From a virus (lineage: Duplodnaviria; Caudoviricetes), in the IMG/VR virus record IMGVR_UViG_3300014656_000030, positions 1 through 59,773 of that record: a stretch of DNA of 59,773 nucleotides; one strand, given 5' to 3'. The notes under the pieces are model-generated. The model was not told where the DNA came from, did no database searches, and worked only from the letters and a program-made list of their open reading frames with translations. Shown here piece by piece: positions 1 to 59,773 of this stretch (position 1 is the first letter of the stretch; each line of letters starts with the position of its first letter). The position numbers and the translations under genes were made by a program.

Positions 1-1
1 C

Positions 2-901
2 AGGTTTAGCTGGCGCAAGGGTGTGAAAGCTCACTCGAAAAGAGCCAGGAAGGGAGACACCCTCGGAGGCGTATATGGCTATATTAGAGACGATACCGCA
101 GCCGAGATGATAACATTCTCTGGAGAATTATACGATAGAAGGAAGGACGACATTGAACACTGTAAGGGTAAATGGGCCATAGCAAAGACAGAATACGCTG
201 GAGGTCTGAGAACCAGAAAGACTACAGAATCGATAAAGGCTACCATCAGAAATGTATTCTGCTCTGATATATGGTTAGAAGAGGACCTGATATCGGCATC
301 GATAGGTGGGATGGGAGTCGACCTGATAGATAAATCTAGGAAGTCCATACGATTTCTCGATATAGATGCATGCAAAGAGTGTTCACTGCGTGAAGAAGCC
401 GAGGCGCCAGTACCTCCTTCTGTCGGAGAGTGGAATGTAGCGATAATAGGTGAAGCTCCAGGTAGAGACGAAGATGTAGAAGGGATACCGTTTATCGGAA
501 GGTCTGGTGAGCTCGTATGGAACTATCTTCATAAAGCTAATTACAATAGGGAATTATTCTATGTAACAAACGTAACTAAGTGTTATCCAATGAGGTCCAA
601 GACTCCATCGATAAATCATATGAAATCGTGCAGGAGGTGGATTGATTCTGAGATAGAAGCTGTTAATCCTGTGGTGATACTTGCGTTCGGTAACGCTTCG
701 CTATGGTGGGTCACCGGTAAGACATCAGGAATTATGTCTCTAAACGGCACAACAGAATGGAACGCAAAACTTAACGCATGGATATGCTGGTGCGTCCATC
801 CTGCCAGCGCGCTCAGGTCTCCAGAAAATATGCCAACGCTTATAGAAGGTCTTGAAAACTTTATCAGAACTCTAGATAATATAGGAGGCAAATTCAGATG
901 A
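2..901 (+). CDS. 5'-truncated protein: DnaE-type OB-fold-like segment followed by family-4 (Fe-S) uracil-DNA glycosylase domain
   Basis: Frame open to window edge; UDG motifs CKEC, GEAPG, PFIG, NVTKC, HPAS; upstream YGYIRDDTAAEMITFSGELY resembles the Pol III alpha C-terminal OB fold. Confidence 0.75.
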   Translation, partial: RFSWRKGVKAHSKRARKGDTLGGVYGYIRDDTAAEMITFSGELYDRRKDDIEHCKGKWAIAKTEYAGGLRTRKTTESIKATIRNVFCSDIWLEEDLISASIGGMGVDLIDKSRKSIRFLDIDACKECSLREEAEAPVPPSVGEWNVAIIGEAPGRDEDVEGIPFIGRSGELVWNYLHKANYNRELFYVTNVTKCYPMRSKTPSINHMKSCRRWIDSEIEAVNPVVILAFGNASLWWVTGKTSGIMSLNGTTEWNAKLNAWICWCVHPASALRSPENMPTLIEGLENFIRTLDNIGGKFR

Positions 902-1224
902 TGCTAAACCTGGATGAAAGTATGACAGACTGGGTGGAAAAGTATGGAGATGGGTTCGTAAGGTCGCTCAGAGCGGCAGCAGAAGTAAGAGCCGAAAGAA
1001 GGAAATCGTATGGAGATACGTATCGTAACGACTACCTGATGTTTCTATACTATCAGATGAATAATAAGATTAAGAGATTCAAAAGTCAGATAGCATTTGA
1101 TGGAAATAGTGAATATGTTAAGGATGTATCGGTGGCGGTCGATTCTCTGCTCGATTTAATATGCTATGCCGCATTTGCATTTGAAAACACCATGGCAAAG
1201 GAGCTAAATGATGATGTCAGATAA
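898..1224 (+). CDS. Nucleotide-modification-associated domain 1 (DUF1599-like, all-alpha)
   Basis: KSYGDTY...NKIKRFK...DSLLDLICYA pattern. Confidence 0.7.
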   Translation: MMLNLDESMTDWVEKYGDGFVRSLRAAAEVRAERRKSYGDTYRNDYLMFLYYQMNNKIKRFKSQIAFDGNSEYVKDVSVAVDSLLDLICYAAFAFENTMAKELNDDVR

Positions 1225-2512
1225 GGTGGTACTCGGAGGAGGGCTGTCTGGTCTCATATACGCGTATTATCATAAGGACCATATTATAATATCACCGGAT
1301 ATCGGAGGAAAGATGGACGAAAGCGGTAAGGATTTTTTCTCTAATATAATATTTGCTCACTATAATAATGCCACCATAAGACTTCTAAATGATATTGGAA
1401 TACCATATTCTAGGGCGACAAGGCCAATAGTGTATATTGTGAAGGAAAAGGCTGACAATATGGCTGGATGGAAGAGAGTTGTATTAGATAAAAGCATGGT
1501 TAGCATCGATGTAAAACTAAAGATAATTAGAAAGAAGATGCGCGACCCTTCTTTTGAACCACTTGACCTGAATCTGTCAACCGACGATTACTACATCGAT
1601 ACGCTAGATTTTTCTATAAGCGACCTAGTTAGAAGACTTTCAGATAAGATTATGAATGAGGAAAGATGGCATGATCAGACTGCCATCAGGATAACTAAAG
1701 AAAAGGTGGTTACATCTGATACGTCATTTCCATATTCAAGACTGATATCCACTATACCGGCGGATATATTCTGGAAAATACACGAACTCGAACTCGACTG
1801 CGAACTAAAGTCTGGATGGACTACCTTCGCGCTATCGGATAGGCCAACATCGGAACTAAGAAATATTCAGTTTAATATTGCATATGACGCTACTGATAGT
1901 GCATGTACTAGGATATCTCATAATAACAAAAAAGATAACGACGTTTTCCTGTATGAGTTTGCAGGTAAGTTAGATGAACATCAAGTAGAGAGCAATCTTC
2001 CTCTTGATGCTAAGTTAATACAGTGGTATTCTGAACCTAGAGGGGTTATCTTTACGAACAGCTGGAACGTCCCTCCTCCTAATACTATATTCGTCGGAAG
2101 GTTCGCCCAGTGGAAGCATTCAATCAAGCTAGGAGACGTCATAGAATCAGCCCTATTCGACTGTGATGTGAGGACAATATTCAACAGGCAGCTAAACTTT
2201 ACCAAGAATTTCTTTGACCTAGATAAATTAAGGATGGATACTGAATACAGACAAGAATCGACCAGGAGTATTATGCTACTCCTCTACCCAGAGCTCGGAG
2301 AGATACTCAACGCGATAAACTATAAGGCTCATAGAAAGAGGAGAGATGTTAATGAAGAGCATGTTAAGGAAGAAATAGTCGATTCCTTTAAGTATCTTCT
2401 CAACCTGATGATTATATGGGGAATCGACTCGCAGGAGCTCTTTGAACTGTTTAGCGCTAAGTCAAAGATAGTTGAAGACAGATACAGAGAGAAGGTGAAA
2501 GATGAGACCTGA
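1208..2512 (+). CDS. FAD-dependent oxidoreductase fused to C-terminal all-alpha dNTP pyrophosphatase (dimeric dUTPase/dCTPase-like)
   Basis: N-terminal GGGLSG, LISTIP, VGRFAQW; C-terminal ELGE...KEEIVD metal-binding helices. Confidence 0.75.
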   Translation: MMMSDKVVLGGGLSGLIYAYYHKDHIIISPDIGGKMDESGKDFFSNIIFAHYNNATIRLLNDIGIPYSRATRPIVYIVKEKADNMAGWKRVVLDKSMVSIDVKLKIIRKKMRDPSFEPLDLNLSTDDYYIDTLDFSISDLVRRLSDKIMNEERWHDQTAIRITKEKVVTSDTSFPYSRLISTIPADIFWKIHELELDCELKSGWTTFALSDRPTSELRNIQFNIAYDATDSACTRISHNNKKDNDVFLYEFAGKLDEHQVESNLPLDAKLIQWYSEPRGVIFTNSWNVPPPNTIFVGRFAQWKHSIKLGDVIESALFDCDVRTIFNRQLNFTKNFFDLDKLRMDTEYRQESTRSIMLLLYPELGEILNAINYKAHRKRRDVNEEHVKEEIVDSFKYLLNLMIIWGIDSQELFELFSAKSKIVEDRYREKVKDET

Positions 2513-2966
2513 TTGGGAAACTTACTTTATGAAGATAGCCTATATCGTTTCTGAACGCTCTACATGCATAAGAAGGAAAGTTGGAGCCATCATCGTTAGA
2601 GACAATAGGATACTTTCCACCGGATATTCAGGAGCTCCTAGCGGTCTTCCGCACTGCGATGAAATTGGAAGCTGTCTAAGGGACGAGATGAATATCCCAA
2701 GTGGAGAAAGGTCTGAACTATGTCGCGCCGCTCACGCAGAACTCAACGCTATTTCTCAGGCGGCTCAATATGGCGTTGGTATAATGCGCTCAACAATGTA
2801 CTGTACCGATAGCCCATGTTCATTCTGTGCAAAGGCTATGATAAATTCAAAGATTATAACAGTCATATATGACAGAGAATATCCTGATACTATGGCTAGC
2901 AGAATGTTTGCAGAGGCAGGTATTGTATCAAAGAAAACGAAAATAGAGAAAGGATTTGAGACATGA
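2502..2966 (+). CDS. dCMP deaminase
   Basis: RSTC..RKVGA, HAE and PCxxC zinc motifs. Confidence 0.93.
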   Translation: MRPDWETYFMKIAYIVSERSTCIRRKVGAIIVRDNRILSTGYSGAPSGLPHCDEIGSCLRDEMNIPSGERSELCRAAHAELNAISQAAQYGVGIMRSTMYCTDSPCSFCAKAMINSKIITVIYDREYPDTMASRMFAEAGIVSKKTKIEKGFET

Positions 2967-3877
2967 AGGATAGCGAACGTAATCTAAAGGAAAGATTTGG
3001 AATACGATACGGAAAGAAACCGGAAACAAAGTTCATCGATAATATGAACGCGGTTAAAGTTAGGCTTATCGATTGGCCAGACCCAGATAGGTTGATAACC
3101 GTTCTCGTAAATATGGCGAAGGCCAGCTGGTATGAGGACTTTTCCGTCGATGCTGATAAGGGAGATATCGAAAAAACAGTAGAGAAGCTGCTGTCAGGAG
3201 AGGTGTTGGCTCAGGGATTAGAACACGCGACATTCTGTTTCCTAGTGTCAGGTCTAAGCCTTCATGGAACTCATATGCTCGTAAGGAACAGGGTGGGGAT
3301 ACGATATATGCAGAGGTCCACCGCAGTATGTGACTTCAGGGATGAACCGGTGCTTGTCCCAAGAGCATTCACCAGACATCCATCTATGCTTGAAAGATAT
3401 AAGGAATGGGCCCGTCAAGGGAAACAGCTCTATGCCGACTTGCTAGACACTGGAGACATAGCTGCCTCTGACGCCAGGATGTGCTTACCTAAGAGTATGC
3501 CTCAATGGTGTTATGTCAGCTGCTGCCTCACTACGCTCCTGTCGATATACGGAAAGCGCTCTGATACTCAGGAAGAGCCTCCTGAGATGAATATCATGGT
3601 GGAACAGATGAAAGACCTAGTGGTTGAAAAGTTCCCATATATGAGAAAGTATTTCGTCAGATTCTGTGATGTCGGAAAGTGCCTGCATAATAGACCAGGA
3701 TACGAGGCTAACTCGGTATTTGCAAGAGACGATAGGCATAAGGTGAATAGAATCAGAAAAGTAACGATAGTCGGAGACGGAGACGCAAATGAATTAGAAT
3801 TCTACAAGGATAACTGGACGCTTCATAACAAGACGAAACAGGAAATGATGCTTGACGCAGACCCATATGATGACTAA
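2963..3877 (+). CDS. thyX: Divergent flavin-dependent thymidylate synthase (ThyX-like)
   Basis: LEHATFCF, RNR-x8-S (variant of RHR-x7-S), DARMCLP. Confidence 0.7.
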   Translation: MKDSERNLKERFGIRYGKKPETKFIDNMNAVKVRLIDWPDPDRLITVLVNMAKASWYEDFSVDADKGDIEKTVEKLLSGEVLAQGLEHATFCFLVSGLSLHGTHMLVRNRVGIRYMQRSTAVCDFRDEPVLVPRAFTRHPSMLERYKEWARQGKQLYADLLDTGDIAASDARMCLPKSMPQWCYVSCCLTTLLSIYGKRSDTQEEPPEMNIMVEQMKDLVVEKFPYMRKYFVRFCDVGKCLHNRPGYEANSVFARDDRHKVNRIRKVTIVGDGDANELEFYKDNWTLHNKTKQEMMLDADPYDD

Positions 3878-3895
3878 ATTAAGGAGCAATAAATT

Positions 3896-4762
3896 ATGAT
3901 GATACAGGATATGTATCGAAATAATAAGTGGAAGATGCTGATGTGCTGTATCATGCTTAATAGGTCGAAGGGCGGCGTAGTGAAGAAAGTGGCTCCAAAC
4001 TTCTTCGATGAATTCGAATCTGCTCTGTCTGTTATTAATGGCGATAAAGATTTGATGACCAAAATTATACAACCGCTCGGACTTCAGAACGAAAGAGTTA
4101 ATAGGATGAAAGATTTATCCGAATGGTTTATAAATAATAAGAAGGTTGTTACTTCCGACGACCTGCTTGGAGCTCCAGGGGTTGGAGACTTCACTATCGA
4201 GTCATGGTCGGTGTTCATCGACAGAATAATACCAGAAGTAATAACCGATAAGGAAATAAGGAGATATGTTCAGAACGCTGTAAAATCCAGTGACATTATA
4301 AGAAGTTTTAGCAAAAGAATATATGAAGCTGGAGAATTTAATACGATAGAAGGCATGGACTATATTGAAGCAATTAACAAAGGCATAGAGATATATGATA
4401 ATGTATTCATCGAAAAGCTCGATGAAGATAACGCTAAGTATGTATCCGATAAGATGGCATTCATAGGAGACCAGATAGATTCTGCTATAAAAAAGATTAT
4501 GTATGACAGAAACAGCAGAAGGGCCATCATAGTATTCAACCAGGATGGAAACGAGCAGAACTGTTCCGTGTGTTCTCATATTCAGATAAGGAACAACAAG
4601 ATAATAGAGCTAGTGTATCAGCGTTCTCAGGACGTTGATATGCTGCATAAGGACATAGAAACATACGCAAGAATAGCTTGTCGTTTCTGTGAATATGGAT
4701 GGGCAGACGAATATTTTATATCAATAAGATACGGAAATATACACGCGAGATACGATGCATAA
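3896..4762 (+). CDS. MBD4-like HhH-GPD DNA glycosylase fused to minimal thymidylate-synthase-family domain
   Basis: N-half IQD..WKML..IMLNRS..PLGL..PGVG..TDKEIRRY; C-half DQI..SRRA..NC..YQRSQD..D..GNIH. Confidence 0.8.
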   Translation: MMIQDMYRNNKWKMLMCCIMLNRSKGGVVKKVAPNFFDEFESALSVINGDKDLMTKIIQPLGLQNERVNRMKDLSEWFINNKKVVTSDDLLGAPGVGDFTIESWSVFIDRIIPEVITDKEIRRYVQNAVKSSDIIRSFSKRIYEAGEFNTIEGMDYIEAINKGIEIYDNVFIEKLDEDNAKYVSDKMAFIGDQIDSAIKKIMYDRNSRRAIIVFNQDGNEQNCSVCSHIQIRNNKIIELVYQRSQDVDMLHKDIETYARIACRFCEYGWADEYFISIRYGNIHARYDA

Positions 4763-4802
4763 TAATGTTATGATTATTAAAAAAAACAAAGGAGGTAATA
4801 AA

Positions 4803-5018
4803 ATGGACTGTGGAGGACATAGAGATTCAGATAACTGCTGGTTTTTGATGATGGGAAAAGCGCAAAGGATGCTGCGCCGCCGTATGCGACATCACCGACC
4901 CAGCGATATGAAATATGCCCAGTTGGAACCAAGTCCTAATGACATAAAAAACTTGGCCGTGCACCAGACAGGCTGGAACGTGAAGTGCATCGGAAAAGGT
5001 TGTATTCATCATGGATGA
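4803..5018 (+). CDS. Hypothetical Cys-containing protein
   Basis: GGAGG RBS before ATG 4803. Confidence 0.5.
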   Translation: MDCGGHRDSDNCWFLMMGKAQRMLRRRMRHHRPSDMKYAQLEPSPNDIKNLAVHQTGWNVKCIGKGCIHHG

Positions 5019-5265
5019 ATACGTCCCGATAGCGCTACGTCAGGAATCGTGGAGCATGGCAAAGCATCCTGAAGCGTGGGGCATAGGACGTCTTGATGGG
5101 CATGGCGGAATGGGAATGACGCACGGACCATTCGATAGTGAAGAAGAGGCACTAGAGACGGTCGGAGAGCGGGGAGAAAGAATCGTTCATTTCTTTCCCG
5201 ATGGAACAGATAAAGTGGTATGGCGATGGAAGCTTGACAGATGGGTTAAAAGGTATCGCCTATAG
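5011..5265 (+). CDS. Hypothetical protein
   Basis: ORF coupled to upstream gene. Confidence 0.55.
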   Translation: MDEYVPIALRQESWSMAKHPEAWGIGRLDGHGGMGMTHGPFDSEEEALETVGERGERIVHFFPDGTDKVVWRWKLDRWVKRYRL

Positions 5266-5435
5266 GGTTCTGAAGGTCTCCAATGGTTTATAATATAGTA
5301 GAATAAGATATGGCCAAATGAGGAAAATAAAGGGAGATGAATGAACTACTACAACGACAACGACAAGAACGCGGCGATAGAAAAGTACGTGGTATTTGTC
5401 CCTCGGAAGGCTAAATGCAAAGAGTAAGGAGCGAA

Positions 5436-6326
5436 ATGACTGACTATCTCGGTCCATACGAATTAGGCAAGGTTCATTGCATGGACTGTATGGAAGCTAT
5501 GCCGCAGTTGCCGGATGGGTGCGTGGATTTGGTGCTGACTGACCCGCCGTATGGGATTGGTGAGGCGGCAAGACGGAACGAAACAAGAGGCTGTCTTGCG
5601 AAAGCGAAGAACTATGGTACAGCCAAGTGGGATGATAAACCTCCATCGTCTGAATGCTTCAAGCAAATAATGAGAGTATCGACAGAGCAAATTATTTTTG
5701 GTGGCAACTTTTTCACTTTTGCACTTCCGGCAAGCAGTAGTTGGATTGTTTGGGATAAACAAAACGGTGATACAGACTTTGCTGATTGTGAGCTTGCGTG
5801 GACATCTCATAAAAGAGCGGTGCGAAAGATTGTGTATCGTTGGCAGGGAATGTTACAAGGCAATATGGGGCATCTCAAAGAGCAACGGGTACACAGAACG
5901 CAAAAGCCGTTGCCAGTCATGCTATGGATATTAGAGAGGTATAGTTCCACCTCCAACATCATCCTCGACCCGTTCATGGGTTCAGGCACAACCGGAGTCG
6001 CCGCCGTCCAGCTTGGGCGTCGGTTCTTGGGATTTGAGATTGACCCGGAGTACTGTGAACTGGCAAACAAACGCATCGCCGAGGAAAAGCGTAAAGTAAA
6101 GCGTGGCATACCGGACTATTATAATGTATACCGCAACCACAAAGTCAGCGAAGGCACTGATAATGCTAAACTGCTCACCAGGGTTAAATCCCTGAACAAT
6201 CTGAGGCTCATTAAAGACAAACTCTACAAGAACTGTGTGGTATACGCACATTGGAATAAAGCAGATGATAGGGTCGAGGAGGATGAAATGGTCGGCAGGG
6301 TAGGCAAACTTCTGGCTAAAAGGTAA
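5436..6326 (+). CDS. DNA N6-adenine/N4-cytosine methyltransferase, beta class
   Basis: DPPY, HRTQKP, DPFMGSGTT; AAGGAG RBS before ATG 5436. Confidence 0.92.
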   Translation: MTDYLGPYELGKVHCMDCMEAMPQLPDGCVDLVLTDPPYGIGEAARRNETRGCLAKAKNYGTAKWDDKPPSSECFKQIMRVSTEQIIFGGNFFTFALPASSSWIVWDKQNGDTDFADCELAWTSHKRAVRKIVYRWQGMLQGNMGHLKEQRVHRTQKPLPVMLWILERYSSTSNIILDPFMGSGTTGVAAVQLGRRFLGFEIDPEYCELANKRIAEEKRKVKRGIPDYYNVYRNHKVSEGTDNAKLLTRVKSLNNLRLIKDKLYKNCVVYAHWNKADDRVEEDEMVGRVGKLLAKR

Positions 6327-6503
6327 AACGTGTGAATCACATAGACATTCTTAAAAATGCATATATTGTCTGTATTATGGACGAAGTCCTATCCGCAGTC
6401 GATACCGATATACGACGTTATAAAAGTCAGAATATGAAGCAGGCGGAAATTGCGGCGAACAGCATAAGGAAGATACTAGAAGATAAGAAGAAAGAGGCTG
6501 AAA

Positions 6504-7040
6504 ATGGATAGCAGAAAGGATACGAATATGGATTATGAAAAGGACATGCAGATTGACGAAACTGCGCTCGACGTGGAATGGCTTGAACAACCATCGTTAA
6601 TGATGCGATACTGTCGCCTAGCCACCGAAGCCAGAGCCTCAGTTGATATGGCAAAAGAAAGGCTCGATGCCATAAAGGCGCAAATAGATACTGATATTAG
6701 GAAAGACCCAGCACAATACGGTCTTGAAAAGCTTACCGAGACACTTATAGCCAATACCGTCATTCTCCAGCCTGATTGTATACATCAGCAGGAGGTTCTT
6801 AACGAGCTACGGATGGAAGATGCTATGGCACAGTGTGTTGTAAGAGCACTGGAACATAGAAAAAAGGCACTCGAAAACCTCGTCGTTTTACATGGACAGC
6901 AGTATTTCGCTGGTCCGTCAGTGCCGCGAGACCTCACCAAGAAATACAGCGAGCGGAAGGAATGGGAACGGAAACAGAAAGATAAGATGGCTACCAAAAA
7001 TATTTCGCCAGGAACAAAGCGAGAAAGGAAAAGGGTTTGA
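6504..7040 (+). CDS. UvsY-like recombination mediator (coiled coil)
   Basis: IDETALDVEWLEQP..Y..ALEHRKKALENLV; located next to SSB and RecA. Confidence 0.55.
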   Translation: MDSRKDTNMDYEKDMQIDETALDVEWLEQPSLMMRYCRLATEARASVDMAKERLDAIKAQIDTDIRKDPAQYGLEKLTETLIANTVILQPDCIHQQEVLNELRMEDAMAQCVVRALEHRKKALENLVVLHGQQYFAGPSVPRDLTKKYSERKEWERKQKDKMATKNISPGTKRERKRV

Positions 7041-7297
7041 AAGGTGAATTAGCATATTTTTTGGTGCTATCGATAATAGCCTTCGCCATAGTGACAGTAG
7101 TGTCTGCTACTTGGATGTATTTTATGAGCAAGGCTCAAGCTAAGGGATGGATTGAGGAATTAAACAGTTTCATATCAAAGAGAAAGGAAGATAACGATGC
7201 CAAAGAGAACAGAGAAGTGGTCAGGAAAGGGAGTGGGAGCAAAGGCGAAGCAGGAAAAGGAAAGAGGGAGCCAATTCGGATATCTGATAAAACCTGA
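7037..7297 (+). CDS. Small membrane protein
   Basis: N-terminal hydrophobic helix; overlaps SSB start by ~100 nt. Confidence 0.4.
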   Translation: MKGELAYFLVLSIIAFAIVTVVSATWMYFMSKAQAKGWIEELNSFISKRKEDNDAKENREVVRKGSGSKGEAGKGKREPIRISDKT

Positions 7298-8339
7298 AGA
7301 TGTTATGGTTTATCTACCGTCTCCAGGAGGGAGGAGCGACATCGATTTTCTGGTATACGACGTAACCGATGATAATCATCCCGATAAGGATGAATCACTA
7401 GGGATTGCTCTTAAGGGCGAACAGTGGTATCGACGACCATTCAAGATACATAGAGACATCGGAGTGAATAAGGTCGCTGTAGTATGTCCGACATCAATCG
7501 GAAGGAGATGTCCGGTATGCGAATACCAGGCAGAGCTCAGAAAGAAGGGTGGAGATAAAGAGCTGATAAAGGCGTTAAGAGCAAAGGACAGGGTTCTCTA
7601 TTGCGTCATACCCATTGGAGAGCATAAGTTCGAAGCGGTCCCTCACCTGTTCGAAATATCTCATTATCTGTTTCAGAAGTTACTCAACGAAGAAATAACC
7701 GAGGATGAAAGGTATGGGATGTTTCCGAGCCCATCCGATGGACTAACGGTCAAGATTAGGTGGGACAGTAAGAAGATTGGAGAAGGCGACGCCTTTGCCG
7801 AAGCCAACAGGATTGATTTCAACTCAAGAGACTATGAATATGACGATGATATGTTATCGAAAGTTCCTGACCTCGATTCGATAATACACAAATCTGTTAT
7901 ATCAAGCGAAAAGCTTTCCAACATGTTCTTCGAGCTAGAAACCGAATCAGACGCCGGCGCGGATGATGGAACAGAATTTCCTCCCAGAGAAACAAGCGAA
8001 GAACGGCCGAAGCGAGAGCGCAGAGATGCAACAGAACATACACCTGCAAGAAAACCGAAAGGAGCTGTACCAAAGGAGAAAGAAAAAGAGTCTGAACAAG
8101 AATCAGATGAAGACGTGTGTATCGCCTGTGAAGGGACTGGAATCAACAGTAAGGGTAATAAGTGCAAGATATGTAACGGAACCGGAGAAAGAAAGAACGA
8201 AGATAAAAAAGATACCGATAATGCCTGTCCATATGATCACGAATTCGGAAAAGATTCAGATGTTTATAAAGATTGCGACGATTGCGACAGAGAAATATGG
8301 GGTCGCTGTCTTGATGAAAAAGAAAAGAATATCGCCTAA
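7197..8339 (+). CDS. Single-stranded DNA-binding protein (gp32-like) with C-terminal zinc-finger extension
   Basis: H..CP...CPVCE core, acidic linker, CxxCxGxG x2. Confidence 0.7.
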   Translation: MPKRTEKWSGKGVGAKAKQEKERGSQFGYLIKPEDVMVYLPSPGGRSDIDFLVYDVTDDNHPDKDESLGIALKGEQWYRRPFKIHRDIGVNKVAVVCPTSIGRRCPVCEYQAELRKKGGDKELIKALRAKDRVLYCVIPIGEHKFEAVPHLFEISHYLFQKLLNEEITEDERYGMFPSPSDGLTVKIRWDSKKIGEGDAFAEANRIDFNSRDYEYDDDMLSKVPDLDSIIHKSVISSEKLSNMFFELETESDAGADDGTEFPPRETSEERPKRERRDATEHTPARKPKGAVPKEKEKESEQESDEDVCIACEGTGINSKGNKCKICNGTGERKNEDKKDTDNACPYDHEFGKDSDVYKDCDDCDREIWGRCLDEKEKNIA

Positions 8340-8761
8340 TGAAGATAAGGTCGACCTACAAGATAAAAAAGAAGAAATCCCCTCCCATAATAGATGGGAG
8401 GGGAGTCACCATGTCATTCATAGCTCCAATCAACACTTATGAATTATTGGCTCTGCATTCCATGTACTACGGCGTATCGATGTCGAAATATATACGTAAA
8501 GTTATAGAAGATAGAATAAAGATAGAAAAGAACCCAAACAGTGTTATAAATTCCATAGCCGAACAGATGGCAGATAAGTGGAAAAAGATATTCGCGATGA
8601 ACAGCGGTTCTAATGGATGGAATAGTGAAGATAATCTTAACAGAAGGTTCGAAGAGTTTGAAAAGGATATGAAAGTTGCACTGAAGACAAGGAGGATGAA
8701 TAAAAAGTGGATAGAGATTATTATAAAGGAATTCAAGAAAAGAGCCACCAGTTATGACTAG
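8339..8761 (+). CDS. Hypothetical, possible ribbon-helix-helix DNA-binding protein
   Basis: TMSFI..YELL..GVSMSKYIRKVIE. Confidence 0.45.
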   Translation: MKIRSTYKIKKKKSPPIIDGRGVTMSFIAPINTYELLALHSMYYGVSMSKYIRKVIEDRIKIEKNPNSVINSIAEQMADKWKKIFAMNSGSNGWNSEDNLNRRFEEFEKDMKVALKTRRMNKKWIEIIIKEFKKRATSYD

Positions 8762-9800
8762 AACAAGAGTAAGCGCGACAAAGAAGCTCAGCGAACAGAT
8801 GAAAGATAGATACGCAAATATCCGTCCGGAACTTGACAGTGACCTTGGCCCAATGATAAGCACCGGCTCAACGTTGTTAGACCTTGCCATATCTGGTACC
8901 CGCATTAGGGGTGGCGGAATTTCTGGTGGCATCCTTATGGAAATGTCAGGACAGCCAAGCACCGGTAAAACGGTTATGCTCTGCGAAATAGCTGGTGCGG
9001 TAAAGCGCCAGGGTGGTGAGCACCTATTCTACGACCCAGAAGGACGGCTGAACAAACAGTTCGCTAAGATGTTCGGTCTCGATATTCAAGATGAAGATTA
9101 CAGTATGCCGGACACGATACCACAACTGTTTGAACCGATAAGAAAGTGGGAGCCAGAACCGCAGGATTCTGTACACGGAATATTCGCCGACTCGCTTGCG
9201 GCGCTTTCCACAAAGATGGAGATGGAAGGTGAAGATAAATATGGAATGCGAAGGGCGAAGGAGTTCAGCGAACAGATGCGTAAGACTTGTCGCGTGATTA
9301 AAAACAAAGGTTTCCTGATGGTCTGTTCAAATCAGGTACGAGAAAACACCGCCGCTGGACCTTATGGCGAAAAAGATATAACTCCTGGTGGCAGGGCCAT
9401 ACCATTCTATTCCAGTTTGCGATTAAGATTTCGCGGTTCAGGAACCAAGCTGAAGGAAGAACAAAAGATACATGGTAAGACGCATAAGCGTGTTATCGGA
9501 GTTGAAGTTACCGCATACATCTCTAAGAATTCGCTGGATAAGCCGTTCAGAGAGGCACCGATAACCATCCTGTATGACTATGGTATCGACGATATACGGC
9601 AGAACCTCCAGTTCATTAAAAGTATAAAAGGTGATAAGATATATTCGGTTGGAGGGACATCGCTTGGCATATCGATGGATGGGGCCATAAAAGCCATTGA
9701 AGATGATAATCTTGAGGATACCGTTAGAAATGAAACGATAGATTTGTGGGAAGAGGTGGAACGCAAGTTTGTTAAGGATAGAAAGCCGAAGGTGAGATAG
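8754..9800 (+). CDS. recA: RecA/UvsX-like recombinase
   Basis: ISTGS..LD, GQPSTGKT, DPE, DSLAAL, NQVR, TPGGRAIPFYSSLR. Confidence 0.93.
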   Translation: MTRTRVSATKKLSEQMKDRYANIRPELDSDLGPMISTGSTLLDLAISGTRIRGGGISGGILMEMSGQPSTGKTVMLCEIAGAVKRQGGEHLFYDPEGRLNKQFAKMFGLDIQDEDYSMPDTIPQLFEPIRKWEPEPQDSVHGIFADSLAALSTKMEMEGEDKYGMRRAKEFSEQMRKTCRVIKNKGFLMVCSNQVRENTAAGPYGEKDITPGGRAIPFYSSLRLRFRGSGTKLKEEQKIHGKTHKRVIGVEVTAYISKNSLDKPFREAPITILYDYGIDDIRQNLQFIKSIKGDKIYSVGGTSLGISMDGAIKAIEDDNLEDTVRNETIDLWEEVERKFVKDRKPKVR

Positions 9801-9810
9801 GAGTCTTAGA

Positions 9811-10356
9811 ATGGAAAGAACACGGACAAAAACTGAAAGAAAGAAACCGCGCATAAAGGTATCCTCTGCCAAGGCCAAGGGGCGTGAGTTTCAGCAGTGG
9901 GTCGGACGACAGATATCAATAATCACTGGTTATAAATTCGGAAAGGATTGCCCGATAGAATCCCGCCCGATGGGACAGAGCGGCGTAGATGTACGAATGG
10001 AAGAACGTGTGCTGAATATGTTTCCTTTTTCTGTGGAATGTAAGCGTCAGGAAAACTGGTCTGTGCCAGCGTGGATTGAACAGGCCGCCAGGAATCAGCT
10101 ACCGAACACCGACTGGCTCCTGTTCATGCGCAGGAGTAGGACTCCAGCGGTGGTAACGATGGATGCGCTGGCATTCTTCAGACTCATTGGCAGCGGTATC
10201 AGGCTTGAGGATAACAACGGCGGCGACGTTATAGAAATAATGCCAAATGGTAACGGCGGGTATTCAATGACGATATGTCAATCATGCGTTCGAATATTTG
10301 AATCGGAAGGCACTATAAGCTCTATTATATCTGACTTGAAGGAGAATATACTATGA
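9811..10356 (+). CDS. Holliday junction resolvase (PD-(D/E)xK)
   Basis: AKAKGREFQ, MGQSGVDV, FSVECK. Confidence 0.8.
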   Translation: MERTRTKTERKKPRIKVSSAKAKGREFQQWVGRQISIITGYKFGKDCPIESRPMGQSGVDVRMEERVLNMFPFSVECKRQENWSVPAWIEQAARNQLPNTDWLLFMRRSRTPAVVTMDALAFFRLIGSGIRLEDNNGGDVIEIMPNGNGGYSMTICQSCVRIFESEGTISSIISDLKENIL

Positions 10357-10565
10357 GCACAGACGCCTACAAGATGTATATCAGTTATGACAAAGGCAAG
10401 ACATATGTTTGTGAATATATCGTCGATGACGTGGAAGAGATTAAAGACTTAATTCGTGCATTTGAGCGTAGGAAGATGGTTGTGGATTTCTACGTCAAGC
10501 ATAAAGGTAAGACGATTACAGTCAGTCCGTATTCTAAGAAAAAGGCGGATAAAGCAACACCCTGA
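10353..10565 (+). CDS. Hypothetical protein
   Basis: AGGAG RBS, coupled ORF. Confidence 0.55.
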   Translation: MSTDAYKMYISYDKGKTYVCEYIVDDVEEIKDLIRAFERRKMVVDFYVKHKGKTITVSPYSKKKADKATP

Positions 10566-10571
10566 AAAGCT

Positions 10572-11639
10572 ATGTTAGAATCTATACAAATAAAGAACTT
10601 CCAGAGCCATAATGACACCGAGATAGAATTGTCAGAAGGTGTTAACGTATTCATCGGCCTATCGAGCGCAGGTAAGAGCGCCATAATGAGAGCCATACGG
10701 TGGCTGAGGAATAATAGGCCGGGAGGTGAATCATTTCGCTCTAACTGGGGCGGCACCACGACTGCACGCATTATATTGAACGACAAGGATGAAACAACAA
10801 TAAGCCGTATAAGAAGCGATAAATCCAACGAATATCTATTAGATGATATTATCGTATCACCTATACGATTCAAAGCCATCGGAACGGATGTTCCAGAAGA
10901 GATTCAGAAGGCGCTCCGTATAGACGACATATGTGTACAGGGCCAGCATGACCGCCACTTTCTGCTCAGCGAAAGCCCCGGAGAAGTCGCCCGTCACTTT
11001 AACGAAGTTGCTCATATTGAAGTGATAGACGTCGCTCTGAAAAACATACAGAGCAATATACGGACGATAGATGCTGATATCTGCGACCATAAAATAAACA
11101 TAGATGCGCTCACCGAAGAGCTTGATGACTACATCCAACTACCAAGTATCGAAGAAGAGGTTGTTAAGGCGGAAAGTATTGAGTGCGAAGTACAGACTGT
11201 AACCGAAGGTATAAAGAAGATAACAGCATTGATGTTTACCTTCAACGAGGCTGAAGCGGGTATATTATACAGAAATAACTTTATTCTGGCAGCTTCTTAC
11301 GTCGACAAAGCCCTCGGCATATTCGAACGTATAGGCTTAATAGAAGCAGATGCGCTGACGCTTAGGAGACTGACGGAACAATATGAAGCGACAGAAGGAG
11401 CGATACGCGACAGGAACAACTTTATCCTAGCATCTCCAACAGTAGATAAGGCGCTCGACGTGTATAAGCACATAAGCGCGATACATTCGAGCATCCTGAA
11501 GCTCAAGAGAACGATTGAAGCGCACGAAGAAGTTGAAGGTGAGATACATATAGGAAAAAGAAACGTAGAAGACCTTCAGGCAGAACTGAATGCAAACTTC
11601 CCTGACATATGCCCGCTCTGTGAACAGGAGATAAAATAA
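10572..11639 (+). CDS. Rad50/SbcC-like ATPase, N-terminal half ending at zinc hook
   Basis: IKNFQSH, GLSSAGKS Walker A, Q-loop, coiled coil, terminal CPLC. Confidence 0.88.
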   Translation: MLESIQIKNFQSHNDTEIELSEGVNVFIGLSSAGKSAIMRAIRWLRNNRPGGESFRSNWGGTTTARIILNDKDETTISRIRSDKSNEYLLDDIIVSPIRFKAIGTDVPEEIQKALRIDDICVQGQHDRHFLLSESPGEVARHFNEVAHIEVIDVALKNIQSNIRTIDADICDHKINIDALTEELDDYIQLPSIEEEVVKAESIECEVQTVTEGIKKITALMFTFNEAEAGILYRNNFILAASYVDKALGIFERIGLIEADALTLRRLTEQYEATEGAIRDRNNFILASPTVDKALDVYKHISAIHSSILKLKRTIEAHEEVEGEIHIGKRNVEDLQAELNANFPDICPLCEQEIK

Positions 11640-11860
11640 TGGAATTCTTTGAAATGAAAGATGAAGAAATATTGGAAGAGGACCAATTGGTGGTCATTGT
11701 TAATACTAATATGATACGAGCCTTTGATGCGCTAAAAGATTCGACTCCGGATGGTATATTTATCAAAGAGATTGAGGATGAAGATGAAGATGGTAATCCA
11801 ATATATGGCGGTATGGTTATACTATTGAACGAAATAGAATTCGCAAGGTCACAGAAATGA
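11639..11860 (+). CDS. Small acidic hypothetical protein
   Basis: Coupled ORF with RBS. Confidence 0.55.
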   Translation: MEFFEMKDEEILEEDQLVVIVNTNMIRAFDALKDSTPDGIFIKEIEDEDEDGNPIYGGMVILLNEIEFARSQK

Positions 11861-12747
11861 AACGGACTAGAACTAAGAAAATAGTTAATCCTCCATCGGC
11901 AATACTGACTTCCGACTGGCACCTGCGAGAAGATACACCAGAATGCCGAACGGACGACTTCTGGCAGAAACAGTGGGACAAGGTTCTTTTGACGCAGCGT
12001 CTATGTCTAGAATACCGTTGTCCTGTTATACATGCGGGAGACCTGTATAATCACTGGAAACCGTCTCCATTACTGCTGACTTACACTCTTCGATTTATAC
12101 CAGAAAACTTCTGGACCGTATACGGACAGCATGACCTTCCACAACACAATATGAATCTATCAGAAAAGTGCGGGATAGATACCTTGTTGGCATCCGAAAG
12201 CATATGCCTATGCAATAACGGTCACTTTAGTACCGAAACGAGTGGCGAAACCAATATAATACATTACGGAAAAAGTAAGATAGCCGTATGGCATAAACTC
12301 GTTTGGGAAAAGAATCCTCCCCACTGGGACACAGACGGGCTGACTGCGGAAAGGGTGCTGGCGGAACACCCTGAGTTTGATTTAATAGTGACTGGCGATA
12401 ACCATCAATCGTTTGTTGTTGAATACGAAGGGAGGTTGTTAGTAAATCCAGGTTCTCTGACACGCCAGTCTGCTGACCAAATCAACCATCGGCCCGCCGT
12501 GTTCCTGTGGTATGCGGAAGATAACTCCGTAGAGCCATACTATCTGCCGGTGAATCTGGATGATGTCACCCGCGAACATCTTGACGAGGTACATAAGAGG
12601 GATGACAGAATGGACGCATTTATATCCAGTATTAGCCAGGAATGGATTAGCGGATACAATTTCGAGCGCAACATTGAACGATTCTTCAGGAAGAACAAGG
12701 ATATCGATGTGAAGGTTAAAGAGATAATCCTAAAAGCGATGGAATAA
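11857..12747 (+). CDS. Mre11/SbcD-like metallophosphoesterase nuclease
   Basis: SDWH, AGD, GQHD, GDNH, NPGS. Confidence 0.92.
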   Translation: MKRTRTKKIVNPPSAILTSDWHLREDTPECRTDDFWQKQWDKVLLTQRLCLEYRCPVIHAGDLYNHWKPSPLLLTYTLRFIPENFWTVYGQHDLPQHNMNLSEKCGIDTLLASESICLCNNGHFSTETSGETNIIHYGKSKIAVWHKLVWEKNPPHWDTDGLTAERVLAEHPEFDLIVTGDNHQSFVVEYEGRLLVNPGSLTRQSADQINHRPAVFLWYAEDNSVEPYYLPVNLDDVTREHLDEVHKRDDRMDAFISSISQEWISGYNFERNIERFFRKNKDIDVKVKEIILKAME

Positions 12748-12847
12748 GTCAAATGATAATTGTTAAAATTGTATGCTATTATGGTTGTTCTGAACTTGGA
12801 GCGCCAAATACGTGGAGAAAATATGAAATTCTATAAGGAGAATAAAT

Positions 12848-13075
12848 ATGGATACAGATGAACTTATGGCATTGAAGAAGCGAATCGACGCCGCCAAGAC
12901 GGAGGTAGCCGAATTCGAAGGCAAGAAGAAACACGTCCTGCAGGAACTTAAAGACGACTGGAATGTGTCAACCATACCACAGGCGAAGAAAAAGCTCGGC
13001 GAGATGCGGAAGAACGTCAATAAGCTAGAAGACGAACTCGACGAACTTGTTACCAAGATAGAGGCCGCAATATGA
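12848..13075 (+). CDS. Small coiled-coil protein (possible Rad50 arm segment)
   Basis: Heptad pattern, AAGGAG RBS, directly upstream of Rad50 C-half. Confidence 0.6.
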   Translation: MDTDELMALKKRIDAAKTEVAEFEGKKKHVLQELKDDWNVSTIPQAKKKLGEMRKNVNKLEDELDELVTKIEAAI

Positions 13076-13701
13076 CGAAGGTATCAGAACTACGGCAGGT
13101 TCTAGAGCAACAGAAAGGCAAGCGGGACAGTGTTAAGGAACGGCTCGCCCAAACAAAGAAACATCTGTTGGAAGCGGAGAAGTCGTTGAAATTGTACGAA
13201 CAAGCGCGCGAGGTTACACGAGAAGTTGCGTTAAAGACTCAAGAAGGCTTACAGTACCATATCTCAGAGATAGTCACTCTAGCGATGAACGGCGTATTTG
13301 ATAAGCCGTACAAGCTCATCACAAGATTTGTTCAGCGACGAAACAAGACTGAGTGCGACCTTATATTCGAACGTGACGATGTAGAGTACAACCCAATGGA
13401 TGATACCGGAGGCGGTTCGCTTGATGTAGCGGCGTTCGCCCTACGTGTGGCGAGTTACACGATGAAAGCTCCGCGAGGTAACAACGTGCTAATACTCGAT
13501 GAACCATTCAAGCACCTTAAAGGACAGACTGAAAATAGGCGAGTCCTCGACATGGTGCATGAGATATCTGAACGGCTTAACATCCAGATAATTATGGTAA
13601 GTGACGAGCGCGTGTCAAGAGAAGACATAATAGATGCCGCAGATAAGGTATTTGAGGTCTCTATAAACAGAAAAGGTGTCAGTTCGGTGAAGGAATTATG
13701 A
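13072..13701 (+). CDS. Rad50/SbcC-like ATPase, C-terminal half
   Basis: Coiled coil, TGGG signature, LILDEP Walker B. Confidence 0.88.
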   Translation: MTKVSELRQVLEQQKGKRDSVKERLAQTKKHLLEAEKSLKLYEQAREVTREVALKTQEGLQYHISEIVTLAMNGVFDKPYKLITRFVQRRNKTECDLIFERDDVEYNPMDDTGGGSLDVAAFALRVASYTMKAPRGNNVLILDEPFKHLKGQTENRRVLDMVHEISERLNIQIIMVSDERVSREDIIDAADKVFEVSINRKGVSSVKEL

Positions 13702-13857
13702 GACCATTATGTGTTTTACATATTGGCAGTTATCGGATTGAATATTGCGTGGATGGCGATGTGTGGGTTGTGATTGATATAAAATCAAATACAGAAGTGG
13801 CATATAAACCTACAAGACAAGCCGCCATAAGGTTTTGTCAATCAACAGAAGGTCAAT

Positions 13858-14211
13858 ATGGATTATCCAAAGAATAAAGAAGACTGGTGGGAGTGGGCGG
13901 AAAAGTATTGGGACGATTTCTTTTATATTTTATGTAAGTATATCAACGTATATGCCGTAGCAACCGATGATACATATCAGGATGGAGCCTTGATTGGATG
14001 CACAATATTAGAGGATATTCTCAGATGCAAGAGAGAAAAAGACAAGAAGCTAGGCAGGTACTTTCAATCGGCATGGACAATGGCACCAGATAGTATTTGT
14101 ATTTATGACAATCCAAACTGGAGCAGATTCTGCGATATGTGTAGTGAAGAGCAAGTTCTATGGGAGGAGGATAAACATGCAGATACCAATAATGCGATGT
14201 CCAATATGTAA
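13858..14211 (+). CDS. Hypothetical protein
   Basis: ORF in co-oriented run. Confidence 0.6.
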   Translation: MDYPKNKEDWWEWAEKYWDDFFYILCKYINVYAVATDDTYQDGALIGCTILEDILRCKREKDKKLGRYFQSAWTMAPDSICIYDNPNWSRFCDMCSEEQVLWEEDKHADTNNAMSNM

Positions 14212-14401
14212 CTGCGAAATCAAGCATACCACCCTTCAAGAATCAGAGTCTAAGGGCGTCATTGAAATGACAAAGGCAGTGCCAACTTCATTTCCCACAG
14301 AAGGTAAAACATTAACAGTGGCAGTGTTCAACGCGAAGCGACAATGTCAATGTGGCGCCACAGTCGACGTGACAATAACAGGGATTAGGAAGGAGGGCTG
14401 A
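14177..14401 (+). CDS. Small zinc-ribbon protein
   Basis: GGAGG RBS; CPIC...CQC. Confidence 0.55.
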   Translation: MQIPIMRCPICNCEIKHTTLQESESKGVIEMTKAVPTSFPTEGKTLTVAVFNAKRQCQCGATVDVTITGIRKEG

Positions 14402-14402
14402 T

Positions 14403-14747
14403 ATGGACGAGAAAGAGCGGGAAGAACTGAAGGAGAAACTAAAAGATATTTGCGGGAATCAATGCGTTGAAGGCTTTGAATACGCATCAATCGACGCCAT
14501 GCTTGCCATTTTTGAGCCGTTGCTGGCCGAGAAGGACAAGGAGATTGCGCGGCTTGCTCACATTGAAGACTTGTGGAGCCGCGAGAACGCAATCATGAAG
14601 GCGGCCATTGAGCGCGCAACTAAGATGCTCATGGATGCGTTGACGTATAAGGATAAGCATGGAAACACGAAGCGCGCCTATAACGAGCTTATGGATGCCG
14701 AAGAACAGGTTATAGCTATGGAGGTGAATGAGAGTGCAAGACGGTGA
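14403..14747 (+). CDS. Hypothetical coiled-coil protein
   Basis: RBS; KDKEIARL motif. Confidence 0.6.
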   Translation: MDEKEREELKEKLKDICGNQCVEGFEYASIDAMLAIFEPLLAEKDKEIARLAHIEDLWSRENAIMKAAIERATKMLMDALTYKDKHGNTKRAYNELMDAEEQVIAMEVNESARR

Positions 14748-15252
14748 ATACACGAAGGAATATGTCGAGATGCAGCATAAACAGCTTGCCGCCAAGGACG
14801 CGGAGATAGAGCGGCTGAAAGAGGAAGTGAAGCAGTTGGAAGGGTTAGATGCCGATAACGCAGCTTGGGTTATCGCCCTCGCAGCAGAGTTACCAGAGGA
14901 AGTTTATAAAGATGTAAGAAATCGAGTAGGTGTCTTGTTTAACCAACTCCACGCCGCCGAGCAACGCATCAAGGAGCTTGAGCGCAAACTTACCCTCGTC
15001 AAAGAGCACGCCCTAATCAACTTCGACAATGACTTGCTTAAACTGGTTGACGCCAAGAATATGCCCGATAACTGGCACTGTCCAAGATGCAACGCCGCCA
15101 AACAGACGAGAATACGCTTGCGGGGATGGGAGCAGACACCGCCCAATAGGAATAAAGGCCACTTGGCGGCGTTCTATCTCGGACACGAAACAGCCAGAAG
15201 TGAAGTCCGCGCCATCCTCGACGGCGGAAAGGAGGGGGAAGATGAAGGTTAA
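14728..15252 (+). CDS. Hypothetical coiled-coil protein with CPRC
   Basis: GGAGG RBS; KDAEIERL motif. Confidence 0.6.
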   Translation: MRVQDGEYTKEYVEMQHKQLAAKDAEIERLKEEVKQLEGLDADNAAWVIALAAELPEEVYKDVRNRVGVLFNQLHAAEQRIKELERKLTLVKEHALINFDNDLLKLVDAKNMPDNWHCPRCNAAKQTRIRLRGWEQTPPNRNKGHLAAFYLGHETARSEVRAILDGGKEGEDEG

Positions 15253-15511
15253 GTGGAACCGCAAATGGGATGTCTACACAAAGTTTGACCGAAAACAGGG
15301 CTTGTGCCCACACTGCAACAGGGCATGTAAACAAATAAACATATGGAAAGAGATGGCTATTATTCAAGGTATATATTATCCCCCCTATATGTGGGAAATA
15401 ATAAATATCCCATCAAACCCAGGCGATGCTCCCTTGGCAATAGGGTGTAACAAAACATTGAGGGCCGCCAAACGCGCCTCGCTGAAGGCGGCCAAAGGAA
15501 AGGAGGAATAG
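15242..15511 (+). CDS. Hypothetical basic protein
   Basis: GGAGG RBS before ATG 15242. Confidence 0.55.
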   Translation: MKVKWNRKWDVYTKFDRKQGLCPHCNRACKQINIWKEMAIIQGIYYPPYMWEIINIPSNPGDAPLAIGCNKTLRAAKRASLKAAKGKEE

Positions 15512-15514
15512 GGG

Positions 15515-15742
15515 ATGGGGAGCCTTTATGAGCGCTTTCATTCAGGGGAAGAAGTAGAATGGCATCCAGAGGCGTTCTCGCAAGGAATGGAAGCATGTAT
15601 GCGAGGCTTTTCCTATAGTGATAGAGGCTGTAATCCATATACAGAAAACCGTGAAGGTTGGATGTATAAATCGTTTGTTGCTGGATGGACAGATGCGGAT
15701 ATGTGTCGTAATGAATGGGATAAGAAAGGAGACCCACAATGA
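15515..15742 (+). CDS. Rmf-like small protein
   Basis: AFSQG..ACMRG..CNPY..FVAGW pattern. Confidence 0.5.
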   Translation: MGSLYERFHSGEEVEWHPEAFSQGMEACMRGFSYSDRGCNPYTENREGWMYKSFVAGWTDADMCRNEWDKKGDPQ

Positions 15743-16080
15743 AAAAGCTACTCATCGCAGTTTTGTTCCTCGCGCTCATGCCGGTTGCGGCGTCGGCGGC
15801 AGACATTGGGATGGTTATATGGGATGCCAGCCCTGAGCCGGAAGTCGTCGGCTATCTCGTTGAATATTCCATAGACAGCGGAGCCACATGGAAATTACTG
15901 AATGTCACCGACAAAACATATATCGTAATGCCCAACGCTCCGAATGGGACGATTGCTCGCGTGAAAGCCGTCACCGACATCGGCTATGAATCTGTATGGA
16001 GTCCGCCATGCGATGCCAGAGTTATCACTATTCCCGCTCCGGTCAATAAGCCGTGGTGGAAACGCTGGCTTGGACTATAA
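15739..16080 (+). CDS. Secreted fibronectin-III-like protein
   Basis: Signal peptide (ASA), WDASPE..GYLVEY..VKAV..ESVWS. Confidence 0.65.
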   Translation: MKKLLIAVLFLALMPVAASAADIGMVIWDASPEPEVVGYLVEYSIDSGATWKLLNVTDKTYIVMPNAPNGTIARVKAVTDIGYESVWSPPCDARVITIPAPVNKPWWKRWLGL

Positions 16081-16156
16081 CATTTCGGGAAGTGGGGCCA
16101 AATGAGGGAGCCGAAACCATCCGTTCAGCGGCTCGGCCCCACACGCCCGTAGGAGG

Positions 16157-16645
16157 ATGATATATATGAAAGTAGAGCTTGAAGTGCTCTGCGACACAAT
16201 TCTCCACATAGGGGAAGTGCAAGAAGCTCTTGAGGTAATCGCAGGCGAACTGCGTCAACGCGGACTCGCGCATGACCGAACAAAGCTGCAGGAGCTTGAG
16301 TTTGATACTTTCGTTGAAACAAGACCAAAATTCAGAAAAGCCAATTACGGAACACCAGAATATCAGGAGTGTGTTGAACTCGCAAGGCCAGCCGTTGACC
16401 ACCATTACCAAAACAACCGTCACCATACGGGGTTTCACGAAAACGGAGTAAATGATATGAATCTAATTGACGTTATTGAAATGGTCTGTGACTGGAAGGC
16501 CGCCGCGAGGAGAAGCCCCGACAAGACATTAGAGGATACCCTTGAGTATGCCTTCAAGAAATACCAGATAGGCGAACAACTTGCGGGTATCATCAAGCAG
16601 ACACTCCGCGCCCTCGGTTGGCGCAAGGAGCAATCCGATGCCTGA
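16157..16645 (+). CDS. DUF5662-like HD-superfamily protein
   Basis: HDRTK, HHYQNNRHH, EMVCDW. Confidence 0.75.
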   Translation: MIYMKVELEVLCDTILHIGEVQEALEVIAGELRQRGLAHDRTKLQELEFDTFVETRPKFRKANYGTPEYQECVELARPAVDHHYQNNRHHTGFHENGVNDMNLIDVIEMVCDWKAAARRSPDKTLEDTLEYAFKKYQIGEQLAGIIKQTLRALGWRKEQSDA

Positions 16646-17045
16646 TTATGAATGCGCATGTATTGATGTAGACGTTGACGGTTCGCCGGGCTTTCATTCC
16701 GCAACAATGAGGATTGCCCGGAAACAACATAAGTGTTGCGAGTGTGGGCGCGTCATCGAGCCAAGAGAAAAATATGAATACGTTACAGGCAAGTGGGCGC
16801 GAGAAAGAAGCGTATATAAGACCTGCCCGGATTGTCTGTCAGTACGCGAAGCCTTCATGTGCGGCTCATATTATTACACGCAAGTATGGGAGTATGTGAA
16901 CGAACACTTGGTGGAGATGGGCGGTAAAATTGCGTCTGACTGCCTTCTCAGCCTAACCAAACGAGCGCGGGAACTAGCCTGCGACATGATACAGGAGATA
17001 TGGGACGAAGACGATTGGGAAAAGGAGGGGTATCCCGATGCCTGA
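16638..17045 (+). CDS. Cys-rich phage protein
   Basis: ARKQHKCCEC..I...EKY..YKTCPDC; AAGGAG RBS. Confidence 0.65.
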   Translation: MPDYECACIDVDVDGSPGFHSATMRIARKQHKCCECGRVIEPREKYEYVTGKWARERSVYKTCPDCLSVREAFMCGSYYYTQVWEYVNEHLVEMGGKIASDCLLSLTKRARELACDMIQEIWDEDDWEKEGYPDA

Positions 17046-17373
17046 GACAGAAACAGTCGAGACCATAGCCGCCGAGATTCTGGAGCGGTGGGGATGGAAG
17101 TTTGGCTACTGGAATTTACATATTGGTGGGTATGCATATTATATGAACAAACAACTCCACCAAATACGATGCTCAGAAAAACATGATAAACCCCTCGATG
17201 CCGCCCGTGCCGCCCGCGAATTCTGGCAGGAGCAGGAGCGGGAGAATCCGTTGCTGAAAGAGGCCGTGGAGATAATCCGCGAATATAGGGCGCATCAACC
17301 ATACCCAAAATACTGTGCAGAAAAACTGGACATCCAAGCCAACGCCTTCCTTGCGCGGATTAAGGAGGGCTAG
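17038..17373 (+). CDS. Hypothetical protein
   Basis: GGAGG RBS. Confidence 0.55.
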   Translation: MPETETVETIAAEILERWGWKFGYWNLHIGGYAYYMNKQLHQIRCSEKHDKPLDAARAAREFWQEQERENPLLKEAVEIIREYRAHQPYPKYCAEKLDIQANAFLARIKEG

Positions 17374-17543
17374 ATGAAAGGCCATAAAACGCTTGTCGCT
17401 CAAGGTCCTGACTGGGAACTTCTCAATGATGACAGAGATAATGAAGGACTATGGTTTAAAGACGAATCTGGCAACCTTACATTCTTAATATGGGATGAAA
17501 TTGAAGTGATATATCGGGCGGCTCAGAAAACCAAGGAGCGGAA

Positions 17544-17807
17544 ATGAAAACACACGATTTGAAGTGCTGGCCGATATATTTTCGGCCCATGCGAAGCGGC
17601 AATAAAACATTTGAAGTCCGCAAGAATGATAGAGGCTATCAACCGGGCGACCTCCTGGTCTTGCATGAGTGGGACCAGGCGACGCAAAGATATTCGGGAA
17701 ATCGGATAATTGCCGGTCCTGTGACATTTATAGGGTATGACCTGCCCGGCCTGCAAAATGGTTATGTCGCGATGTGCTTTGCGGAACTTCGATTCCTTGA
17801 TGCGTGA
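17544..17807 (+). CDS. ASCH/DUF3850 domain protein
   Basis: HDLKCWPIYF..GNKTFEVRKNDRGYQPGD.L.L.EW. Confidence 0.85.
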   Translation: MKTHDLKCWPIYFRPMRSGNKTFEVRKNDRGYQPGDLLVLHEWDQATQRYSGNRIIAGPVTFIGYDLPGLQNGYVAMCFAELRFLDA

Positions 17808-17843
17808 ATATTACATAATGAAGGATGGTAATATCGGCACTTA

Positions 17844-18167
17844 TTATTCTTCTCTGCCAGTTTTAATATGCCAGCTTTTGAAACCAATCCACGCACCCGG
17901 TGAAACTGGCACAGGCAGAACACCAGATATGTCAGCGCTACCAGTAATTGCATATTCTGTGTAATCAATCTCAATTTTTCTATTATAGACACCTTCTGAC
18001 TCAATCATTTTTCTAAGTTCAAAAACTGGACTAGTTCGCTTAGATGTCACCGTCTTAATAATTGTACCGTCGGACCGACTTTCAGTTACTGTAGTCGTCG
18101 CGCATCCGCAAAGTACGATAATAAAAAGTATGACAATATAAAATAAAAATGGGTCTTTCTTTTTCAT
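17844..18167 (-). CDS. Lipoprotein in lysis region
   Basis: Basic N-terminus, hydrophobic core, lipobox LCGC. Confidence 0.6.
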   Translation of the reverse strand: MKKKDPFLFYIVILFIIVLCGCATTTVTESRSDGTIIKTVTSKRTSPVFELRKMIESEGVYNRKIEIDYTEYAITGSADISGVLPVPVSPGAWIGFKSWHIKTGREE

Positions 18168-18655
18168 ACAGTATACACCTTTTCCTTTCTTCTATTAGCA
18201 GGATTAGCCGCGTAACCAGCCCCAAGACGCACACCAAGATACCAATACTCAGCCCTAAATAATCCCCACCATCGTAAGGGAACTCGATACCATTTAGCAT
18301 GAATATGTCTGACGTCCTCCTTTATCATCCTGCGAAGCTCCATATCAGCAAGCCGTCTATACATATCACGTTGTTTTGAAGTATAACCCGCATGTCCCTC
18401 ACGGATTGCTTGATACCATCCGTCATGACACAAAGGACCTCTAATAACAGTCTTCGTATCTATTGTAGGTCCAGAGGCCCCATCATAGGCATACCCCTTT
18501 TTAAAATGTAAAAGACTTCCAACCGATGCCCTAATAATTGAAAACCAACTCATCTCAACCTTATCCACACCATTAGGAAGACTTATAGTACTGGCGATAA
18601 AAACATCTCTAGTGAGTTGGCGCTTGTAACCGTCACGAAATCTTATGATTGGCAT
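18164..18655 (-). CDS. DUF1353-like protein
   Basis: GYAYDGAS..HDGWY..AD..Y.GVR. Confidence 0.7.
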   Translation of the reverse strand: MPIIRFRDGYKRQLTRDVFIASTISLPNGVDKVEMSWFSIIRASVGSLLHFKKGYAYDGASGPTIDTKTVIRGPLCHDGWYQAIREGHAGYTSKQRDMYRRLADMELRRMIKEDVRHIHAKWYRVPLRWWGLFRAEYWYLGVRLGAGYAANPANRRKEKVYTV

Positions 18656-18660
18656 CTACC

Positions 18661-19167
18661 TTACCTCCCAAGCCTAGACTTTGTTAAATACCTCGTGTCA
18701 AAATGTCCAAAATCTTGCACTTCATTAACATACGTGTAACCATATGGAGAATATACTACAGTAAGTCTATCATACACCTGTTTCTTTAACGCAATATCGT
18801 TGGTCAACGGTCGCAAATCTAAAGCATCCACCAGATGCCTAGAACTATCGTGGTCATCCCTGATACACCCCCGCTCAAAGTCACTACAATCGTTATAGAG
18901 CCTGTTATATGCGATAAGTGCATGAATATTCCTATTATAGTCAGGACAGCGATGTCCGCTCATTACGGCGATAGGAACGCTAAACTCGATACGCACCTGA
19001 ACCAGCGGCCTGAATACCCAAGGAAGTATCAGCGTTGTTCCGTGACAGTAAGGACAGCCATCCGGAAAATAACGAAGATTCCTGTACCGACCGCCGCATT
19101 GAAACTCATCAAGACAAAATGGGGTGTCCTCAAGTTGTATTCTGTTCATAAAACAATGGTCCCCCAT
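18661..19167 (-). CDS. Endolysin, peptidase M15 family
   Basis: SGHRC..YN, SRH, ALD, GHFDTR. Confidence 0.8.
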   Translation of the reverse strand: MGDHCFMNRIQLEDTPFCLDEFQCGGRYRNLRYFPDGCPYCHGTTLILPWVFRPLVQVRIEFSVPIAVMSGHRCPDYNRNIHALIAYNRLYNDCSDFERGCIRDDHDSSRHLVDALDLRPLTNDIALKKQVYDRLTVVYSPYGYTYVNEVQDFGHFDTRYLTKSRLGR

Positions 19168-19937
19168 GTTGGATTATTAACATAAACTTTTAATTCTGAA
19201 ATAGTAACAGCAAATACACTTGTTATACTCTTATAAGCAAATACTTGAAGAGTATCGCCACCAATCCACCCACTAATATCTTCTGTATAAGTTACAGTAT
19301 TATCGTCACCAAATCCAGGTTTAAGTGAACGTGTTGTGCCAATAGGAACACCATTACGATAAATTCTACCATATGCGGTTTGCCCACTAAAATTATTTTC
19401 CATAGTGAAAGCAATTCGTAATATGCCTTTTGCAGAATCACCAAGTGTTGTCTCCTTAACTTTCACCCAACTTAAACTATTAGTTGTCTTTTCAGCGTCA
19501 TTCTCATGAACCAAAATATCACCAGCGACCTGATTTGGAAATAACGCAAATGACAATTTGGCGGGTGTCACAGCACCATCGGAAATCTTTGTCGTGGTTA
19601 CAGCATTTGCAGCGAGCTTCGCAGCAGTGACACAAAGATCAACTAGTTTTCCTGTGGTAATTGCTAAATCCATAATTGATGCCGTAGCAACAATCGAGTT
19701 TGCCAATGCACCAGTGGCTAAATTAAGTAAGGAAAGCCAAGCCGAATCGGCAAGGTTCCTCACTTTCATAAGGCTGTTCGTCGTGTCTGCCCACCACTGT
19801 GCCGGAACTGGGCTTGGAGGTGCATTCGCACCAGAGGAGTTGGACCTTAGACACTCTAAATTATTTTCCATATTTTGCAAATCAGTTTGACCAACATGAC
19901 TTGGGTCAAAACTATCTGATGTATATCCTTGTACCAT
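19146..19937 (-). CDS. Tail fibre / receptor-binding protein
   Basis: Repeated AVTxxKI motifs, beta-sandwich-like C-terminus, follows tip protein. Confidence 0.7.
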   Translation of the reverse strand: MVQGYTSDSFDPSHVGQTDLQNMENNLECLRSNSSGANAPPSPVPAQWWADTTNSLMKVRNLADSAWLSLLNLATGALANSIVATASIMDLAITTGKLVDLCVTAAKLAANAVTTTKISDGAVTPAKLSFALFPNQVAGDILVHENDAEKTTNSLSWVKVKETTLGDSAKGILRIAFTMENNFSGQTAYGRIYRNGVPIGTTRSLKPGFGDDNTVTYTEDISGWIGGDTLQVFAYKSITSVFAVTISELKVYVNNPTWGTIVL

Positions 19938-19952
19938 GTTATTACCCCTTAT

Positions 19953-22412
19953 CTATTGACAAAGTTTCAGTTCAAAGTTCTCAACCAGCGCCGTTATTGG
20001 GTCGCTTGGGTCGGTTATAGTTATCTCAACCTGAAAGTATCTTCCAGTGATAATAGCAGACAGTATCTCCATCATCTTAATCTCATTGGTCGGTGGACTT
20101 GTATCGCCATATTTTAAGGTGATAGATATTCTACCCGCCTCAACCATTTCGAATATCTCATACCACGTCCTTGTGCCGATACCAATATCGTCCCAGGTGT
20201 TCGCCACGACAGAGTTATCTGGTATAACATCATCCCACGTGTTTCCTACGCCAAGGACGAGAATATCAGCTAGCACATAGGCGAGGAAACGCTCTGACGA
20301 ACCGTTATCATATATCTGTGATAAATAGGTACCAGATAAACCGCCGCTCCCGTGACTGCATTTTAGATAATCCTCTGCAAGATAGCTTGTCTGCTCTGTA
20401 TTGTCATGTGCATCCCCGCTCTCGTCATAGTCACATGCAAAGGTTTCTTGCACAGCCCAACCATCAGGTGGGTCGATAAGAGTAACCGTGGCAGAACGTG
20501 GTGTCGCGCCGTATCGACCGTTCGTGGACAGTGTGTTAACCCAAAATGTATGGGTGCCAGGTTTCACCCCGGTAAGATTTAAATTAGGAGCCCTGAGCGC
20601 CCCTAAGAACAATGCTCCAGCCCACGTCGGGCCTACTCTGAATTCGTACACCTCAATGTCAGGGTCACCGACCTTTGCCGAATATAAAGTTATAGTGTTT
20701 GGGCCAACCACCGCATTCAATTCTACACAAGACGCCGGCACATCCGTGTATCCAGTTACCACGTGACGTATGCTGTAGCCATCCTCAAGAGCCTGTTTAA
20801 CACCGTGAATGGATACCGTTCTGAGCATAACCCAATACTCTTCATCCTCTTCCACATTTTCTATACTGAAGTCTGATGCGGCATTAAATTGATGCTCATA
20901 AATATTAATGCTTGATTCCTCACCTCTACGCACCCATACTTCCACATGACTGAACCATGGATAATCCGTAGGTTCATCAAAGGCTATCATTATACGCGTG
21001 AAGTTACGCAGTCGATAGAAATACGATTCTTCCGTAACCCTAACATTAGAAACCTGCGGCGGTGCTTCCGAAGGGTCTGGAAGGTTACACTCGTACGTAT
21101 CTTCTATAGTGACATCATAATCATCGTCATACAATTCTATATTCTCATAGGTCATCGTCAATTCTATAAGCCCATCTGGTCGTATCCCTGCATTCTGCAC
21201 GCGCATCAACTGTGAAGACAACCCATAGGTTTCGTTTGTTAATGATAATAGGTCACACGGCTCCAGTCGAATAGCATTATCCCTGAACGTTCCAGACACT
21301 GTTCTATCTAACCTTGCTCGCTCAAGTATGTACACTCCCATATCACTGGCCTGCTGCCTATCAGTACATCCATCCAACGTAATATCTTTTATAACACCGG
21401 AAACATCACCAACCATAATATGGTCTTCAATATACCCCTTTTCTTCATCAATAAATGAAACCCTAAGACCATCTGGAACATCAAACTGACCTGGTTCAAC
21501 AATCGCAAGTTCGCAGGTTCCATCGGCATTCTGCAATAAATCGTCATCCGTTAGTACCTCCGACACGGTCTCGTAGTTAAGGTCGGCGTATCTCAAATAA
21601 AATTTACCAGCGTACCACACCAGCTGGCCTCTGAACAGCATACAAATCCTATCAAGAACATCATGCCCGGCCATATCGCGGTCAATCCGTATATTTATAG
21701 CCCACCCCTTCTGTTCACAATAGGTTGCCGCCGCACCCCATGATGTTAAATCAAATTTTATGCTATCAAATCCATATCCATACCTAGTGGAAGTTAAAAA
21801 ATCGTACAGAGCAAGAACCGGATTATTGCTCCACTCAGTAGTATTGTCTCTAAAGTCGAACAGCTTCTTGCCTTTTAGTTCTATAGTTCTTTGAGGAAGA
21901 TTCTGAAACTTATCATAGTCATAAATCAACTTCCATACCATATAGCATGTATGTTGCATATTGTTATTAAATTTAGATATGGCTGCATTTAAATTAGTAT
22001 CATACGTTTGGTCATGCGAACCACTATGAAACCAATATTGAACATTGCTGCCATATTCATATTCTAACTTATCCCCAAGCCAGACTTGGTCGTATTCGGT
22101 ACTATCGCCTGGTTCATCCCCAGGTTCTTGTTCAGCCGCAATCCCATCACATTCACCTTCAGCAAGAGTTTGCACAATCCACAGATGTTTATTTTGAGAA
22201 CCCGTCGCTTCCATAAAAACATCGTTACCTCCCACTCTAAGTTTGCCGTATATTATCGGTAGCTTTACACTAGGGTCTCTAGTATTCGCCCTGAGTCCAC
22301 TGGTGCGTTCTGCCTCTGGCGCATCTGTTAGTAATCGCATTATGGCACCTGCTACAGACGATACGATAAATGAAATTACAACGTATGTTAAAAATTCACC
22401 TACTCCACCCAT
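19953..22412 (-). CDS. Tail tip/central hub protein (lambda J-like)
   Basis: LPIIYG, LAEGE, WSNNPVL..YDFL..RYG.G, Fn3-like C-terminal region. Confidence 0.85.
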   Translation of the reverse strand: MGGVGEFLTYVVISFIVSSVAGAIMRLLTDAPEAERTSGLRANTRDPSVKLPIIYGKLRVGGNDVFMEATGSQNKHLWIVQTLAEGECDGIAAEQEPGDEPGDSTEYDQVWLGDKLEYEYGSNVQYWFHSGSHDQTYDTNLNAAISKFNNNMQHTCYMVWKLIYDYDKFQNLPQRTIELKGKKLFDFRDNTTEWSNNPVLALYDFLTSTRYGYGFDSIKFDLTSWGAAATYCEQKGWAINIRIDRDMAGHDVLDRICMLFRGQLVWYAGKFYLRYADLNYETVSEVLTDDDLLQNADGTCELAIVEPGQFDVPDGLRVSFIDEEKGYIEDHIMVGDVSGVIKDITLDGCTDRQQASDMGVYILERARLDRTVSGTFRDNAIRLEPCDLLSLTNETYGLSSQLMRVQNAGIRPDGLIELTMTYENIELYDDDYDVTIEDTYECNLPDPSEAPPQVSNVRVTEESYFYRLRNFTRIMIAFDEPTDYPWFSHVEVWVRRGEESSINIYEHQFNAASDFSIENVEEDEEYWVMLRTVSIHGVKQALEDGYSIRHVVTGYTDVPASCVELNAVVGPNTITLYSAKVGDPDIEVYEFRVGPTWAGALFLGALRAPNLNLTGVKPGTHTFWVNTLSTNGRYGATPRSATVTLIDPPDGWAVQETFACDYDESGDAHDNTEQTSYLAEDYLKCSHGSGGLSGTYLSQIYDNGSSERFLAYVLADILVLGVGNTWDDVIPDNSVVANTWDDIGIGTRTWYEIFEMVEAGRISITLKYGDTSPPTNEIKMMEILSAIITGRYFQVEITITDPSDPITALVENFELKLCQ

Positions 22413-22851
22413 ATGTCCACCCTTTTAGAATCTTGTAGAAACGTATCGGCAACGATATCACACCTCTGGATTCTGACACCAATAAAGCATTTCCATTACC
22501 ACCATTTATGGCCAAAAAGAAACCTTCCGATGTTCCTTTCAATTTAATTAATAATATATCACCCGGTACAACCTTACCGGCTGGAATCTGTTTCAGCATG
22601 ACGTCTAAACATCCAACCATAACCTCACGCGCTCGATTCGGGTTATCAAGATATAAATCTCCATATGATTGTAAGGTATATCCGTTGTACTCTTCTGGAA
22701 GCTGAAAGCCTCGCTGTCTAAGATAATCTATTACCAGCATGAAACAGTCCATACAACCAAGTTCAAACGGCTTACCCAAAACCAATGCGCTCATCTTGGC
22801 AAGGTTAAAACCCGCATTTACTTTAATTTTTCTGGTATCCTGCCCCACCAT
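22396..22851 (-). CDS. NlpC/P60-like tail assembly protein (gpK-like)
   Basis: GKPF..G.MDC, PGDI; positioned between L-like and J-like genes. Confidence 0.7.
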   Translation of the reverse strand: MVGQDTRKIKVNAGFNLAKMSALVLGKPFELGCMDCFMLVIDYLRQRGFQLPEEYNGYTLQSYGDLYLDNPNRAREVMVGCLDVMLKQIPAGKVVPGDILLIKLKGTSEGFFLAINGGNGNALLVSESRGVISLPIRFYKILKGWTYGWSR

Positions 22852-23201
22852 ATCTCCTTATCAACTATGCTTGGCAACCAGGGAAATCCGCCAAAGTGTG
22901 CTTCGTTCCCCAACGCTTGACATCTGGCGAGCGTCCTATCGCACCATGCCTCTCCACCCACATATCTACATTCTACACCCTTAAATTTTTTCCACCTACA
23001 GCTTGACGAATGTGTAGACAAAGTTCTTTGCGCCCATTGCGACAATATATTTGTCACTGATATGTTCAACTTACTTTCAGATATACTCCAGCTATCCAAT
23101 AGGCCCTCAAACAAAATCACTTCTGCCGGAGTAGTCAGCTTAAAGCTGGTAGACACCGTAGGTGTCACAGTTGCCGAACTTTGCTTATTCACAGTACCCA
23201 T
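22818..23201 (-). CDS. Tail-tip protein (gpL/DUF2163-like), C-terminal part
   Basis: LFEG.LD, then C..C..C..C cluster and HFGGFP. Confidence 0.75.
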   Translation of the reverse strand: MGTVNKQSSATVTPTVSTSFKLTTPAEVILFEGLLDSWSISESKLNISVTNILSQWAQRTLSTHSSSCRWKKFKGVECRYVGGEAWCDRTLARCQALGNEAHFGGFPWLPSIVDKEIWWGRIPEKLK

Positions 23202-23205
23202 TTAT

Positions 23206-23628
23206 TTATGTTCCAAATGTAACATCCACTTCAAGAATCCATGTGTCTGCATTTGTTTTCGTCCCCAAATCCTCAACAACCCGAAGTAGCATTGTACCAC
23301 TACCCTCATCATCACTATTGAATACACCCCACTCCTGCCAATGGAAGTTTGCTTCATCTTGGTCAAATGAGACCCTAAATCTAATCTTATCTGTACTACC
23401 GTCATCATCAGGGTTTCTTAATGGATAACCATTATCGACAGATTTGCGTAATGACTCACCGGCACTATTTGCTTCGGCTTCAAGCTCGATTTGGTCAGTG
23501 GCAAACTCTGTATTATCATCACCCACTCCGAGTGCCGCGTAAACCTCGTTAAACAAATCAATACCACCGTCACCACATATTGCAGAAGCAACCGCTATCG
23601 CACCAGCATCAGTTAGGGCCATCTTCAA
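23206..23628 (-). CDS. Tail-associated structural protein
   Basis: LTDAG..GVGD..EANFHWQEWGVFN..LGTK. Confidence 0.65.
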   Translation of the reverse strand: MKMALTDAGAIAVASAICGDGGIDLFNEVYAALGVGDDNTEFATDQIELEAEANSAGESLRKSVDNGYPLRNPDDDGSTDKIRFRVSFDQDEANFHWQEWGVFNSDDEGSGTMLLRVVEDLGTKTNADTWILEVDVTFGT

Positions 23629-23767
23629 ACTCCTCCAATTTTGCTTTAACGTTTACAATTTCGTAAGGTTCAGTCTCACCATCACGAAATTTTAATATCC
23701 TTATATCAACCATAGGTGGCCCCAAATAAACTTTCAGTTTAGTTTTATCATCGTTTTTATTTGTCAT
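23609..23767 (-). CDS. Small hypothetical protein (52 aa, not in ORF track)
   Basis: MTNKND...KFRDGETEPYEIV...GPN; fills the gap between flanking genes. Confidence 0.5.
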   Translation of the reverse strand: MTNKNDDKTKLKVYLGPPMVDIRILKFRDGETEPYEIVNVKAKLEEFEDGPN

Positions 23768-23771
23768 TGAG

Positions 23772-24149
23772 CTATATATCTTTCTGTTCTAAAATTTTTA
23801 GCGCCTCATTCTGTATTTTGAGAACATGTTCCATTTTGCCAAGCGTTTTTGATATAGTTATAGCTGCTGTAACCATTATGATTGCAACCGTCAAGATAAT
23901 ACCAGTCCATGCAATTACTGACTTACGGGTTTGTGCTTTACCATTCATGTATCCTTCAACGCGAGACATTGAACTATCTATCTTGGTTAAGCATCGACCA
24001 TGGTCACCTAATGTAAGTTTAATTGTCTTAAACTCTTCGATACCATGCTCTAAGTTATTTGCGTTGGTAATTACCTGTTTTATTATTTCCTCATGTGCCG
24101 AACACTTGCCAAGTCCTGTTCCTTCCACATCAAACTTTTGCAGCCCCAT
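23772..24149 (-). CDS. Coiled-coil membrane protein (holin-like)
   Basis: Single TM helix after coiled coil; RBS. Confidence 0.5.
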   Translation of the reverse strand: MGLQKFDVEGTGLGKCSAHEEIIKQVITNANNLEHGIEEFKTIKLTLGDHGRCLTKIDSSMSRVEGYMNGKAQTRKSVIAWTGIILTVAIIMVTAAITISKTLGKMEHVLKIQNEALKILEQKDI

Positions 24150-24165
24150 CGCTCACCTTCCTTCC

Positions 24166-24789
24166 TTATTCTATTTCCACTATGTGCTGGCCCTTACATG
24201 GTAGTCCCAAATAATCTTGGCATGAGTCTGTTTCGTGACACCATAAGCCGGTTACCTCTGGATATTGAGTCCACAACCAGAAATAACCATCTTTTGAAAT
24301 ATGCCAAGGGTCTGTTCCAATCGGAAAGTGCTCCCATGCGTAGAGCATATCCTCTAATGACACCATAATAATTTCAGCACCAGGAAATTTGATTGCGGCC
24401 ATGGTGAGAATCTCGACTCGAATAGCAACAAAGTCAGAAACCTCATAACCCTCTCGAATGATAAGGTCGCCTATCCCACCGATGATGACGACCTGTTTAT
24501 AGGTATCACTGCGTTGCTTCTCAATCATATCAAGAAGCTCAACATGCGTTATTGCACCCGAATAATGAATTTCATGTGGAAGCCATGCCTCAAACTTCAC
24601 CGCCCATAATCCATATGAATCACAAAAGACTATTGTTTTTTCTGAATTGTCCCTAAACTCAGGGATAGATGCTTGCGGAGGTATAGCCTGCATCTTATCT
24701 AGAACCTCCTTGCAAGACATGGTTGTTAACAACATACACAGTGCCACAACAAATACGACTAAGATTTGAATACGCCATTTTGTTTTCAT
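24166..24789 (-). CDS. Lipoprotein with SGNH-hydrolase-like fold
   Basis: Lipobox-like TMSC; CDSY, GGIGD, DPWH. Confidence 0.55.
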   Translation of the reverse strand: MKTKWRIQILVVFVVALCMLLTTMSCKEVLDKMQAIPPQASIPEFRDNSEKTIVFCDSYGLWAVKFEAWLPHEIHYSGAITHVELLDMIEKQRSDTYKQVVIIGGIGDLIIREGYEVSDFVAIRVEILTMAAIKFPGAEIIMVSLEDMLYAWEHFPIGTDPWHISKDGYFWLWTQYPEVTGLWCHETDSCQDYLGLPCKGQHIVEIE

Positions 24790-24818
24790 TTTACTATCTC
24801 CTATGTTTGTATCATATA

Positions 24819-25583
24819 CTAAGGAAACACAACGACAATAGGTTGCGAATATGTTCTATATGTTAATGTTAACTGAACCCGTTGTGCTGTATTTGCAGCA
24901 TACTCAGAACTACGCCACTGAGAAAGATGATTGGTTGCATAATCATTCGGCACAACTATAAATTCAATATCAGTGTGCCCTTCAATTATCCTCCGATTGA
25001 ATGCAGCGACTCCAGCAGCATTTAAAGTCATAGTCTTTACCCCGGTAGAAGCCATACTTACTGTCCCTAAAACAGTATTCGTATAGTCAGTCCCGGCCAC
25101 TGCAAAACCTGCACCACCAGCCCACTCCTGAACACTATTATATGTATGGTCGTTATGGCAAGAAGAATTTGCTTGCGCCGCACCATCTGCTGTCCCCTCA
25201 GGCCAATCATTGTTTGCGTCTTTAAACTCATAAAGAGATGCCGTGATACTCGCAGTCTCATTATGAACAACAAATTCAATTGAAGCCGATTGAACTTCAG
25301 AACCTGATGGTATAACCCCTGTCCATGAAAACCGTATAATGGACTTCATGTCCGCATTTAAAAAGTCTCCTATACTACCTACTTGGCTACCGCCATTATT
25401 GTTCGCGCTTGAGGCACCAGTTACAACCCAGTTATCTTCACAACTACCACTGTTAGCAGGGCGCTCGCCAATAGTAACGGTGGTATCAGAAAGTGCCACC
25501 TGTCCAATTGATAAAAGAACAAACATCGCTATAAAAATGATATTCATAAATTTGTTTATCACGATAATACCCCCACTATACAA
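24819..25583 (-). CDS. Secreted DNRLRE/carbohydrate-binding-like protein
   Basis: Signal peptide; IIRFS..IPSGS.V.SA, W.EG, SSE..R..L.LTY. Confidence 0.65.
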   Translation of the reverse strand: MYSGGIIVINKFMNIIFIAMFVLLSIGQVALSDTTVTIGERPANSGSCEDNWVVTGASSANNNGGSQVGSIGDFLNADMKSIIRFSWTGVIPSGSEVQSASIEFVVHNETASITASLYEFKDANNDWPEGTADGAAQANSSCHNDHTYNSVQEWAGGAGFAVAGTDYTNTVLGTVSMASTGVKTMTLNAAGVAAFNRRIIEGHTDIEFIVVPNDYATNHLSQWRSSEYAANTAQRVQLTLTYRTYSQPIVVVFP

Positions 25584-26350
25584 ATGGTTATGCTATCAGG
25601 GTCGTCGGCCGCATCATTATCAAACGCAATAGAATGCCCATCCTCTATCACGGTATGATCTATTCCTGATGTTCTATCATCATAGTAACAATCTGTTCCA
25701 TTTGTTGCGATGGTAATAGCCTCAATTGTGGTTATATCTGTAAAATCATGCGGGTCATTCATTTCTTTCAGAGTGAATGCAGTATTATCAGTATCACTTA
25801 CTGAATAGATGCTTGATATTGTGAAAGTGTACCCAGTTTCATTCCTAAACAGAATAAAATTATCAGCTTCAGCTAGATATAGTGGTTTTGGTAAAGAAAT
25901 TGTAATGGGGGCGGCATCGCCTATTTTAACAAGGTCCGCCCCAACAATTGTTTCAAGCCCACCTTCAGAATTTATATCGGCATCTTTAATAAAATCAATA
26001 CCAACTATAGCTTCAAGCTCGCCTTCGGAATTAATATCCTCCTCAGCAAGACCGCCACCAGCACTTAAATCTGCCCACGAACCAGCATCATTAACTTCAA
26101 GGTCACCTGTAGCATAACGCATACCACGAGCATCATTGCTCGTTGGGTCATCCTCTGCCCCAAATAAAACCGCAACATAGGTACCATCATTAATAAAATG
26201 TAAATCTGTTGTGCCATCACGATTAAGGTCAACGCTGGTCGCCCCGCTCCAATATGCCGCAAATGCAACACCCACAACCAACGTTAAAATGAGTGTAACA
26301 GACAATGCAACATATTTAAATACCCAAAGAATATTCTTAACCCATTTCAT
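25559..26350 (-). CDS. Signal-peptide-bearing fibre-like protein with 20-aa tandem repeat
   Basis: AGGAG RBS before ATG 26350; signal ending AFA; DINSEG.LE.IVG.D..K twice. Confidence 0.6.
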   Translation of the reverse strand: MKWVKNILWVFKYVALSVTLILTLVVGVAFAAYWSGATSVDLNRDGTTDLHFINDGTYVAVLFGAEDDPTSNDARGMRYATGDLEVNDAGSWADLSAGGGLAEEDINSEGELEAIVGIDFIKDADINSEGGLETIVGADLVKIGDAAPITISLPKPLYLAEADNFILFRNETGYTFTISSIYSVSDTDNTAFTLKEMNDPHDFTDITTIEAITIATNGTDCYYDDRTSGIDHTVIEDGHSIAFDNDAADDPDSITICIVGVLS

Positions 26351-26393
26351 AACTTTAATTCTCCTATTCATATTATAAACCATACAACCCACA

Positions 26394-26762
26394 TTAGAAC
26401 TCAAATATTGGGCGCACCGCATCCCTATTTGTATCCCAATACTGTAATATTCCATCACCATTGGATTGCTCGTCAACAATAAAATAGTGCTTATCTGTTG
26501 CGCCAAAATATATTTTACCGTCGGCACCTATACGTAAACTTGGCACGCGAGTCTCATTTGGTATAATAAACGGGTCATCTGAAAGGTCAGGATGCCCTGT
26601 GTGCGGTGCTGTAGCATCAATATGGTCTGCAATCTCTTTTATTGTTTTTGATTCAGTACCGTTTGACAATATACCAGTTATAAAGGCGGTTGCCCAACGA
26701 TACGCGATACTCCCGATACTGCCTTCGTCATCAGCCCTGGGTTCTATTGATTTTGTAGCCAT
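26394..26762 (-). CDS. Short tail-fibre-like protein
   Basis: PRADDEGSIG..RW, H...APH motifs. Confidence 0.55.
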   Translation of the reverse strand: MATKSIEPRADDEGSIGSIAYRWATAFITGILSNGTESKTIKEIADHIDATAPHTGHPDLSDDPFIIPNETRVPSLRIGADGKIYFGATDKHYFIVDEQSNGDGILQYWDTNRDAVRPIFEF

Positions 26763-26773
26763 CTATGCTCTCC

Positions 26774-27307
26774 TCACTTTGGCATCAACCCGCCCGTGAC
26801 AGGATTTACCTCCCAAAAATCATCACTAGCACTTCCAGCGATAGGCATTATTCCTCCGGACACCTCGTTATACTCCCAAAACCCCAACTCACCAAGAATC
26901 AACTGAATAATGGGTTTAATACCATTCCCATCTGAAGACGATTCCCAAAAGCTGGTCGCGGTGGATTCCGTCACATCCACGGTGATAATATTATTATTTG
27001 CATCCATCAATACAAGGCTGAGCTTGACATCGGCACCACGCGGCGTCCCTCCTACGAACATCGGCGTGAACAGTCTGTCTATATTGTCAAGCGTTATCGT
27101 ACAATCATCAACGATTCGTTCGTTTGAGTATCTGATATTATCCACCTCAAACGCTCGCGGAGTGTATCTGTTGCCATGCAGAACTATTGCGATATCGCAA
27201 TCGGTATATCTGTAATGCACATTGTCCAACGTAATGTCTAATAACCTAAACAGTTTAAGCTCTTCCGACTGCAATTCGGTTATAACAGAATTTACCAGAG
27301 GTTTCAT
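26774..27307 (-). CDS. Tail-tip protein (gpL/DUF2163-like), N-terminal part with FWE repeats
   Basis: RYTDCD.I..GNRY.P, ITLDN, GADVKL; ATGA overlap with upstream gene. Confidence 0.75.
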   Translation of the reverse strand: MKPLVNSVITELQSEELKLFRLLDITLDNVHYRYTDCDIAIVLHGNRYTPRAFEVDNIRYSNERIVDDCTITLDNIDRLFTPMFVGGTPRGADVKLSLVLMDANNNIITVDVTESTATSFWESSSDGNGIKPIIQLILGELGFWEYNEVSGGIMPIAGSASDDFWEVNPVTGGLMPK

Positions 27308-27912
27308 TGATTCAACAATCCTCTCAGCTCTACACCGCATGAAACGAGCATGTCTCTGAATATCGAAAGGCTGAGTACATCATCCGCGAACACCGACCGA
27401 ATCTTAAGTGTCCCTGTAAAGTCGATGGTTATTATAGCACCATCACTCGGTGCCACCATACCAGAATCGTTGAACTCCAATCGGTCCGCTCCATCCGCAC
27501 CAGTTCCAGCATCAATGTTATAATTAGTTCCATCCGTCTGTTCGACACCATCGATATAGACCGTCTGAGCGAGCGAATTCTTACACGGTAAATTAAATAC
27601 CTCAGTATCACCGTCTCCAGCACCGACATATTCTCCTGCGTATGACGGATAGGACAGCTCCGGTTCTGGCATAAAAAAGTTGAAAGATTCGTAACTACCG
27701 GAGCGAGCTATGAAAAATTCCCAAAGAGTTTCGGCATACGCCTTGGTAATATAATTATATTTTACGGTGATATCGCGCCTCGGATATATAAACTTCCGCT
27801 TTCTGCTCTCAACAGATTCTGTGTTGAACTGCGTCCGCAAGGTGTTGAATTGTATCCGCACATCAACAGTCGGGAATAAGGGAATCTCTGTGTACTCAGG
27901 AAATTTAGCCAT
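27304..27912 (-). CDS. Distal tail protein (DUF2460-like)
   Basis: ESR..PRR, FF.AR.G...F.F, GDG.T..F.L; follows tape measure. Confidence 0.75.
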   Translation of the reverse strand: MAKFPEYTEIPLFPTVDVRIQFNTLRTQFNTESVESRKRKFIYPRRDITVKYNYITKAYAETLWEFFIARSGSYESFNFFMPEPELSYPSYAGEYVGAGDGDTEVFNLPCKNSLAQTVYIDGVEQTDGTNYNIDAGTGADGADRLEFNDSGMVAPSDGAIITIDFTGTLKIRSVFADDVLSLSIFRDMLVSCGVELRGLLNQ

Positions 27913-30900
27913 CTATCTGGTGCTCCTTATAACTGACCTTAATGAAGCATTCCCTCCGCGAAGCTCTCTAACGAACGGGCCGAGTACCGCATTTGGATTA
28001 CGACTACACAAATCTTGGAAACTCTTCGCGTCAACAGCATGTATATGCAACACTATCGGGCGATTATCATTACTGGATGCCTGACTTGCTTCAACACCTA
28101 AGTTACCACTTGGCATTCTGGTCAACGGCATAACCGCCTCTGGTCCAGCTTCGCCCATCAATCCAGCACCACTAGCCATAGGAAATATAGTAGGCTGCGT
28201 AACGACATTACCGCCACTGAATGCCGCACCAGAACCAAAGCCGGGCAACCCAGTCAACGTAAATTGGTCGGGGGATATGGTATCCCATGCCAATCCAGTA
28301 TCAACCAAAGTGGTTGTTGGAAATAAATTACCAGTTATGACTCCAGTTATACCACTAACCAATGCACCTATCAAGCCACCTAGCGGACTGCTACCGCCGC
28401 CCGCGCCGCCTATCAAAAACTCCTTCATCATCTGACCCATCACGTCGGTGAACGCCCTCAGCATTGAATCCAAAAGTGCAAGCCATATCTCCAAGAAACT
28501 ATCCATATCACCCTTAAAAGTCACGAACAGCATATCACTAAAGGTCTGCTCTATCGCGTTAGAAGTGCGCTCACTAAGCAGGACCATACGCTCATTGGAT
28601 TCCAGCATCCTTTGCTCAAACATTTCCATAATCTGTGTTCGTATCAGAAAGTAATCTTCATGACCTTTCAACAACGCGTCAAGTTGAGCCATTTCGCGCG
28701 TGTAATCTCTCCTGGCCAGTTGTTCCTTAGTGAAGAACATGTCTTCGTACTTATTTGTGATACCGTCTATAAAGTTTTCCTGCTTTGCTAGCTCCTTGTC
28801 TTCTAATACACCATGTTTTCCTTCTCTAGCCTCTGCCAGCAGTATCAATGCCTCACGTAATCTGTCCGCATCTTCTATTTGAGCCATGTATTTTGCTTTT
28901 GTCTCTTTGTACCAAAGGTCAATCTTCTGCGCATCATTCAGAAAGAGGCTATTATGAATATCTACAATGCTATTATACAGCTTTTCTTCTAGCTCCAACC
29001 TATTATCTGCGTACTCCTGGTCCTTATCCTCGCGAACATCCTGCAAGTGCATTATTAGCCTGTTAGCCTCTTCGCTTTCACCGTACAACGCACGAACATT
29101 CTTAACAGCCTGTTCGTATTCATATTGATTGATGGCAATCTTGCTCTGCGTCGTACTAATATACTTCGCCATGATACTATCGTAAAGGGCTTCCTGGCGC
29201 TTTGCGTGCTTAGCCTCTACAATATCCTTCTTTGCTATCGCCCTTAATGTTACCGTTACCTCTGCATCCTTATGCCCTTTATACAGGTCCATCAGAAAAT
29301 CATACTCGTTTTTTATCAACTGTTTCTGCTCTTCAAATTCATCAAGGCCAGCCGCCTTTATCTGAAGCTCCGGAAGCTCCTTTTGCATCTTCTCCAACCC
29401 GTGCGAAAGTTCATCGGTAAGAACAATTCCGACGCCTTCTGCATTTTCACTAATTGAACGGAACATTTCATCAATCATTGCCAGCTGAATATCAACATCA
29501 TTAAGGCTCTCCGTCCATCCCTCAAATGGGCTTGGTACATCTCCTGGTTTGTGCATGTTTGTAAAGATTTTATCAAGTGTTATCACAAGGCTTTCGGCAC
29601 CTTCATTCCATCCCGCAAACGGGTCTGGAAGCTCTGAGGGAAGGTCAAGAACTTGTGTTTTAAGGTCTTTGGTTGCCACATACAAATTCCCTGAAATATA
29701 ATCAATCGTGTCTGATATTTCATAAGCTATTTGGTTACCAATTTGACGACCTATATCGGCACCTATTTTATTAGGAATTCCGCCTGTTATACGCCATAAC
29801 TTAGCGACAATATCTAAAGTGGATATAATAAGCGTCGCGGCGTCCATATAGAACTCATGCGGCAACATCCGCTCCATATCTTCCATAGTGAGTGCAACCT
29901 TCCACTCGCGAAATTTATTTAAGGTATTGTCCAACGAATCATTGATATCCGTGAGCCAGTCCTTTATGATGCCAGAAGGAGTCATACCGAACAGTATCTC
30001 ATACCGCTCGATAAGAGAACCGAGCCTGTCCCACTGAGCGGATATCGTGTCCGTCTGTTTCTCAAAGGCTGTGTCAAGAGAACCGGAAGACCGTACCAAC
30101 TCCTTATATATCCGGTCTAGGTCATCCGCCTGCTTCCCTTGTAACGCCATAACACCTACGAGCGCACGGACGTTCTCAAAGAACGTTGCCGTCGCCTCTT
30201 GACTTCCCTGCGATGCTTTGGCAAGGTCCGCGAGCGCCCCGGCCAGCCCTTTGCTCTTTATCGCGGCGACGGAAAGGTCGGCTCCAAGTTCTGTAGCCAG
30301 CTTCTGTGCCTGCTTCGTTGGACTAAGGAACTGAACGAGCGTTCCTCGAAGCGAAGTCACCGCTTCGTCTGCCGACAGACCTCCAAGGGTAAGCGCGGCT
30401 ATAACAGCAGATAGTTCTTCGATGGAAATATCCAACGCCGCGGCGATAGGTATAACACGCCCGAACGAACCAGCAATCTGGTCACCAGTCAGTTTACCAA
30501 GTTCCACCGTTCTGAACAGAACATCATACACCCTATTGAGGTCCTCAAGTTCCATCCCGTAGGCATTAACGACGGTCGTACCAACGTCCATAGCGGTATA
30601 CTGGGAAGTAAGAGCCGCCGTAGCGAACTTCGCGGCAAGAGCTGTCGCCTCAACAGCGTCCTCCGCTGCTATATTCGCGCTGAGTGCCTGATACATGCCC
30701 TTAGAAAGTTCGGTGGCCTTGCCTAGCAGGGGATTTATCCCTAGAAGCTCCTCTCTCAGGCTCTGCATCCGCCTGTCGCTAACGTGAAGTATCGTCGTAA
30801 CGTTAGCCCATTCCTTCTCGAATGCAGCCGTCGTCTTAAGGACTTTCTTAAATTCGGCGATGAATGCGGTCGCCCCTCCCAGTGCCACGGTAAAGGGGTT

Positions 30901-31122
30901 AATCATCATACCAATCATAAGCCCCTGCATCTCCGTGGACATCTTTATACCAGACTGGAGCCCTTTAGTAAACCCTTCGGTGGCCTTCGTCATATTGAAG
31001 AAGCCACGGATGGACGTCTGCGATAGGTTAGCAAGATTTGACTTAAGCTTGGCAGTCTCGGTACGAGCCTGCGATGTGTCAAGTCCCCACGTCGCCATCA
31101 TCGAACCGACATTCGTACTCAT
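27913..31122 (-). CDS. Tape measure protein
   Basis: 1069 aa helical protein, TP901-type core, GEAGPEAVMPL. Confidence 0.93.
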   Translation of the reverse strand: MSTNVGSMMATWGLDTSQARTETAKLKSNLANLSQTSIRGFFNMTKATEGFTKGLQSGIKMSTEMQGLMIGMMINPFTVALGGATAFIAEFKKVLKTTAAFEKEWANVTTILHVSDRRMQSLREELLGINPLLGKATELSKGMYQALSANIAAEDAVEATALAAKFATAALTSQYTAMDVGTTVVNAYGMELEDLNRVYDVLFRTVELGKLTGDQIAGSFGRVIPIAAALDISIEELSAVIAALTLGGLSADEAVTSLRGTLVQFLSPTKQAQKLATELGADLSVAAIKSKGLAGALADLAKASQGSQEATATFFENVRALVGVMALQGKQADDLDRIYKELVRSSGSLDTAFEKQTDTISAQWDRLGSLIERYEILFGMTPSGIIKDWLTDINDSLDNTLNKFREWKVALTMEDMERMLPHEFYMDAATLIISTLDIVAKLWRITGGIPNKIGADIGRQIGNQIAYEISDTIDYISGNLYVATKDLKTQVLDLPSELPDPFAGWNEGAESLVITLDKIFTNMHKPGDVPSPFEGWTESLNDVDIQLAMIDEMFRSISENAEGVGIVLTDELSHGLEKMQKELPELQIKAAGLDEFEEQKQLIKNEYDFLMDLYKGHKDAEVTVTLRAIAKKDIVEAKHAKRQEALYDSIMAKYISTTQSKIAINQYEYEQAVKNVRALYGESEEANRLIMHLQDVREDKDQEYADNRLELEEKLYNSIVDIHNSLFLNDAQKIDLWYKETKAKYMAQIEDADRLREALILLAEAREGKHGVLEDKELAKQENFIDGITNKYEDMFFTKEQLARRDYTREMAQLDALLKGHEDYFLIRTQIMEMFEQRMLESNERMVLLSERTSNAIEQTFSDMLFVTFKGDMDSFLEIWLALLDSMLRAFTDVMGQMMKEFLIGGAGGGSSPLGGLIGALVSGITGVITGNLFPTTTLVDTGLAWDTISPDQFTLTGLPGFGSGAAFSGGNVVTQPTIFPMASGAGLMGEAGPEAVMPLTRMPSGNLGVEASQASSNDNRPIVLHIHAVDAKSFQDLCSRNPNAVLGPFVRELRGGNASLRSVIRSTR

Positions 31123-31442
31123 AGGCGCTTCCTGCCTTTTCCTTCTTGATTACCATTCTGTATTCTGGCTACGGCCATCATAAGCCTTTTCATTTCATCT
31201 ACCGATTGCGGTTCTTTCCTTGTGTTCCTTGGCACCGTTCGAGTCGTTCCTTCTCTTGTGGACAGAACCTGTAGACCTTCGCGCTCTTCCCTTTCAAGTT
31301 CACCCTTAAAAACATAGTAAGCCATCCATTCTGATAGTTGAGCAGACGTTAAATCATTAAGCAACACATCAGGATGTACTATTCCGAGCCTTTCGCAGAG
31401 TTCGAAATAGAAGCGGCGACTTGGCCGCCTTCTGAGTTTTTT
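31119..31442 (-). CDS. Tail assembly chaperone GT extension via -1 frameshift
   Basis: Slippery A AAA AAC at 31442-31436; -1 frame reads RRFYFELCERLG..PDVLL..EWMAYY. Confidence 0.8.
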   Translation of the reverse strand, partial: KKLRRRPSRRFYFELCERLGIVHPDVLLNDLTSAQLSEWMAYYVFKGELEREEREGLQVLSTREGTTRTVPRNTRKEPQSVDEMKRLMMAVARIQNGNQEGKGRKRL

Positions 31443-31822
31443 ATTAAATCCTCCCTGTCTTCTGACCTTATCTTGCTCAGCTTCTGCGCAACGGAGGCAA
31501 TCTTATTCAGCTTAGACCCAAGCATATTACCGCTCAGCGTTTCGTAGTCATCTGGGTCCAGAATAAGATTCCCGTTCTCGTCACATATGGTATTCACCGC
31601 CAACTTCGCTCTGAAGTCATCTAAAGAACGTTCATACGATACGATATTTCCTTTAGAATCTTTTACCTCCTTCGCAAGCACAGAATTTTCAAAACGGTCT
31701 CGCTCACGACCTGTCATCTCACGAACGTAGATAAATTCACCTTTACCCAGCGATACCTTTTCTATCGTTAGCTTTTCCTTCTTCAGGAGCTGTTCCCTTG
31801 TCATAATCACATCGTTACTCAT
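31379..31822 (-). CDS. Tail assembly chaperone G
   Basis: YVREMTG.ERD.F, ICDENG; located between tube and tape measure. Confidence 0.85.
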   Translation of the reverse strand: MSNDVIMTREQLLKKEKLTIEKVSLGKGEFIYVREMTGRERDRFENSVLAKEVKDSKGNIVSYERSLDDFRAKLAVNTICDENGNLILDPDDYETLSGNMLGSKLNKIASVAQKLSKIRSEDREDLIKNSEGGQVAASISNSAKGSE

Positions 31823-31888
31823 TTTATCTCCTTCACATAGAGTTATATGCTCATGATTAGAGCATAAACAAACCATTCAATCGTTAAC

Positions 31889-32326
31889 TTAGCCCGGACT
31901 CGGCCCACTACCAGAATTGACCGTGACCTGTCCACTCACTTTGATGGTAACGCTTGAACCAACCTTATCATCTGCCTTAGCAGAGAGCGGACACTCTGTA
32001 ACAAGACCCTGGAACTCAAAAGTCGTGTTATCAGCATCTGGCAAACCTATTTCATAGTTCTGCAAGTCGTCCGACTCAAAGTCTGTCATCATCGTTTCAT
32101 AACCGTTTCTTGTGAAGTTCATATCCAGCGTAACGGTACCGCCGTCTCTGAAGCTGGCTATAAACTCTCTGTATCCGCCGGTAGAATCCATGCTGGTGAC
32201 ATCAATCGTCTCCCTAGTCATTGTCGGGCCGCCGATATTTGTTATCTCTGCAATCCTATCCCACTGACCGGTTGACGAATTCCACCGCTTGAACGTTGTA
32301 CCGACACCAGAAAAAGCATCAGACAT
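31889..32326 (-). CDS. Major tail tube protein
   Basis: IGGP..TRETIDVT.MDS..EFI...DGG. Confidence 0.9.
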   Translation of the reverse strand: MSDAFSGVGTTFKRWNSSTGQWDRIAEITNIGGPTMTRETIDVTSMDSTGGYREFIASFRDGGTVTLDMNFTRNGYETMMTDFESDDLQNYEIGLPDADNTTFEFQGLVTECPLSAKADDKVGSSVTIKVSGQVTVNSGSGPSPG

Positions 32327-32333
32327 ACTCTTC

Positions 32334-32729
32334 TCACCTCCTTTGCATATCGATATTCCAAACAAAATGTACACGACCACGCTCATCGTGGTCTAGCATA
32401 GCGGGAGCGCCAGCCGACATTATTACTGAATAATAAGCACCATTCATGGTGATATGCCCATACCCGTGCAAAAAGTCTTTAATATCACGTATCATCGCCC
32501 ACGCGCTCGCATATATCTTATTCCTGACAAGAATCTGAACAGATGGACGTTCATACTTCTCATCCTTATCGAACGTAAGGTCGTCAGGAAATCCAGGAGT
32601 GTCAAACACGGTGACGCAGTTGCTCGGCTCTGGAGGCTCCAGTCCAATAAAAAGATTGACTCCATATGTTAAGCTGAGGTCCACAATCCCTTCAATCATG
32701 TCTTTGATATCGACACTTGGAGAATTCAT
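32334..32729 (-). CDS. Tail terminator
   Basis: FIG.EP..P, DTPG, P.VQILVR, D.RGR. Confidence 0.75.
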   Translation of the reverse strand: MNSPSVDIKDMIEGIVDLSLTYGVNLFIGLEPPEPSNCVTVFDTPGFPDDLTFDKDEKYERPSVQILVRNKIYASAWAMIRDIKDFLHGYGHITMNGAYYSVIMSAGAPAMLDHDERGRVHFVWNIDMQRR

Positions 32730-32731
32730 AA

Positions 32732-33340
32732 TTAGTCAATCTCCTGCTTCATCTTAGACCGTACTGCTCTACCTGTTCCACCTAGTGCGTATCCAGCTTC
32801 TTTCATCCGAGCTTCTTTAATTATCAGAGCTAACATCTTCACCTGATTGCGCCGTATCGCCGCCTGAAAATATTTCGGACCAGCGCCCCTTCGCTTAAAC
32901 TTGGCGTTCATCTTCTCGTGTATATAAAGGGCGTAGTAGGCGCCAAAACCAAATGATATAGCTTCCTGCGACATTGGAGCAGCTTCCATTATAGCCCTTG
33001 CCTCAGCTAAAGTCTGCGCATGTCCCTTAACGAGCCGTTCTATATCGACAGGCTCCTCGACCGTGCCGGCACCGGTCTTAACCGAGCGAGTCCTCTTAAA
33101 CCTGGGAGAATTACCAGCTGGCGTACTCCCTCTCGAAGTGGTCACGAACCAGCTAGCTCTCAGATTACCGGTGTCTACCGGTATCTTGGGCGCTACCTTA
33201 TCCATATCTTTACGCAGCATCGCTACCGCGCGGATAAGTCCAGACATCGTCCTGTTCTCGACCTGTCGTATTGCCTCATTCGTGTTGGCGATAACCTCGT
33301 CTAAACCTTCTACGCCCGTTTTAAAGCGCGGCGGACTCAT
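32732..33340 (-). CDS. Neck/tail completion protein (HK97 gp10-like)
   Basis: PVDTGNLRAS, YALYIHE, KYF. Confidence 0.8.
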   Translation of the reverse strand: MSPPRFKTGVEGLDEVIANTNEAIRQVENRTMSGLIRAVAMLRKDMDKVAPKIPVDTGNLRASWFVTTSRGSTPAGNSPRFKRTRSVKTGAGTVEEPVDIERLVKGHAQTLAEARAIMEAAPMSQEAISFGFGAYYALYIHEKMNAKFKRRGAGPKYFQAAIRRNQVKMLALIIKEARMKEAGYALGGTGRAVRSKMKQEID

Positions 33341-33702
33341 AAGTACACCATCCTAAAGAAATCGTTCGTCTCAAGTGGGCCTGGTATCTTATCCGCACGT
33401 ATAATCCTGTATGCGGTGCTGATGCTGATAGGGTCGTCCTCTTCATCAGAATCAAGGTCTTCGAGCGTTCCGAGGAACAATATCCCCCGTTTGTCAAGGT
33501 CTTGCGTGACTATAACCTTAGCCTTTGATACGACCTCTTGCCCCATTGCATTGGTTACAACTTCAGTAACGCCATACCATGCCACTGGTATTTCCTCCGG
33601 ATTATCGTATGTGAACCCTCCAGACCCATCATCCGCTGGATTACCCCAATACACGGCAGTCTGCACTGCCAATAGTTCACAAAGGTCTTGCATTGCACCC
33701 AT
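33337..33702 (-). CDS. Head closure protein
   Basis: QTAVYW..D..G..Y..P.EI; gene position. Confidence 0.7.
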   Translation of the reverse strand: MGAMQDLCELLAVQTAVYWGNPADDGSGGFTYDNPEEIPVAWYGVTEVVTNAMGQEVVSKAKVIVTQDLDKRGILFLGTLEDLDSDEEDDPISISTAYRIIRADKIPGPLETNDFFRMVYL

Positions 33703-33703
33703 A

Positions 33704-34090
33704 TCAATCGTACTCGAAGCTCGTTATCGCCCTGAGCGTCGGTCTCCTTTTCCCCAAAGCCGCCATCTTACCAGTAGAATCCAACATCAGCACGGTCTGA
33801 CCATATGTCGTAGAACGAAGTTGCTGTCCAAAACTGTCCGAGAACCTAACCGACGGGGCCGGACCACCTCCGGCTTCCTTCAGCATCTTACTACGCTGAA
33901 TCGTAGCAACGATAATATGAGCAGTCAGCCAGCACTCTATCTGCTCTTTAAGAGCGTCAGTTATCGTTGTGTCGCTACCTAGAACCTCTGTGACCAACTC
34001 ATTAGCCGTCAGAATAAAAGAATCAACGGTGCCGGTAGCAACGCTTTCCGAAAGGATAGCATTCACCTCAGCAGCAGTCGTTCTAGCCAT
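33704..34090 (-). CDS. Head-tail connector
   Basis: WLTAH, STTYGQ..LDSTG. Confidence 0.75.
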   Translation of the reverse strand: MARTTAAEVNAILSESVATGTVDSFILTANELVTEVLGSDTTITDALKEQIECWLTAHIIVATIQRSKMLKEAGGGPAPSVRFSDSFGQQLRSTTYGQTVLMLDSTGKMAALGKRRPTLRAITSFEYD

Positions 34091-34796
34091 GCGCGTGCAC
34101 CCCTTTCCTTGCCTTCCATAGTTTAGGGTCGACGAACTCTATGATTGCCTTCTCGTTCCATTCCAGTCCAAGCCATTCTACGACATCATATAACTGCCGG
34201 TAATCTCCGCGAACCATCCTATCCGGCCATATTACCTTACAGTTCAACCCATTCTCTATCATCTCCACAAATCTGTTACGATGCTGACGCTCCCACCACA
34301 ACCATCCGTCAAATTCAGAGCTTACCTTCACCGCCCGCTGTATAAATGATTTCCTATATGCGGACATAAACGCAGTCTTGCAACAAGAATGGGCGATATC
34401 GCTTGGTTTTCTCCGAACTATTATCCACTTCGCATCAGGAAAAGAATGAAACCATATCGGCCACATTAAACACATCTTGGCACCCTTGTAAAACCAAGGG
34501 CCTTCCTTATACCCCTCATCCATAAACACCTTTTGAACCTTCTGTCTCCAATCAGACGGTATCGGAAGATTATGAATATCTGGTAATGGGTACTGCCCAA
34601 GTCTATCTACCCTAATAGATTCGAAATACGGCTTAACCAGCGTCTGGACCACTCGTACGTTTTCATACATACCCTTCCTGTTGTTACTATTCGCTCCGCG
34701 CATTACACCACCAAACGCATTACACCTAAATATAGAACCTGCAACAAGGCTAGTACCAGAACGAGCGGCACCGGTTATCAATATAGGTTCTTTCAT
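34083..34796 (-). CDS. Sulfotransferase-family protein
   Basis: ITGAARSGTS PAPS loop, N..G.YE, VRR.P..A.S; ATGA overlap. Confidence 0.8.
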   Translation of the reverse strand: MKEPILITGAARSGTSLVAGSIFRCNAFGGVMRGANSNNRKGMYENVRVVQTLVKPYFESIRVDRLGQYPLPDIHNLPIPSDWRQKVQKVFMDEGYKEGPWFYKGAKMCLMWPIWFHSFPDAKWIIVRRKPSDIAHSCCKTAFMSAYRKSFIQRAVKVSSEFDGWLWWERQHRNRFVEMIENGLNCKVIWPDRMVRGDYRQLYDVVEWLGLEWNEKAIIEFVDPKLWKARKGVHAHG

Positions 34797-37216
34797 TTCC
34801 AATTTTGTTTCACCCAATCCAACTCCTCCACTATTGCGTGAGGTCTCGGTCGTCCGTGAAAGCATATAACCCTCGCATTCTTAGGTAATTCATGCCTACA
34901 ATTACGCTTATATGAATAAATACCAGCAAAATAATTTTGCAAGGACTTGTATTGAATACCCTTTAATTTTAATTTGCTATGAAAATATTCCTGGTCCCCC
35001 ATCTTAAATCTAGACACCAAATCAGGGTCAAATTCATCGAATATAAAGTTACAGGTACCGTTGTCCCAAATCATTATTCCAGAAGCAAATAAGCCATTAC
35101 TCCTGCTTTTCTTATTCCAAGGGGTAAGGGCAAAGAAATCAGAATTTAATCTTAATAAGTCATCAATATTACCCAATATTACAGTGTCCAAATCCAGGTA
35201 CACAATATTATTAGAATCAAATATCCCCTCCCTAAATATCTCAACTTTACTCCACCATCCAGCTAAATTACGGTCTAATTGTACAATTCTAACCCCATCC
35301 AAACTTATATCCATATCAGTAAAACAGGTTAAATCATATGGAACAGTTATGTTTCTACTCAGGGCGTTCCTAAGATGTTCAACATACCTTATGTCATAAT
35401 CCCCTCCAGATTTTAACACGCATACTACAGACGTGGAAATATTATTACGCTCAGGCAACTCCTCCGCCAAGTTTCTTATGGACACATACGCCTTATCATG
35501 AGGGTTTTCTACAACCTCAGAAGTCTGTGCTGTTTCATTATTGTCATAATAATTAGGCCCAGTGTATGGTTGGTCATTTATAACAGCAATAGCGCGGTCT
35601 GAAAATATCTCCCAATCAACCTTATCAGCAAATTCAGGAAAGTATGTTTTGTGTATAGTATCTGGCGGAAATGTATTATAGGCAAAATTCCGGTGTACGC
35701 CGTTGGTATAAAGATACCTATGGTATAGTAGGATAGTTTTCACTCCGAACACCCCAGACATAATAGTTATGCCAGAGTTCATACCGATTACTGCTTGGCT
35801 CCCCCTTATAAGCCCAAACACCTCCTCAAGAGCGGTTTTACCCCTCAAATCTACAGTGTTCTTTGGAAGCATCTTAGCTAGTTTGTCTAATTCTAAATCA
35901 TCCTTATCCCACCTAGCCCCAATTAATACTGGTTTTAATCCAGTAGTACCAACTATTTTATTAACAGCACTAGCTATCTGTTTAATGCTTATGTCTTCCA
36001 ACAGCAATTTACTAGTACCAACCAGCACCCAGTAAAGTAATAAATAATCGCCATATTGCAATATTGCCCTTTTTCTGTAATTTTCCTCATTCAAAGATAT
36101 AAACCTAGGTAGATACCAGTTGCACTTCAAATCAGGGGCCTGTTCCTGTAATGACTTACCGGCCCTTAAATACCCATTCCAAGTTATGAAATAGTCGCAC
36201 CCCTGTACGCTCTCAAATATAGAACGCCCCTGCTCCAAATATGCTTCTTTCCAAACCGGGTCTTTTTTGTTGAATTTTACTTCTCCTGTTGAATAAAGAA
36301 ATGGAAACATCTCCAAGAACGGAAATGAACGGGCATGTGAATCGTATTTCTTGGCCCTTGGGGCGGCCACATACGCATCCACCGGCTCGGACAGTCCTTC
36401 CCGCTTCAAAAAGGATTCAGTCTTTATAAGAGTCCAATATACGTCCCCCACACCAGGAGGTAGTAAAAGACTTGGCCTATGCTGAGTAGGTTTACTCAGC
36501 TCAAATACAACCTTGGTGGGCTCCTTTTCTATAGTACCATTTACCAAAAATCCAATTCTCTTTACTAGTTTAACCAATTGCTCTGGCTTAAAATACCATA
36601 TGTGCTCTATCCTCTTCCAATGACCTAAAGCATCAGGATGGAAAAATAAAGGCAATTCCATATAGCATCTTCCATTAGGTTGCAACACTCTAAATATCTC
36701 TTTTAAAAATCTTATTGGGTCTAACACATGCTCTACTACATCAGCGCATACTATAGTATCAAAATGCTCTGTTGGAAAATGTATGCTCTCAAATTTTTTG
36801 AAATATATGAATTCATTCTCAGGAGCATAATGATACCTAGTAAGTTCACATCCATATGCTTCTATTCCCTTATCCCTACAATATGCCACCAAAGCCCCAC
36901 TACCGCATCCTATATCCAATACTCGTTTAGATAACGCCAATCCCAGCCTATTGAAAGTCTTTTGAGCATTGTTTGCATCATGCGAATAATTACCCGCAGT
37001 AAATGCTTTTTTAGATGGAGGATACTTTGTGGAGTACTGTAAATCATACTCAGCCTCGGTGGCAAATGGTAAATCTACCTGTCTGACCATACCACAAGTA
37101 TTACACACCTCTATTGGTATAGAACAAGGCTCAGATTTACCAGCAGCACTGGTTACAAAACCATCATGAGCGTCTGAGCTGAAATTTAAACTCCCACAAA
37201 CGCAGTTCATTAGCAT
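34793..37216 (-). CDS. Trifunctional SAM methyltransferase / GT9-like / GT-A glycosyltransferase
   Basis: VLDIGCGSG; PGVGD..DLRGKT.L..IG.NSG; GWWSK..YLDLD..GDQ..FHG.PRP. Confidence 0.85.
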   Translation of the reverse strand: MLMNCVCGSLNFSSDAHDGFVTSAAGKSEPCSIPIEVCNTCGMVRQVDLPFATEAEYDLQYSTKYPPSKKAFTAGNYSHDANNAQKTFNRLGLALSKRVLDIGCGSGALVAYCRDKGIEAYGCELTRYHYAPENEFIYFKKFESIHFPTEHFDTIVCADVVEHVLDPIRFLKEIFRVLQPNGRCYMELPLFFHPDALGHWKRIEHIWYFKPEQLVKLVKRIGFLVNGTIEKEPTKVVFELSKPTQHRPSLLLPPGVGDVYWTLIKTESFLKREGLSEPVDAYVAAPRAKKYDSHARSFPFLEMFPFLYSTGEVKFNKKDPVWKEAYLEQGRSIFESVQGCDYFITWNGYLRAGKSLQEQAPDLKCNWYLPRFISLNEENYRKRAILQYGDYLLLYWVLVGTSKLLLEDISIKQIASAVNKIVGTTGLKPVLIGARWDKDDLELDKLAKMLPKNTVDLRGKTALEEVFGLIRGSQAVIGMNSGITIMSGVFGVKTILLYHRYLYTNGVHRNFAYNTFPPDTIHKTYFPEFADKVDWEIFSDRAIAVINDQPYTGPNYYDNNETAQTSEVVENPHDKAYVSIRNLAEELPERNNISTSVVCVLKSGGDYDIRYVEHLRNALSRNITVPYDLTCFTDMDISLDGVRIVQLDRNLAGWWSKVEIFREGIFDSNNIVYLDLDTVILGNIDDLLRLNSDFFALTPWNKKSRSNGLFASGIMIWDNGTCNFIFDEFDPDLVSRFKMGDQEYFHSKLKLKGIQYKSLQNYFAGIYSYKRNCRHELPKNARVICFHGRPRPHAIVEELDWVKQNWK

Positions 37217-38415
37217 ACCTCCTCATACAACTCTTTCAACTCAGAAATCATACAAGGCCCATCAAACTGAGTTGCCGCCATATACATATCAATCACATCC
37301 ATCGACGTCCTCGGTTCTAATACCGGAAATGAAAAGATACTATCCAGTATTCCAGTTATATTTGAGGTGTGGGTAGGCCCAGCATAGAACGGTTTTACGC
37401 TTCCTACAACAGCCTTTATAATCACATGGAACTTAAATTCACCGTCTGATATACGTTCTATCATATCAAGCTGATTCACCAAGGCGTCCATAGCATTCCA
37501 AATAAAATCATGGCGTTCAAAGAACAGCACAGATTTGAACCCCTCAAGTGACATCCCCATGGCCAATCCGGCCATCAGGTTCTCCGCCACAGGGGTTTCT
37601 AACTTCTGCTCGTTAGGAATATTTTCCAGTGTACTATATGCAGAACCATGCCGCACGTTATACCCCACAAATATATAGCCTTTAGCGGCAAGTATTGCCA
37701 TAGCCTCTGTTACTGCCTGCTTGTATTTTCGTGGGGCAATAGACGGTGGGTCTAATGTAAATTTCCACTTCTTTGGCGCATCTAAGACAACAGCCTCCCG
37801 CTTAAATTTAAGCCACCCTCCAGAACCTGACCCGGCGTGAGGATATATTGGGGTATAATCATAGTGTAAAACACAATGGAATTGCCGCGCATATTCAGAA
37901 GCCCAATGCTTAATATTCCACCGTTCTATTCTGGTACTAGTAACAGAGCGATTGTTATCTTCTATTACAAACGTGCACGGTAATTCAAATCCGTCCACAT
38001 ACCTACACGCCTCATACAAGTGGCCTTCGTCAGAGGCCCCATCTCCAATAAAACACCACACGTGCCGGTCGCTCCCCTTTTTCTTCAAGGCCCATGCCAC
38101 CCCAGCAGCAATTCCAGGAGTGCCCGCCAATATGGATGACGAATAGAAATTCAACTTCCTGTCAAATATAAACATACTCTTACCGGCATCCACAAATCGT
38201 TCCAGACGTTTTACACTACCCCCGGCAAGTAGGTAATGATAGTGCGACCTATGCGTTGAAAATACATAATCCCCCTTGGTAAAACTTTCAGTGAACAGTT
38301 TAATAAGCTCATCCTCATTACCGCCGGATAAGTGAGTTAAATATGGGTATTGTCCATCGTCATATTTGGCAGCCAATGTTTTTTCTATATCTATCAGTTG
38401 ACGTTTGGTTAACAT
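37210..38415 (-). CDS. TPP-dependent E1 alpha/beta-like fused enzyme
   Basis: HLSGGNE, STHRSH, GDG..EG..EDNN; ETPVAEN..G.A.G, GPTH. Confidence 0.88.
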   Translation of the reverse strand: MLTKRQLIDIEKTLAAKYDDGQYPYLTHLSGGNEDELIKLFTESFTKGDYVFSTHRSHYHYLLAGGSVKRLERFVDAGKSMFIFDRKLNFYSSSILAGTPGIAAGVAWALKKKGSDRHVWCFIGDGASDEGHLYEACRYVDGFELPCTFVIEDNNRSVTSTRIERWNIKHWASEYARQFHCVLHYDYTPIYPHAGSGSGGWLKFKREAVVLDAPKKWKFTLDPPSIAPRKYKQAVTEAMAILAAKGYIFVGYNVRHGSAYSTLENIPNEQKLETPVAENLMAGLAMGMSLEGFKSVLFFERHDFIWNAMDALVNQLDMIERISDGEFKFHVIIKAVVGSVKPFYAGPTHTSNITGILDSIFSFPVLEPRTSMDVIDMYMAATQFDGPCMISELKELYEEVC

Positions 38416-39377
38416 TATATTTCCTTACTATGAACTTCCTTCCATAACTTTGCCCCATTTATTGGAACTGTTCCTGATTCCCCGATAACCATGCCTGCGG
38501 CAATGTTTGCAATATCCGCAGCATCAATGATACTATACCCAGAACACATGCACGCAGCAACGACCGCTAGAACAGTATCCCCAGCCCCAGTTACGTCAAA
38601 TACGGTCTTTGCTTTCGTATGTAAGTACTTCCCGCATTCGACACCATCGTCAGTTATTATCATCATACCATCAGGACCCATGGTGACGATAATGGCCCCT
38701 AACTTATATTTTTCCTTAGCTTCCAGAGCCAACTTTGCAACAGATTCATGATTTGGTGCCGTTTTCAACATGGCCCGTTCAAGTTCACGCACATTCGGTT
38801 TTATTACATCGCACCCACGTACCCCATCCCAGCAATGTCGCTTAGTATCAACAAATGATTTGACTCCCTTCTTTTTGGCCTCATTTATCAGCATTTGCAG
38901 GACGTCATCGTTCAGAAAACCTTTATTGTAATCTGATATAATAACAGCATTAGTTCCTTCCAGCACCTCATCTACATTAAGTTCCGCACTGCAATTCTCC
39001 CCCCACCGTTCATCATCAATCCTAAGTATGTGCTGGGAACCGGCCATCGCACGAGTTTTCGTAGTAGTGCGGCGGGTAACATCCATTACTATACGCCCAT
39101 TCATCCTATCCTCAGAATTGATAATGCTCAGAATATCCATCCCAGAACGGTCTTCACCCACCACACCAAATAATTTTACCATACATCCAAGACCTATTAT
39201 ATTTGAAGCTACGTTACCAGCCCCGCCAAGCATCTTAGCGCGTACCCTCTCCAGCAATATAGGAACTGGAGCCTCTGGAGATATCCTGTTTACTTTACCA
39301 TGAATGTACACATCAAGCATTACATCCCCCACCACCGATATTGTAATACCATTACTAACAACACTTGGTAAAGTCAT
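38415..39377 (-). CDS. rfaE1: Heptose-7-phosphate kinase (HldE/RfaE domain I, PfkB family)
   Basis: GDVMLD, RISPEAPVP, GGAGNVA, SDYNKG, DVTGAGDT. Confidence 0.9.
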   Translation of the reverse strand: MTLPSVVSNGITISVVGDVMLDVYIHGKVNRISPEAPVPILLERVRAKMLGGAGNVASNIIGLGCMVKLFGVVGEDRSGMDILSIINSEDRMNGRIVMDVTRRTTTKTRAMAGSQHILRIDDERWGENCSAELNVDEVLEGTNAVIISDYNKGFLNDDVLQMLINEAKKKGVKSFVDTKRHCWDGVRGCDVIKPNVRELERAMLKTAPNHESVAKLALEAKEKYKLGAIIVTMGPDGMMIITDDGVECGKYLHTKAKTVFDVTGAGDTVLAVVAACMCSGYSIIDAADIANIAAGMVIGESGTVPINGAKLWKEVHSKEI

Positions 39378-40042
39378 TAAAAACGCTCCAATGTAATAGA
39401 GGTAACAGCCAATGAGTCATATTTTCTATTGTACAAGTCAAATACTGCATCAGCCACCGCTTCAGGACTAATCAGGTTATCCCAATCTTCCCGATGCCGG
39501 ACCATATCAGTTTTCATAGCTCCAGGATAGATACTAAGCACCCGAATGCCGGCAGGACGGCCAACTTTATCCATTGCTTCAGAAAACCCACGCAGACCAA
39601 ATTTCGTGGCACTATACACAGGTTCATTATACGATGAATTCAAACCAGCCACAGAGTTAATGTTAATTATGGCTCCATTTTTACTCTTTTCAAGATAGGG
39701 CCAAGCTATCTGAGTTATCATGATAGGAATCATGAAGTTCACCGAACTAATGACTATGATTTTTTCGCTAGGCATATCCTGCAAAGATTCATCGCTATAT
39801 ACCCCTGCATTATTTACCACCAAATCAACTCCGAACTCGTCAAGCGTCTCATGTATGTTAATAAGCGTAGCGGCCATCGTAAGGTCGCCCCCTATAACGC
39901 GCATAAATGGAACCACGCCATCAACATCGTCAGGAGGGTTTCCGCTCCTACAAGTGAGTATCAACCCAAAACCATCCCTAGCAAATCGTCTGGTCAGGGT
40001 CAAACCAAGCCCTCTGTTGGCACCAGTTATCAACACATTCAT
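39377..40042 (-). CDS. SDR oxidoreductase
   Basis: TGANRGLG, NNAG, YSATK. Confidence 0.92.
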   Translation of the reverse strand: MNVLITGANRGLGLTLTRRFARDGFGLILTCRSGNPPDDVDGVVPFMRVIGGDLTMAATLINIHETLDEFGVDLVVNNAGVYSDESLQDMPSEKIIVISSVNFMIPIMITQIAWPYLEKSKNGAIININSVAGLNSSYNEPVYSATKFGLRGFSEAMDKVGRPAGIRVLSIYPGAMKTDMVRHREDWDNLISPEAVADAVFDLYNRKYDSLAVTSITLERF

Positions 40043-40045
40043 TTC

Positions 40046-41143
40046 TTATCCTCTATGGTTTCTTTGCATGCCATCTTTTTCTTTGTCGTTTACCCTACAA
40101 TCTAATAGCACCTTACCTGCGTTAGGGCCGCGCGCAGTAAATATGGCCTTGTCAACATCCCCAAGACCGTAGGTGTGTGAAACCAGAAGTCCCGGGGTGT
40201 ACTGACCACACTCATACATCGCAATATACCTTGGTATGGCCGCGTACGGTACAGTCAATCCTCCCTGACTGTCCATTATCGTTCTGCCTCGGTAGTCGTG
40301 ATGGCCCATCTTTATAGATATCGGACGGTCGTGATGCGGCTGTCCGACAAGAATCATCCTTCCGTTTTTACCAAGCGCGTCAAACCCACTCTGGATTATC
40401 TCTTCACTTCCGGTGCAGTCTATGAACACATCTACCTCATAGGCTCTCATCGCATCTTCCATATCAGTTTCTTCAAGCGCAACATTCCACACTTGCGTGG
40501 CGCCGCACATACGGGCTCTACCAAGTTTGGCATCATGAATATCAAACGCTAGTATTTCGCCAGCACCAGCGACGGCGGCTCCCATAATAGTGCTGAGACC
40601 CACACCGCCGCACCCGGCGACGGCAACGGATTCTCCTAGCTCAAGCATCGCCTCGTTCTCTATGAGACCGAAACCAGTCGTAATTGCACATCCATATAGA
40701 CAGGCAATATCTAATGGAAAGTTTTCTGGTATAGGAGTTAACCTGTTCTCCGAAACCACAGCCTCAGTACAAAATGTATGAACAGGACCACCACCAACCC
40801 TCTTATAATGAACAAACCCATCTATAGGTTCAACCTTAAAAGCATATCCGGCAGGTTCTGCTTCTATACCCAGACCTTTCCTCCAGTGCATTACTACATG
40901 GTCCCCCACCTTAATATTCCTGACCCCTGTGCCTACAGCCTTCACTATCCCAGACCCCTCATGCCCTAGGCAATGTGGCAGGTATTTATCAGGGCCTTTC
41001 GCCCCAGATATTTCACCTAATTGGGCTCCGCAAATGGCAGAATAATGAACGTCCACTAAAACTTGCCCTATCTTTAGGGGCGGAACTTCTAGCTCTCTAA
41101 TTGCTAATGAGGCATTTAATTTTTCCAATATTGCAGCAATCAT
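40046..41143 (-). CDS. Zn-binding medium-chain dehydrogenase
   Basis: ICG, GHEGSG, GCA..TG, GCGGVG. Confidence 0.9.
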   Translation of the reverse strand: MIAAILEKLNASLAIRELEVPPLKIGQVLVDVHYSAICGAQLGEISGAKGPDKYLPHCLGHEGSGIVKAVGTGVRNIKVGDHVVMHWRKGLGIEAEPAGYAFKVEPIDGFVHYKRVGGGPVHTFCTEAVVSENRLTPIPENFPLDIACLYGCAITTGFGLIENEAMLELGESVAVAGCGGVGLSTIMGAAVAGAGEILAFDIHDAKLGRARMCGATQVWNVALEETDMEDAMRAYEVDVFIDCTGSEEIIQSGFDALGKNGRMILVGQPHHDRPISIKMGHHDYRGRTIMDSQGGLTVPYAAIPRYIAMYECGQYTPGLLVSHTYGLGDVDKAIFTARGPNAGKVLLDCRVNDKEKDGMQRNHRG

Positions 41144-41144
41144 G

Positions 41145-41816
41145 TTAACCCCACCAAAGTAGTTTTTTATAGCCCAAACTCTTCAAGAAAGGTTTTAGTT
41201 TTTCCTCATTGGCTTTCAAATAATCCCATTCCTCTGGTATAAATCCACGCAGTACATTTGCGTCCTGAGCCAAATACGCAGCATTAGTCTCTTTGGCAAC
41301 AGCCCCCACAGAATTTACCTTGGGCCAACCGGCAGAATACAATCTCAAATTTGGCTCAGGTTCCAATCCTACAAATTCCGTCATTTTAACCAAAGCTCTA
41401 TACCTATTGGTATAAGATTGCCCTTTAAGTATATCTACAGGTAATATGAATATAGAGCGCCTAAGGACCAATTCTACCAGTGTTACAAATCCATTTACTA
41501 TGTAAAAGTGCTTCAAATTTGGGTGCCTATTTCGCCGTGTTAATAAAGCCAATAGCGGGTCCCTAACAGGAATTATTGGAGGATATTCGGCAAACAATGA
41601 ATCCAAAGCTTCACTTGACGTAAATTTGTCTGAATCCTCAGTGAATATTTGCTCACCATCCCCAAAATGGGTGTGCACCAATACCGTACCATTCCGTATA
41701 ACCTCAACGTCCCGCAACTCACGAAACTCGTTTACAGTACAATTATTACGCAATATATTTAACACAAACCAAGTTCCTGTGTGTGGTATAGTAGCAACCA
41801 GTATTACTTTAATCAA
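41145..41816 (-). CDS. Sulfotransferase-like P-loop protein
   Basis: TIPHTGT, H.H, VRDP. Confidence 0.6.
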   Translation of the reverse strand: MIKVILVATIPHTGTWFVLNILRNNCTVNEFRELRDVEVIRNGTVLVHTHFGDGEQIFTEDSDKFTSSEALDSLFAEYPPIIPVRDPLLALLTRRNRHPNLKHFYIVNGFVTLVELVLRRSIFILPVDILKGQSYTNRYRALVKMTEFVGLEPEPNLRLYSAGWPKVNSVGAVAKETNAAYLAQDANVLRGFIPEEWDYLKANEEKLKPFLKSLGYKKLLWWG

Positions 41817-42493
41817 AGCAAATCCTTTGCGTTAATTATGGGAAAATCAATAATCGAACTTCCAGGACTAGCATTCAAAATCTCTATACCCATTGCTTTG
41901 GCATCCTCAGCTATACATGGAAACCCACGAAGATGCCTTGAAAAGCCAGGAGGCTTACGATTACTTCCGTGCCCTCCATGCCAATGACTCACTTTGTTGT
42001 CGTCAAGTTGCATGTCAAATCCGAGAAGAAATATGCGCTTGGCCCCAAAGTGAACAGCAAGGTTGATGGCGGCGGCTCCGCTGTTACTATTCCACGACAC
42101 CGCCTGTCTATTTGACGATATGCCCTGACGGTGTTTCTTATCCTTCTCGACATACTTTATCTTATCCTTTGCAAATGCGCCTTCCCTCGGAGCACACGAT
42201 ACTTTTAGACCAGGCCATTCGGCAAGCCGCTTTCTGTGTACAAGATACCATGCACTGTCCCCGAAGAAATCAACATCAATCCAATCACCAATCATATAGG
42301 CATTATTCACACCAACAACATGCTTATCATGAAGGCACTGCATATACTCCGAAAGGTGGTCCGGTGTAAGCTCTCCAGACATCACCTTAGCGACAATCCT
42401 CTCTGGAACATCAAATTGTCGCGCCATAGATGGCCCTCCACCTATTACCCAACAATCGGCATCAGGCCATATCTGTGGCACGTTCCATTTCAT
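41813..42493 (-). CDS. Maf/DUF115-like glycosyltransferase-family protein
   Basis: IGGGPS, VGVN, NSG..AINLA..GAKRI.LLGFD, HWH. Confidence 0.7.
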   Translation of the reverse strand: MKWNVPQIWPDADCWVIGGGPSMARQFDVPERIVAKVMSGELTPDHLSEYMQCLHDKHVVGVNNAYMIGDWIDVDFFGDSAWYLVHRKRLAEWPGLKVSCAPREGAFAKDKIKYVEKDKKHRQGISSNRQAVSWNSNSGAAAINLAVHFGAKRIFLLGFDMQLDDNKVSHWHGGHGSNRKPPGFSRHLRGFPCIAEDAKAMGIEILNASPGSSIIDFPIINAKDLL

Positions 42494-43113
42494 TAGGACA
42501 TTTTCTCCAGAACTTCCGTCGCATCCGACTTATCAAGCGGTCGTGCGTTGAGCGCCTTTTTGGTCGTCGCATTTATCACGTCGAACTTTCCTGGTTTACC
42601 GGGATGCGGAACCACCGCATACGAAGCGGCGTTGGTCACCGGTGCTTCATGAGCGGCAACCGACGGTATTTCAGACAACGGCTTGATAACATCCAAAAAC
42701 GTCACCGGTATCTCCGATGGTCGCGCCATGAAAACCTGATTCGGTTTTATGATTCGTTGGGTCCGTTTTCCGGCAGCGTCCAAGGCCGTCATACGAAAAG
42801 AACCACCACCTATTTTACGCCACGAAATAGGAGCGTCATCATCGGTATTGTCATCAAGGACTTCGACAGGTTTCTGTTCAGGGACTTCAACAGTTTCTGG
42901 TCCAGGAGCCTCTACCGCCTCCTCTTTCGCATCTTCAAATATGGCTTCCACTTCAGCCTCATTATCGGTCTCCTCCGTAACCAATTCGATAAGTTTCTCT
43001 TTCTCCTCGATTTCTTCCGGAGCCTTTTTAACTGAACGCGACCGCGCGGTGGTCGTTCCTTCCTTTTTCTTCGTCATATCAGTAAATCTCCTTCCGCGTA
43101 AATATGATAGCAT
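42493..43113 (-). CDS. Acidic low-complexity protein after capsid gene
   Basis: Glu/Pro/Thr-rich region plus small globular domains. Confidence 0.65.
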   Translation of the reverse strand: MLSYLRGRRFTDMTKKKEGTTTARSRSVKKAPEEIEEKEKLIELVTEETDNEAEVEAIFEDAKEEAVEAPGPETVEVPEQKPVEVLDDNTDDDAPISWRKIGGGSFRMTALDAAGKRTQRIIKPNQVFMARPSEIPVTFLDVIKPLSEIPSVAAHEAPVTNAASYAVVPHPGKPGKFDVINATTKKALNARPLDKSDATEVLEKMS

Positions 43114-43136
43114 GATTAGCTATCAAAACTATTGTT

Positions 43137-44225
43137 CTACGCCCCGTGTACTATTCCGGAACGATTGTTATCATCCGAGCGAACCTGCGGCACGTCGATT
43201 GTGAGCACCTTAAACTTCTTCACGAAGCCACCCTCTTCAGACCATTCAACATTCTGAATCGGAAGGCCGCGAACTATCCGCACAACATCGGTCGTGGTTT
43301 GCACAAGCAGAACGTTACTTGCCGTCAGCTTGTCCACAACGACGATATCCTGAATGTTTGCAATCTGCAATATTCTCTCGCGGATTGTTCTTCCAGTTGC
43401 GGTCGTGGTATCGAAGTCTTTATCCAGAACCGTCTCATAGTTGGTCGGGATAAACAGTGTCCACGGTCCATAATGATAGTCGTCAATCGACGCCTGTTTC
43501 ATTGCTATAACGTCAGCGATGATATTTGCGGCGGTATCAGACGCCCAGGATGTACCGAGGGTGTACGGATTTCTATCCGGATGATTAACGAGCGAATATA
43601 TCGTTCCACCACCAAACGCATAAGACGTATTGGTGAACAGCATCGTCTCTTTATATTCCTCAATCTTCCGAGTCGCTCTTTCAGCGTCCATAGTATCGAT
43701 GGAATTGCCGAGCTTTCGCGAGTTTTCCAATTCGCGAAGGTTTATCTCATAATCCACGTGGATGATGGGAATCGGCAAGTAATGCGTGCTGAACACCGGA
43801 CGGTCGTTAGGACCGCGAGTCACGGCGTCCATCGTCATTACCGCTTCCATCGCATCGCCAGTCTGATGCCACTCAAGCACCGTGGTGCCCATAGCATTTC
43901 CCAGCGCCCATACCAGACCCTTGCCGACAAGGTAGTTAAACCCAGTCAGCCGCTGTTCAGCAATGCCGATAACAGCAAGGTCCAGCGTTTTCCACTCATC
44001 CCGACGGAGAGTTGCATTACCGGTTATTGGTGCGACCGTCCAGTTGCTCTCATCATTATAGTCGCCGCCCTTAAAGACGTTGATGTACGACCGACCGTCT
44101 GAAGGGTCAATAAACGGTTTCAGCGCATTAGCGTTCAGCGCACCAGCTTTTTGGATGTGCTGTGCTATTTCACCCTGCGCACCTCCATCGAGGCTCATAA
44201 AGTCAACATTGATTCTTAAACCCAT
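43137..44225 (-). CDS. Major capsid protein (HK97/encapsulin-like)
   Basis: TLRRDEW..LD, PIPIIH.DY, YG..NHP-like, DDYHYGPW; size and position. Confidence 0.88.
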   Translation of the reverse strand: MGLRINVDFMSLDGGAQGEIAQHIQKAGALNANALKPFIDPSDGRSYINVFKGGDYNDESNWTVAPITGNATLRRDEWKTLDLAVIGIAEQRLTGFNYLVGKGLVWALGNAMGTTVLEWHQTGDAMEAVMTMDAVTRGPNDRPVFSTHYLPIPIIHVDYEINLRELENSRKLGNSIDTMDAERATRKIEEYKETMLFTNTSYAFGGGTIYSLVNHPDRNPYTLGTSWASDTAANIIADVIAMKQASIDDYHYGPWTLFIPTNYETVLDKDFDTTTATGRTIRERILQIANIQDIVVVDKLTASNVLLVQTTTDVVRIVRGLPIQNVEWSEEGGFVKKFKVLTIDVPQVRSDDNNRSGIVHGA

Positions 44226-44250
44226 TCGTTATTTCACCTCCCTTCATAAG

Positions 44251-44709
44251 TTAAACGATTCTCACGCGGCAACGATACGTAGTGTCAGCGCCGCTTGAAC
44301 TGGAGAGGTCAAGTGCCTCTCTCGCTTCGGCAACTATCGAACCTGCTTCCTCAACGAGCGCGCTCGAAGAGCCGCTCCGTTCCTTAAGCCTGCCATTGCC
44401 CGCGGAAACGAGTTTATCGCCTTTCGCTATATTCTCACCGTCGAGAATCAGCGCATAGACCTCGTCGCCCGGCTGACATGCCCACACTCGCGCCTTATCA
44501 TCGACAGCGTAGGCGTCATCAATGCCCTCGCCCTCAAGCGCGTTCTCTATGGCGAACAATTTCGCGGCAGCACCTTCAGCGGTGGAATGCGGCTGAATCG
44601 CATCATCCGAATCAGTCTCAACAAGCATCCCCGGAGTCAGCACCGCAGCGACGTTGTACTCTTCAAAATTGTTACCATAGTTCTTCAGTATAATCGTGTT
44701 GTAAGCCAT
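44251..44709 (-). CDS. Capsid decoration/cement protein
   Basis: TPGMLV, GD.V..L..G..I.KGD.L.SAG.G.L; upstream of capsid gene. Confidence 0.75.
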   Translation of the reverse strand: MAYNTIILKNYGNNFEEYNVAAVLTPGMLVETDSDDAIQPHSTAEGAAAKLFAIENALEGEGIDDAYAVDDKARVWACQPGDEVYALILDGENIAKGDKLVSAGNGRLKERSGSSSALVEEAGSIVAEAREALDLSSSSGADTTYRCRVRIV

Positions 44710-44734
44710 TCAGTTTGTCACCTCCCTTCGCGCA

Positions 44735-46378
44735 TTACTGCGCCTTCTTTTTATTTGCTTCGATTACATGAAGCATCGGTTTCACACCCTGAACCTCATG
44801 ATGTCCGCCTCCGCCCATACCGGAATAGTCACGACGTTTGGCAAGCGCAGACAGCTTCTTGAGTTCCGACGTGTCCTTCACTTCCAAGTCCTTAGCCGTA
44901 TAGCCAGCACCTTCGGCGAACTTCACGATGTTCCCTATCAACTGCTCGCGTTCTGCATTATGCAGACTCTTCGCGTACTCAAACGTCGCCTTATCCTCAG
45001 GCTTCAGCAACCCGACCACATCGTCAAGACCGAGCTTGCCTTTGAGCGCATCCACCGATATTTCTTCATTATTTGTCGTATCGGCTTCGGCATTAGGCGT
45101 CTCCTCCGGCTTTTCCTCTGGCGTTTCATCCACCACCGGAAGCATCTGGCTGAGATGTTCCGCACCGAGGTCCTCGCCGAGTGCCGTCAACTTATCCTTG
45201 TCGGCGTCCGTCCAGCGAGTGAGCTTGTTTGCGATAAGAGCCGTTACAATCTCGGCGCAACCTTCGCATTTCTTCTTTGCGTCCTTTCCCATTTCTTCAC
45301 CTCCTTCATCATTCATCTGTTGTGCAGAAACATAAGTAACATCACGTGCAACCTTCTGCGGTTCACCGTTAAGTTCTACCTTACCGTTATTTACCGCATA
45401 CCCTACCTTATACAACGCGCTGACTCCAGCACCGATAACCTCGTAAACGAACTCATTAGCGAACACGTCCACAAGGTAATATGACCTATCGGGTTCATCC
45501 ATGGAGTTCAGCTTCAATTGGATGGCATCCATCACCTCCCTATATCCGCTCTCGCACGCGGTCATTTTCGTGACCGTGTACCCATTTTTGATAACACCTT
45601 TGATTACTTCCTTACCTAAAACACTCAATGGTTCACCTCCTTCCGAACAGACCCCAAGGCCGCACCCGTCGGCTAGACTACACGCTCCCTCGTGCTCTAT
45701 AAGGATAGCCAGGTGGTCTGGTACATAATTATGTTCTATACCTTCATATTTCTCCGTGCCCCATACGCCTGTTTTCCATTCCTTATCACTGAAATATCCG
45801 GTACTGACCTCTAGAGCCTCACCCATCTGTATAGCAAATAGCACCTCCGGACACGCCTGTCTGAGTCGCGATTCGCTCAGCCATGCCTCCGATATCAACC
45901 TACCATCAAAGTCGGAATTAAACAGCGTTCCTACCGTTATCTCCTGCATGAACTCAGGACTGTTACATGAAACAAACATACCATCTTCATTCGGATGATT
46001 CACGCATACCGGGCGACCATCCCACGCTTCCGGCCTTTTACCGAGTTCCTGCGCTGTATGCAACATCTTACCACCACTACCATTATGAACACCCTCAACA
46101 AGCATCACGACTGGAACCACTATATATGTTTCGCCCATATAGTTCTCGGTACGAACATCATAAGAATTAGCCACGAGCTGATGCACATCCATCTCCGGTA
46201 TCTGGTTACCTACCACGCCGTTAGCCTGGCGTATGGCCTTTGGAGCGCATTCGTCATCCGTTCCGCCGTCGGCAATACAGGAACCAAGAGCAGAGTTGGC
46301 CACCTTCACCCACTGTCGTTTCTGTTTGTCTGAGAGGCCCTTCTTATGTTCCTCAACATCTCCAACTTTCCAAGGCAT
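44735..46378 (-). CDS. Head maturation protease/scaffold (DUF2213-like)
   Basis: EGVHNG, W.G.P..NHP, EVSTG, PDHLAIL..GACS; acidic helical C-terminus. Confidence 0.8.
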   Translation of the reverse strand: MPWKVGDVEEHKKGLSDKQKRQWVKVANSALGSCIADGGTDDECAPKAIRQANGVVGNQIPEMDVHQLVANSYDVRTENYMGETYIVVPVVMLVEGVHNGSGGKMLHTAQELGKRPEAWDGRPVCVNHPNEDGMFVSCNSPEFMQEITVGTLFNSDFDGRLISEAWLSESRLRQACPEVLFAIQMGEALEVSTGYFSDKEWKTGVWGTEKYEGIEHNYVPDHLAILIEHEGACSLADGCGLGVCSEGGEPLSVLGKEVIKGVIKNGYTVTKMTACESGYREVMDAIQLKLNSMDEPDRSYYLVDVFANEFVYEVIGAGVSALYKVGYAVNNGKVELNGEPQKVARDVTYVSAQQMNDEGGEEMGKDAKKKCEGCAEIVTALIANKLTRWTDADKDKLTALGEDLGAEHLSQMLPVVDETPEEKPEETPNAEADTTNNEEISVDALKGKLGLDDVVGLLKPEDKATFEYAKSLHNAEREQLIGNIVKFAEGAGYTAKDLEVKDTSELKKLSALAKRRDYSGMGGGGHHEVQGVKPMLHVIEANKKKAQ

Positions 46379-47394
46379 TATTCGCTTCTCCTCTCCCGCT
46401 CTGCACGCACCTTATCAGTGACATCGATAGGTATCGTACAACATCTGCAATTCGGATGCACCGGAATCAGATTCATCGCTTCACTCGGTTTCACCGGTTT
46501 CTTTCGCGTCTTTATCTCCAGCTTCTTACATATCTTGCATACCCGCCAGTCTTCTGCGGTAACCAGTTCGGCAAGGACATACACATCTTCGACCTCCCAA
46601 TTCATATACTCCTGTATGGTGGCCTGATGATGCGCCCGTATAATCTCAGTCCTTGCCAGCATCCGAGCCCGCTGCCGCGCCGGAATCTTCCGCCCAATAA
46701 CATCGGTGATTCCGAGGTCTCCGTACGGACCTGTTATCGTCCGCACCATCTTTCGCGCCAGTATATTCGGATTATCGCCCTCAGCTATTCCCTGCGCCAG
46801 TATCCTGCTCACCTGCGTGCTCATCTCCGAGGTTATCCCTTTAAGCTCCTCAAACGCTCTGACATACAATATACCCACCCTATCCGCGTGGAACGGGTTA
46901 ATGAGCAGAGAGCCACCAAGTTGCAGTCCTGCCGCACCAGTGGCCTCGGCGAAAGGCGGAACAGTGAAACCCGCGCTGATAAGCTCCTCACGACCACGAC
47001 GCACTCCCTGTTCATACGCCTGACGAATATATGTATCAGTCCAGTTATCATTCAGCGCAGCCCCTATCTGCTGTACCTCATACGTTTCCAATATCCCTTT
47101 TGCAACCATCTCATCCATCCATAACCTAAACGCCGCAATCTTCTCTGGAGAGGTAGGAAAGTCAAAAGTCGAATGTACGGTGACTTTAGAATCGCCAAGT
47201 CCGAGTCTGCGCATGACCTCATCAGCCTCGACTTTTGCCTTCAGACCGAATCCATCCTCATCCACGACCACACGGCGTATCTCCTTACAGAGTTTATCAA
47301 ATCGCCTGCTCATCTCCCGAGCAAAGGCATTTCTAATATAGGTGGTTCGCGTAGGGTCTCGACGGTCGAGCCTATTTAGCGTCAGCGTCGGCAT
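46378..47394 (-). CDS. Head morphogenesis protein (SPP1 gp7/Mu F-like)
   Basis: RA..LARTE, D.RVC..C, P.HPNCRC. Confidence 0.9.
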   Translation of the reverse strand: MPTLTLNRLDRRDPTRTTYIRNAFAREMSRRFDKLCKEIRRVVVDEDGFGLKAKVEADEVMRRLGLGDSKVTVHSTFDFPTSPEKIAAFRLWMDEMVAKGILETYEVQQIGAALNDNWTDTYIRQAYEQGVRRGREELISAGFTVPPFAEATGAAGLQLGGSLLINPFHADRVGILYVRAFEELKGITSEMSTQVSRILAQGIAEGDNPNILARKMVRTITGPYGDLGITDVIGRKIPARQRARMLARTEIIRAHHQATIQEYMNWEVEDVYVLAELVTAEDWRVCKICKKLEIKTRKKPVKPSEAMNLIPVHPNCRCCTIPIDVTDKVRAERERRSE

Positions 47395-47653
47395 TAATCT
47401 CCTTACCGTGTTCAGCGGCTACAAGGTCAAACCTTTTGAATAATTCCGGGATTCCGAAGATATGAAAATCGCTTTCTTCGATGCCTTCCATCGCCGCTTC
47501 CGGGCGATACGTACACTCAATAGTAACGAGTTCACCCACCGCAACGCGCAAATTGAAGGATATCGTGTGCTTCGGCAAACCAAGCGCCTTTACCAACTCT
47601 TTTATGATAGGATGCGTGACTAGAACAGCCATATTATTCCTCCTTTGTTCCAT
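47372..47653 (-). CDS. Hypothetical protein
   Basis: Coupled ORF with RBS. Confidence 0.55.
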   Translation of the reverse strand: MEQRRNNMAVLVTHPIIKELVKALGLPKHTISFNLRVAVGELVTIECTYRPEAAMEGIEESDFHIFGIPELFKRFDLVAAEHGKEINADADAK

Positions 47654-49130
47654 CCACCGGAGACGTAGGAAGTTTAGCCTGGCGTCCTATCTTCCGAAGC
47701 TCCTCTTCTATCATCGCCATCTCAGTATCTTCCTCTTCGGCGCGCTCCTCCATCATCCCGACTATGAGTTCAATCTGCTCCTGGTCGAGTCCCATAAAGA
47801 ACTCGAAGAATGCCGCCGGAGTAACGATATCCCTCGCGTTTATCGCGTTCGCATAGTAAGACAGTGCCCGCGCTCTGATTTCGCCAATCTTAGCCTTATC
47901 TTCCTCACTTGGGGCGAACGGGTCTTCCCAAGCAGGACTGTAATCCTCCTGCTGTGGCGCAGGAAGTATCTCGAACTCCACCATACGCTCTACGAACGGC
48001 TTGACAATCTTCGGCCAGGCAAAGATATTCCTCCGCGCCTTTATCGATTCAAGCCAGGCGCTCCTATCCTCCACGCTGGCAAGCTCTCCTCGTTCAGAAC
48101 CAGTTAGTATCCTCTTAGGTATCCCCGTAATAGCGCTTATAGCCTGTATCTGAATGTCCACATGACTAGAAGGGTCGGCAACTTGCATTGACAGCGGAGT
48201 GAGCTTCATTGCGGTGAGCGTAATAAAACGCCTGAGCTGATGCTCATATTCATCAAGCTGCTCTTCCAACTCTTCCATATCATCATCATTAAACTGGGCG
48301 TCACCATCGGCCACGGCCGCGTATCCCGGACGGGCACCACGCCAGAACATCTCCGCACTGCCGCCCATAATCTTCTCAAGGTCCATCAGGCGATTCCATA
48401 CAGCCACTAGCCTCGGAGTTCCATATATCTCACTTTCATCAAGGTCATCGGCAACGTGAATCACCCTTGTAAAATGGGCCGACATATGTCGCTCCACTTT
48501 AGTGGCGTTTTCCGTTACCGTAACCTTATACATGTTAGGCAGACCGTATCGAGCATTGCCTGGGTTAGTTTCCCACGCCTCTATCGACGCGCTTGACTGA
48601 CACAGCGGTTTAACATATAACAATTCGCGCTTTCCTGGTGCCACAGGTCTTTTCAGCCCATCTGCATCCATAACGTCGTCAAAACCGAGCAGAAGAACCC
48701 CATATGAACCGAGGCCGGTGAGCTTATCAAGCCTAAGAAACTTCTCTGGAAGCAATAAGTCTCGTGATAGCCTATCCCACGCCTTCTCGAACTCTGTATC
48801 CTCGATATCGTTCGACTCCATAAGCGAGATTCCACCCGACCACGTCGCTCGCACCGGCCTGTCTATAATGGCCTTCGCTATATCCTGGCGCGAATACCGA
48901 GCCAGACACTGTTCAAGCGATATCGAGGTGGTGACTGGGTATCCAAGAGCGCGGTAGAGGTCGCGGTCGGTGCCGTACTGGAAACCGAGCCTTGCGTTGA
49001 GTTCGGCCCTTGTGGAGAGCGAACCCTCTATCGACGTAACCTGCGCCATAAGTCCTGTCAGTCGGTTCTTTCGCACTAACAGTTCTTTACGCTTATCGGT
49101 ACTGCCAGAATTAGCCCTTACCCTTTTCAC
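47634..49130 (-). CDS. Portal protein (DUF1073-like)
   Basis: R..IA..IID.P, YGLP..Y, H.TRVIH, TGIPKRIL.G; follows TerL. Confidence 0.88.
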   Translation of the reverse strand: MKRVRANSGSTDKRKELLVRKNRLTGLMAQVTSIEGSLSTRAELNARLGFQYGTDRDLYRALGYPVTTSISLEQCLARYSRQDIAKAIIDRPVRATWSGGISLMESNDIEDTEFEKAWDRLSRDLLLPEKFLRLDKLTGLGSYGVLLLGFDDVMDADGLKRPVAPGKRELLYVKPLCQSSASIEAWETNPGNARYGLPNMYKVTVTENATKVERHMSAHFTRVIHVADDLDESEIYGTPRLVAVWNRLMDLEKIMGGSAEMFWRGARPGYAAVADGDAQFNDDDMEELEEQLDEYEHQLRRFITLTAMKLTPLSMQVADPSSHVDIQIQAISAITGIPKRILTGSERGELASVEDRSAWLESIKARRNIFAWPKIVKPFVERMVEFEILPAPQQEDYSPAWEDPFAPSEEDKAKIGEIRARALSYYANAINARDIVTPAAFFEFFMGLDQEQIELIVGMMEERAEEEDTEMAMIEEELRKIGRQAKLPTSPVDGTKEE

Positions 49131-49136
49131 GATAGC

Positions 49137-50732
49137 TTATCTCCTCCGTTTCCTCTTAAGGAGAACCCCAGCTTTCTTTTTTCCGGTAATTTGAATAAAC
49201 GCTGCGCATGTCGCATCAACTTGGTCCTTAAACTTTCCAAAAGGGAACCACCTAAACTCGTCCAGAAACGCCTTATTCCATTCGCCACTAAGCAAATCAA
49301 CATTACCATTATTCACCTGTACGCTGAACGGGTCTGCTCGGACCACCTTGTCTCCAGTAGGACGGTCGGCACGGACGGAAAATCCTGCCAGGTTACGTAT
49401 GGACGCCTCCGCAGACTCTTTTCCAGAACCGGCAGGTTCCTGTTCCACATATATATAGACATTCTTACCATCCTGTTCGGCGGTCGCTCGCATCACCTGT
49501 TCACGCTTCAACGAGTCCCACTGGCCTCTGACTATGTCGCAAACTACGAATCGACCCGTCTTCAGCTTGGCTAGCTTCGCTCCAACGGTGTATGCCCCGG
49601 CATCCGCCGTAGCGGCCTTATCCCAGTATCGCACCATCCTTACGACGTTGGCCAGAGACGGGAGTTCTTCTATTATACCGAAATTCCCTACCTGAAACAT
49701 CCCTCCGCCCGGAGGAACGGGATTTTGCCCTATCTGGGCGGCGTACCCGTACTGGCCGAGGTCCACCTTCAGCTCGTCGAGTACGTCCCAGCTCATACGA
49801 ACCGGGTCCATCAGGTCATCAACGTAATTCTCCGCCAGTTCAGGAGGGCTTAGATACGCTCCGAAGTTCCTTATCTCCCCTGGCATACAGATAAGTTTCA
49901 CGTTCTCCTTCTTGTTCATTATGAATCCGGTCGGGTCATTCTGATGCAACCTCTGCTGAATAAGTATGGTGGGAGTAACGGACTTCTGTATCCTTCTTGA
50001 AGGAAGAGTGTGCTCGAACCACGCGTTGGTGCTATCCAGTTCGATATCAGATGCGGCCTGATGAGGGTTGAGCGGGTCGTCGGTGATGATAATATGCGCG
50101 TGGAATCCGGTCACCGTGCCTCCGACCGACGTACTGTACCTGTTCCCTCCAGGAGTCTCATTCCCTTTGGCGTCGCGCGTCACTATCCTGTAGTTGCTCT
50201 TCGTATCCTTATCCTCTTTTATGCCTATATGCGGGAAAAGCTCTCCAAAAAGGTCGGAACGTACCAGGTCGCGCGATATCTCCGCATGCTCCAGCGATAG
50301 TATTCCTGAGTACGAAGCCACTATGAAGCGCATCCATGGCCACTTCAGCCAGCACCAGACTGGAAATGCCACCGAGACCGTCGTGCTCTTAGTGGTACCG
50401 GGAGGTATGTTTATAATAAGGTCGTATTCCTTAGTCTTCCCCTCGGCCACCCGCTCGGCCACCCGCTCCAGCTCCTTGCACAGGTACGGTATATGCCAGT
50501 TCCAATGAGGCTTATCACCGGACATACAGAGCCAGAACGTCCGCAGAAAGAAGAAAAGCCTCCTCTTACATAGCTCCGCTACCACGCCGGGAGGGTTGCC
50601 GACCGCATCCATAAACTGCCCGCGCCTCTCACCGCTTAAAGGAGCCACATCCAGCACTTCTCCACCGGTGAGCTTCATAGCTTCGCCCTCCTGGCGCATC
50701 ACGCGAACTCTAGCGACCGTTACCACCTCCAT
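49137..50732 (-). CDS. terL: Terminase large subunit
   Basis: NIPPGTTKS, IITDDP, QRLH..D, YWDKA, DQVDA. Confidence 0.95.
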   Translation of the reverse strand: MEVVTVARVRVMRQEGEAMKLTGGEVLDVAPLSGERRGQFMDAVGNPPGVVAELCKRRLFFFLRTFWLCMSGDKPHWNWHIPYLCKELERVAERVAEGKTKEYDLIINIPPGTTKSTTVSVAFPVWCWLKWPWMRFIVASYSGILSLEHAEISRDLVRSDLFGELFPHIGIKEDKDTKSNYRIVTRDAKGNETPGGNRYSTSVGGTVTGFHAHIIITDDPLNPHQAASDIELDSTNAWFEHTLPSRRIQKSVTPTILIQQRLHQNDPTGFIMNKKENVKLICMPGEIRNFGAYLSPPELAENYVDDLMDPVRMSWDVLDELKVDLGQYGYAAQIGQNPVPPGGGMFQVGNFGIIEELPSLANVVRMVRYWDKAATADAGAYTVGAKLAKLKTGRFVVCDIVRGQWDSLKREQVMRATAEQDGKNVYIYVEQEPAGSGKESAEASIRNLAGFSVRADRPTGDKVVRADPFSVQVNNGNVDLLSGEWNKAFLDEFRWFPFGKFKDQVDATCAAFIQITGKKKAGVLLKRKRRR

Positions 50733-51216
50733 CCCCGTTGCTAGGAGGATTTTCAGCCTCCAGCACCCCTATCTTCATAGCCAGCTGAAGCTCCTCGTCC
50801 GTCAGCCCCTCGAAATCCCTGGTAACGAGAGGCCTGCCGCCAGGCCCGGTTATTTCTTTCCTATACACATCTCTCCAAATCCCCCGCTGCCTGTTCTTCA
50901 GCCAGAATATGGCCGCCGTAGTATCAGGAGGATAACGCTTAACAATCTCCGTTTCCACAATCTGCCCATTAACCACCTTTATATCCACAGCCTTATGCGA
51001 ATAACCCCTGGCCCTCCTGTAAAGAGACTGCGCTACGTATCCGTCCGCCATCGCCTTCCCTGCATCCAGAGCCTGACGGAACTTCTCATGCTCCCTCTTC
51101 CACCTCTTTATCGTCGATTCGCTGAACCCCATCGCATCCGCTATCTGTGCATCCGTCAGCCCAAGAAGAGCTAACCTGTGCGCCCTGCCAGGTATCGTCT
51201 TATTATAATCCGTCAT
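50710..51216 (-). CDS. terS: Terminase small subunit
   Basis: HTH, SLYRRA.GY, PPDTTAAIFWLKNR. Confidence 0.9.
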   Translation of the reverse strand: MTDYNKTIPGRAHRLALLGLTDAQIADAMGFSESTIKRWKREHEKFRQALDAGKAMADGYVAQSLYRRARGYSHKAVDIKVVNGQIVETEIVKRYPPDTTAAIFWLKNRQRGIWRDVYRKEITGPGGRPLVTRDFEGLTDEELQLAMKIGVLEAENPPSNGDGGGNGR

Positions 51217-51856
51217 AACTAGTCTCCGTTTCATAAAAAGAATCAACCCAAGGGGTGCCAATAATAACTATGGGTATATCGTATTCCCTAATAATAGTAG
51301 TAGGAGGAGTTATAGGGATAATAGATGCTATACCGTATAAGGGCTCGGTAGGAATTCCCGAAATTTTTTGCGAAGGCATTAAAAGTTCCGAAAAAATTCT
51401 AGAAAAATTTTTCTGGGGTATAGGGGCTGATACCCCGCCCGGTCGCCGTCCGGAAGGGCGGAAGGGTAGGGGACCACTAAGGTCTAGTTGGTCCACTTCA
51501 AACTCTATCCGGCTAGGACTGGCTTCAGTACTAGGTTCTAGGCGGGCGGCAGGCTCTATCTCTTTATAGGTAAGGGTTATGGCCGGTTCGATAAAGGAGG
51601 GTTCGGGTTCGGGATATTTTCGGCCGGGGTTGGCTAGGAAGGGGAGGGCCTTATTCGGGGCTTTATCCCCTTCCTTTTCCTTATCCCTATCTATTCCCTT
51701 ATCCTTCCTTCCCTTATCTAGTCTATAGACTTTCAATTCCCTTATCCTTCCCTTATCTATTCCCTTCCCTTATTTATTCTACCCTTTTCCCTATCCCTTT
51801 TCTTCTGGGGTGATTTTAGGAAGGATTTTTCTTTTCCTATATTTTATGGCCGATTA

Positions 51857-51951
51857 GCCTCTATCCCTTTATAGATAAGGATTAGAGGTCGGGCGAACTA
51901 TTTTTATTTTTCTATAGGGCCTCTAATCCTTATTTTATAGGGTATAGAGGC
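51857..51951. repeat. 32-bp imperfect inverted repeat
   Basis: 51857-51888 vs reverse complement of 51920-51951: 26/32 identical, 14-bp perfect core ATAAGGATTAGAGG. Confidence 0.85.
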
Positions 51952-52015
51952 CGGTCCTTACTAAGAACCTTATTCTATAAGGGTTAGAAGAGGGGTATTA
52001 AACTAATAAAAGTAC

Positions 52016-52044
52016 TGGACTTTATTAGGAAAGTATGATATACT
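52016..52044 (+). promoter_or_regulatory. Sigma70-type early promoter
   Basis: TGGACT-17 bp-TATACT with extended TG and AT-rich upstream region. Confidence 0.7.
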
Positions 52045-52196
52045 TATAGACAGAAGAAGTAAGGGAAGTTCTAAATAAAGGGAGACTGGTAGTTTAGCGG
52101 ATACGATACCGAATGAAGGAAAACCCGGATTCGTGTTTAGGTCTGACGTGATAGGTATAAATCCTAATACCTATAAGTCCGCTAAGGTTTCCTAAG

Positions 52197-52208
52197 GTTC
52201 TTTGAAAA
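52197..52208 (+). promoter_or_regulatory. boxA-like antitermination element
   Basis: GTTCTTTGAAAA just downstream of a structured leader. Confidence 0.6.
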
Positions 52209-52303
52209 TTGACCGGCGTATCGAAGTATCTGGTAGGCTCCGCGGGATAGATAAAAACCCGGCCTAAAAATCGGACTTCGAGTAAATTCGGTTCTGATCG
52301 ACC

Positions 52304-52740
52304 GACCTTATATTCCTAAAATCTTCTATCTAGGAAAATAGGGCGCCACGGCCCTCCGCGGAAACGGCGGCGATGCTGACTGTCACGGAAGGGCAAGAAG
52401 GTAAAAGAAATCAATCCTATCGCGTCGAAGGCGCAGGGAATCGGCCCGTTCGGAAGGAAAATCCGCCCGCGGGTTCAACCAGTAATAATCCTCCAAACCC
52501 GGCCATGGACGGCCAAGTATTTCCGAGTATAATCCGATTCCGAAGCAGCGAAATCCTAGTAAAAGCCTTGAACCGATTAACTTCGTCTAATAGATTAAGT
52601 CGGCGGGAAGAAAAAACTTTTTCCGCCAGCTATAATCCGAATAACAGGGGCTTAAGCGAACGACGAATCGGGGGTTAATGGAACGGATAGTAGCGTAGGA
52701 CGGGCGCAGACAGTCACGACGACGGATTGAAAATAAGGTC
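52304..52740 (+). ncRNA. Candidate large structured non-coding RNA
   Basis: Six mutually compatible long-range helices plus local hairpins, downstream of promoter; no RBS-supported ORF. Confidence 0.6.
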
Positions 52741-52910
52741 TTCTAGAAACGAACGTGACAGGTTCGTTTAGATAAGGTTAGGGGAAGGAAGAAAATTCGG
52801 ACGATTTAGATTAGAGGCCGGGAAGGAAATTTTATTCTCGGCCTCTTCCCTAAGTCGCCCGGCGTTCGGGCGGGTAGTAAGGGAAGGATAAACTATTGGA
52901 GGACGGAAAG

Positions 52911-53177
52911 ATGAAAAACGGCATAATGTTCAAAGAATGTCCAATTTGCGGTGGCATAGTAACAGGCGTTGACAAGATTTGCTACGACTGCAAAGAGGTG
53001 GACGAGTGGGTTGTTATGATTGACGTTATTAACGGAAAATTACCGTGCGTAAATGCGCTTGGCGAAGTATTCACAGACGCTAAGGAGGCATTGGAGGCGG
53101 CGGTAGCAGTCGAAAAATTCTTAGATGAGAAATTCCCAGGGAAATACGGCCAGACATACGTGGTCCCGCATGAATAA
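52911..53177 (+). CDS. Early small zinc-ribbon protein
   Basis: GGAGG leader; CPIC..CYDC. Confidence 0.65.
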   Translation: MKNGIMFKECPICGGIVTGVDKICYDCKEVDEWVVMIDVINGKLPCVNALGEVFTDAKEALEAAVAVEKFLDEKFPGKYGQTYVVPHE

Positions 53178-53288
53178 AATAGGCTAATTGAAATAGTCAA
53201 GACAAGCTAGAATATCGACGCGAAGGCCCTCGGGCCTTTGCGTGGGTAGTTTAGTTAACTAGGAAAAGAAAAACTATTGGAGGACAAA

Positions 53289-53621
53289 ATGAACGGAGTA
53301 CACGTAGGCGGGAGCGCCGCAGGGCAATCCAAAAGTAAGGCCGCAGGCATTATTGACTTGGCCTTTCGGAGCGCCTTTCGGAGCGAGCTTGCACACGAAA
53401 TAATCTGTAGTATAGCCGAAGGAAAAATGCCCGAAGGCAGTAAAATCGCTGTGCACGCATGGCCGAAGGAGGAGGGACATAATCGCTACGGTATCGGCCC
53501 TGTTGTTTGGGGCGACAGCGCAGAAAGTTGGTTTGATGTGGTCGGCGATTACGACCACTTCAACGACCAGACTAAAATCGTTTGCCAGCTGAACGGTTGG
53601 CCGTACATAAGCATGAGATAG
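53289..53621 (+). CDS. Early hypothetical protein
   Basis: Repeated leader before ATG 53289. Confidence 0.6.
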   Translation: MNGVHVGGSAAGQSKSKAAGIIDLAFRSAFRSELAHEIICSIAEGKMPEGSKIAVHAWPKEEGHNRYGIGPVVWGDSAESWFDVVGDYDHFNDQTKIVCQLNGWPYISMR

Positions 53622-53640
53622 GAAAATAGGAGGACAAAAA

Positions 53641-53859
53641 ATGCCAAAGAAAAGCAAACATATCACGACAATACCCAGAACTCACCCACGCCAGCTCAGC
53701 ATCCTAACGGAGATACGGATGAACTATATCGACCGTCTGGAACTGATATGGGTTGGGAATAGTGAACGCGACGTGGCGGTGTATGCAAGGCATGCCAAAG
53801 ACGTGAAGGAAATACAAACGTATGTGGCTGGGATATTCGCCGGGTTGAAAATGGCGTAG
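53641..53859 (+). CDS. Early hypothetical protein
   Basis: AGGAGG RBS. Confidence 0.6.
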   Translation: MPKKSKHITTIPRTHPRQLSILTEIRMNYIDRLELIWVGNSERDVAVYARHAKDVKEIQTYVAGIFAGLKMA

Positions 53860-53887
53860 GAAGGAAAAACTACAGGAGGACAGGAAA

Positions 53888-53989
53888 ATGCTTATACGAA
53901 TTGAAATAAGACTGTCGCGCGACGGGGTGACGACATTTTGGCATAAGGCATTCCGGTTCGGTCGGGCGATACGGGCGTACAGAAAATAA
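53888..53989 (+). CDS. 33-aa basic peptide
   Basis: Preceded by a full copy of the repeated leader. Confidence 0.5.
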   Translation: MLIRIEIRLSRDGVTTFWHKAFRFGRAIRAYRK

Positions 53990-54077
53990 GACGGTTCCTA
54001 CGACGCGGAGGCCAAACGACCTCTGCGTGGTCGGAATGGTTCCGACAGGGAAGGAAAAACTATTGGAGGACAGGAAA

Positions 54078-54947
54078 ATGAAACAGGAAACAATGGACGC
54101 GCTCTGGAACCAGATTCGTAGTATGCATTCCGCGACGCGGGTAGTTCGGAAGGACCTCGCGAAAAAGGCGAAGGAAATTGCCGAAGGCATGGACAGCCTA
54201 TGCAACAGGTTGAATGCTAACGAAAACTACCAGCCGGACGCCTGGGGCGAACTCAGAGGCCACGGCACCACACTCGACCGCCACTGCGGAGAATACTACA
54301 ATATGAACAGGATGGTATCCGACGCCATGTCCTACACGGTGAATATAATAGTGGACGAATGGCCGGCACCGGAAATGTTCAGGGCGTGGGCGGATGAGAA
54401 AATGGAACAGCTCAAAAAGCGTTCAGAATGGGCGGATGTCAAAGGCGACATCTGGCTGCTCGACGTGCTCCGGACATGCGTAGAGCGCGACTATAAAGAC
54501 CGCGATAAACGGTTTGAGGAGGAGAGGGCGAAGGAAGAAGCCGAACGTATCGCTAATAAGAAGGCATCGGAAGCGGGACTGAGAAAAAAGGAGGCGCTAA
54601 AGGAGGACGCAGATGGACGATATACTATCCCGCTGATATACTACCGCGAAGATGGGACGACCACATCATTCGACGTCAGCGTCGGCGTCAGGGAAACGGA
54701 AAAGACGTATAAAGGGAAACCAAATTCGTGCATGCGCGGATGCTCTGGTACGTACTATGAGGATAATAAAGGGAGACGGCGTATCATCAGGATGATAGTT
54801 CGTGACTGTGCCGAGGCGGACGAACCTACACGCGTATACATATTCAAGAAAGACGAATCGTATGAGCTTTGTATCGAACGCGTTGTAGGCAAGACGCAGT
54901 ACAACATCTATACGAAACCGGGCCTTGTGGCGCTCCGCAAACAGTGA
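54078..54947 (+). CDS. Early hypothetical protein
   Basis: Repeated leader before ATG 54078. Confidence 0.7.
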   Translation: MKQETMDALWNQIRSMHSATRVVRKDLAKKAKEIAEGMDSLCNRLNANENYQPDAWGELRGHGTTLDRHCGEYYNMNRMVSDAMSYTVNIIVDEWPAPEMFRAWADEKMEQLKKRSEWADVKGDIWLLDVLRTCVERDYKDRDKRFEEERAKEEAERIANKKASEAGLRKKEALKEDADGRYTIPLIYYREDGTTTSFDVSVGVRETEKTYKGKPNSCMRGCSGTYYEDNKGRRRIIRMIVRDCAEADEPTRVYIFKKDESYELCIERVVGKTQYNIYTKPGLVALRKQ

Positions 54948-55175
54948 TAGAGCACTATCAGGATGACGAACGGATACGCAAGGAACGGGCAAAGAAGAAC
55001 ACTCTGGCATAGCCTGAACAATATGTGTAGCACACCCCAAACACATTTCTAAAGTTAGACGGAAGGAGGGCAGTAGATATGCGCCTCGGCCCAAACGAAA
55101 CTGGTGTCGCAATAAACGACGGACTTTGGCCTGTATTGAGGCGATAACGATTATGGCTATAAGGTCCCGGAAAAG

Positions 55176-55418
55176 GTGATACAGGAGGACTTCGATTGGC
55201 TGTGCGAAGAGGAAACGTCGTACGGATTCTTCAAATACCACGGACACTGGTATCACATTGCAGAATTCGTAAGACTTCCAGAAAATCACCCCTTACGTAA
55301 GGAAGGATGGGAGGCATTCAGCGCGGATTCGTTCTTCTCCGGCGTGGCTATAAGAGTATCAGGTGACGCCGATGGCGGATACGGAGAGACACTTCAGGTG
55401 GCGCTGATACTATCCTGA
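55176..55418 (+). CDS. Hypothetical protein
   Basis: FFKY.G.WY..EF..GW...DSFFSG. Confidence 0.55.
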   Translation: MIQEDFDWLCEEETSYGFFKYHGHWYHIAEFVRLPENHPLRKEGWEAFSADSFFSGVAIRVSGDADGGYGETLQVALILS

Positions 55419-55457
55419 AATAATATGGGTTCGGCAAAATATGGAGGACAGAAAATT

Positions 55458-55703
55458 ATGGCAATAGGGTTGGCATTCAAACAGACCGGAAGTCCGAAGG
55501 ACGACCTTGCCTCACTGATTCGACAGCGTATGAGAGCGCGGAGGATACGCGCCACGTGCGATACGTGCGGGGAGATTATATTCACTATCCCGGTCACGAC
55601 GTTTCCGGCTCTCGATGCGTTGGAGGCGGTGGAACAATACGGCGCTCGGTGTGAGCGCGGTAAGGTAATATGTGCGAAATGTATAAGGAGGATGGAAGGA
55701 TGA
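55458..55703 (+). CDS. Small zinc-finger protein
   Basis: CDTC..CAKC; GGAGG RBS. Confidence 0.6.
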   Translation: MAIGLAFKQTGSPKDDLASLIRQRMRARRIRATCDTCGEIIFTIPVTTFPALDALEAVEQYGARCERGKVICAKCIRRMEG

Positions 55704-55944
55704 AAGATATATCAACGCAAAGAAAAATCGATGAAAAGACTGCTGACCTTATCGTGCAACTCGGTCGGGCGGAACAGATTGCATTTGAACTCAACAGAAT
55801 CGCCACGACGATGCCGTCAGATTTGGCATATGTGCGCAGTTGTACGATTCATGAAGCCATTCAAAAGATTCAGGAAAAGACGGCAGAGTTCAAACGAAAC
55901 CATACCAGAACAATATAAAGGAAAATAAAACAGGAGGAAAGACG

Positions 55945-56139
55945 ATGGACATGCGAAAAAGGATGGCGCTTAGACGGCTCCAAGATAAGGTTGTAGTACG
56001 GCTTGAGCGCCTCGGCTATACCGACAACGACAAGCTGAGTATTAGAAACCATGATGGATATCATATATGTCTACTTGACCTTAAACAGTATTTATATTTT
56101 GGGATGGAGTACGAATTCACCGAGTTTCTAAACAGTTAA
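55945..56139 (+). CDS. Hypothetical protein
   Basis: AGGAGG leader. Confidence 0.55.
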   Translation: MDMRKRMALRRLQDKVVVRLERLGYTDNDKLSIRNHDGYHICLLDLKQYLYFGMEYEFTEFLNS

Positions 56140-56329
56140 CCAGGGCAAACAGGAGGAAAGACGATGGATGCACCGAGACACATGCCAAGGCGATGTGCCA
56201 ACTGTTTACACCTTGCAACATGCAATCCCTCAATAGACATGGAAATTCAATGGTGTGAGCGGTGGGAATATTATTTAAGAGATGTTTAACCACCCAGGGC
56301 TAGCCCCTGGCAACCACGGAGGTTTGACG

Positions 56330-56575
56330 ATGAAATACCGACCAGTATCAATTCAAGAGCTTGGCATAACAGGCAATGAGTCCGACTGGAATCACGCCGT
56401 TATTGTTGCGTTCAAGCGGAAGCATCCAGAGCACAAGGACAAGCGGATCGGCGTGACCAAGCGGAACGGCAAGATTAACATTTTTGTAATCGGCCAATCG
56501 TTTCAAGACGATGTGGGCGACATTCAAAAGGGGCGGTTTCTCGTCGCTCAATACGAGATAGCCAAGGGCGTCTAG
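56330..56575 (+). CDS. Hypothetical protein
   Basis: GGAGG RBS before ATG 56330. Confidence 0.55.
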   Translation: MKYRPVSIQELGITGNESDWNHAVIVAFKRKHPEHKDKRIGVTKRNGKINIFVIGQSFQDDVGDIQKGRFLVAQYEIAKGV

Positions 56576-56636
56576 CCCCTGGCAGAGCTTCGGAGCGTCC
56601 GGGGCTGTGTGAAGGGCTGGAACGGAGGATGAGACA

Positions 56637-56972
56637 ATGAAAGCGACACAAAAAGAAGCCATTGAAACTTTGCGCGAAATCTTAAAGCCCGGCGACAGAG
56701 TATATACAATTCTACGGCACGTTTCAAGGTCGGGCATGATGCGTCATATATCATTAGTCATTAAGTCTGACGCTAATGGTATCCGCGACATTTCACACCT
56801 TGCGGCGAAGGCGCTTGACTACAAACGCGCCGACAATGGCGGGATCAAAACTTCAGGGTGCGGTATGGACATGGGGTTTGATTTGGTGTATAACCTCTCA
56901 ATGGTTTTGTTCTGCCCAGAGGGAAAATATACCCACGAAGGCGCATATGCGCTGAAACACGAATGGCTTTAA
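56637..56972 (+). CDS. Conserved phage hypothetical protein
   Basis: VYT.LRHVSRSGM.R.I, GCGMDMGF. Confidence 0.7.
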   Translation: MKATQKEAIETLREILKPGDRVYTILRHVSRSGMMRHISLVIKSDANGIRDISHLAAKALDYKRADNGGIKTSGCGMDMGFDLVYNLSMVLFCPEGKYTHEGAYALKHEWL

Positions 56973-57668
56973 CATCCTAACGGAAGGAGCGGAAGAATGA
57001 GCAAGCTTATATTGGCCTATCATGTGAGTTATCGCAATCAGGGCTATTTGGAGCACACAGCCCCAATGTCACATGAAGAAGCAGAGAAAAGCAAGGAGTT
57101 TTTGAAGTTTCAGGGAGCAAAAAATACGCGCATTATAAAAACTAAGTACCCGTGGGCAATACCAGAAAGACAGGTGAGCACATGAAAACGCGATTTTGCC
57201 CGTTATGCAAGACCGAGACAGCGTTTTACATCGGCGTGAAATACGGCCAGCCGACATATGAGTGTATCAACCGCGGCAAGCTGTTTGTTCGGCGCAAGCG
57301 AGAGCGCAAAGAAAAGGAGGTAGCGGCGTGTGGGTAATTAAGAATGACAAGGGACAAGAGATTGCGTCGTTTGGGTCGTGCATGAAAGACTTTGGGCCCT
57401 GCGGATATTGCGGGGACAAAACGGCAATGATGTATGCGTTCTTCTGGAGAAATGGTTTCGGAGATGGCGAGACTCTTTTCAGCAAGCCAATGTGTCAAGC
57501 ATGTTTCAATGCGTGGATGCGTGGAAAGCCATTACCAAAGAAAAAACGCACAACAAAGCAAGAGCGGCAGCCCCGCGAACTCTGCACCAAATAGGAGGGA
57601 TTCCGCAATGGTGGGAGCGTTGGAGCTACCGCAAGGGGAATATAACAAACATGAAAGGAAGTGTCAAG

Positions 57669-58220
57669 ATGGGATTGGATATGTATTTAACCAAAAAGAC
57701 GTATGTGCAAAACTGGGACCACACGCCGGAAAAAGGACGTCATGCCGTAATGGTGTTCAAGGGTTGGAAGCCATGCGAACACATCAAGCCGGAACGGGTT
57801 TCGTACATCGAAGAGAATATCGGTTACTGGCGCAAGGCGAACGCGATACATTCATGGTTCGTCAATAATGTCCAGGGCGGCAATGATGATTGTGGGACGT
57901 ACTATGTGCCCAAGGAACAGTTGCAAGGTCTTTTGGATATCGTGAACAAGATTCTTGAAAATTCAGAGGTTGTCGCCGGAACCGTGAGCAATGGGCAGAA
58001 ACTTGAGAACGGCGAATGGACAGACATTCTTGCAGATGGCAAGGTCATAGGCAACCCCGCAATCGCTCAAGAACTCTTGCCAACACAACCCGGCTTTTTC
58101 TTCGGCGGCACGGATTATGACCAATACTATTTCGAGGACTTGAAAAATACAAAGGCTATCCTCGAAAGCGCATTGAAAGAGTACGAACACGGCGAGATAT
58201 ATTATCACTCAAGCTGGTAA
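57669..58220 (+). CDS. Conserved phage protein (MGLDMY family)
   Basis: MGLDMYL, YWRKANAIH.WF, GFFFG..YD..Y, YY.SSW. Confidence 0.75.
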   Translation: MGLDMYLTKKTYVQNWDHTPEKGRHAVMVFKGWKPCEHIKPERVSYIEENIGYWRKANAIHSWFVNNVQGGNDDCGTYYVPKEQLQGLLDIVNKILENSEVVAGTVSNGQKLENGEWTDILADGKVIGNPAIAQELLPTQPGFFFGGTDYDQYYFEDLKNTKAILESALKEYEHGEIYYHSSW

Positions 58221-58540
58221 TCCAGTGGGACGCCGGGCGCGGTCAACACGACGCGCCCATAACCGCCTTCGGGCAAGGGGTGTCAAGATGGAGCGGCAGA
58301 ACATGATGCAAAAGTATCTCAATGAGTGGGTAATATACGGCGGGTTGCCATGTTTGCGAGGGGAAGCACTTGCTGACTTACAGAAGCGCGTCGGCATCAA
58401 GGGCCGGGATGCTTGGCTTATGGGCGGCAATCACACAATGGCCAGCGACGACCCGCGCAACACGCCTGAACATCGAGCGCTGGCAATCAAAATGCTAAAC
58501 GGAGAATTAGACTAACCGCCCACATGGGCAAGGAGCGATT

Positions 58541-58831
58541 ATGAGTGAGCAAAAACACACGCCGGGACCGTGGAAAGCGGGAATGCAAGGGAAGAGCTGG
58601 CGTGTCTTTGCATTCGACGGCACATGCAAAGTGGCGAAATGTTTTTATATGGACGGTCAACTTGGCCCAATTCCTGAGGCCGAGGCCAACGCCCGGCTGA
58701 TAGGGCAAGCCCCGAAGATGAAGGAACTGCTGGAGAGGCTGGCAAGAATTGGAGACATGGCCGGATGGAATGATATTGACCCATTGAAGTTGGAAGCGCA
58801 AGCACTCCTGCGCCGGATTGGGGGTGAGTGA
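58541..58831 (+). CDS. Phage protein with HTPGPW / ANARLI motifs
   Basis: Motifs and AAGGAG RBS. Confidence 0.7.
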   Translation: MSEQKHTPGPWKAGMQGKSWRVFAFDGTCKVAKCFYMDGQLGPIPEAEANARLIGQAPKMKELLERLARIGDMAGWNDIDPLKLEAQALLRRIGGE

Positions 58832-59016
58832 CGATGACGACAGCAGAAAAAATCAGAGAGCTAATACGGGAAGAAAAACCACGCCGCCGCAGGCAGGACG
58901 ACCGGACGCAAATAGTCTGTAATGAATGTGGCCGGCAGTTTGGAAAACGAATCGGTCCCAGGACGTATGAAGTCAAGTGTCCAAAATGCGGCGGATATGA
59001 CACGGAGGTAATATAA
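58828..59016 (+). CDS. Small zinc-ribbon protein
   Basis: CNEC..CPKC. Confidence 0.6.
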   Translation: MTMTTAEKIRELIREEKPRRRRQDDRTQIVCNECGRQFGKRIGPRTYEVKCPKCGGYDTEVI

Positions 59017-59316
59017 ATGCGAACTCAGGAAGAGATAACGCGCGTTTTCGAACGGTGCGTCAAGGACAACCCGAATCTTATCGCAGAAGATTGTCCGTTT
59101 GACTTTCCATTATGTGCCGAATGTAATGTAGAAGAGGTGTTGCGTTGGATTATGGATATATGCCCTCAATCCATGGAGCCATGCAAAGAGGTCAGAATAT
59201 CGTGCGTCACTCACTGCCACTTGAAAGGATAATTCGGAGTGTTGAGGTGAGGGCCAGCGGCCCTTACCTGAGCCTTTCGGATAGGCCGAAGGCAAGGATA
59301 AAAAGGAGGATAGAAT

Positions 59317-59550
59317 ATGGCAAAACGAAAGAAAGTGGTCGTGTATCGCATATTCGTCGGCGCGCATACCGAAATAAAAGATGGGCAGACGCACGATGTT
59401 CCAGCACACTGGCGAGCGTCAGGTTCGATAGGTAAGACGAACGTCATCACTATTGCCGATGGTGAGGACGAGGTGCTGGACCGGTTCGTAATTGCAGTGA
59501 AGGAAAGTCGCGGAATCGACATCGACCTAATAATACGAAACCTATACTGA
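59317..59550 (+). CDS. Hypothetical protein
   Basis: AGGAGG RBS. Confidence 0.6.
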   Translation: MAKRKKVVVYRIFVGAHTEIKDGQTHDVPAHWRASGSIGKTNVITIADGEDEVLDRFVIAVKESRGIDIDLIIRNLY

Positions 59551-59571
59551 ACCAAATACAAGGAGGGCCGA

Positions 59572-59773
59572 ATGCAAAAAACTATTAACGGTAAATCTTA
59601 TAAAATTGGGCCACATGCATACCTGAGCTATGCAGACCTGAGCTATGCAGACCTGCGCGGTGCAAACCTGCGCGGTACAAACCTGAGCTATGCAGACCTG
59701 CGCGGTACAAACCTGAGCTATGCAGACCTGCGCGGTGCAAACCTGCGCGGTACAAACCTGAGCTATGCAGACC
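59572..59773 (+). CDS. Pentapeptide-repeat protein (3'-truncated)
   Basis: AGGAGG RBS; (A/T)(D/N)L(SY/RG) repeats encoded by 15-nt tandem units from ~59620. Confidence 0.85.

What the first reader, a model, noticed from the sequence alone, without database searches (positions are those of the whole stretch)
898..4762. Candidate new cytosine-modification and repair operon
Seen: five tightly coupled genes encoding Nmad1-like, FAD oxidoreductase-dNTPase, dCMP deaminase, ThyX-like and glycosylase-TS-like proteins. Known: T4 replaces C using an all-alpha dCTPase, a TS-family dCMP hydroxymethylase, dCMP deaminase and a separate dTMP synthase; Nmad domains mark base-modification loci. Inference: the same logic is rebuilt here from different parts, plus a flavoenzyme and a mismatch glycosylase, so the modified base may be unusual.
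Basis: partly seen in the sequence, partly recalled or inferred. Interest (0 to 1): 0.8.

Follow-up and report, generated by a model that had tools for sequence, protein, structure and literature searches.

The report
Phage pyrimidine-modification cassette with mini thymidylate synthase
A groundwater phage carries, next to its DNA polymerase, a tightly packed set of nucleotide enzymes built around a rewired flavin-type thymidylate synthase and a stripped-down, cytosine-type thymidylate-synthase domain fused to a mismatch-repair glycosylase, which probably makes an altered cytosine for its DNA, though no chemistry has shown this.

Summary
The five genes are real, overlapping or nearly so, and four of the five domain calls hold. 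The fifth, Nmad1, is only weakly supported.

The parts are:
- a UGM/PPOX-fold flavoprotein fused to an all-alpha NTP pyrophosphatase;
- a dCMP deaminase;
- a ThyX relative that lacks the canonical motif;
- an MBD4-family glycosylase fused to a ~155-aa "mini-TS". The mini-TS keeps the catalytic Cys and the dNMP-binding residues, has Asp at the Asn177 position (cytosine type), and lacks most folate-binding parts.

The core (flavoprotein-NTPase, ThyX-like, mini-TS, often a Tmk-like kinase and a DNA glycosylase) recurs in viral contigs, in Patescibacteria MAGs and in cultured Geobacillus phage GR1. All five MAGs tested, and two of five viral records, also carry a canonical ThyX or ThyA. Plain dTMP supply is therefore unlikely to be the whole story.

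The best structural match of the mini-TS is the 2025 flavin-dependent dCMP monooxygenase. However, this copy keeps Asp169, so it fails the published 5-hydroxy-dCMP synthase signature.

The product is unknown. My best reading (about 0.45) is a pre-replicative C5-modified cytosine with matched deamination repair. Earlier AI notes of this scan describe the same module on other DNA. The glycosylase fusion, the MAG copies and GR1 are new here.

The parts
2..901 (+). C-terminal end of the replicative polymerase gene (runs off the window) carrying a family-4-type UDG domain
   Evidence: PF03167 1.2e-25. It is 44% identical over residues 1-295 to the C-terminus of a 1150-aa ORF in L002. That ORF has Pol III alpha finger/NTPase domains, an intein and a UDG domain.
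898..1224 (+). g1: small helical protein, probably a divergent Nmad1/DUF1599
   Evidence: No Pfam hit. Conserved as the first gene of the cassette in L002-L005. Relatives hit DUF1599 at E=0.07 and 0.12. hhalign E=3.3e-4. Atlas score 0.95 with 213 shared features, TM 0.65, to DUF1599 clusters.
1208..2182 (+). g2 N-terminal domain (residues ~1-325): FAD-type Rossmann flavoprotein of the UGM / protoporphyrinogen-oxidase / amine-oxidase fold
   Evidence: GGGxSG motif and an invariant GRF..W.H motif in 28 aligned relatives. AF2 model pLDDT 89.4. VIA best hits are UGM 4dsg (Z 23.1, rmsd 3.1, 304 aligned) and PPOX 4ivm (Z 21.9). Foldseek gives putrescine oxidase, L-amino-acid oxidase and UGM.
2183..2512 (+). 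g2 C-terminal domain (residues ~326-434): all-alpha NTP pyrophosphatase (dimeric dUTPase/MazG type)
   Evidence: PF08761 1.4e-4 at residues 352-411. PHROG nucleotide pyrophosphohydrolase families. E362, E365, E389 and D392 are invariant in 28 sequences. 12 of 31 relatives carry a precomputed PF08761 hit.
2502..2966 (+). g3: dCMP deaminase
   Evidence: PF00383 3.1e-22; phrog_174 2.6e-49. The HAE and PCxxC motifs are visible in the translation. It is absent from the closest cassette copies L002-L005.
2963..3877 (+). g4: ThyX-like flavoprotein with a rebuilt substrate loop
   Evidence: PF02511 79.1 bits. The motif reads RNRVGIRYMQRSTA where canonical ThyX has RHRxxSxxxxSxR. The profile aligns to M. 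tuberculosis ThyX: R172 and R199 are kept, R107 and Y108 are lost.
3896..4297 (+). g5 N-terminal domain (residues 1-~134): MBD4-family HhH-GPD DNA glycosylase
   Evidence: The profile of 13 relatives matches MBD4 glycosylase domains at E=7.9e-38 over the whole domain. Invariant D118 sits on the Asp of MBD4's PEDHKL segment. VIA: 4ofa Z 18.4, rmsd 2.1, 131 aligned.
4298..4762 (+). g5 C-terminal domain (residues ~135-288): truncated thymidylate-synthase-fold domain ('mini-TS'), cytosine type
   Evidence: The profile aligns to ThyA residues 110-209 at E down to 1.1e-9. Equivalences: C223=Cys146, R243/S244=R166/S167, D246=D169, D253 at the Asn177 position, H283=H207. VIA: 9iqc Z 16.2 (161 aligned), TS 3v8h Z 14.7, T4 dCMP hydroxymethylase 13.5. 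AF2 pLDDT 94.7, pTM 0.91.
4755..5265 (+). Two small overlapping ORFs (87 and 84 aa) directly downstream; it is unclear whether they belong to the cassette
   Evidence: No Pfam or PHROG family; not found next to the cassette in other loci.
5415..6326 (+). N6/N4-type DNA methyltransferase downstream (a neighbour, not shown to be part of the pathway)
   Evidence: PF01555 1.2e-24; phrog_67 8.1e-51.

Best explanation
This is a compact copy of a conserved, so far undescribed nucleotide-pool module that sits beside the replicative DnaE-type polymerase.

Proposed working (inferred, not shown):
1. The all-alpha NTPase domain of g2 hydrolyses dCTP (and/or dUTP) to the monophosphate.
2. The mini-TS domain of g5 binds dCMP through the retained ThyA nucleotide site. 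It attacks C6 with Cys223 and puts a substituent on C5. Asp169 is retained, so the substituent is most likely a one-carbon unit (5-methyl or 5-hydroxymethyl).
3. The rewired ThyX-like flavoprotein g4 and/or the UGM-fold flavoprotein of g2 supply what the stripped domain lacks: cofactor binding, methylene or hydride relay, or reduced flavin.
4. The dCMP deaminase diverts part of the dCMP pool to dUMP, as T4 cd does.
5. A kinase, host-encoded or on the missing 24% of the genome, carries the product to the triphosphate level.
6. After replication, the MBD4-type glycosylase fused to the mini-TS removes T- or hmU-like deamination products opposite G. The UDG domain on the polymerase removes U.

Shown: the domain identities, the retained and lost active-site residues, the conservation of the module, and its co-existence with canonical thymidylate synthases. 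Inferred: substrates, product, any cooperation between the ThyX-like protein and the mini-TS, and that the DNA is modified at all.
For: **Active site.** The mini-TS keeps Cys146, R126', R166, S167, D169 and H207 as invariant columns in 10 standalone or fused members. It has an invariant Asp at the Asn177 position. Asp is at that column in 30 of 31 members tabulated. Per Lee et al. 2026, N177D marks dCMP-using ThyA homologues (PMC13326640, section 24).

**Glycosylase.** The fused N-domain is a true MBD4 relative with the Asp kept (E=7.9e-38; Z 18.4). By recall, MBD4 acts on T:G, U:G and hmU:G, the deamination products of 5mC, C and 5hmC.

**Conservation of the module.**
- g1-g2-ThyX-like-mini-TS are colinear in L002, L003/L004 and L005.
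- A ThyX-like gene is found in 29 of 36 viral loci fetched with g2 relatives, and a mini-TS in 10 of 36.
- In 7 MAG loci, mini-TS is present in 7 of 7 and ThyX-like in 6 of 7. Tmk-like kinase, UDG, NUDIX and (in L045; L049 by sequence likeness to it) GT2 genes lie alongside.
- Cultured Geobacillus phage GR1 has the ThyX-like and mini-TS pair next to a flavin reductase, a glycosyltransferase and the DnaE-type polymerase.

**Not simply dTMP supply.**
- A canonical ThyX with RHR..S....S.R lies 5 kb from the cassette in L003.
- A second, stronger ThyX match is present in 2 of 5 viral records, including the complete one.
- A second ThyX is present in 5 of 5 MAGs, one of which also has ThyA at 1e-105.
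- The ThyX-like group has lost the motif Arg and Tyr.

**NTPase.** The metal-binding acidic residues are invariant.
Against: - There is no measurement of any modified base.
- This record has no dNMP kinase or Tmk-like gene. It also has no second ThyX or ThyA, so here g4 could simply be the phage's dTMP synthase. The record is only 76% complete.
- The mini-TS spans only ThyA 110-209 plus a short N-terminal piece. It lacks most folate-contacting segments, so it may be unable to catalyse one-carbon transfer alone.
- The ThyX-like group keeps the Arg pair that, by recall, binds uracil O4 and the phosphate in M. tuberculosis ThyX. That fits dUMP, not dCMP.
- The dCMP deaminase is not in the closest cassette copies.
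- Canonical ThyX elsewhere in a genome does not prove a different function. T4 also duplicates host functions.
- Chromosomal copies in Patescibacteria could point to salvage or pool sanitation rather than DNA modification.
Confidence: 0.45

Rival explanations
1. Ordinary dTMP supply plus base-excision repair. The NTPase acts as a dUTPase/dCTPase and the deaminase makes dUMP. The ThyX-like protein is a divergent but functional dTMP synthase. The glycosylase and UDG domains repair uracil and mismatches. The mini-TS is a degenerate or regulatory dCMP/dUMP-binding domain.
For: dCMP deaminase, ThyX family and dUTPase-type NTPase are the textbook dTMP route. The window holds no other ThyX, ThyA or trimeric dUTPase. 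R172 and R199 of the ThyX fold are invariant. Other phage ThyX variants next to the same NTPase carry RxR with the extra residue but keep S.RF (L017, L019, L020, L033), so His-to-Asn alone is not disabling.
Against: The group that includes g4 has lost the motif's last Arg and the following Tyr. Canonical ThyX or ThyA co-exists with the cassette in 5 of 5 MAGs and 2 of 5 viral records. The mini-TS keeps a full catalytic set under strong conservation, with Asp rather than Asn at position 177. That is hard to square with a decayed domain. A Tmk-like kinase, NUDIX and a second glycosylase travel with the module.
Confidence: 0.25
2. A 5-hydroxycytosine pathway. The mini-TS is a flavin-dependent dCMP monooxygenase like RB69 gp48, DLP3 gp80 and the HY126 enzyme. 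One of the two cassette flavoproteins supplies reduced flavin. The 5-hydroxycytosine in DNA is then glycosylated.
For: The best structural match of the mini-TS is 9iqc, 'Monooxygenase dependent on riboflavin with dCMP and FAD' (Z 16.2, against 14.7 for the best TS). Loss of folate-binding segments fits a non-folate cofactor. N177D is present, and Glu220 falls at the L143 position by my reading of the HMM register. Some mini-TS members do carry Asn at position 169: L011, L016 and GR1. GR1 adds an NfsB-like flavin reductase and a glycosyltransferase. GT2 and SDR epimerase genes sit in some cassettes. The window has glycosyltransferase and sugar genes at 34-42 kb.
Against: Lee et al. 2026 use D169N as the diagnostic residue of 5-hydroxy-dCMP synthases (PMC13326640, section 28). 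The window's domain and its closest relatives keep Asp (RSQD). The Z difference to ordinary TS is only 1.5. The window's sugar genes lie in the structural module beside the capsid gene and may serve the virion.
Confidence: 0.15
3. Thymine-side modification. The ThyX-like enzyme releases a hydroxymethyl or other C5 adduct of dUMP instead of dTMP (an SPO1-like hmU logic built on the flavin enzyme). The mini-TS and glycosylase play accessory roles.
For: The ThyX-like group keeps the residues recalled as uracil- and phosphate-binding, but its catalytic loop is rebuilt. The dCMP deaminase would feed dUMP. ThyX chemistry passes through an exocyclic methylene intermediate (PMC8989533, discussion passage).
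Against: It leaves the conserved cytosine-type mini-TS unexplained. No dTTPase/dTMPase or hmU DNA kinase was found in the cassette. An MBD4-type enzyme would, by recall, excise hmU opposite G, not protect it.
Confidence: 0.08

Closest known systems
Phage T4 hydroxymethylcytosine precursor pathway (gp56 all-alpha dCTPase/dUTPase, gp42 ThyA-type dCMP hydroxymethylase, cd dCMP deaminase, td thymidylate synthase, gp1 dNMP kinase)
   Same: The same set of roles can be assigned: an all-alpha NTPase, a TS-fold domain with Cys146 and Asp at the Asn177 position, a dCMP deaminase and a separate thymidylate-synthase-type enzyme. T4 dCMP hydroxymethylase is a structural match (6l18 Z 13.5; 1b49 E=2.8e-6).
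   Different: - The TS-fold part is ~155 aa against 246. It lacks the segment between ThyA ~45 and ~105 and everything after ~209.
- It is fused to a DNA glycosylase.
- The second synthase is ThyX-type with a rebuilt loop.
- The NTPase is fused to a UGM-fold flavoprotein.
- No kinase or DNA glucosyltransferase lies in the cassette of this record.
Flavin-dependent 5-hydroxy-dCMP synthases (RB69 gp48, DLP3 gp80, HY126 enzyme; PDB 9iqc) and glycosylated 5-hydroxycytosine DNA (Lee et al., NAR 2026, PMC13326640)
   Same: A TS-fold enzyme acting on dCMP with N177D. It is the best structural match of the mini-TS (Z 16.2). Those pathways also use an all-alpha dCTPase, Tmk-like or dNMP kinases, sugar-nucleotide enzymes (a UGM in RL38J1) and glycosyltransferases.
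   Different: The diagnostic D169N is not present here; Asp246 is kept. The known enzymes are ~230-aa single-domain proteins, and no ThyX-like partner is reported for them (zero mentions of ThyX in that paper's main text).
Flavin-dependent thymidylate synthase ThyX/FDTS (PF02511; M. tuberculosis and T. maritima enzymes)
   Same: g4 scores 79.1 bits against a cut-off of 24.8. The fold core and the two Arg residues equivalent to Mtb R172 and R199 are kept.
   Different: RHR becomes RNR, with one extra residue. The first motif Ser, the last motif Arg and the following Tyr are lost. Canonical ThyX co-exists with this type in other genomes.
MBD4 / Mig-type mismatch-specific HhH-GPD glycosylases
   Same: Whole-domain profile match (E=7.9e-38), with the HhH GxG hairpin and the catalytic-position Asp conserved; Z 18.4.
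   Different: There is no methyl-CpG-binding domain. It is fused C-terminally to a TS-fold domain, an architecture found in only about 8 of the 150 representative clusters listed, plus 3 in another search. No such two-domain protein was among the 50 listed BFVD hits.
Xanthomonas phage XP12-type 5-methylcytosine replacement (ThyA-type dCMP methylase); recalled, not tested here
   Same: Cytosine-type TS chemistry at the dNMP level would give a base whose deamination product is T. That fits an MBD4-type repair enzyme.
   Different: No sequence comparison was made here. XP12-type enzymes are, by recall, full-length ThyA homologues.

Membership tests
ThyA family (thymidylate synthase / dCMP hydroxymethylase, PF00303): g5 C-domain | Catalytic Cys146 in the P-C motif | tested here: met
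   C223. The column is invariant in 10 of 10 mini-TS sequences and aligned to the TS Cys.
ThyA family (PF00303): g5 C-domain | dNMP phosphate and sugar site (R126', R166, S167, H207) | tested here: met
   R205, R243, S244 and H283; invariant columns R74, R109, S110 and H149 of A4.
ThyA family (PF00303): g5 C-domain | Full-length fold with folate-contacting helices (about residues 45-105) and the C-terminal segment (210-264) | tested here: not met
   The profile and structure cover ThyA 110-209 plus a short N-terminal helix and strand. The domain is ~155 aa.
ThyA family (PF00303): g5 C-domain | Pfam gathering score | tested here: inconclusive
   g5 scores 17.9 bits against a cut-off of 24.3. 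Relatives P0034, P0035, P0043, P0064 and P0077 score 25-38 bits, above it.
dCMP-specific ThyA homologues (T4 gp42 type) | Asp in place of Asn177 | tested here: met
   D253 aligns to the Asn of PFNIASY. Asp is at this column in 30 of 31 members. The rule is quoted from PMC13326640, section 24.
5-hydroxy-dCMP synthases (flavin-dependent TS homologues) | Asn in place of Asp169 (diagnostic residue of Lee et al. 2026) | tested here: not met
   The window has RSQD (D246). Asn is seen only in L011, L016 and GR1.
5-hydroxy-dCMP synthases (flavin-dependent TS homologues) | Flavin bound in the cofactor site; O2-dependent hydroxylation | not testable with these tools
   Only fold likeness to 9iqc is available (Z 16.2).
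ThyX / FDTS (PF02511): g4 | Pfam gathering score | tested here: met
   79.1 bits against a cut-off of 24.8.
ThyX / FDTS (PF02511): g4 | ThyX motif RHRxxSxxxxSxR (recalled; seen intact in L003's second copy) | tested here: not met
   The motif reads RNRVGIRYMQRSTA. His becomes Asn, there is one inserted residue, the first Ser is lost, and the last Arg becomes Ala.
ThyX / FDTS (PF02511): g4 | Arg residues equivalent to M. tuberculosis R172 and R199 (roles recalled) | tested here: met
   Both are invariant in 8 of 8 aligned ThyX-like proteins and aligned to the Mtb residues.
MBD4-type HhH-GPD glycosylases: g5 N-domain | Whole-domain homology, HhH GxG hairpin, catalytic Asp about 20 residues after the hairpin | tested here: met
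   E=7.9e-38 to MBD4. G95, G97 and D118 are invariant in 13 of 13. Z 18.4.
All-alpha NTP pyrophosphatases (dimeric dUTPase / MazG; PF08761): g2 C-domain | Pfam score and the acidic metal-binding quartet (ExxE ... ExxD) | tested here: inconclusive
   22.6 bits against a cut-off of 22.9. E362, E365, E389 and D392 are invariant in 28 of 28. 12 of 31 relatives carry PF08761. The substrate (dCTP or dUTP) cannot be told.
UDP-galactopyranose mutase: g2 N-domain | UGM fold and UGM-specific substrate residues | tested here: inconclusive
   Best Z is 23.1 to 4dsg, but PPOX scores 21.9 and amine oxidases about 18. Identity is 14% and no Pfam UGM hit was found. Catalytic residues were not examined.
dCMP deaminase (PF00383): g3 | Pfam score and zinc motifs HAE / PCxxC | tested here: met
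   78.8 bits against a cut-off of 25. The motifs are in the translation.
Nmad1 / DUF1599 (PF07659): g1 | Profile match | tested here: inconclusive
   No hit for g1. Relatives score 13-14 bits against a cut-off of 25. hhalign E=3.3e-4, probability 38%. Atlas 0.95, TM 0.65.

The most novel reading that the evidence does not exclude
The rewired ThyX-like flavoprotein and the mini-TS are two halves of one hybrid catalyst. The TS-fold half holds and thiol-activates dCMP. The flavoprotein half delivers the C5 substituent: a methylene carried on flavin N5, or activated oxygen. Under this reading the module replaces cytosine throughout the DNA of many Patescibacteria (CPR bacteria) and of the phages that infect them, with dedicated glycosylases policing the deamination products. 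CPR genomes would then carry a non-canonical base that routine sequencing has hidden.
Probability: 0.15. Interest if true: 0.9.

Novelty: new variant of a known kind. Interest (0 to 1): 0.7.

Why it matters
Known phage pyrimidine replacements all start from full-length ThyA-type enzymes. Here the conserved core is different: a ThyX-type flavoprotein with a rebuilt substrate loop, a half-size cytosine-type TS domain and a UGM-fold flavoprotein fused to an NTPase. If this core makes a modified base, it would be a new enzymatic route, and possibly a new base.

The module is not confined to phages. It sits in Patescibacteria MAG chromosomes beside canonical thymidylate synthases. That raises the question of whether these bacteria modify their own DNA.

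The fusion to an MBD4-type glycosylase links synthesis of the base to repair of its deamination product. A cultured carrier, Geobacillus phage GR1, makes the question directly testable by nucleoside mass spectrometry.

Tried and rejected
**Close relatives.** Searches of viral contigs with single proteins g4 and g5 found nothing confirmed by tblastn. Distant blastn of the 3.9-kb stretch against GenBank phages found nothing. tblastn of the mini-TS against phages found nothing.

**Protein complex.** Complex prediction with two copies of the ThyX-like protein and two of the mini-TS gave score 0.00, 'no answer'. This is neither support for nor evidence against binding.

**Literature.**
- Searches for ThyX + bacteriophage + modified + dCMP and ThyX + hypermodif + phage found no paper describing a ThyX-type enzyme or a truncated TS domain in phage base modification.
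- dCMP + monooxygenase + flavin + thymidylate synthase returned one unrelated review.
- Searches on Nmad1, DUF1599 and Nmad gave nothing useful.
- The 2013 paper that defined the Nmad domains was not held under the id I recalled.
- He et al. (HY126 enzyme) was not found. I know it only as cited by Lee et al. and from the PDB title.
- The GR1 paper says nothing on restriction or modification in the passages searched.
- Supplementary files were not opened. The supplementary figures of PMC13326640 may bear on the residue rules.

**Other searches.**
- Foldseek against viral models listed no protein with the two-domain architecture among the 50 shown.
- A 'longer' search with the mini-TS profile found only HhH-GPD fusions (3 proteins). 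The kinase fusion was seen only in L051.
- Sequencing runs are all kept as contigs, so they cannot show base modification, and I did not lay reads. Small-share runs X5-X10 are not used as evidence.

**Considered and rejected.**
- A dU-genome reading, because of the UDG domain on the polymerase.
- aGPT-Pplase-type transferase for the HhH domain, because the match is to MBD4 at E=7.9e-38 and no aGPT-Pplase Pfam hit appeared.

Full report
**What is there.** The window is an IMG/VR virus record of 59,773 bp, estimated 76% complete. Near-identical DNA is held by groundwater metagenome runs: X1 (possibly the source), X2 and X3 of one study, and X4 of another.

Positions 898-4762 carry five + strand ORFs. 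They overlap by 17, 11 and 4 nt, and then an 18-nt gap follows. The first overlaps by 4 nt an ORF that runs off the window's start. That upstream ORF ends in a UDG-superfamily domain (PF03167, 1.2e-25). It is 44% identical to the C-terminus of a 1150-aa ORF in locus L002. The L002 ORF is a Pol III alpha (DnaE-type) polymerase with an intein and a UDG domain. The cassette therefore abuts the replicative polymerase.

**The five proteins.**

*g1 (108 aa).* It has no Pfam hit. Its relatives give sub-threshold DUF1599/Nmad1 hits at E=0.07 and 0.12. hhalign to a genuine DUF1599 protein from L003 (PF07659, 1.3e-5) gives E=3.3e-4 at 38% probability. The protein atlas puts it nearest to DUF1599 clusters (score 0.95, TM 0.65). 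It is probably a divergent Nmad1, but this is not proven.

*g2 (434 aa).* It belongs to a family of 31 proteins found by word search. In 28 aligned members the GGGxSG dinucleotide motif, a GRF..W.H motif, and E362, E365, E389 and D392 are invariant or nearly so. The AF2 model has pLDDT 89.4. Its first ~320 residues match UGM (4dsg, Z 23.1), protoporphyrinogen oxidases (Z 20-22) and amine oxidases (Z ~18). The C-terminal helices are the dimeric-dUTPase/MazG type (PF08761, 1.4e-4).

*g3.* It is a standard dCMP deaminase.

*g4.* It is a ThyX-family protein (79.1 bits). Its signature loop reads RNRVGIRYMQRSTA. Aligned to M. tuberculosis ThyX, the group keeps the Arg residues at Mtb positions 172 and 199 but has lost R107 and Y108.

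*g5.* It folds with pLDDT 94.7 and pTM 0.91 into two domains.
- Residues 1-135 are an MBD4-family glycosylase. VIA gives Z 18.4. The profile matches at E=7.9e-38 across the whole domain, and invariant D118 sits on the Asp of MBD4's PEDHKL segment.
- Residues ~135-288 are a cut-down TS fold.

**The mini-TS.** A profile of ten members aligns to ThyA residues 110-209 with E down to 1.1e-9. The Cys146, R126', R166, S167, D169 and H207 equivalents are invariant. An invariant Asp falls on Asn177, and 30 of 31 members tabulated have Asp there. About 60 residues before this core resemble the ThyA N-terminal helix and strand. The folate-contacting helices and the last ~55 residues are missing.

Structurally the best match is 9iqc, 'Monooxygenase dependent on riboflavin with dCMP and FAD' (Z 16.2, rmsd 2.6, 161 aligned). 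It is followed by thymidylate synthases (Z 14.7-14.1), T4 dCMP hydroxymethylase (13.5) and MilA (13.5).

Lee et al. (NAR 2026, PMC13326640) are relevant here. I read the abstract, sections 24 and 28, and passages. They show that ThyA homologues with N177D, L143E and, diagnostically, D169N are flavin-dependent 5-hydroxy-dCMP synthases. The window's domain keeps Asp169 (RSQD). Asn occurs only in L011, L016 and GR1. This copy therefore fits the T4-type cytosine signature and fails the published hydroxylase signature.

**Conservation.** An exhaustive HMMER search with g5 found 575 representatives at E<=1e-3. Among the 150 listed were about 8 full-length fusions, about 9 standalone ~160-aa mini-TS proteins and many standalone MBD4-like domains.

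With the g2 family as bait, 36 viral loci were fetched.
- The order g1, g2, ThyX-like, mini-TS (fused or not to the glycosylase) is kept in L002, L003/L004 and L005. ThyX-like identity there is 56-61%. None of them has the deaminase.
- By HMM, a ThyX-like gene lies within 7 kb in 29 of the 36 loci, and a mini-TS in 10 of 36.
- More distant copies add a Tmk-like kinase (L006, L007), SDR epimerases (L005, L016), UDG-family proteins (L006, L009), NUDIX (L006) and a radical SAM protein (L007).

Seven loci from species-representative genomes, mostly Patescibacteria MAGs, carry the order g2, ThyX-like, Tmk-like kinase, mini-TS, UDG, then GT2 in L045 (Pfam-scanned; the L049 neighbour only resembles it in sequence), then NUDIX. 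One of them lies in a 454-kb contig. L051 has a kinase-mini-TS fusion beside a family B polymerase.

The only cultured carrier found is Geobacillus phage GR1. It has a glycosyltransferase, a small P-loop protein, an NfsB-like flavin reductase, a ThyX-like gene (RHRTFSFSAQCTGD), a 151-aa mini-TS (HMM 1.3e-8 in a ten-protein search; Asn169 type) and a DnaE-type polymerase.

**Is it just dTMP synthesis?** In this record it could be. There is no second ThyX, ThyA, trimeric dUTPase or thymidylate kinase, although a quarter of the genome is missing.

Elsewhere the picture is different.
- L003's phage has a canonical ThyX (RHRLASFAQESTRF) 5 kb away.
- 2 of 5 viral records tested have a second, stronger ThyX, including the complete 95.9-kb one.
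- All 5 of 5 MAGs tested have a second ThyX on top of the cassette copy, and one also has ThyA.

This, the lost motif residues and the conserved cytosine-type mini-TS make a plain-supply reading less likely (0.25), but it is not excluded.

**Mechanism proposed.** I favour (0.45) a pre-replicative cytosine C5 modification. The NTPase yields dCMP. The mini-TS activates it through Cys223. The retained Asp169 argues for a pterin-type one-carbon donor, giving 5-methyl- or 5-hydroxymethyl-dCMP. The two flavoproteins may make up for the missing cofactor-handling parts. The deaminase balances the pools. The MBD4-type domain repairs T- or hmU-like deamination products opposite G, and the polymerase-borne UDG removes U.

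The substrate range of MBD4, the T4 pathway and the roles of the ThyX residues are recalled knowledge, not tool results.

The rivals are a 5-hydroxycytosine route (0.15) and a thymine-side product from the ThyX-like enzyme (0.08). The first is favoured by the 9iqc match and by the flavin reductase and glycosyltransferase context in GR1, but disfavoured by Asp169 here.

**Relation to earlier notes of this scan.** AI notes on other genomes describe an altered ThyX with a cut-down cytosine-type TS domain fused to a kinase (e1-5763730, e1-5995276) and a rewired ThyX with a sugar-mutase-like flavoprotein (e1-3484056). I reached the same reading independently from this window's data.

I also add five findings:
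- the MBD4-glycosylase fusion;
- the Asp169/Asn169 split within the family;
- the chromosomal Patescibacteria copies with canonical synthases alongside;
- the link to the 2025-2026 5-hydroxycytosine work;
- a cultured carrier.

**Verdict.** This is a new variant of a known kind of system (nucleotide-pool-level pyrimidine replacement) built from unprecedented parts. The product is unknown. Interest 0.7.

Noticed in passing
window 2-901; L002 2-3454: A UDG-superfamily domain forms the C-terminus of a DnaE-type (Pol III alpha) phage polymerase. The L002 homologue also carries an intein.
   Followed up: partly
window 34083-42493 (- strand): A run of sugar-related genes lies beside the major capsid gene. 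It holds a sulfotransferase-like gene, a methyltransferase + GT9 fusion, a TPP E1-type enzyme, a PfkB sugar kinase, an SDR, a Zn-dehydrogenase and a weak MptE/Maf-like gene. Whether it decorates the virion or the DNA was not tested.
   Followed up: partly
L003 13430-14792: A second trio lies downstream of the polymerase: a genuine DUF1599/Nmad1 (PF07659, 1.3e-5), a DUF1937 / nucleoside 2-deoxyribosyltransferase-like protein and a canonical ThyX.
   Followed up: partly
L044 (Geobacillus phage GR1, OK896991.1 22797-35429): A cultured thermophilic phage has the ThyX-like and 151-aa mini-TS pair (Asn169 type). Upstream lie an NfsB-like flavin reductase and a glycosyltransferase, and the DnaE-type polymerase is next to it. 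Its paper does not discuss DNA modification in the passages searched.
   Followed up: partly
L045-L049 (Patescibacteria-labelled MAG contigs; L049 is labelled Gammaproteobacteria): A chromosomal seven-gene module: flavoprotein-NTPase, ThyX-like, Tmk-like kinase, 182-aa mini-TS, UDG, GT2 (L045 confirmed by Pfam; L049 by sequence likeness only) and NUDIX. Each genome also has a canonical ThyX or ThyA elsewhere.
   Followed up: partly
L051 6035-10067: A kinase-mini-TS fusion (319 aa), a separate UGM-fold domain, a dUTPase_2 + NT5C 5'-nucleotidase fusion and a 379-aa ThyX-like gene lie beside a family B DNA polymerase.
   Followed up: partly
L007 9812-10864: A radical SAM protein sits between the cassette kinase and the polymerase in one distant copy.
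   Followed up: no
L018, L023-L032 (viral loci): A third ThyX-like group of ~430 aa, with the loop THQNVRTRLGAGFMQHGGRDNDWRHR, follows an NTPase-containing ORF of ~340 aa.
   Followed up: no
window 5415-6326: An N6/N4-type DNA methyltransferase with a DPPY motif lies just downstream of the cassette.
   Followed up: no
BFVD entry A0A3G1L3Q7 (Synechococcus phage S-CBWM1, 151 aa): An uncharacterised 151-aa protein of a cultured cyanophage weakly matches the g5 model (E=7.9e-3, TM by target 0.64). It may be another mini-TS.
   Followed up: no

What the first reader, a model, noticed from the sequence alone, without database searches (positions are those of the whole stretch)
3896..4762. MBD4-like T:G glycosylase fused to a dCMP-type thymidylate synthase homologue
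Seen: the N-half closely follows the eukaryotic MBD4 catalytic domain (IQ, W.ML, LNR, PLGL, HhH GVG, catalytic-position Asp in TDKE). The C-half has a catalytic-position Cys and YQRSQDVDMLHKD, with Asp where E. coli ThyA has Asn177. Known: Asp at this position specifies dCMP (T4 hydroxymethylase), and MBD4 removes T/hmU opposite G after 5mC/5hmC deamination. Inference: one polypeptide may both make a C5-modified cytosine precursor and repair its deamination damage, a pairing I do not recognise as described.
Basis: partly seen in the sequence, partly recalled or inferred. Interest (0 to 1): 0.8.

Follow-up and report, generated by a model that had tools for sequence, protein, structure and literature searches.

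The report
Phage repair glycosylase fused to mini-thymidylate-synthase
An uncultivated phage encodes one rigid protein that joins an MBD4-type T:G mismatch DNA glycosylase to a stripped-down, dCMP-type thymidylate-synthase-fold domain, inside a conserved four-gene pyrimidine operon, which points to a still undescribed way of making and policing modified cytosine in viral DNA.

Summary
ORF 3896-4762 (+, 288 aa) is a real two-domain protein. Residues 1-128 belong to the MBD4 branch of HhH-GPD glycosylases: the family profile hits MBD4 at E 1.9e-38, the fold match is Z 18.5, and the catalytic-position Asp118 is invariant in 31 of 31 aligned relatives. Residues 128-288 have the thymidylate synthase (TS) fold (Z 14-16). 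They keep the Cys nucleophile (C223) and the phosphate-binding Arg/Ser, and Asp253 aligns with E. coli N177 / T4 D179, the dCMP-type position.

- The TS part is a roughly 160-aa "mini-TS". It lacks the segment with W80/W83/Y94 and the C-terminal tail, both folate-binding in ThyA by recalled knowledge. It has Lys where the catalytic Glu sits. A folate-dependent reaction is therefore doubtful.
- The fusion is conserved (8 further cluster representatives; 4 phage lineages with DNA in hand). It always closes a four-gene module: small all-alpha protein, UGM-like flavoprotein fused to an NTP pyrophosphatase, a divergent ThyX-like protein, then the fusion.
- Unfused MBD4-like genes sit next to the dCMP methylase operon in the Xp12 group. 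Xp12 carries 5mC; AXL1 is suspected to.

I found no description in print. I rate it a new variant of known kinds, interest about 0.65. The same scan also flagged 898-4762 of this genome.

The parts
3896..4762 (+). Whole ORF, 288 aa: MBD4-like glycosylase fused to a mini-TS domain
   Evidence: ORF list; Shine-Dalgarno and start; AF2 pLDDT 96.6, pTM 0.92
3896..4279 (+). N-terminal domain (residues 1-128): MBD4-family HhH-GPD DNA glycosylase domain, with no Fe-S module and no MBD domain
   Evidence: Profile against PDB: MBD4 E 1.9e-38; VIA Z 18.5, 131 aligned, rmsd 2.1 A to 4ofa; phmmer hits 1kea at 1.1e-6 and MBD4 at 4.5e-5
3962..3964 (+). Arg23 of the LNR motif. By recalled MBD4 literature this is the DNA-intercalating Arg position
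   Evidence: Aligned with LNR of MBD4; codon checked. Among the 10 fusions the position is R in 6, Q in 3 and K in 1
4178..4186 (+). Gly95-Val96-Gly97, the hairpin of the helix-hairpin-helix motif
   Evidence: Aligned with GIG of MBD4; G97 is invariant in A12
4247..4249 (+). Asp118, at the catalytic Asp position of HhH-GPD glycosylases
   Evidence: Invariant in 31 of 31 sequences of A12; aligned with the D of MBD4 'EDHKLNKY'; D in 9 of 10 fusions and N in P0008; codon GAT
4277..4759 (+). C-terminal domain (residues 128-288): minimal thymidylate-synthase-fold domain ('mini-TS')
   Evidence: VIA Z 16.1 to 9iqc, 14.8 to 3v8h, 14.4 to MilA, 13.4 to T4 dCH; profile against TS E 1.1e-9; hhalign to T4 gp42 probability 96.1%
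4451..4453 (+). Lys186, aligned with Glu60 of T4 gp42. That Glu60 equals E. coli E58 is recalled
   Evidence: hhalign; K in 15 of 17 sequences with a residue there
4517..4522 (+). Arg208-Arg209, aligned with the SRR motif of TS (E. coli R126/R127, the phosphate-binding Args donated by the partner subunit; numbering recalled)
   Evidence: HMM and hhalign alignments; R208 kept in 17 of 19 sequences
4562..4564 (+). Cys223, aligned with the TS nucleophile (E. coli C146, T4 C148)
   Evidence: C in 17 of 19 sequences
4619..4633 (+). Gln242-Arg243-Ser244-Gln245-Asp246, aligned with the QRS.D motif of TS (E. coli Q165-D169). Asp is retained, so the D169N signature of 5hodCMP synthases is absent
   Evidence: D246 kept in 17 of 19 sequences; the signature is taken from PMC13326640 section 28
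4652..4654 (+). Asp253, aligned with E. coli N177 / T4 D179, the position that specifies dCMP rather than dUMP
   Evidence: D in 18 of 19 sequences; the meaning of the position is from PMC13326640 section 24 and PMC8670742 section 11
898..1224 (+). Module gene 1: small (108 aa) conserved protein with no family match
   Evidence: 39-40% identity to the syntenic ORFs of L005 and L007; same gene order in other loci
1208..2512 (+). Module gene 2: UGM / protoporphyrinogen-oxidase-like flavoprotein domain (about residues 1-320) fused to an all-alpha NTP pyrophosphatase (dUTPase_2/MazG-like)
   Evidence: Pfam dUTPase_2 E 1.4e-4; AF2 pLDDT 89.3; VIA Z 23.4 to UDP-galactopyranose mutase 4dsg and 21.6 to PPO; 31 homologues
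2502..2966 (+). dCMP deaminase. Present in this phage only, not in the module of L005 or L007
   Evidence: Pfam dCMP_cyt_deam_1 E 3.1e-22; PHROG 174 E 2.6e-49; ORF lists of L005 and L007
2963..3877 (+). Module gene 3: divergent ThyX-like flavoprotein (304 aa; RNR in place of the RHR motif; C-terminal extension)
   Evidence: Pfam Thy1 E 4.7e-22; 59-61% identity to the L005 and L007 orthologues but 23% to the second, canonical ThyX of L005

Best explanation
The ORF encodes a rigid two-domain protein. It is the last gene of a conserved phage pyrimidine-metabolism module: a small all-alpha protein, a UGM-like flavoprotein fused to an NTP pyrophosphatase, a divergent ThyX-like protein, then this fusion.

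Shown:
- The N-domain is a member of the MBD4 branch of HhH-GPD glycosylases. It has an intact catalytic Asp, the helix-hairpin-helix hairpin, and the Arg and Leu that in MBD4 enter the DNA helix.
- The C-domain is a minimal TS fold. It keeps the covalent-catalysis Cys, the phosphate-binding Arg and Ser, the ribose-binding His, and an Asp at the dCMP-specifying position.

Inferred:
- The phage replaces or modifies cytosine at C5 at the nucleotide level.
- The pyrophosphatase makes dCMP from dCTP.
- The mini-TS binds dCMP and activates C5 by Cys addition at C6.
- The one-carbon or other group probably comes through the ThyX-like flavoenzyme or another non-ThyA route, because the mini-TS lacks the ThyA folate-binding elements.
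- The fused glycosylase removes T, 5hmU or U opposite G. These arise when the modified cytosine is deaminated, either spontaneously or by the phage's own deaminase. Normal uracil repair cannot see them.

The fusion would tie repair capacity stoichiometrically and spatially to the modification machinery.
For: Domain identities:
- MBD4 profile E 1.9e-38 against 4e-16 or weaker for other HhH-GPD families.
- Z 18.5 to MBD4 and Z 14-16 to TS-fold enzymes.
- AF2 pLDDT 96.6 and pTM 0.92, a helical junction and no flexible linker.

Residue conservation:
- D118 is invariant in 31 of 31 sequences.
- C223 is kept in 17 of 19, D246 in 17 of 19, D253 in 18 of 19.
- D253 aligns with N177 / T4 D179.
- The residue after the Cys is S or T, not His. 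It is T in T4 gp42 too, and position 147 was one of the two most modification-associated TS positions in PMC8670742 section 11.

Evolutionary context:
- The nearest full-length relatives found in IMG/VR (6 loci) carry the T4-type 'MRSND...D' pattern.
- The fusion is conserved in 8 further cluster representatives.
- The same four-gene order occurs in the window, the L005/L019/L020 lineage and L007. L021 has the last three genes in that order, and its contig starts just before them.
- L005 carries a second, canonical ThyX. So the module's ThyX-like gene, which is 59-61% conserved, is likely not the ordinary dTMP synthase.

Independent link between MBD4-like genes and C5-modified cytosine:
- The Xp12 homologue is found only in 13 records of the Xp12/AXL1/Donnerlittchen group.
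- In Xp12 and AXL1 it lies beside the NTP-PPase/HAD, TS homologue, dCMP deaminase and DHFR genes.
- The Xp12 TS homologue makes 5mdCMP, and such phage deaminases can deaminate 5mC in ssDNA (passages).

No DHFR and no C5 DNA methyltransferase were found in the 59.8-kb record. This fits a nucleotide-level route that does not produce dihydrofolate.
Against: - No modified base has been measured; the phage is an uncultivated IMG/VR record estimated 76% complete.
- The mini-TS lacks the segment equivalent to T4 residues about 66-104 and the C-terminal tail. It has Lys186 at the Glu60/E58 position. The neighbouring Asp185 is not conserved: D in 6 and E in 3 of 17. Classical TS or hydroxymethylase chemistry may therefore be impossible.
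- P0009 and P0019 have lost the Cys, and both lack at least one further active-site residue. P0007 keeps the Cys but has lost several other site residues. All three keep the glycosylase Asp.
- No dNMP kinase of the thymidylate-kinase family was found in the record, nor among the ORFs scanned.
- The window protein is below the Pfam cut-offs for both domains.
- The Arg of LNR is Q or K in 4 of 10 fusions.
- The L143 position is Glu here but Leu in 9 of 19 relatives, so it gives no consistent product signature.
Confidence: 0.5

Rival explanations
1. Only the glycosylase is catalytic. The mini-TS is a nucleotide-binding or scaffolding domain derived from a TS. It may sense dCMP or modified dCMP, or dock the repair enzyme onto the phage dNTP-synthesis or replication complex, without transferring any group.
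For: - The folate-binding segment and the C-terminal tail are lost, and the catalytic Glu is replaced by Lys.
- 2-3 of 10 fusions have degenerate TS sites but keep Asp118.
- The two domains pack rigidly (pTM 0.92).
- The ThyX-like neighbour can supply C1 chemistry by itself.
Against: - 16 of 19 relatives keep the whole set of Cys, Arg, Ser, Asp, Asp and His, and the family has its own near-invariant residues (G146, E158, Y182, K186, N222). That is the pattern of an active site, not of a scaffold.
- Stand-alone mini-TS proteins of 155-166 aa exist without a glycosylase (9 among the best 150 hits).
Confidence: 0.25
2. The mini-TS is itself a complete C5-modifying enzyme that uses a cofactor other than folate. 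One option is a flavin hydroperoxide, as in 5-hydroxy-dCMP synthases, with the flavin handed over by one of the two neighbouring flavoproteins. Another is free formaldehyde. The product would be a 5-hydroxy- or 5-hydroxymethyl-dCMP that the phage sugar cassette may later decorate.
For: - The best structural match of the C-domain is the flavin-dependent dCMP monooxygenase 9iqc (Z 16.1, 161 aligned). TS scores Z 14.8, so the margin is only about 1.3.
- Two flavoprotein genes are conserved in the module.
- Glu220 sits at the L143 position, which is acidic in hydroxymethylases (PMC13326640 section 24; alignment).
- A sugar-synthesis and glycosyltransferase cassette lies at 34083-42493.
Against: - The D169N signature of all tested 5hodCMP synthases is absent: D246 is kept.
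- hhalign is no closer to RB69 gp48 (probability 94.9%) than to T4 gp42 (96.1%).
- Glu at the L143 position occurs in only 2 of 19 relatives.
- The sugar cassette lies among late/structural genes and may target the virion or the host surface instead.
Confidence: 0.12
3. The HhH-GPD domain does not repair phage DNA. It might hydrolyse a nucleotide made by the TS-like domain (MilA/MilB-like logic, or like the queuine-salvage HhH-GPD relative). Or it might attack host or competitor DNA.
For: - TS-like MilA works with an N-glycosidase in mildiomycin synthesis. The abstract of PMC5175136 gives only MilA's TS-like role; the glycosidase step is recalled.
- The nucleotide-hydrolysing queuine salvage enzyme shares the fold (Z 8.5).
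- The two active domains are rigidly fused.
Against: - The domain is far closer to the DNA enzyme MBD4 (E 1.9e-38, Z 18.5) than to any nucleotide hydrolase.
- It keeps the HhH hairpin and, in the window protein, the Arg and Leu that contact DNA in MBD4.
- Stand-alone copies are common without any TS partner (about 132 of the best 150 hits).
Confidence: 0.08
4. The fusion is an assembly or frameshift artefact joining two neighbouring genes.
For: Both domains also exist as separate proteins.
Against: - The same architecture, 266-297 aa, occurs in 8 other cluster representatives at 24-37% identity.
- It also occurs in independent contigs from IMG/VR and JGI metagenomes.
- The junction is a confidently modelled helix.
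Confidence: 0.01

Closest known systems
MBD4 glycosylase domain (human/mouse; PDB 4ofa, 4evv, 6vjw)
   Same: - Same minimal HhH-GPD fold without an Fe-S cluster: Z 18.5, 131 of 142 residues aligned, rmsd 2.1 A.
- The family profile gives E 1.9e-38 over the whole domain.
- Shared LNR, PLGL and G(I/V)G motifs, the aromatic residue after the hairpin, and the catalytic Asp in D-x-x-L/I-x-x-Y.
   Different: - No methyl-CpG-binding domain. A TS-fold domain is fused at the C-terminus instead.
- 19% identity in the structural alignment.
- Viral rather than eukaryotic.
- Activity and substrate range are untested.
Mig.MthI thermostable T:G mismatch glycosylase (PDB 1kea) and endonuclease III / MutY
   Same: HhH-GPD superfamily. 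This was the best single-sequence PDB hit (E 1.1e-6), with Z 15.4.
   Different: Those enzymes carry an Fe-S cluster module that is absent here (115 of 217 residues aligned). The profile score is far lower than for MBD4 (4e-16 against 1.9e-38).
T4 gp42 dCMP hydroxymethylase (PDB 1b49/1b5d/6l18)
   Same: - TS fold: Z 13.4; hhalign probability 96.1%, E 3.3e-9.
- Cys148 aligns with C223, Asp179 with D253, acidic Asp145 with E220.
- Thr or Ser follows the Cys.
- The N-terminal strand motif is similar.
   Different: - The mini-TS lacks T4 residues about 66-104 and 220-246.
- It has Lys at the Glu60 position.
- It has QRSQD rather than MRSND.
- It is fused to a glycosylase.
Xp12-group operon (Xp12, AXL1, Donnerlittchen): MBD4-like 'ENDO3c' protein, NTP-PPase/HAD, TS homologue (dCMP methylase), dCMP deaminase, DHFR
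   Same: The same functional set: an MBD4-like glycosylase, an NTP pyrophosphatase, a dCMP-type TS-fold protein and a dCMP deaminase, in one replication-module operon.
   Different: - The genes are separate there.
- The TS homologue is full length (289 aa) and comes with DHFR.
- There is no ThyX-like gene and no UGM-like flavoprotein.
- The AXL1 paper treats gp65 only as an ENDO3c-domain protein of uncertain function (passages).
Flavin-dependent 5-hydroxy-dCMP synthases (RB69 gp48, DLP3 gp80, HY126 enzyme PDB 9iqc)
   Same: TS fold with Asp at the N177 position. 9iqc is the top structural match of the C-domain (Z 16.1, 161 aligned). These enzymes set a precedent for non-folate chemistry in this fold (PMC13326640 section 24).
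   Different: They are full length (234-238 aa) and carry the D169N signature. Here Asp246 is kept.
MilA/MilB of mildiomycin biosynthesis
   Same: A TS-like pyrimidine C5 enzyme with Asp at the N177 position (Z 14.4 to 5jnh) that works together with an N-glycosidic-bond hydrolase (the MilB step is recalled).
   Different: MilB is not an HhH-GPD protein (recalled). The substrates are ribonucleotides. The proteins are separate and bacterial.

Membership tests
MBD4-type HhH-GPD DNA glycosylase (glycosylase domain) | Compact HhH-GPD fold without an Fe-S cluster domain | tested here: met
   VIA Z 18.5/18.0 to 4ofa/4evv, 131 aligned, rmsd 2.0-2.1 A, covering model residues 1-135
MBD4-type HhH-GPD DNA glycosylase (glycosylase domain) | Sequence closer to MBD4 than to other HhH-GPD families | tested here: met
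   Profile A12: MBD4 E 1.9e-38 (134 bits), against Mig 4e-16, EndoIII 5.6e-13 and MutY 3.9e-10
MBD4-type HhH-GPD DNA glycosylase (glycosylase domain) | Catalytic Asp after the HhH motif | tested here: met
   D118 is invariant in 31 of 31 sequences, aligns with the D of 'EDHKLNKY', and is D in 9 of 10 fusions
MBD4-type HhH-GPD DNA glycosylase (glycosylase domain) | Helix-hairpin-helix with a Gly-rich hairpin, and DNA-inserting Arg (LNR) and Leu (PLGL). The roles are recalled from MBD4 structures | tested here: met
   GVG 95-97, R23 and L63 are present in the window protein and align with MBD4. The Arg is Q or K in 4 of 10 fusions
MBD4-type HhH-GPD DNA glycosylase (glycosylase domain) | Pfam HhH-GPD gathering score | tested here: not met
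   21.9 bits against a cut-off of 26.2 for the window protein. Relatives reach E 4.1e-11, and L005 scores 41.1 bits
MBD4-type HhH-GPD DNA glycosylase (glycosylase domain) | Excision of T, U or 5hmU opposite G | not testable with these tools
   Needs an enzyme assay
Full-length MBD4 | N-terminal methyl-CpG-binding domain | tested here: not met
   The protein starts directly with the glycosylase domain, and no MBD match appears in Pfam
ThyA-type thymidylate synthase / dCMP hydroxymethylase superfamily (PF00303) | TS alpha/beta fold | tested here: met
   Z 16.1 (9iqc), 14.8 (3v8h), 14.7 (6auj), 14.4 (MilA), 13.4 (T4 dCH), with 153-162 residues aligned over model residues 127-288
ThyA-type thymidylate synthase / dCMP hydroxymethylase superfamily (PF00303) | Pfam gathering score | tested here: not met
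   17.9 bits against a cut-off of 24.3, covering only profile positions 109-173 of 266. 15 of 19 relatives match at E 0.01 or better, and the L005 orthologue scores 24.8 bits
ThyA-type thymidylate synthase / dCMP hydroxymethylase superfamily (PF00303) | Nucleophilic Cys (E. coli C146) | tested here: met
   C223 aligned; C in 17 of 19
ThyA-type thymidylate synthase / dCMP hydroxymethylase superfamily (PF00303) | Phosphate and ribose ligands (R126/R127, R166, S167, H207, Y209) | tested here: met
   R208, R209, R243, S244, H283 and a following Tyr are aligned. No equivalent of R21 could be identified
ThyA-type thymidylate synthase / dCMP hydroxymethylase superfamily (PF00303) | Catalytic Glu (E. 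coli E58 / T4 E60) | tested here: not met
   Lys186 aligns with T4 Glu60; K in 15 of 17
ThyA-type thymidylate synthase / dCMP hydroxymethylase superfamily (PF00303) | Folate-binding elements: the W80/W83/Y94 segment and the C-terminal tail | tested here: not met
   hhalign shows a gap opposite T4 residues about 66-104, and the alignment ends at T4 residue 219 of 246. HMM matches to full-length relatives split around a 45-75-aa insert that the mini-TS lacks
dCMP-specific TS homologues | Asp at the N177 position | tested here: met
   D253 aligns with N of TS, with T4 D179, and with the Asp of RB69 gp48 and of the Xp12 TS homologue; D in 18 of 19
T4-type dCMP hydroxymethylase | Acidic residue at the L143 position | tested here: inconclusive
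   E220 aligns with T4 D145, but the position is L in 9 and E in only 2 of 19 relatives
Flavin-dependent 5hodCMP synthase | D169N substitution (PMC13326640 section 28) | tested here: not met
   The window has RSQD where RB69 gp48 has RSQN; D246 is kept in 17 of 19

The most novel reading that the evidence does not exclude
The mini-TS proteins (about 155-165 aa, stand-alone or fused) are a previously unrecognised class of TS-fold enzyme. They have shed the folate site. Together with a divergent ThyX-like flavoenzyme and a UGM-like flavoprotein fused to an NTP pyrophosphatase, they form a new nucleotide-level pathway for a C5-modified cytosine. In one branch of phages this pathway has been welded to its own MBD4-type 'proof-reading' glycosylase. 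That would make it the first case of a base-modification enzyme and the repair enzyme for its deamination product in one polypeptide, and a prokaryotic-virus parallel of the eukaryotic link between 5mC and MBD4.
Probability: 0.3. Interest if true: 0.85.

Novelty: new variant of a known kind. Interest (0 to 1): 0.65.

Why it matters
Phage DNA base modifications drive the arms race with restriction and CRISPR systems, and they have supplied tools such as 5mC/5hmC enzymes and deaminases for sequencing.

Three points would be new if confirmed.
- MBD4-family T:G glycosylases would be a regular companion of cytosine-C5 modification in phages. The Xp12-group copy has so far been annotated only as 'ENDO3c' or hypothetical. 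This would explain how fully 5mC-type genomes cope with deamination to T, and it would be a viral parallel of the eukaryotic 5mC-MBD4 link.
- The TS fold would tolerate loss of its folate site while keeping a conserved dCMP-type active site. That implies either new chemistry or a new partnership with a ThyX-like flavoenzyme.
- There would be a compact, conserved four-gene module whose product is unknown. It can be tested directly by the heterologous LC-MS assay already used for other TS homologues.

A small thermally undemanding T:G/5hmU:G glycosylase could also be useful for methylation sequencing and error-correction chemistry.

Tried and rejected
I therefore could not read the contigs of P0002, P0012 and P0153, and could not check whether stand-alone mini-TS genes sit beside stand-alone MBD4-like genes.
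- The search for related loci with alignments A1 and A2 failed for lack of a conserved stretch. The single window protein found no relative in IMG/VR. Tighter sub-alignments then worked (A4, A9, A10).
- The genome-contig scan with A4 found no relative among 135 pattern matches. That scan therefore found no copy in cellular genomes, which does not show absence.
- Megablast of window 1-12000 against the phage collection gave no match.
- tblastn of the whole protein against 50,697 phage records gave only N-domain matches: 8 records, none covering 80% or more of the query. BFVD showed no protein with the same two-domain architecture among the listed hits.
- The protein atlas gave no usable feature hit, and its structure rows were all TS-like clusters.
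- Complex prediction of two copies of the protein returned 'no answer' (runs 0.52, 0.10, 0.01). This says nothing for or against a TS-like dimer.
- Pfam scans of ten longer proteins that carry the N-domain showed no informative partner domain.
- I looked for a dNMP kinase, DHFR and a C5 DNA methyltransferase in the record and found none. The record is only 76% complete.
- I first wondered whether the PolA-UDG fusions of T-modified phages were relevant, because of the UDG domain at 23-901. In those enzymes the UDG is N-terminal to the polymerase (passages of PMC13697223), so nothing ties them to this finding.
- Literature searches for a prior description of the fusion or of a phage MBD4-like glycosylase found nothing relevant. 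The library lacks most subscription journals.
- Supplements are closed. Supplementary Fig. 2A of bioRxiv 10.1101/2024.12.05.627091 (gene neighbourhoods of Xp12 and PaMx74) and the supplementary alignments of PMC13326640 might name the MBD4-like gene or the mini-TS forms, and I could not see them.
- Residue numbers and roles for human MBD4 (catalytic Asp, inserting Arg and Leu), for E. coli TS (R21, E58, W80, W83, Y94, R126/127, H207, Y209) and for T4 Glu60 are recalled, not taken from a call. The exceptions are N177, L143, D169, C146 and H147, which are in the papers I read.


Full report
**1. What is there**

The window is a linear IMG/VR virus record of 59,773 bases, estimated 76% complete. 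It has no near relative in the phage collection.

ORF 3896-4762 (+) encodes 288 aa. It has an AAGGAG ribosome-binding site upstream of an ATG ATG start and a TAA stop.

**2. N-terminal domain (residues 1-128)**

Alone, the protein scores below the Pfam HhH-GPD cut-off (21.9 against 26.2 bits). It hits the T:G glycosylase Mig.MthI (1kea, E 1.1e-6) and MBD4 (E 4.5e-5) in the PDB.

A library-wide search found 575 relatives at E 0.001 or better. About 132 of the best 150 match only this domain, and most of those are small proteins of about 120-190 aa.

A profile of 31 such sequences hits the MBD4 glycosylase domain over its whole length at E 1.9e-38. Mig scores 4e-16, endonuclease III 5.6e-13 and MutY 3.9e-10.

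The AF2 model (pLDDT 96.6, pTM 0.92) superposes on MBD4 with Z 18.5, 131 aligned residues and rmsd 2.1 A.

Asp118 is invariant in 31 of 31 sequences. It aligns with the Asp of MBD4 'EDHKLNKY'. The LNR Arg, the PLGL Leu and the GVG hairpin also align.

There is no Fe-S module and no methyl-CpG-binding domain. This is therefore a member of the MBD4 branch of HhH-GPD glycosylases. Its activity is inferred, not shown.

**3. C-terminal domain (residues 128-288)**

Single-sequence scores:
- Pfam Thymidylat_synt: 17.9 against a cut-off of 24.3 bits, matching only profile positions 109-173.
- PHROG 160: E 2.9e-6.

Family-level scores:
- 15 of 19 aligned relatives match PF00303.
- A 10-sequence profile hits TS at E 1.1e-9. 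It aligns to E. coli residues 110-209 at E 4.7e-8, and hits T4 dCMP hydroxymethylase at 2.8e-6.

Fold matches:
- 9iqc, a flavin-dependent dCMP monooxygenase: Z 16.1.
- TS: Z 14.8.
- MilA: Z 14.4.
- T4 dCH: Z 13.4.

hhalign to T4 gp42 (probability 96.1%) pairs these residues:
- C223 with Cys148.
- D253 with Asp179.
- E220 with Asp145.
- R208/R209 with the SRR motif.
- H283 with the conserved His.

The same Asp pairing is seen with RB69 gp48 and with the Xp12 TS homologue. In the HMM alignment to TS, D253 pairs with the Asn.

An Asp at this position specifies dCMP. I read this in PMC13326640 section 24 and PMC8670742 section 11.

Conservation among 19 relatives:
- Cys in 17.
- D246 in 17.
- D253 in 18.

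**4.

hhalign shows a gap opposite T4 residues about 66-104. By recalled E. coli numbering this is the region of W80, W83 and Y94. The alignment stops at T4 residue 219 of 246.

Full-length TS-like relatives in IMG/VR match the mini-TS profile in two pieces, separated by a 45-75-aa insert that the mini-TS lacks.

Lys186 (K in 15 of 17 sequences) sits opposite T4 Glu60. The D169N signature of 5-hydroxy-dCMP synthases is absent.

Stand-alone mini-TS proteins of 155-166 aa exist; there are 9 among the best 150 hits.

Among the ten fusions, P0009 and P0019 have lost the Cys and other site residues, and P0007 has lost several. All three keep the glycosylase Asp.

A classical CH2-THF reaction by this domain is therefore doubtful. 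The tightly conserved remaining site still argues for nucleotide binding and probably catalysis.

**5. Context**

The fusion is conserved:
- 8 further cluster representatives of 266-297 aa at 24-37% identity.
- P0002.
- Contigs from IMG/VR (L005/L006/L008, L007).
- Contigs from JGI metagenomes (L019, L020, L021).

The gene order is the same in the window, the L005/L019/L020 lineage and L007:
1. A small protein of about 100 aa.
2. A protein of about 413-434 aa.
3. A ThyX-like protein of 294-304 aa.
4. The fusion.

L021 has the last three genes in that order, and its contig begins just upstream of them.

The HMMs for three of the module genes included the L005 and L007 sequences, so only L019-L021 are independent tests. 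L019 and L020 are the same lineage as L005.

The 434-aa neighbour has two parts. Its N-terminal part is a UDP-galactopyranose-mutase / protoporphyrinogen-oxidase-type flavoprotein fold (Z 23.4 and 21.6). Its C-terminal part is an all-alpha NTP pyrophosphatase (Pfam dUTPase_2).

The ThyX-like protein is 59-61% identical between lineages but only 23% identical to the second, canonical ThyX that L005 also carries. It has RNR in place of RHR.

The window phage adds a dCMP deaminase between genes 2 and 3.

No ThyA, DHFR, C5 DNA methyltransferase or thymidylate-kinase-family gene was found in the record.

**6. An independent link to modified cytosine**

In the phage collection the N-domain matched only Xp12-like Xanthomonas phages and one cyanophage.

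The Xp12 homologue occurs in 13 records, all from the Xp12/AXL1/Donnerlittchen group. In Xp12 it lies two genes from the TS homologue, next to a HAD/NTP-PPase gene, dCMP deaminase and DHFR.

Xp12 DNA has 5mC in place of C, and its TS homologue makes 5mdCMP (passages). AXL1 DNA resists C-sensitive restriction enzymes. Its gp65 is described only as an ENDO3c-domain protein of unclear function (passages).

So an MBD4-type glycosylase travels with dCMP-type TS-fold genes in two unrelated phage groups, once separate and once fused.

**7. Mechanism proposed (confidence about 0.5)**

- dCTP is converted to dCMP by the pyrophosphatase.
- The mini-TS captures dCMP and activates it through its Cys.
- A C5 substituent is installed by a non-ThyA route, probably involving the ThyX-like flavoenzyme.
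- The fused MBD4-type domain excises T, 5hmU or U opposite G that arise from deamination of the modified cytosine.

Shown: the folds, the residues and the synteny. Inferred: the substrates, the product and the presence of a modified base.

The rival readings are:
- The mini-TS is a non-catalytic nucleotide-binding or scaffold domain.
- The mini-TS uses a flavin or formaldehyde by itself.
- The glycosylase acts on nucleotides or on foreign DNA.
- The fusion is an assembly artefact. This is refuted by its conservation.

They are set out with their tests in the Rival explanations section.

**8. Novelty**

Six literature searches found no description of an HhH-GPD-TS fusion, a phage MBD4-like glycosylase or a truncated TS family. 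Subscription journals and supplements were not searchable.

Both domains belong to known superfamilies, so I class this as a new variant of known kinds. The module as a whole could be more than that.

That is the same DNA, not independent evidence.

Noticed in passing
window 898-4762; L005 7572-10855; L007 816-4997; L019/L020 5572-8852; L021 623-4094: The fusion is always the last gene of a conserved module: small all-alpha protein, flavoprotein fused to an NTP pyrophosphatase, ThyX-like protein, then the fusion. L005 has a DnaE-type polymerase directly downstream and a second, canonical ThyX at 14948-15664.
   Followed up: partly
window 2963-3877: The ThyX-like protein is the most conserved module member (59-61% identity between lineages). 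It has RNR instead of the RHR motif, lacks about 35 aa present in the canonical ThyX of L005, and has a Cys/His-containing C-terminal extension of about 70 aa. It may not be an ordinary dTMP synthase.
   Followed up: partly
window 1208-2512: A UDP-galactopyranose-mutase / protoporphyrinogen-oxidase-like flavoprotein domain (Z 23.4 / 21.6) is fused to an all-alpha dUTPase_2/MazG-like pyrophosphatase. 31 homologues of about 400-430 aa were found, two of them from records named as Candidatus Microgenomates and Saccharimonadales.
   Followed up: partly
window 898-1224: A 108-aa protein is conserved at 39-40% identity in the syntenic position of L005 and L007. It has no Pfam or PHROG match.
   Followed up: partly
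window 23-901 (frame open to the window start): An ORF at the edge of the record carries a UDG-superfamily domain (Pfam E 1.1e-25, residues 138-269) and a weak DNA-polymerase PHROG match. The ORFs at the same position in L005 and L007 are not clearly homologous.
   Followed up: partly
window 34083-42493 (- strand): A sugar-chemistry cassette sits among the late genes: sulfotransferase, methyltransferase plus GT9-like protein (807 aa), E1/transketolase-like TPP enzyme, PfkB kinase, SDR, Zn-dehydrogenase and an MptE/Maf-like protein. Whether it decorates the virion, the host surface or the DNA is unknown.
   Followed up: partly
window 5415-6326: An N6/N4-type DNA methyltransferase with a DPPY motif (Pfam N6_N4_Mtase E 1.2e-24) lies about 650 nt downstream of the fusion. 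Two small ORFs without matches lie between them.
   Followed up: no
L001 7914-8396 (Xp12 QNN97216) and homologues in 13 phage records: The 'hypothetical' / 'ENDO3c' / 'endonuclease III' protein of the Xp12 group matches the MBD4-like N-domain HMM at E 5e-40. This has apparently not been recognised in the annotations or in the AXL1 paper.
   Followed up: partly
BFVD entry A0A3G1L3Q7 (Synechococcus phage S-CBWM1, 151 aa): An uncharacterised 151-aa protein gave a weak fold match (E 5.7e-3, TM 0.64 by target length). It could be a stand-alone mini-TS in a cultured cyanophage.
   Followed up: no
L010-L014, L018 (IMG/VR): Full-length TS-like proteins score higher against the mini-TS profile (31-60 bits) than T4 gp42 does (30 bits). 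They carry the T4-type MRSND...D pattern and may be the closest full-length relatives of the mini-TS clade.
   Followed up: partly
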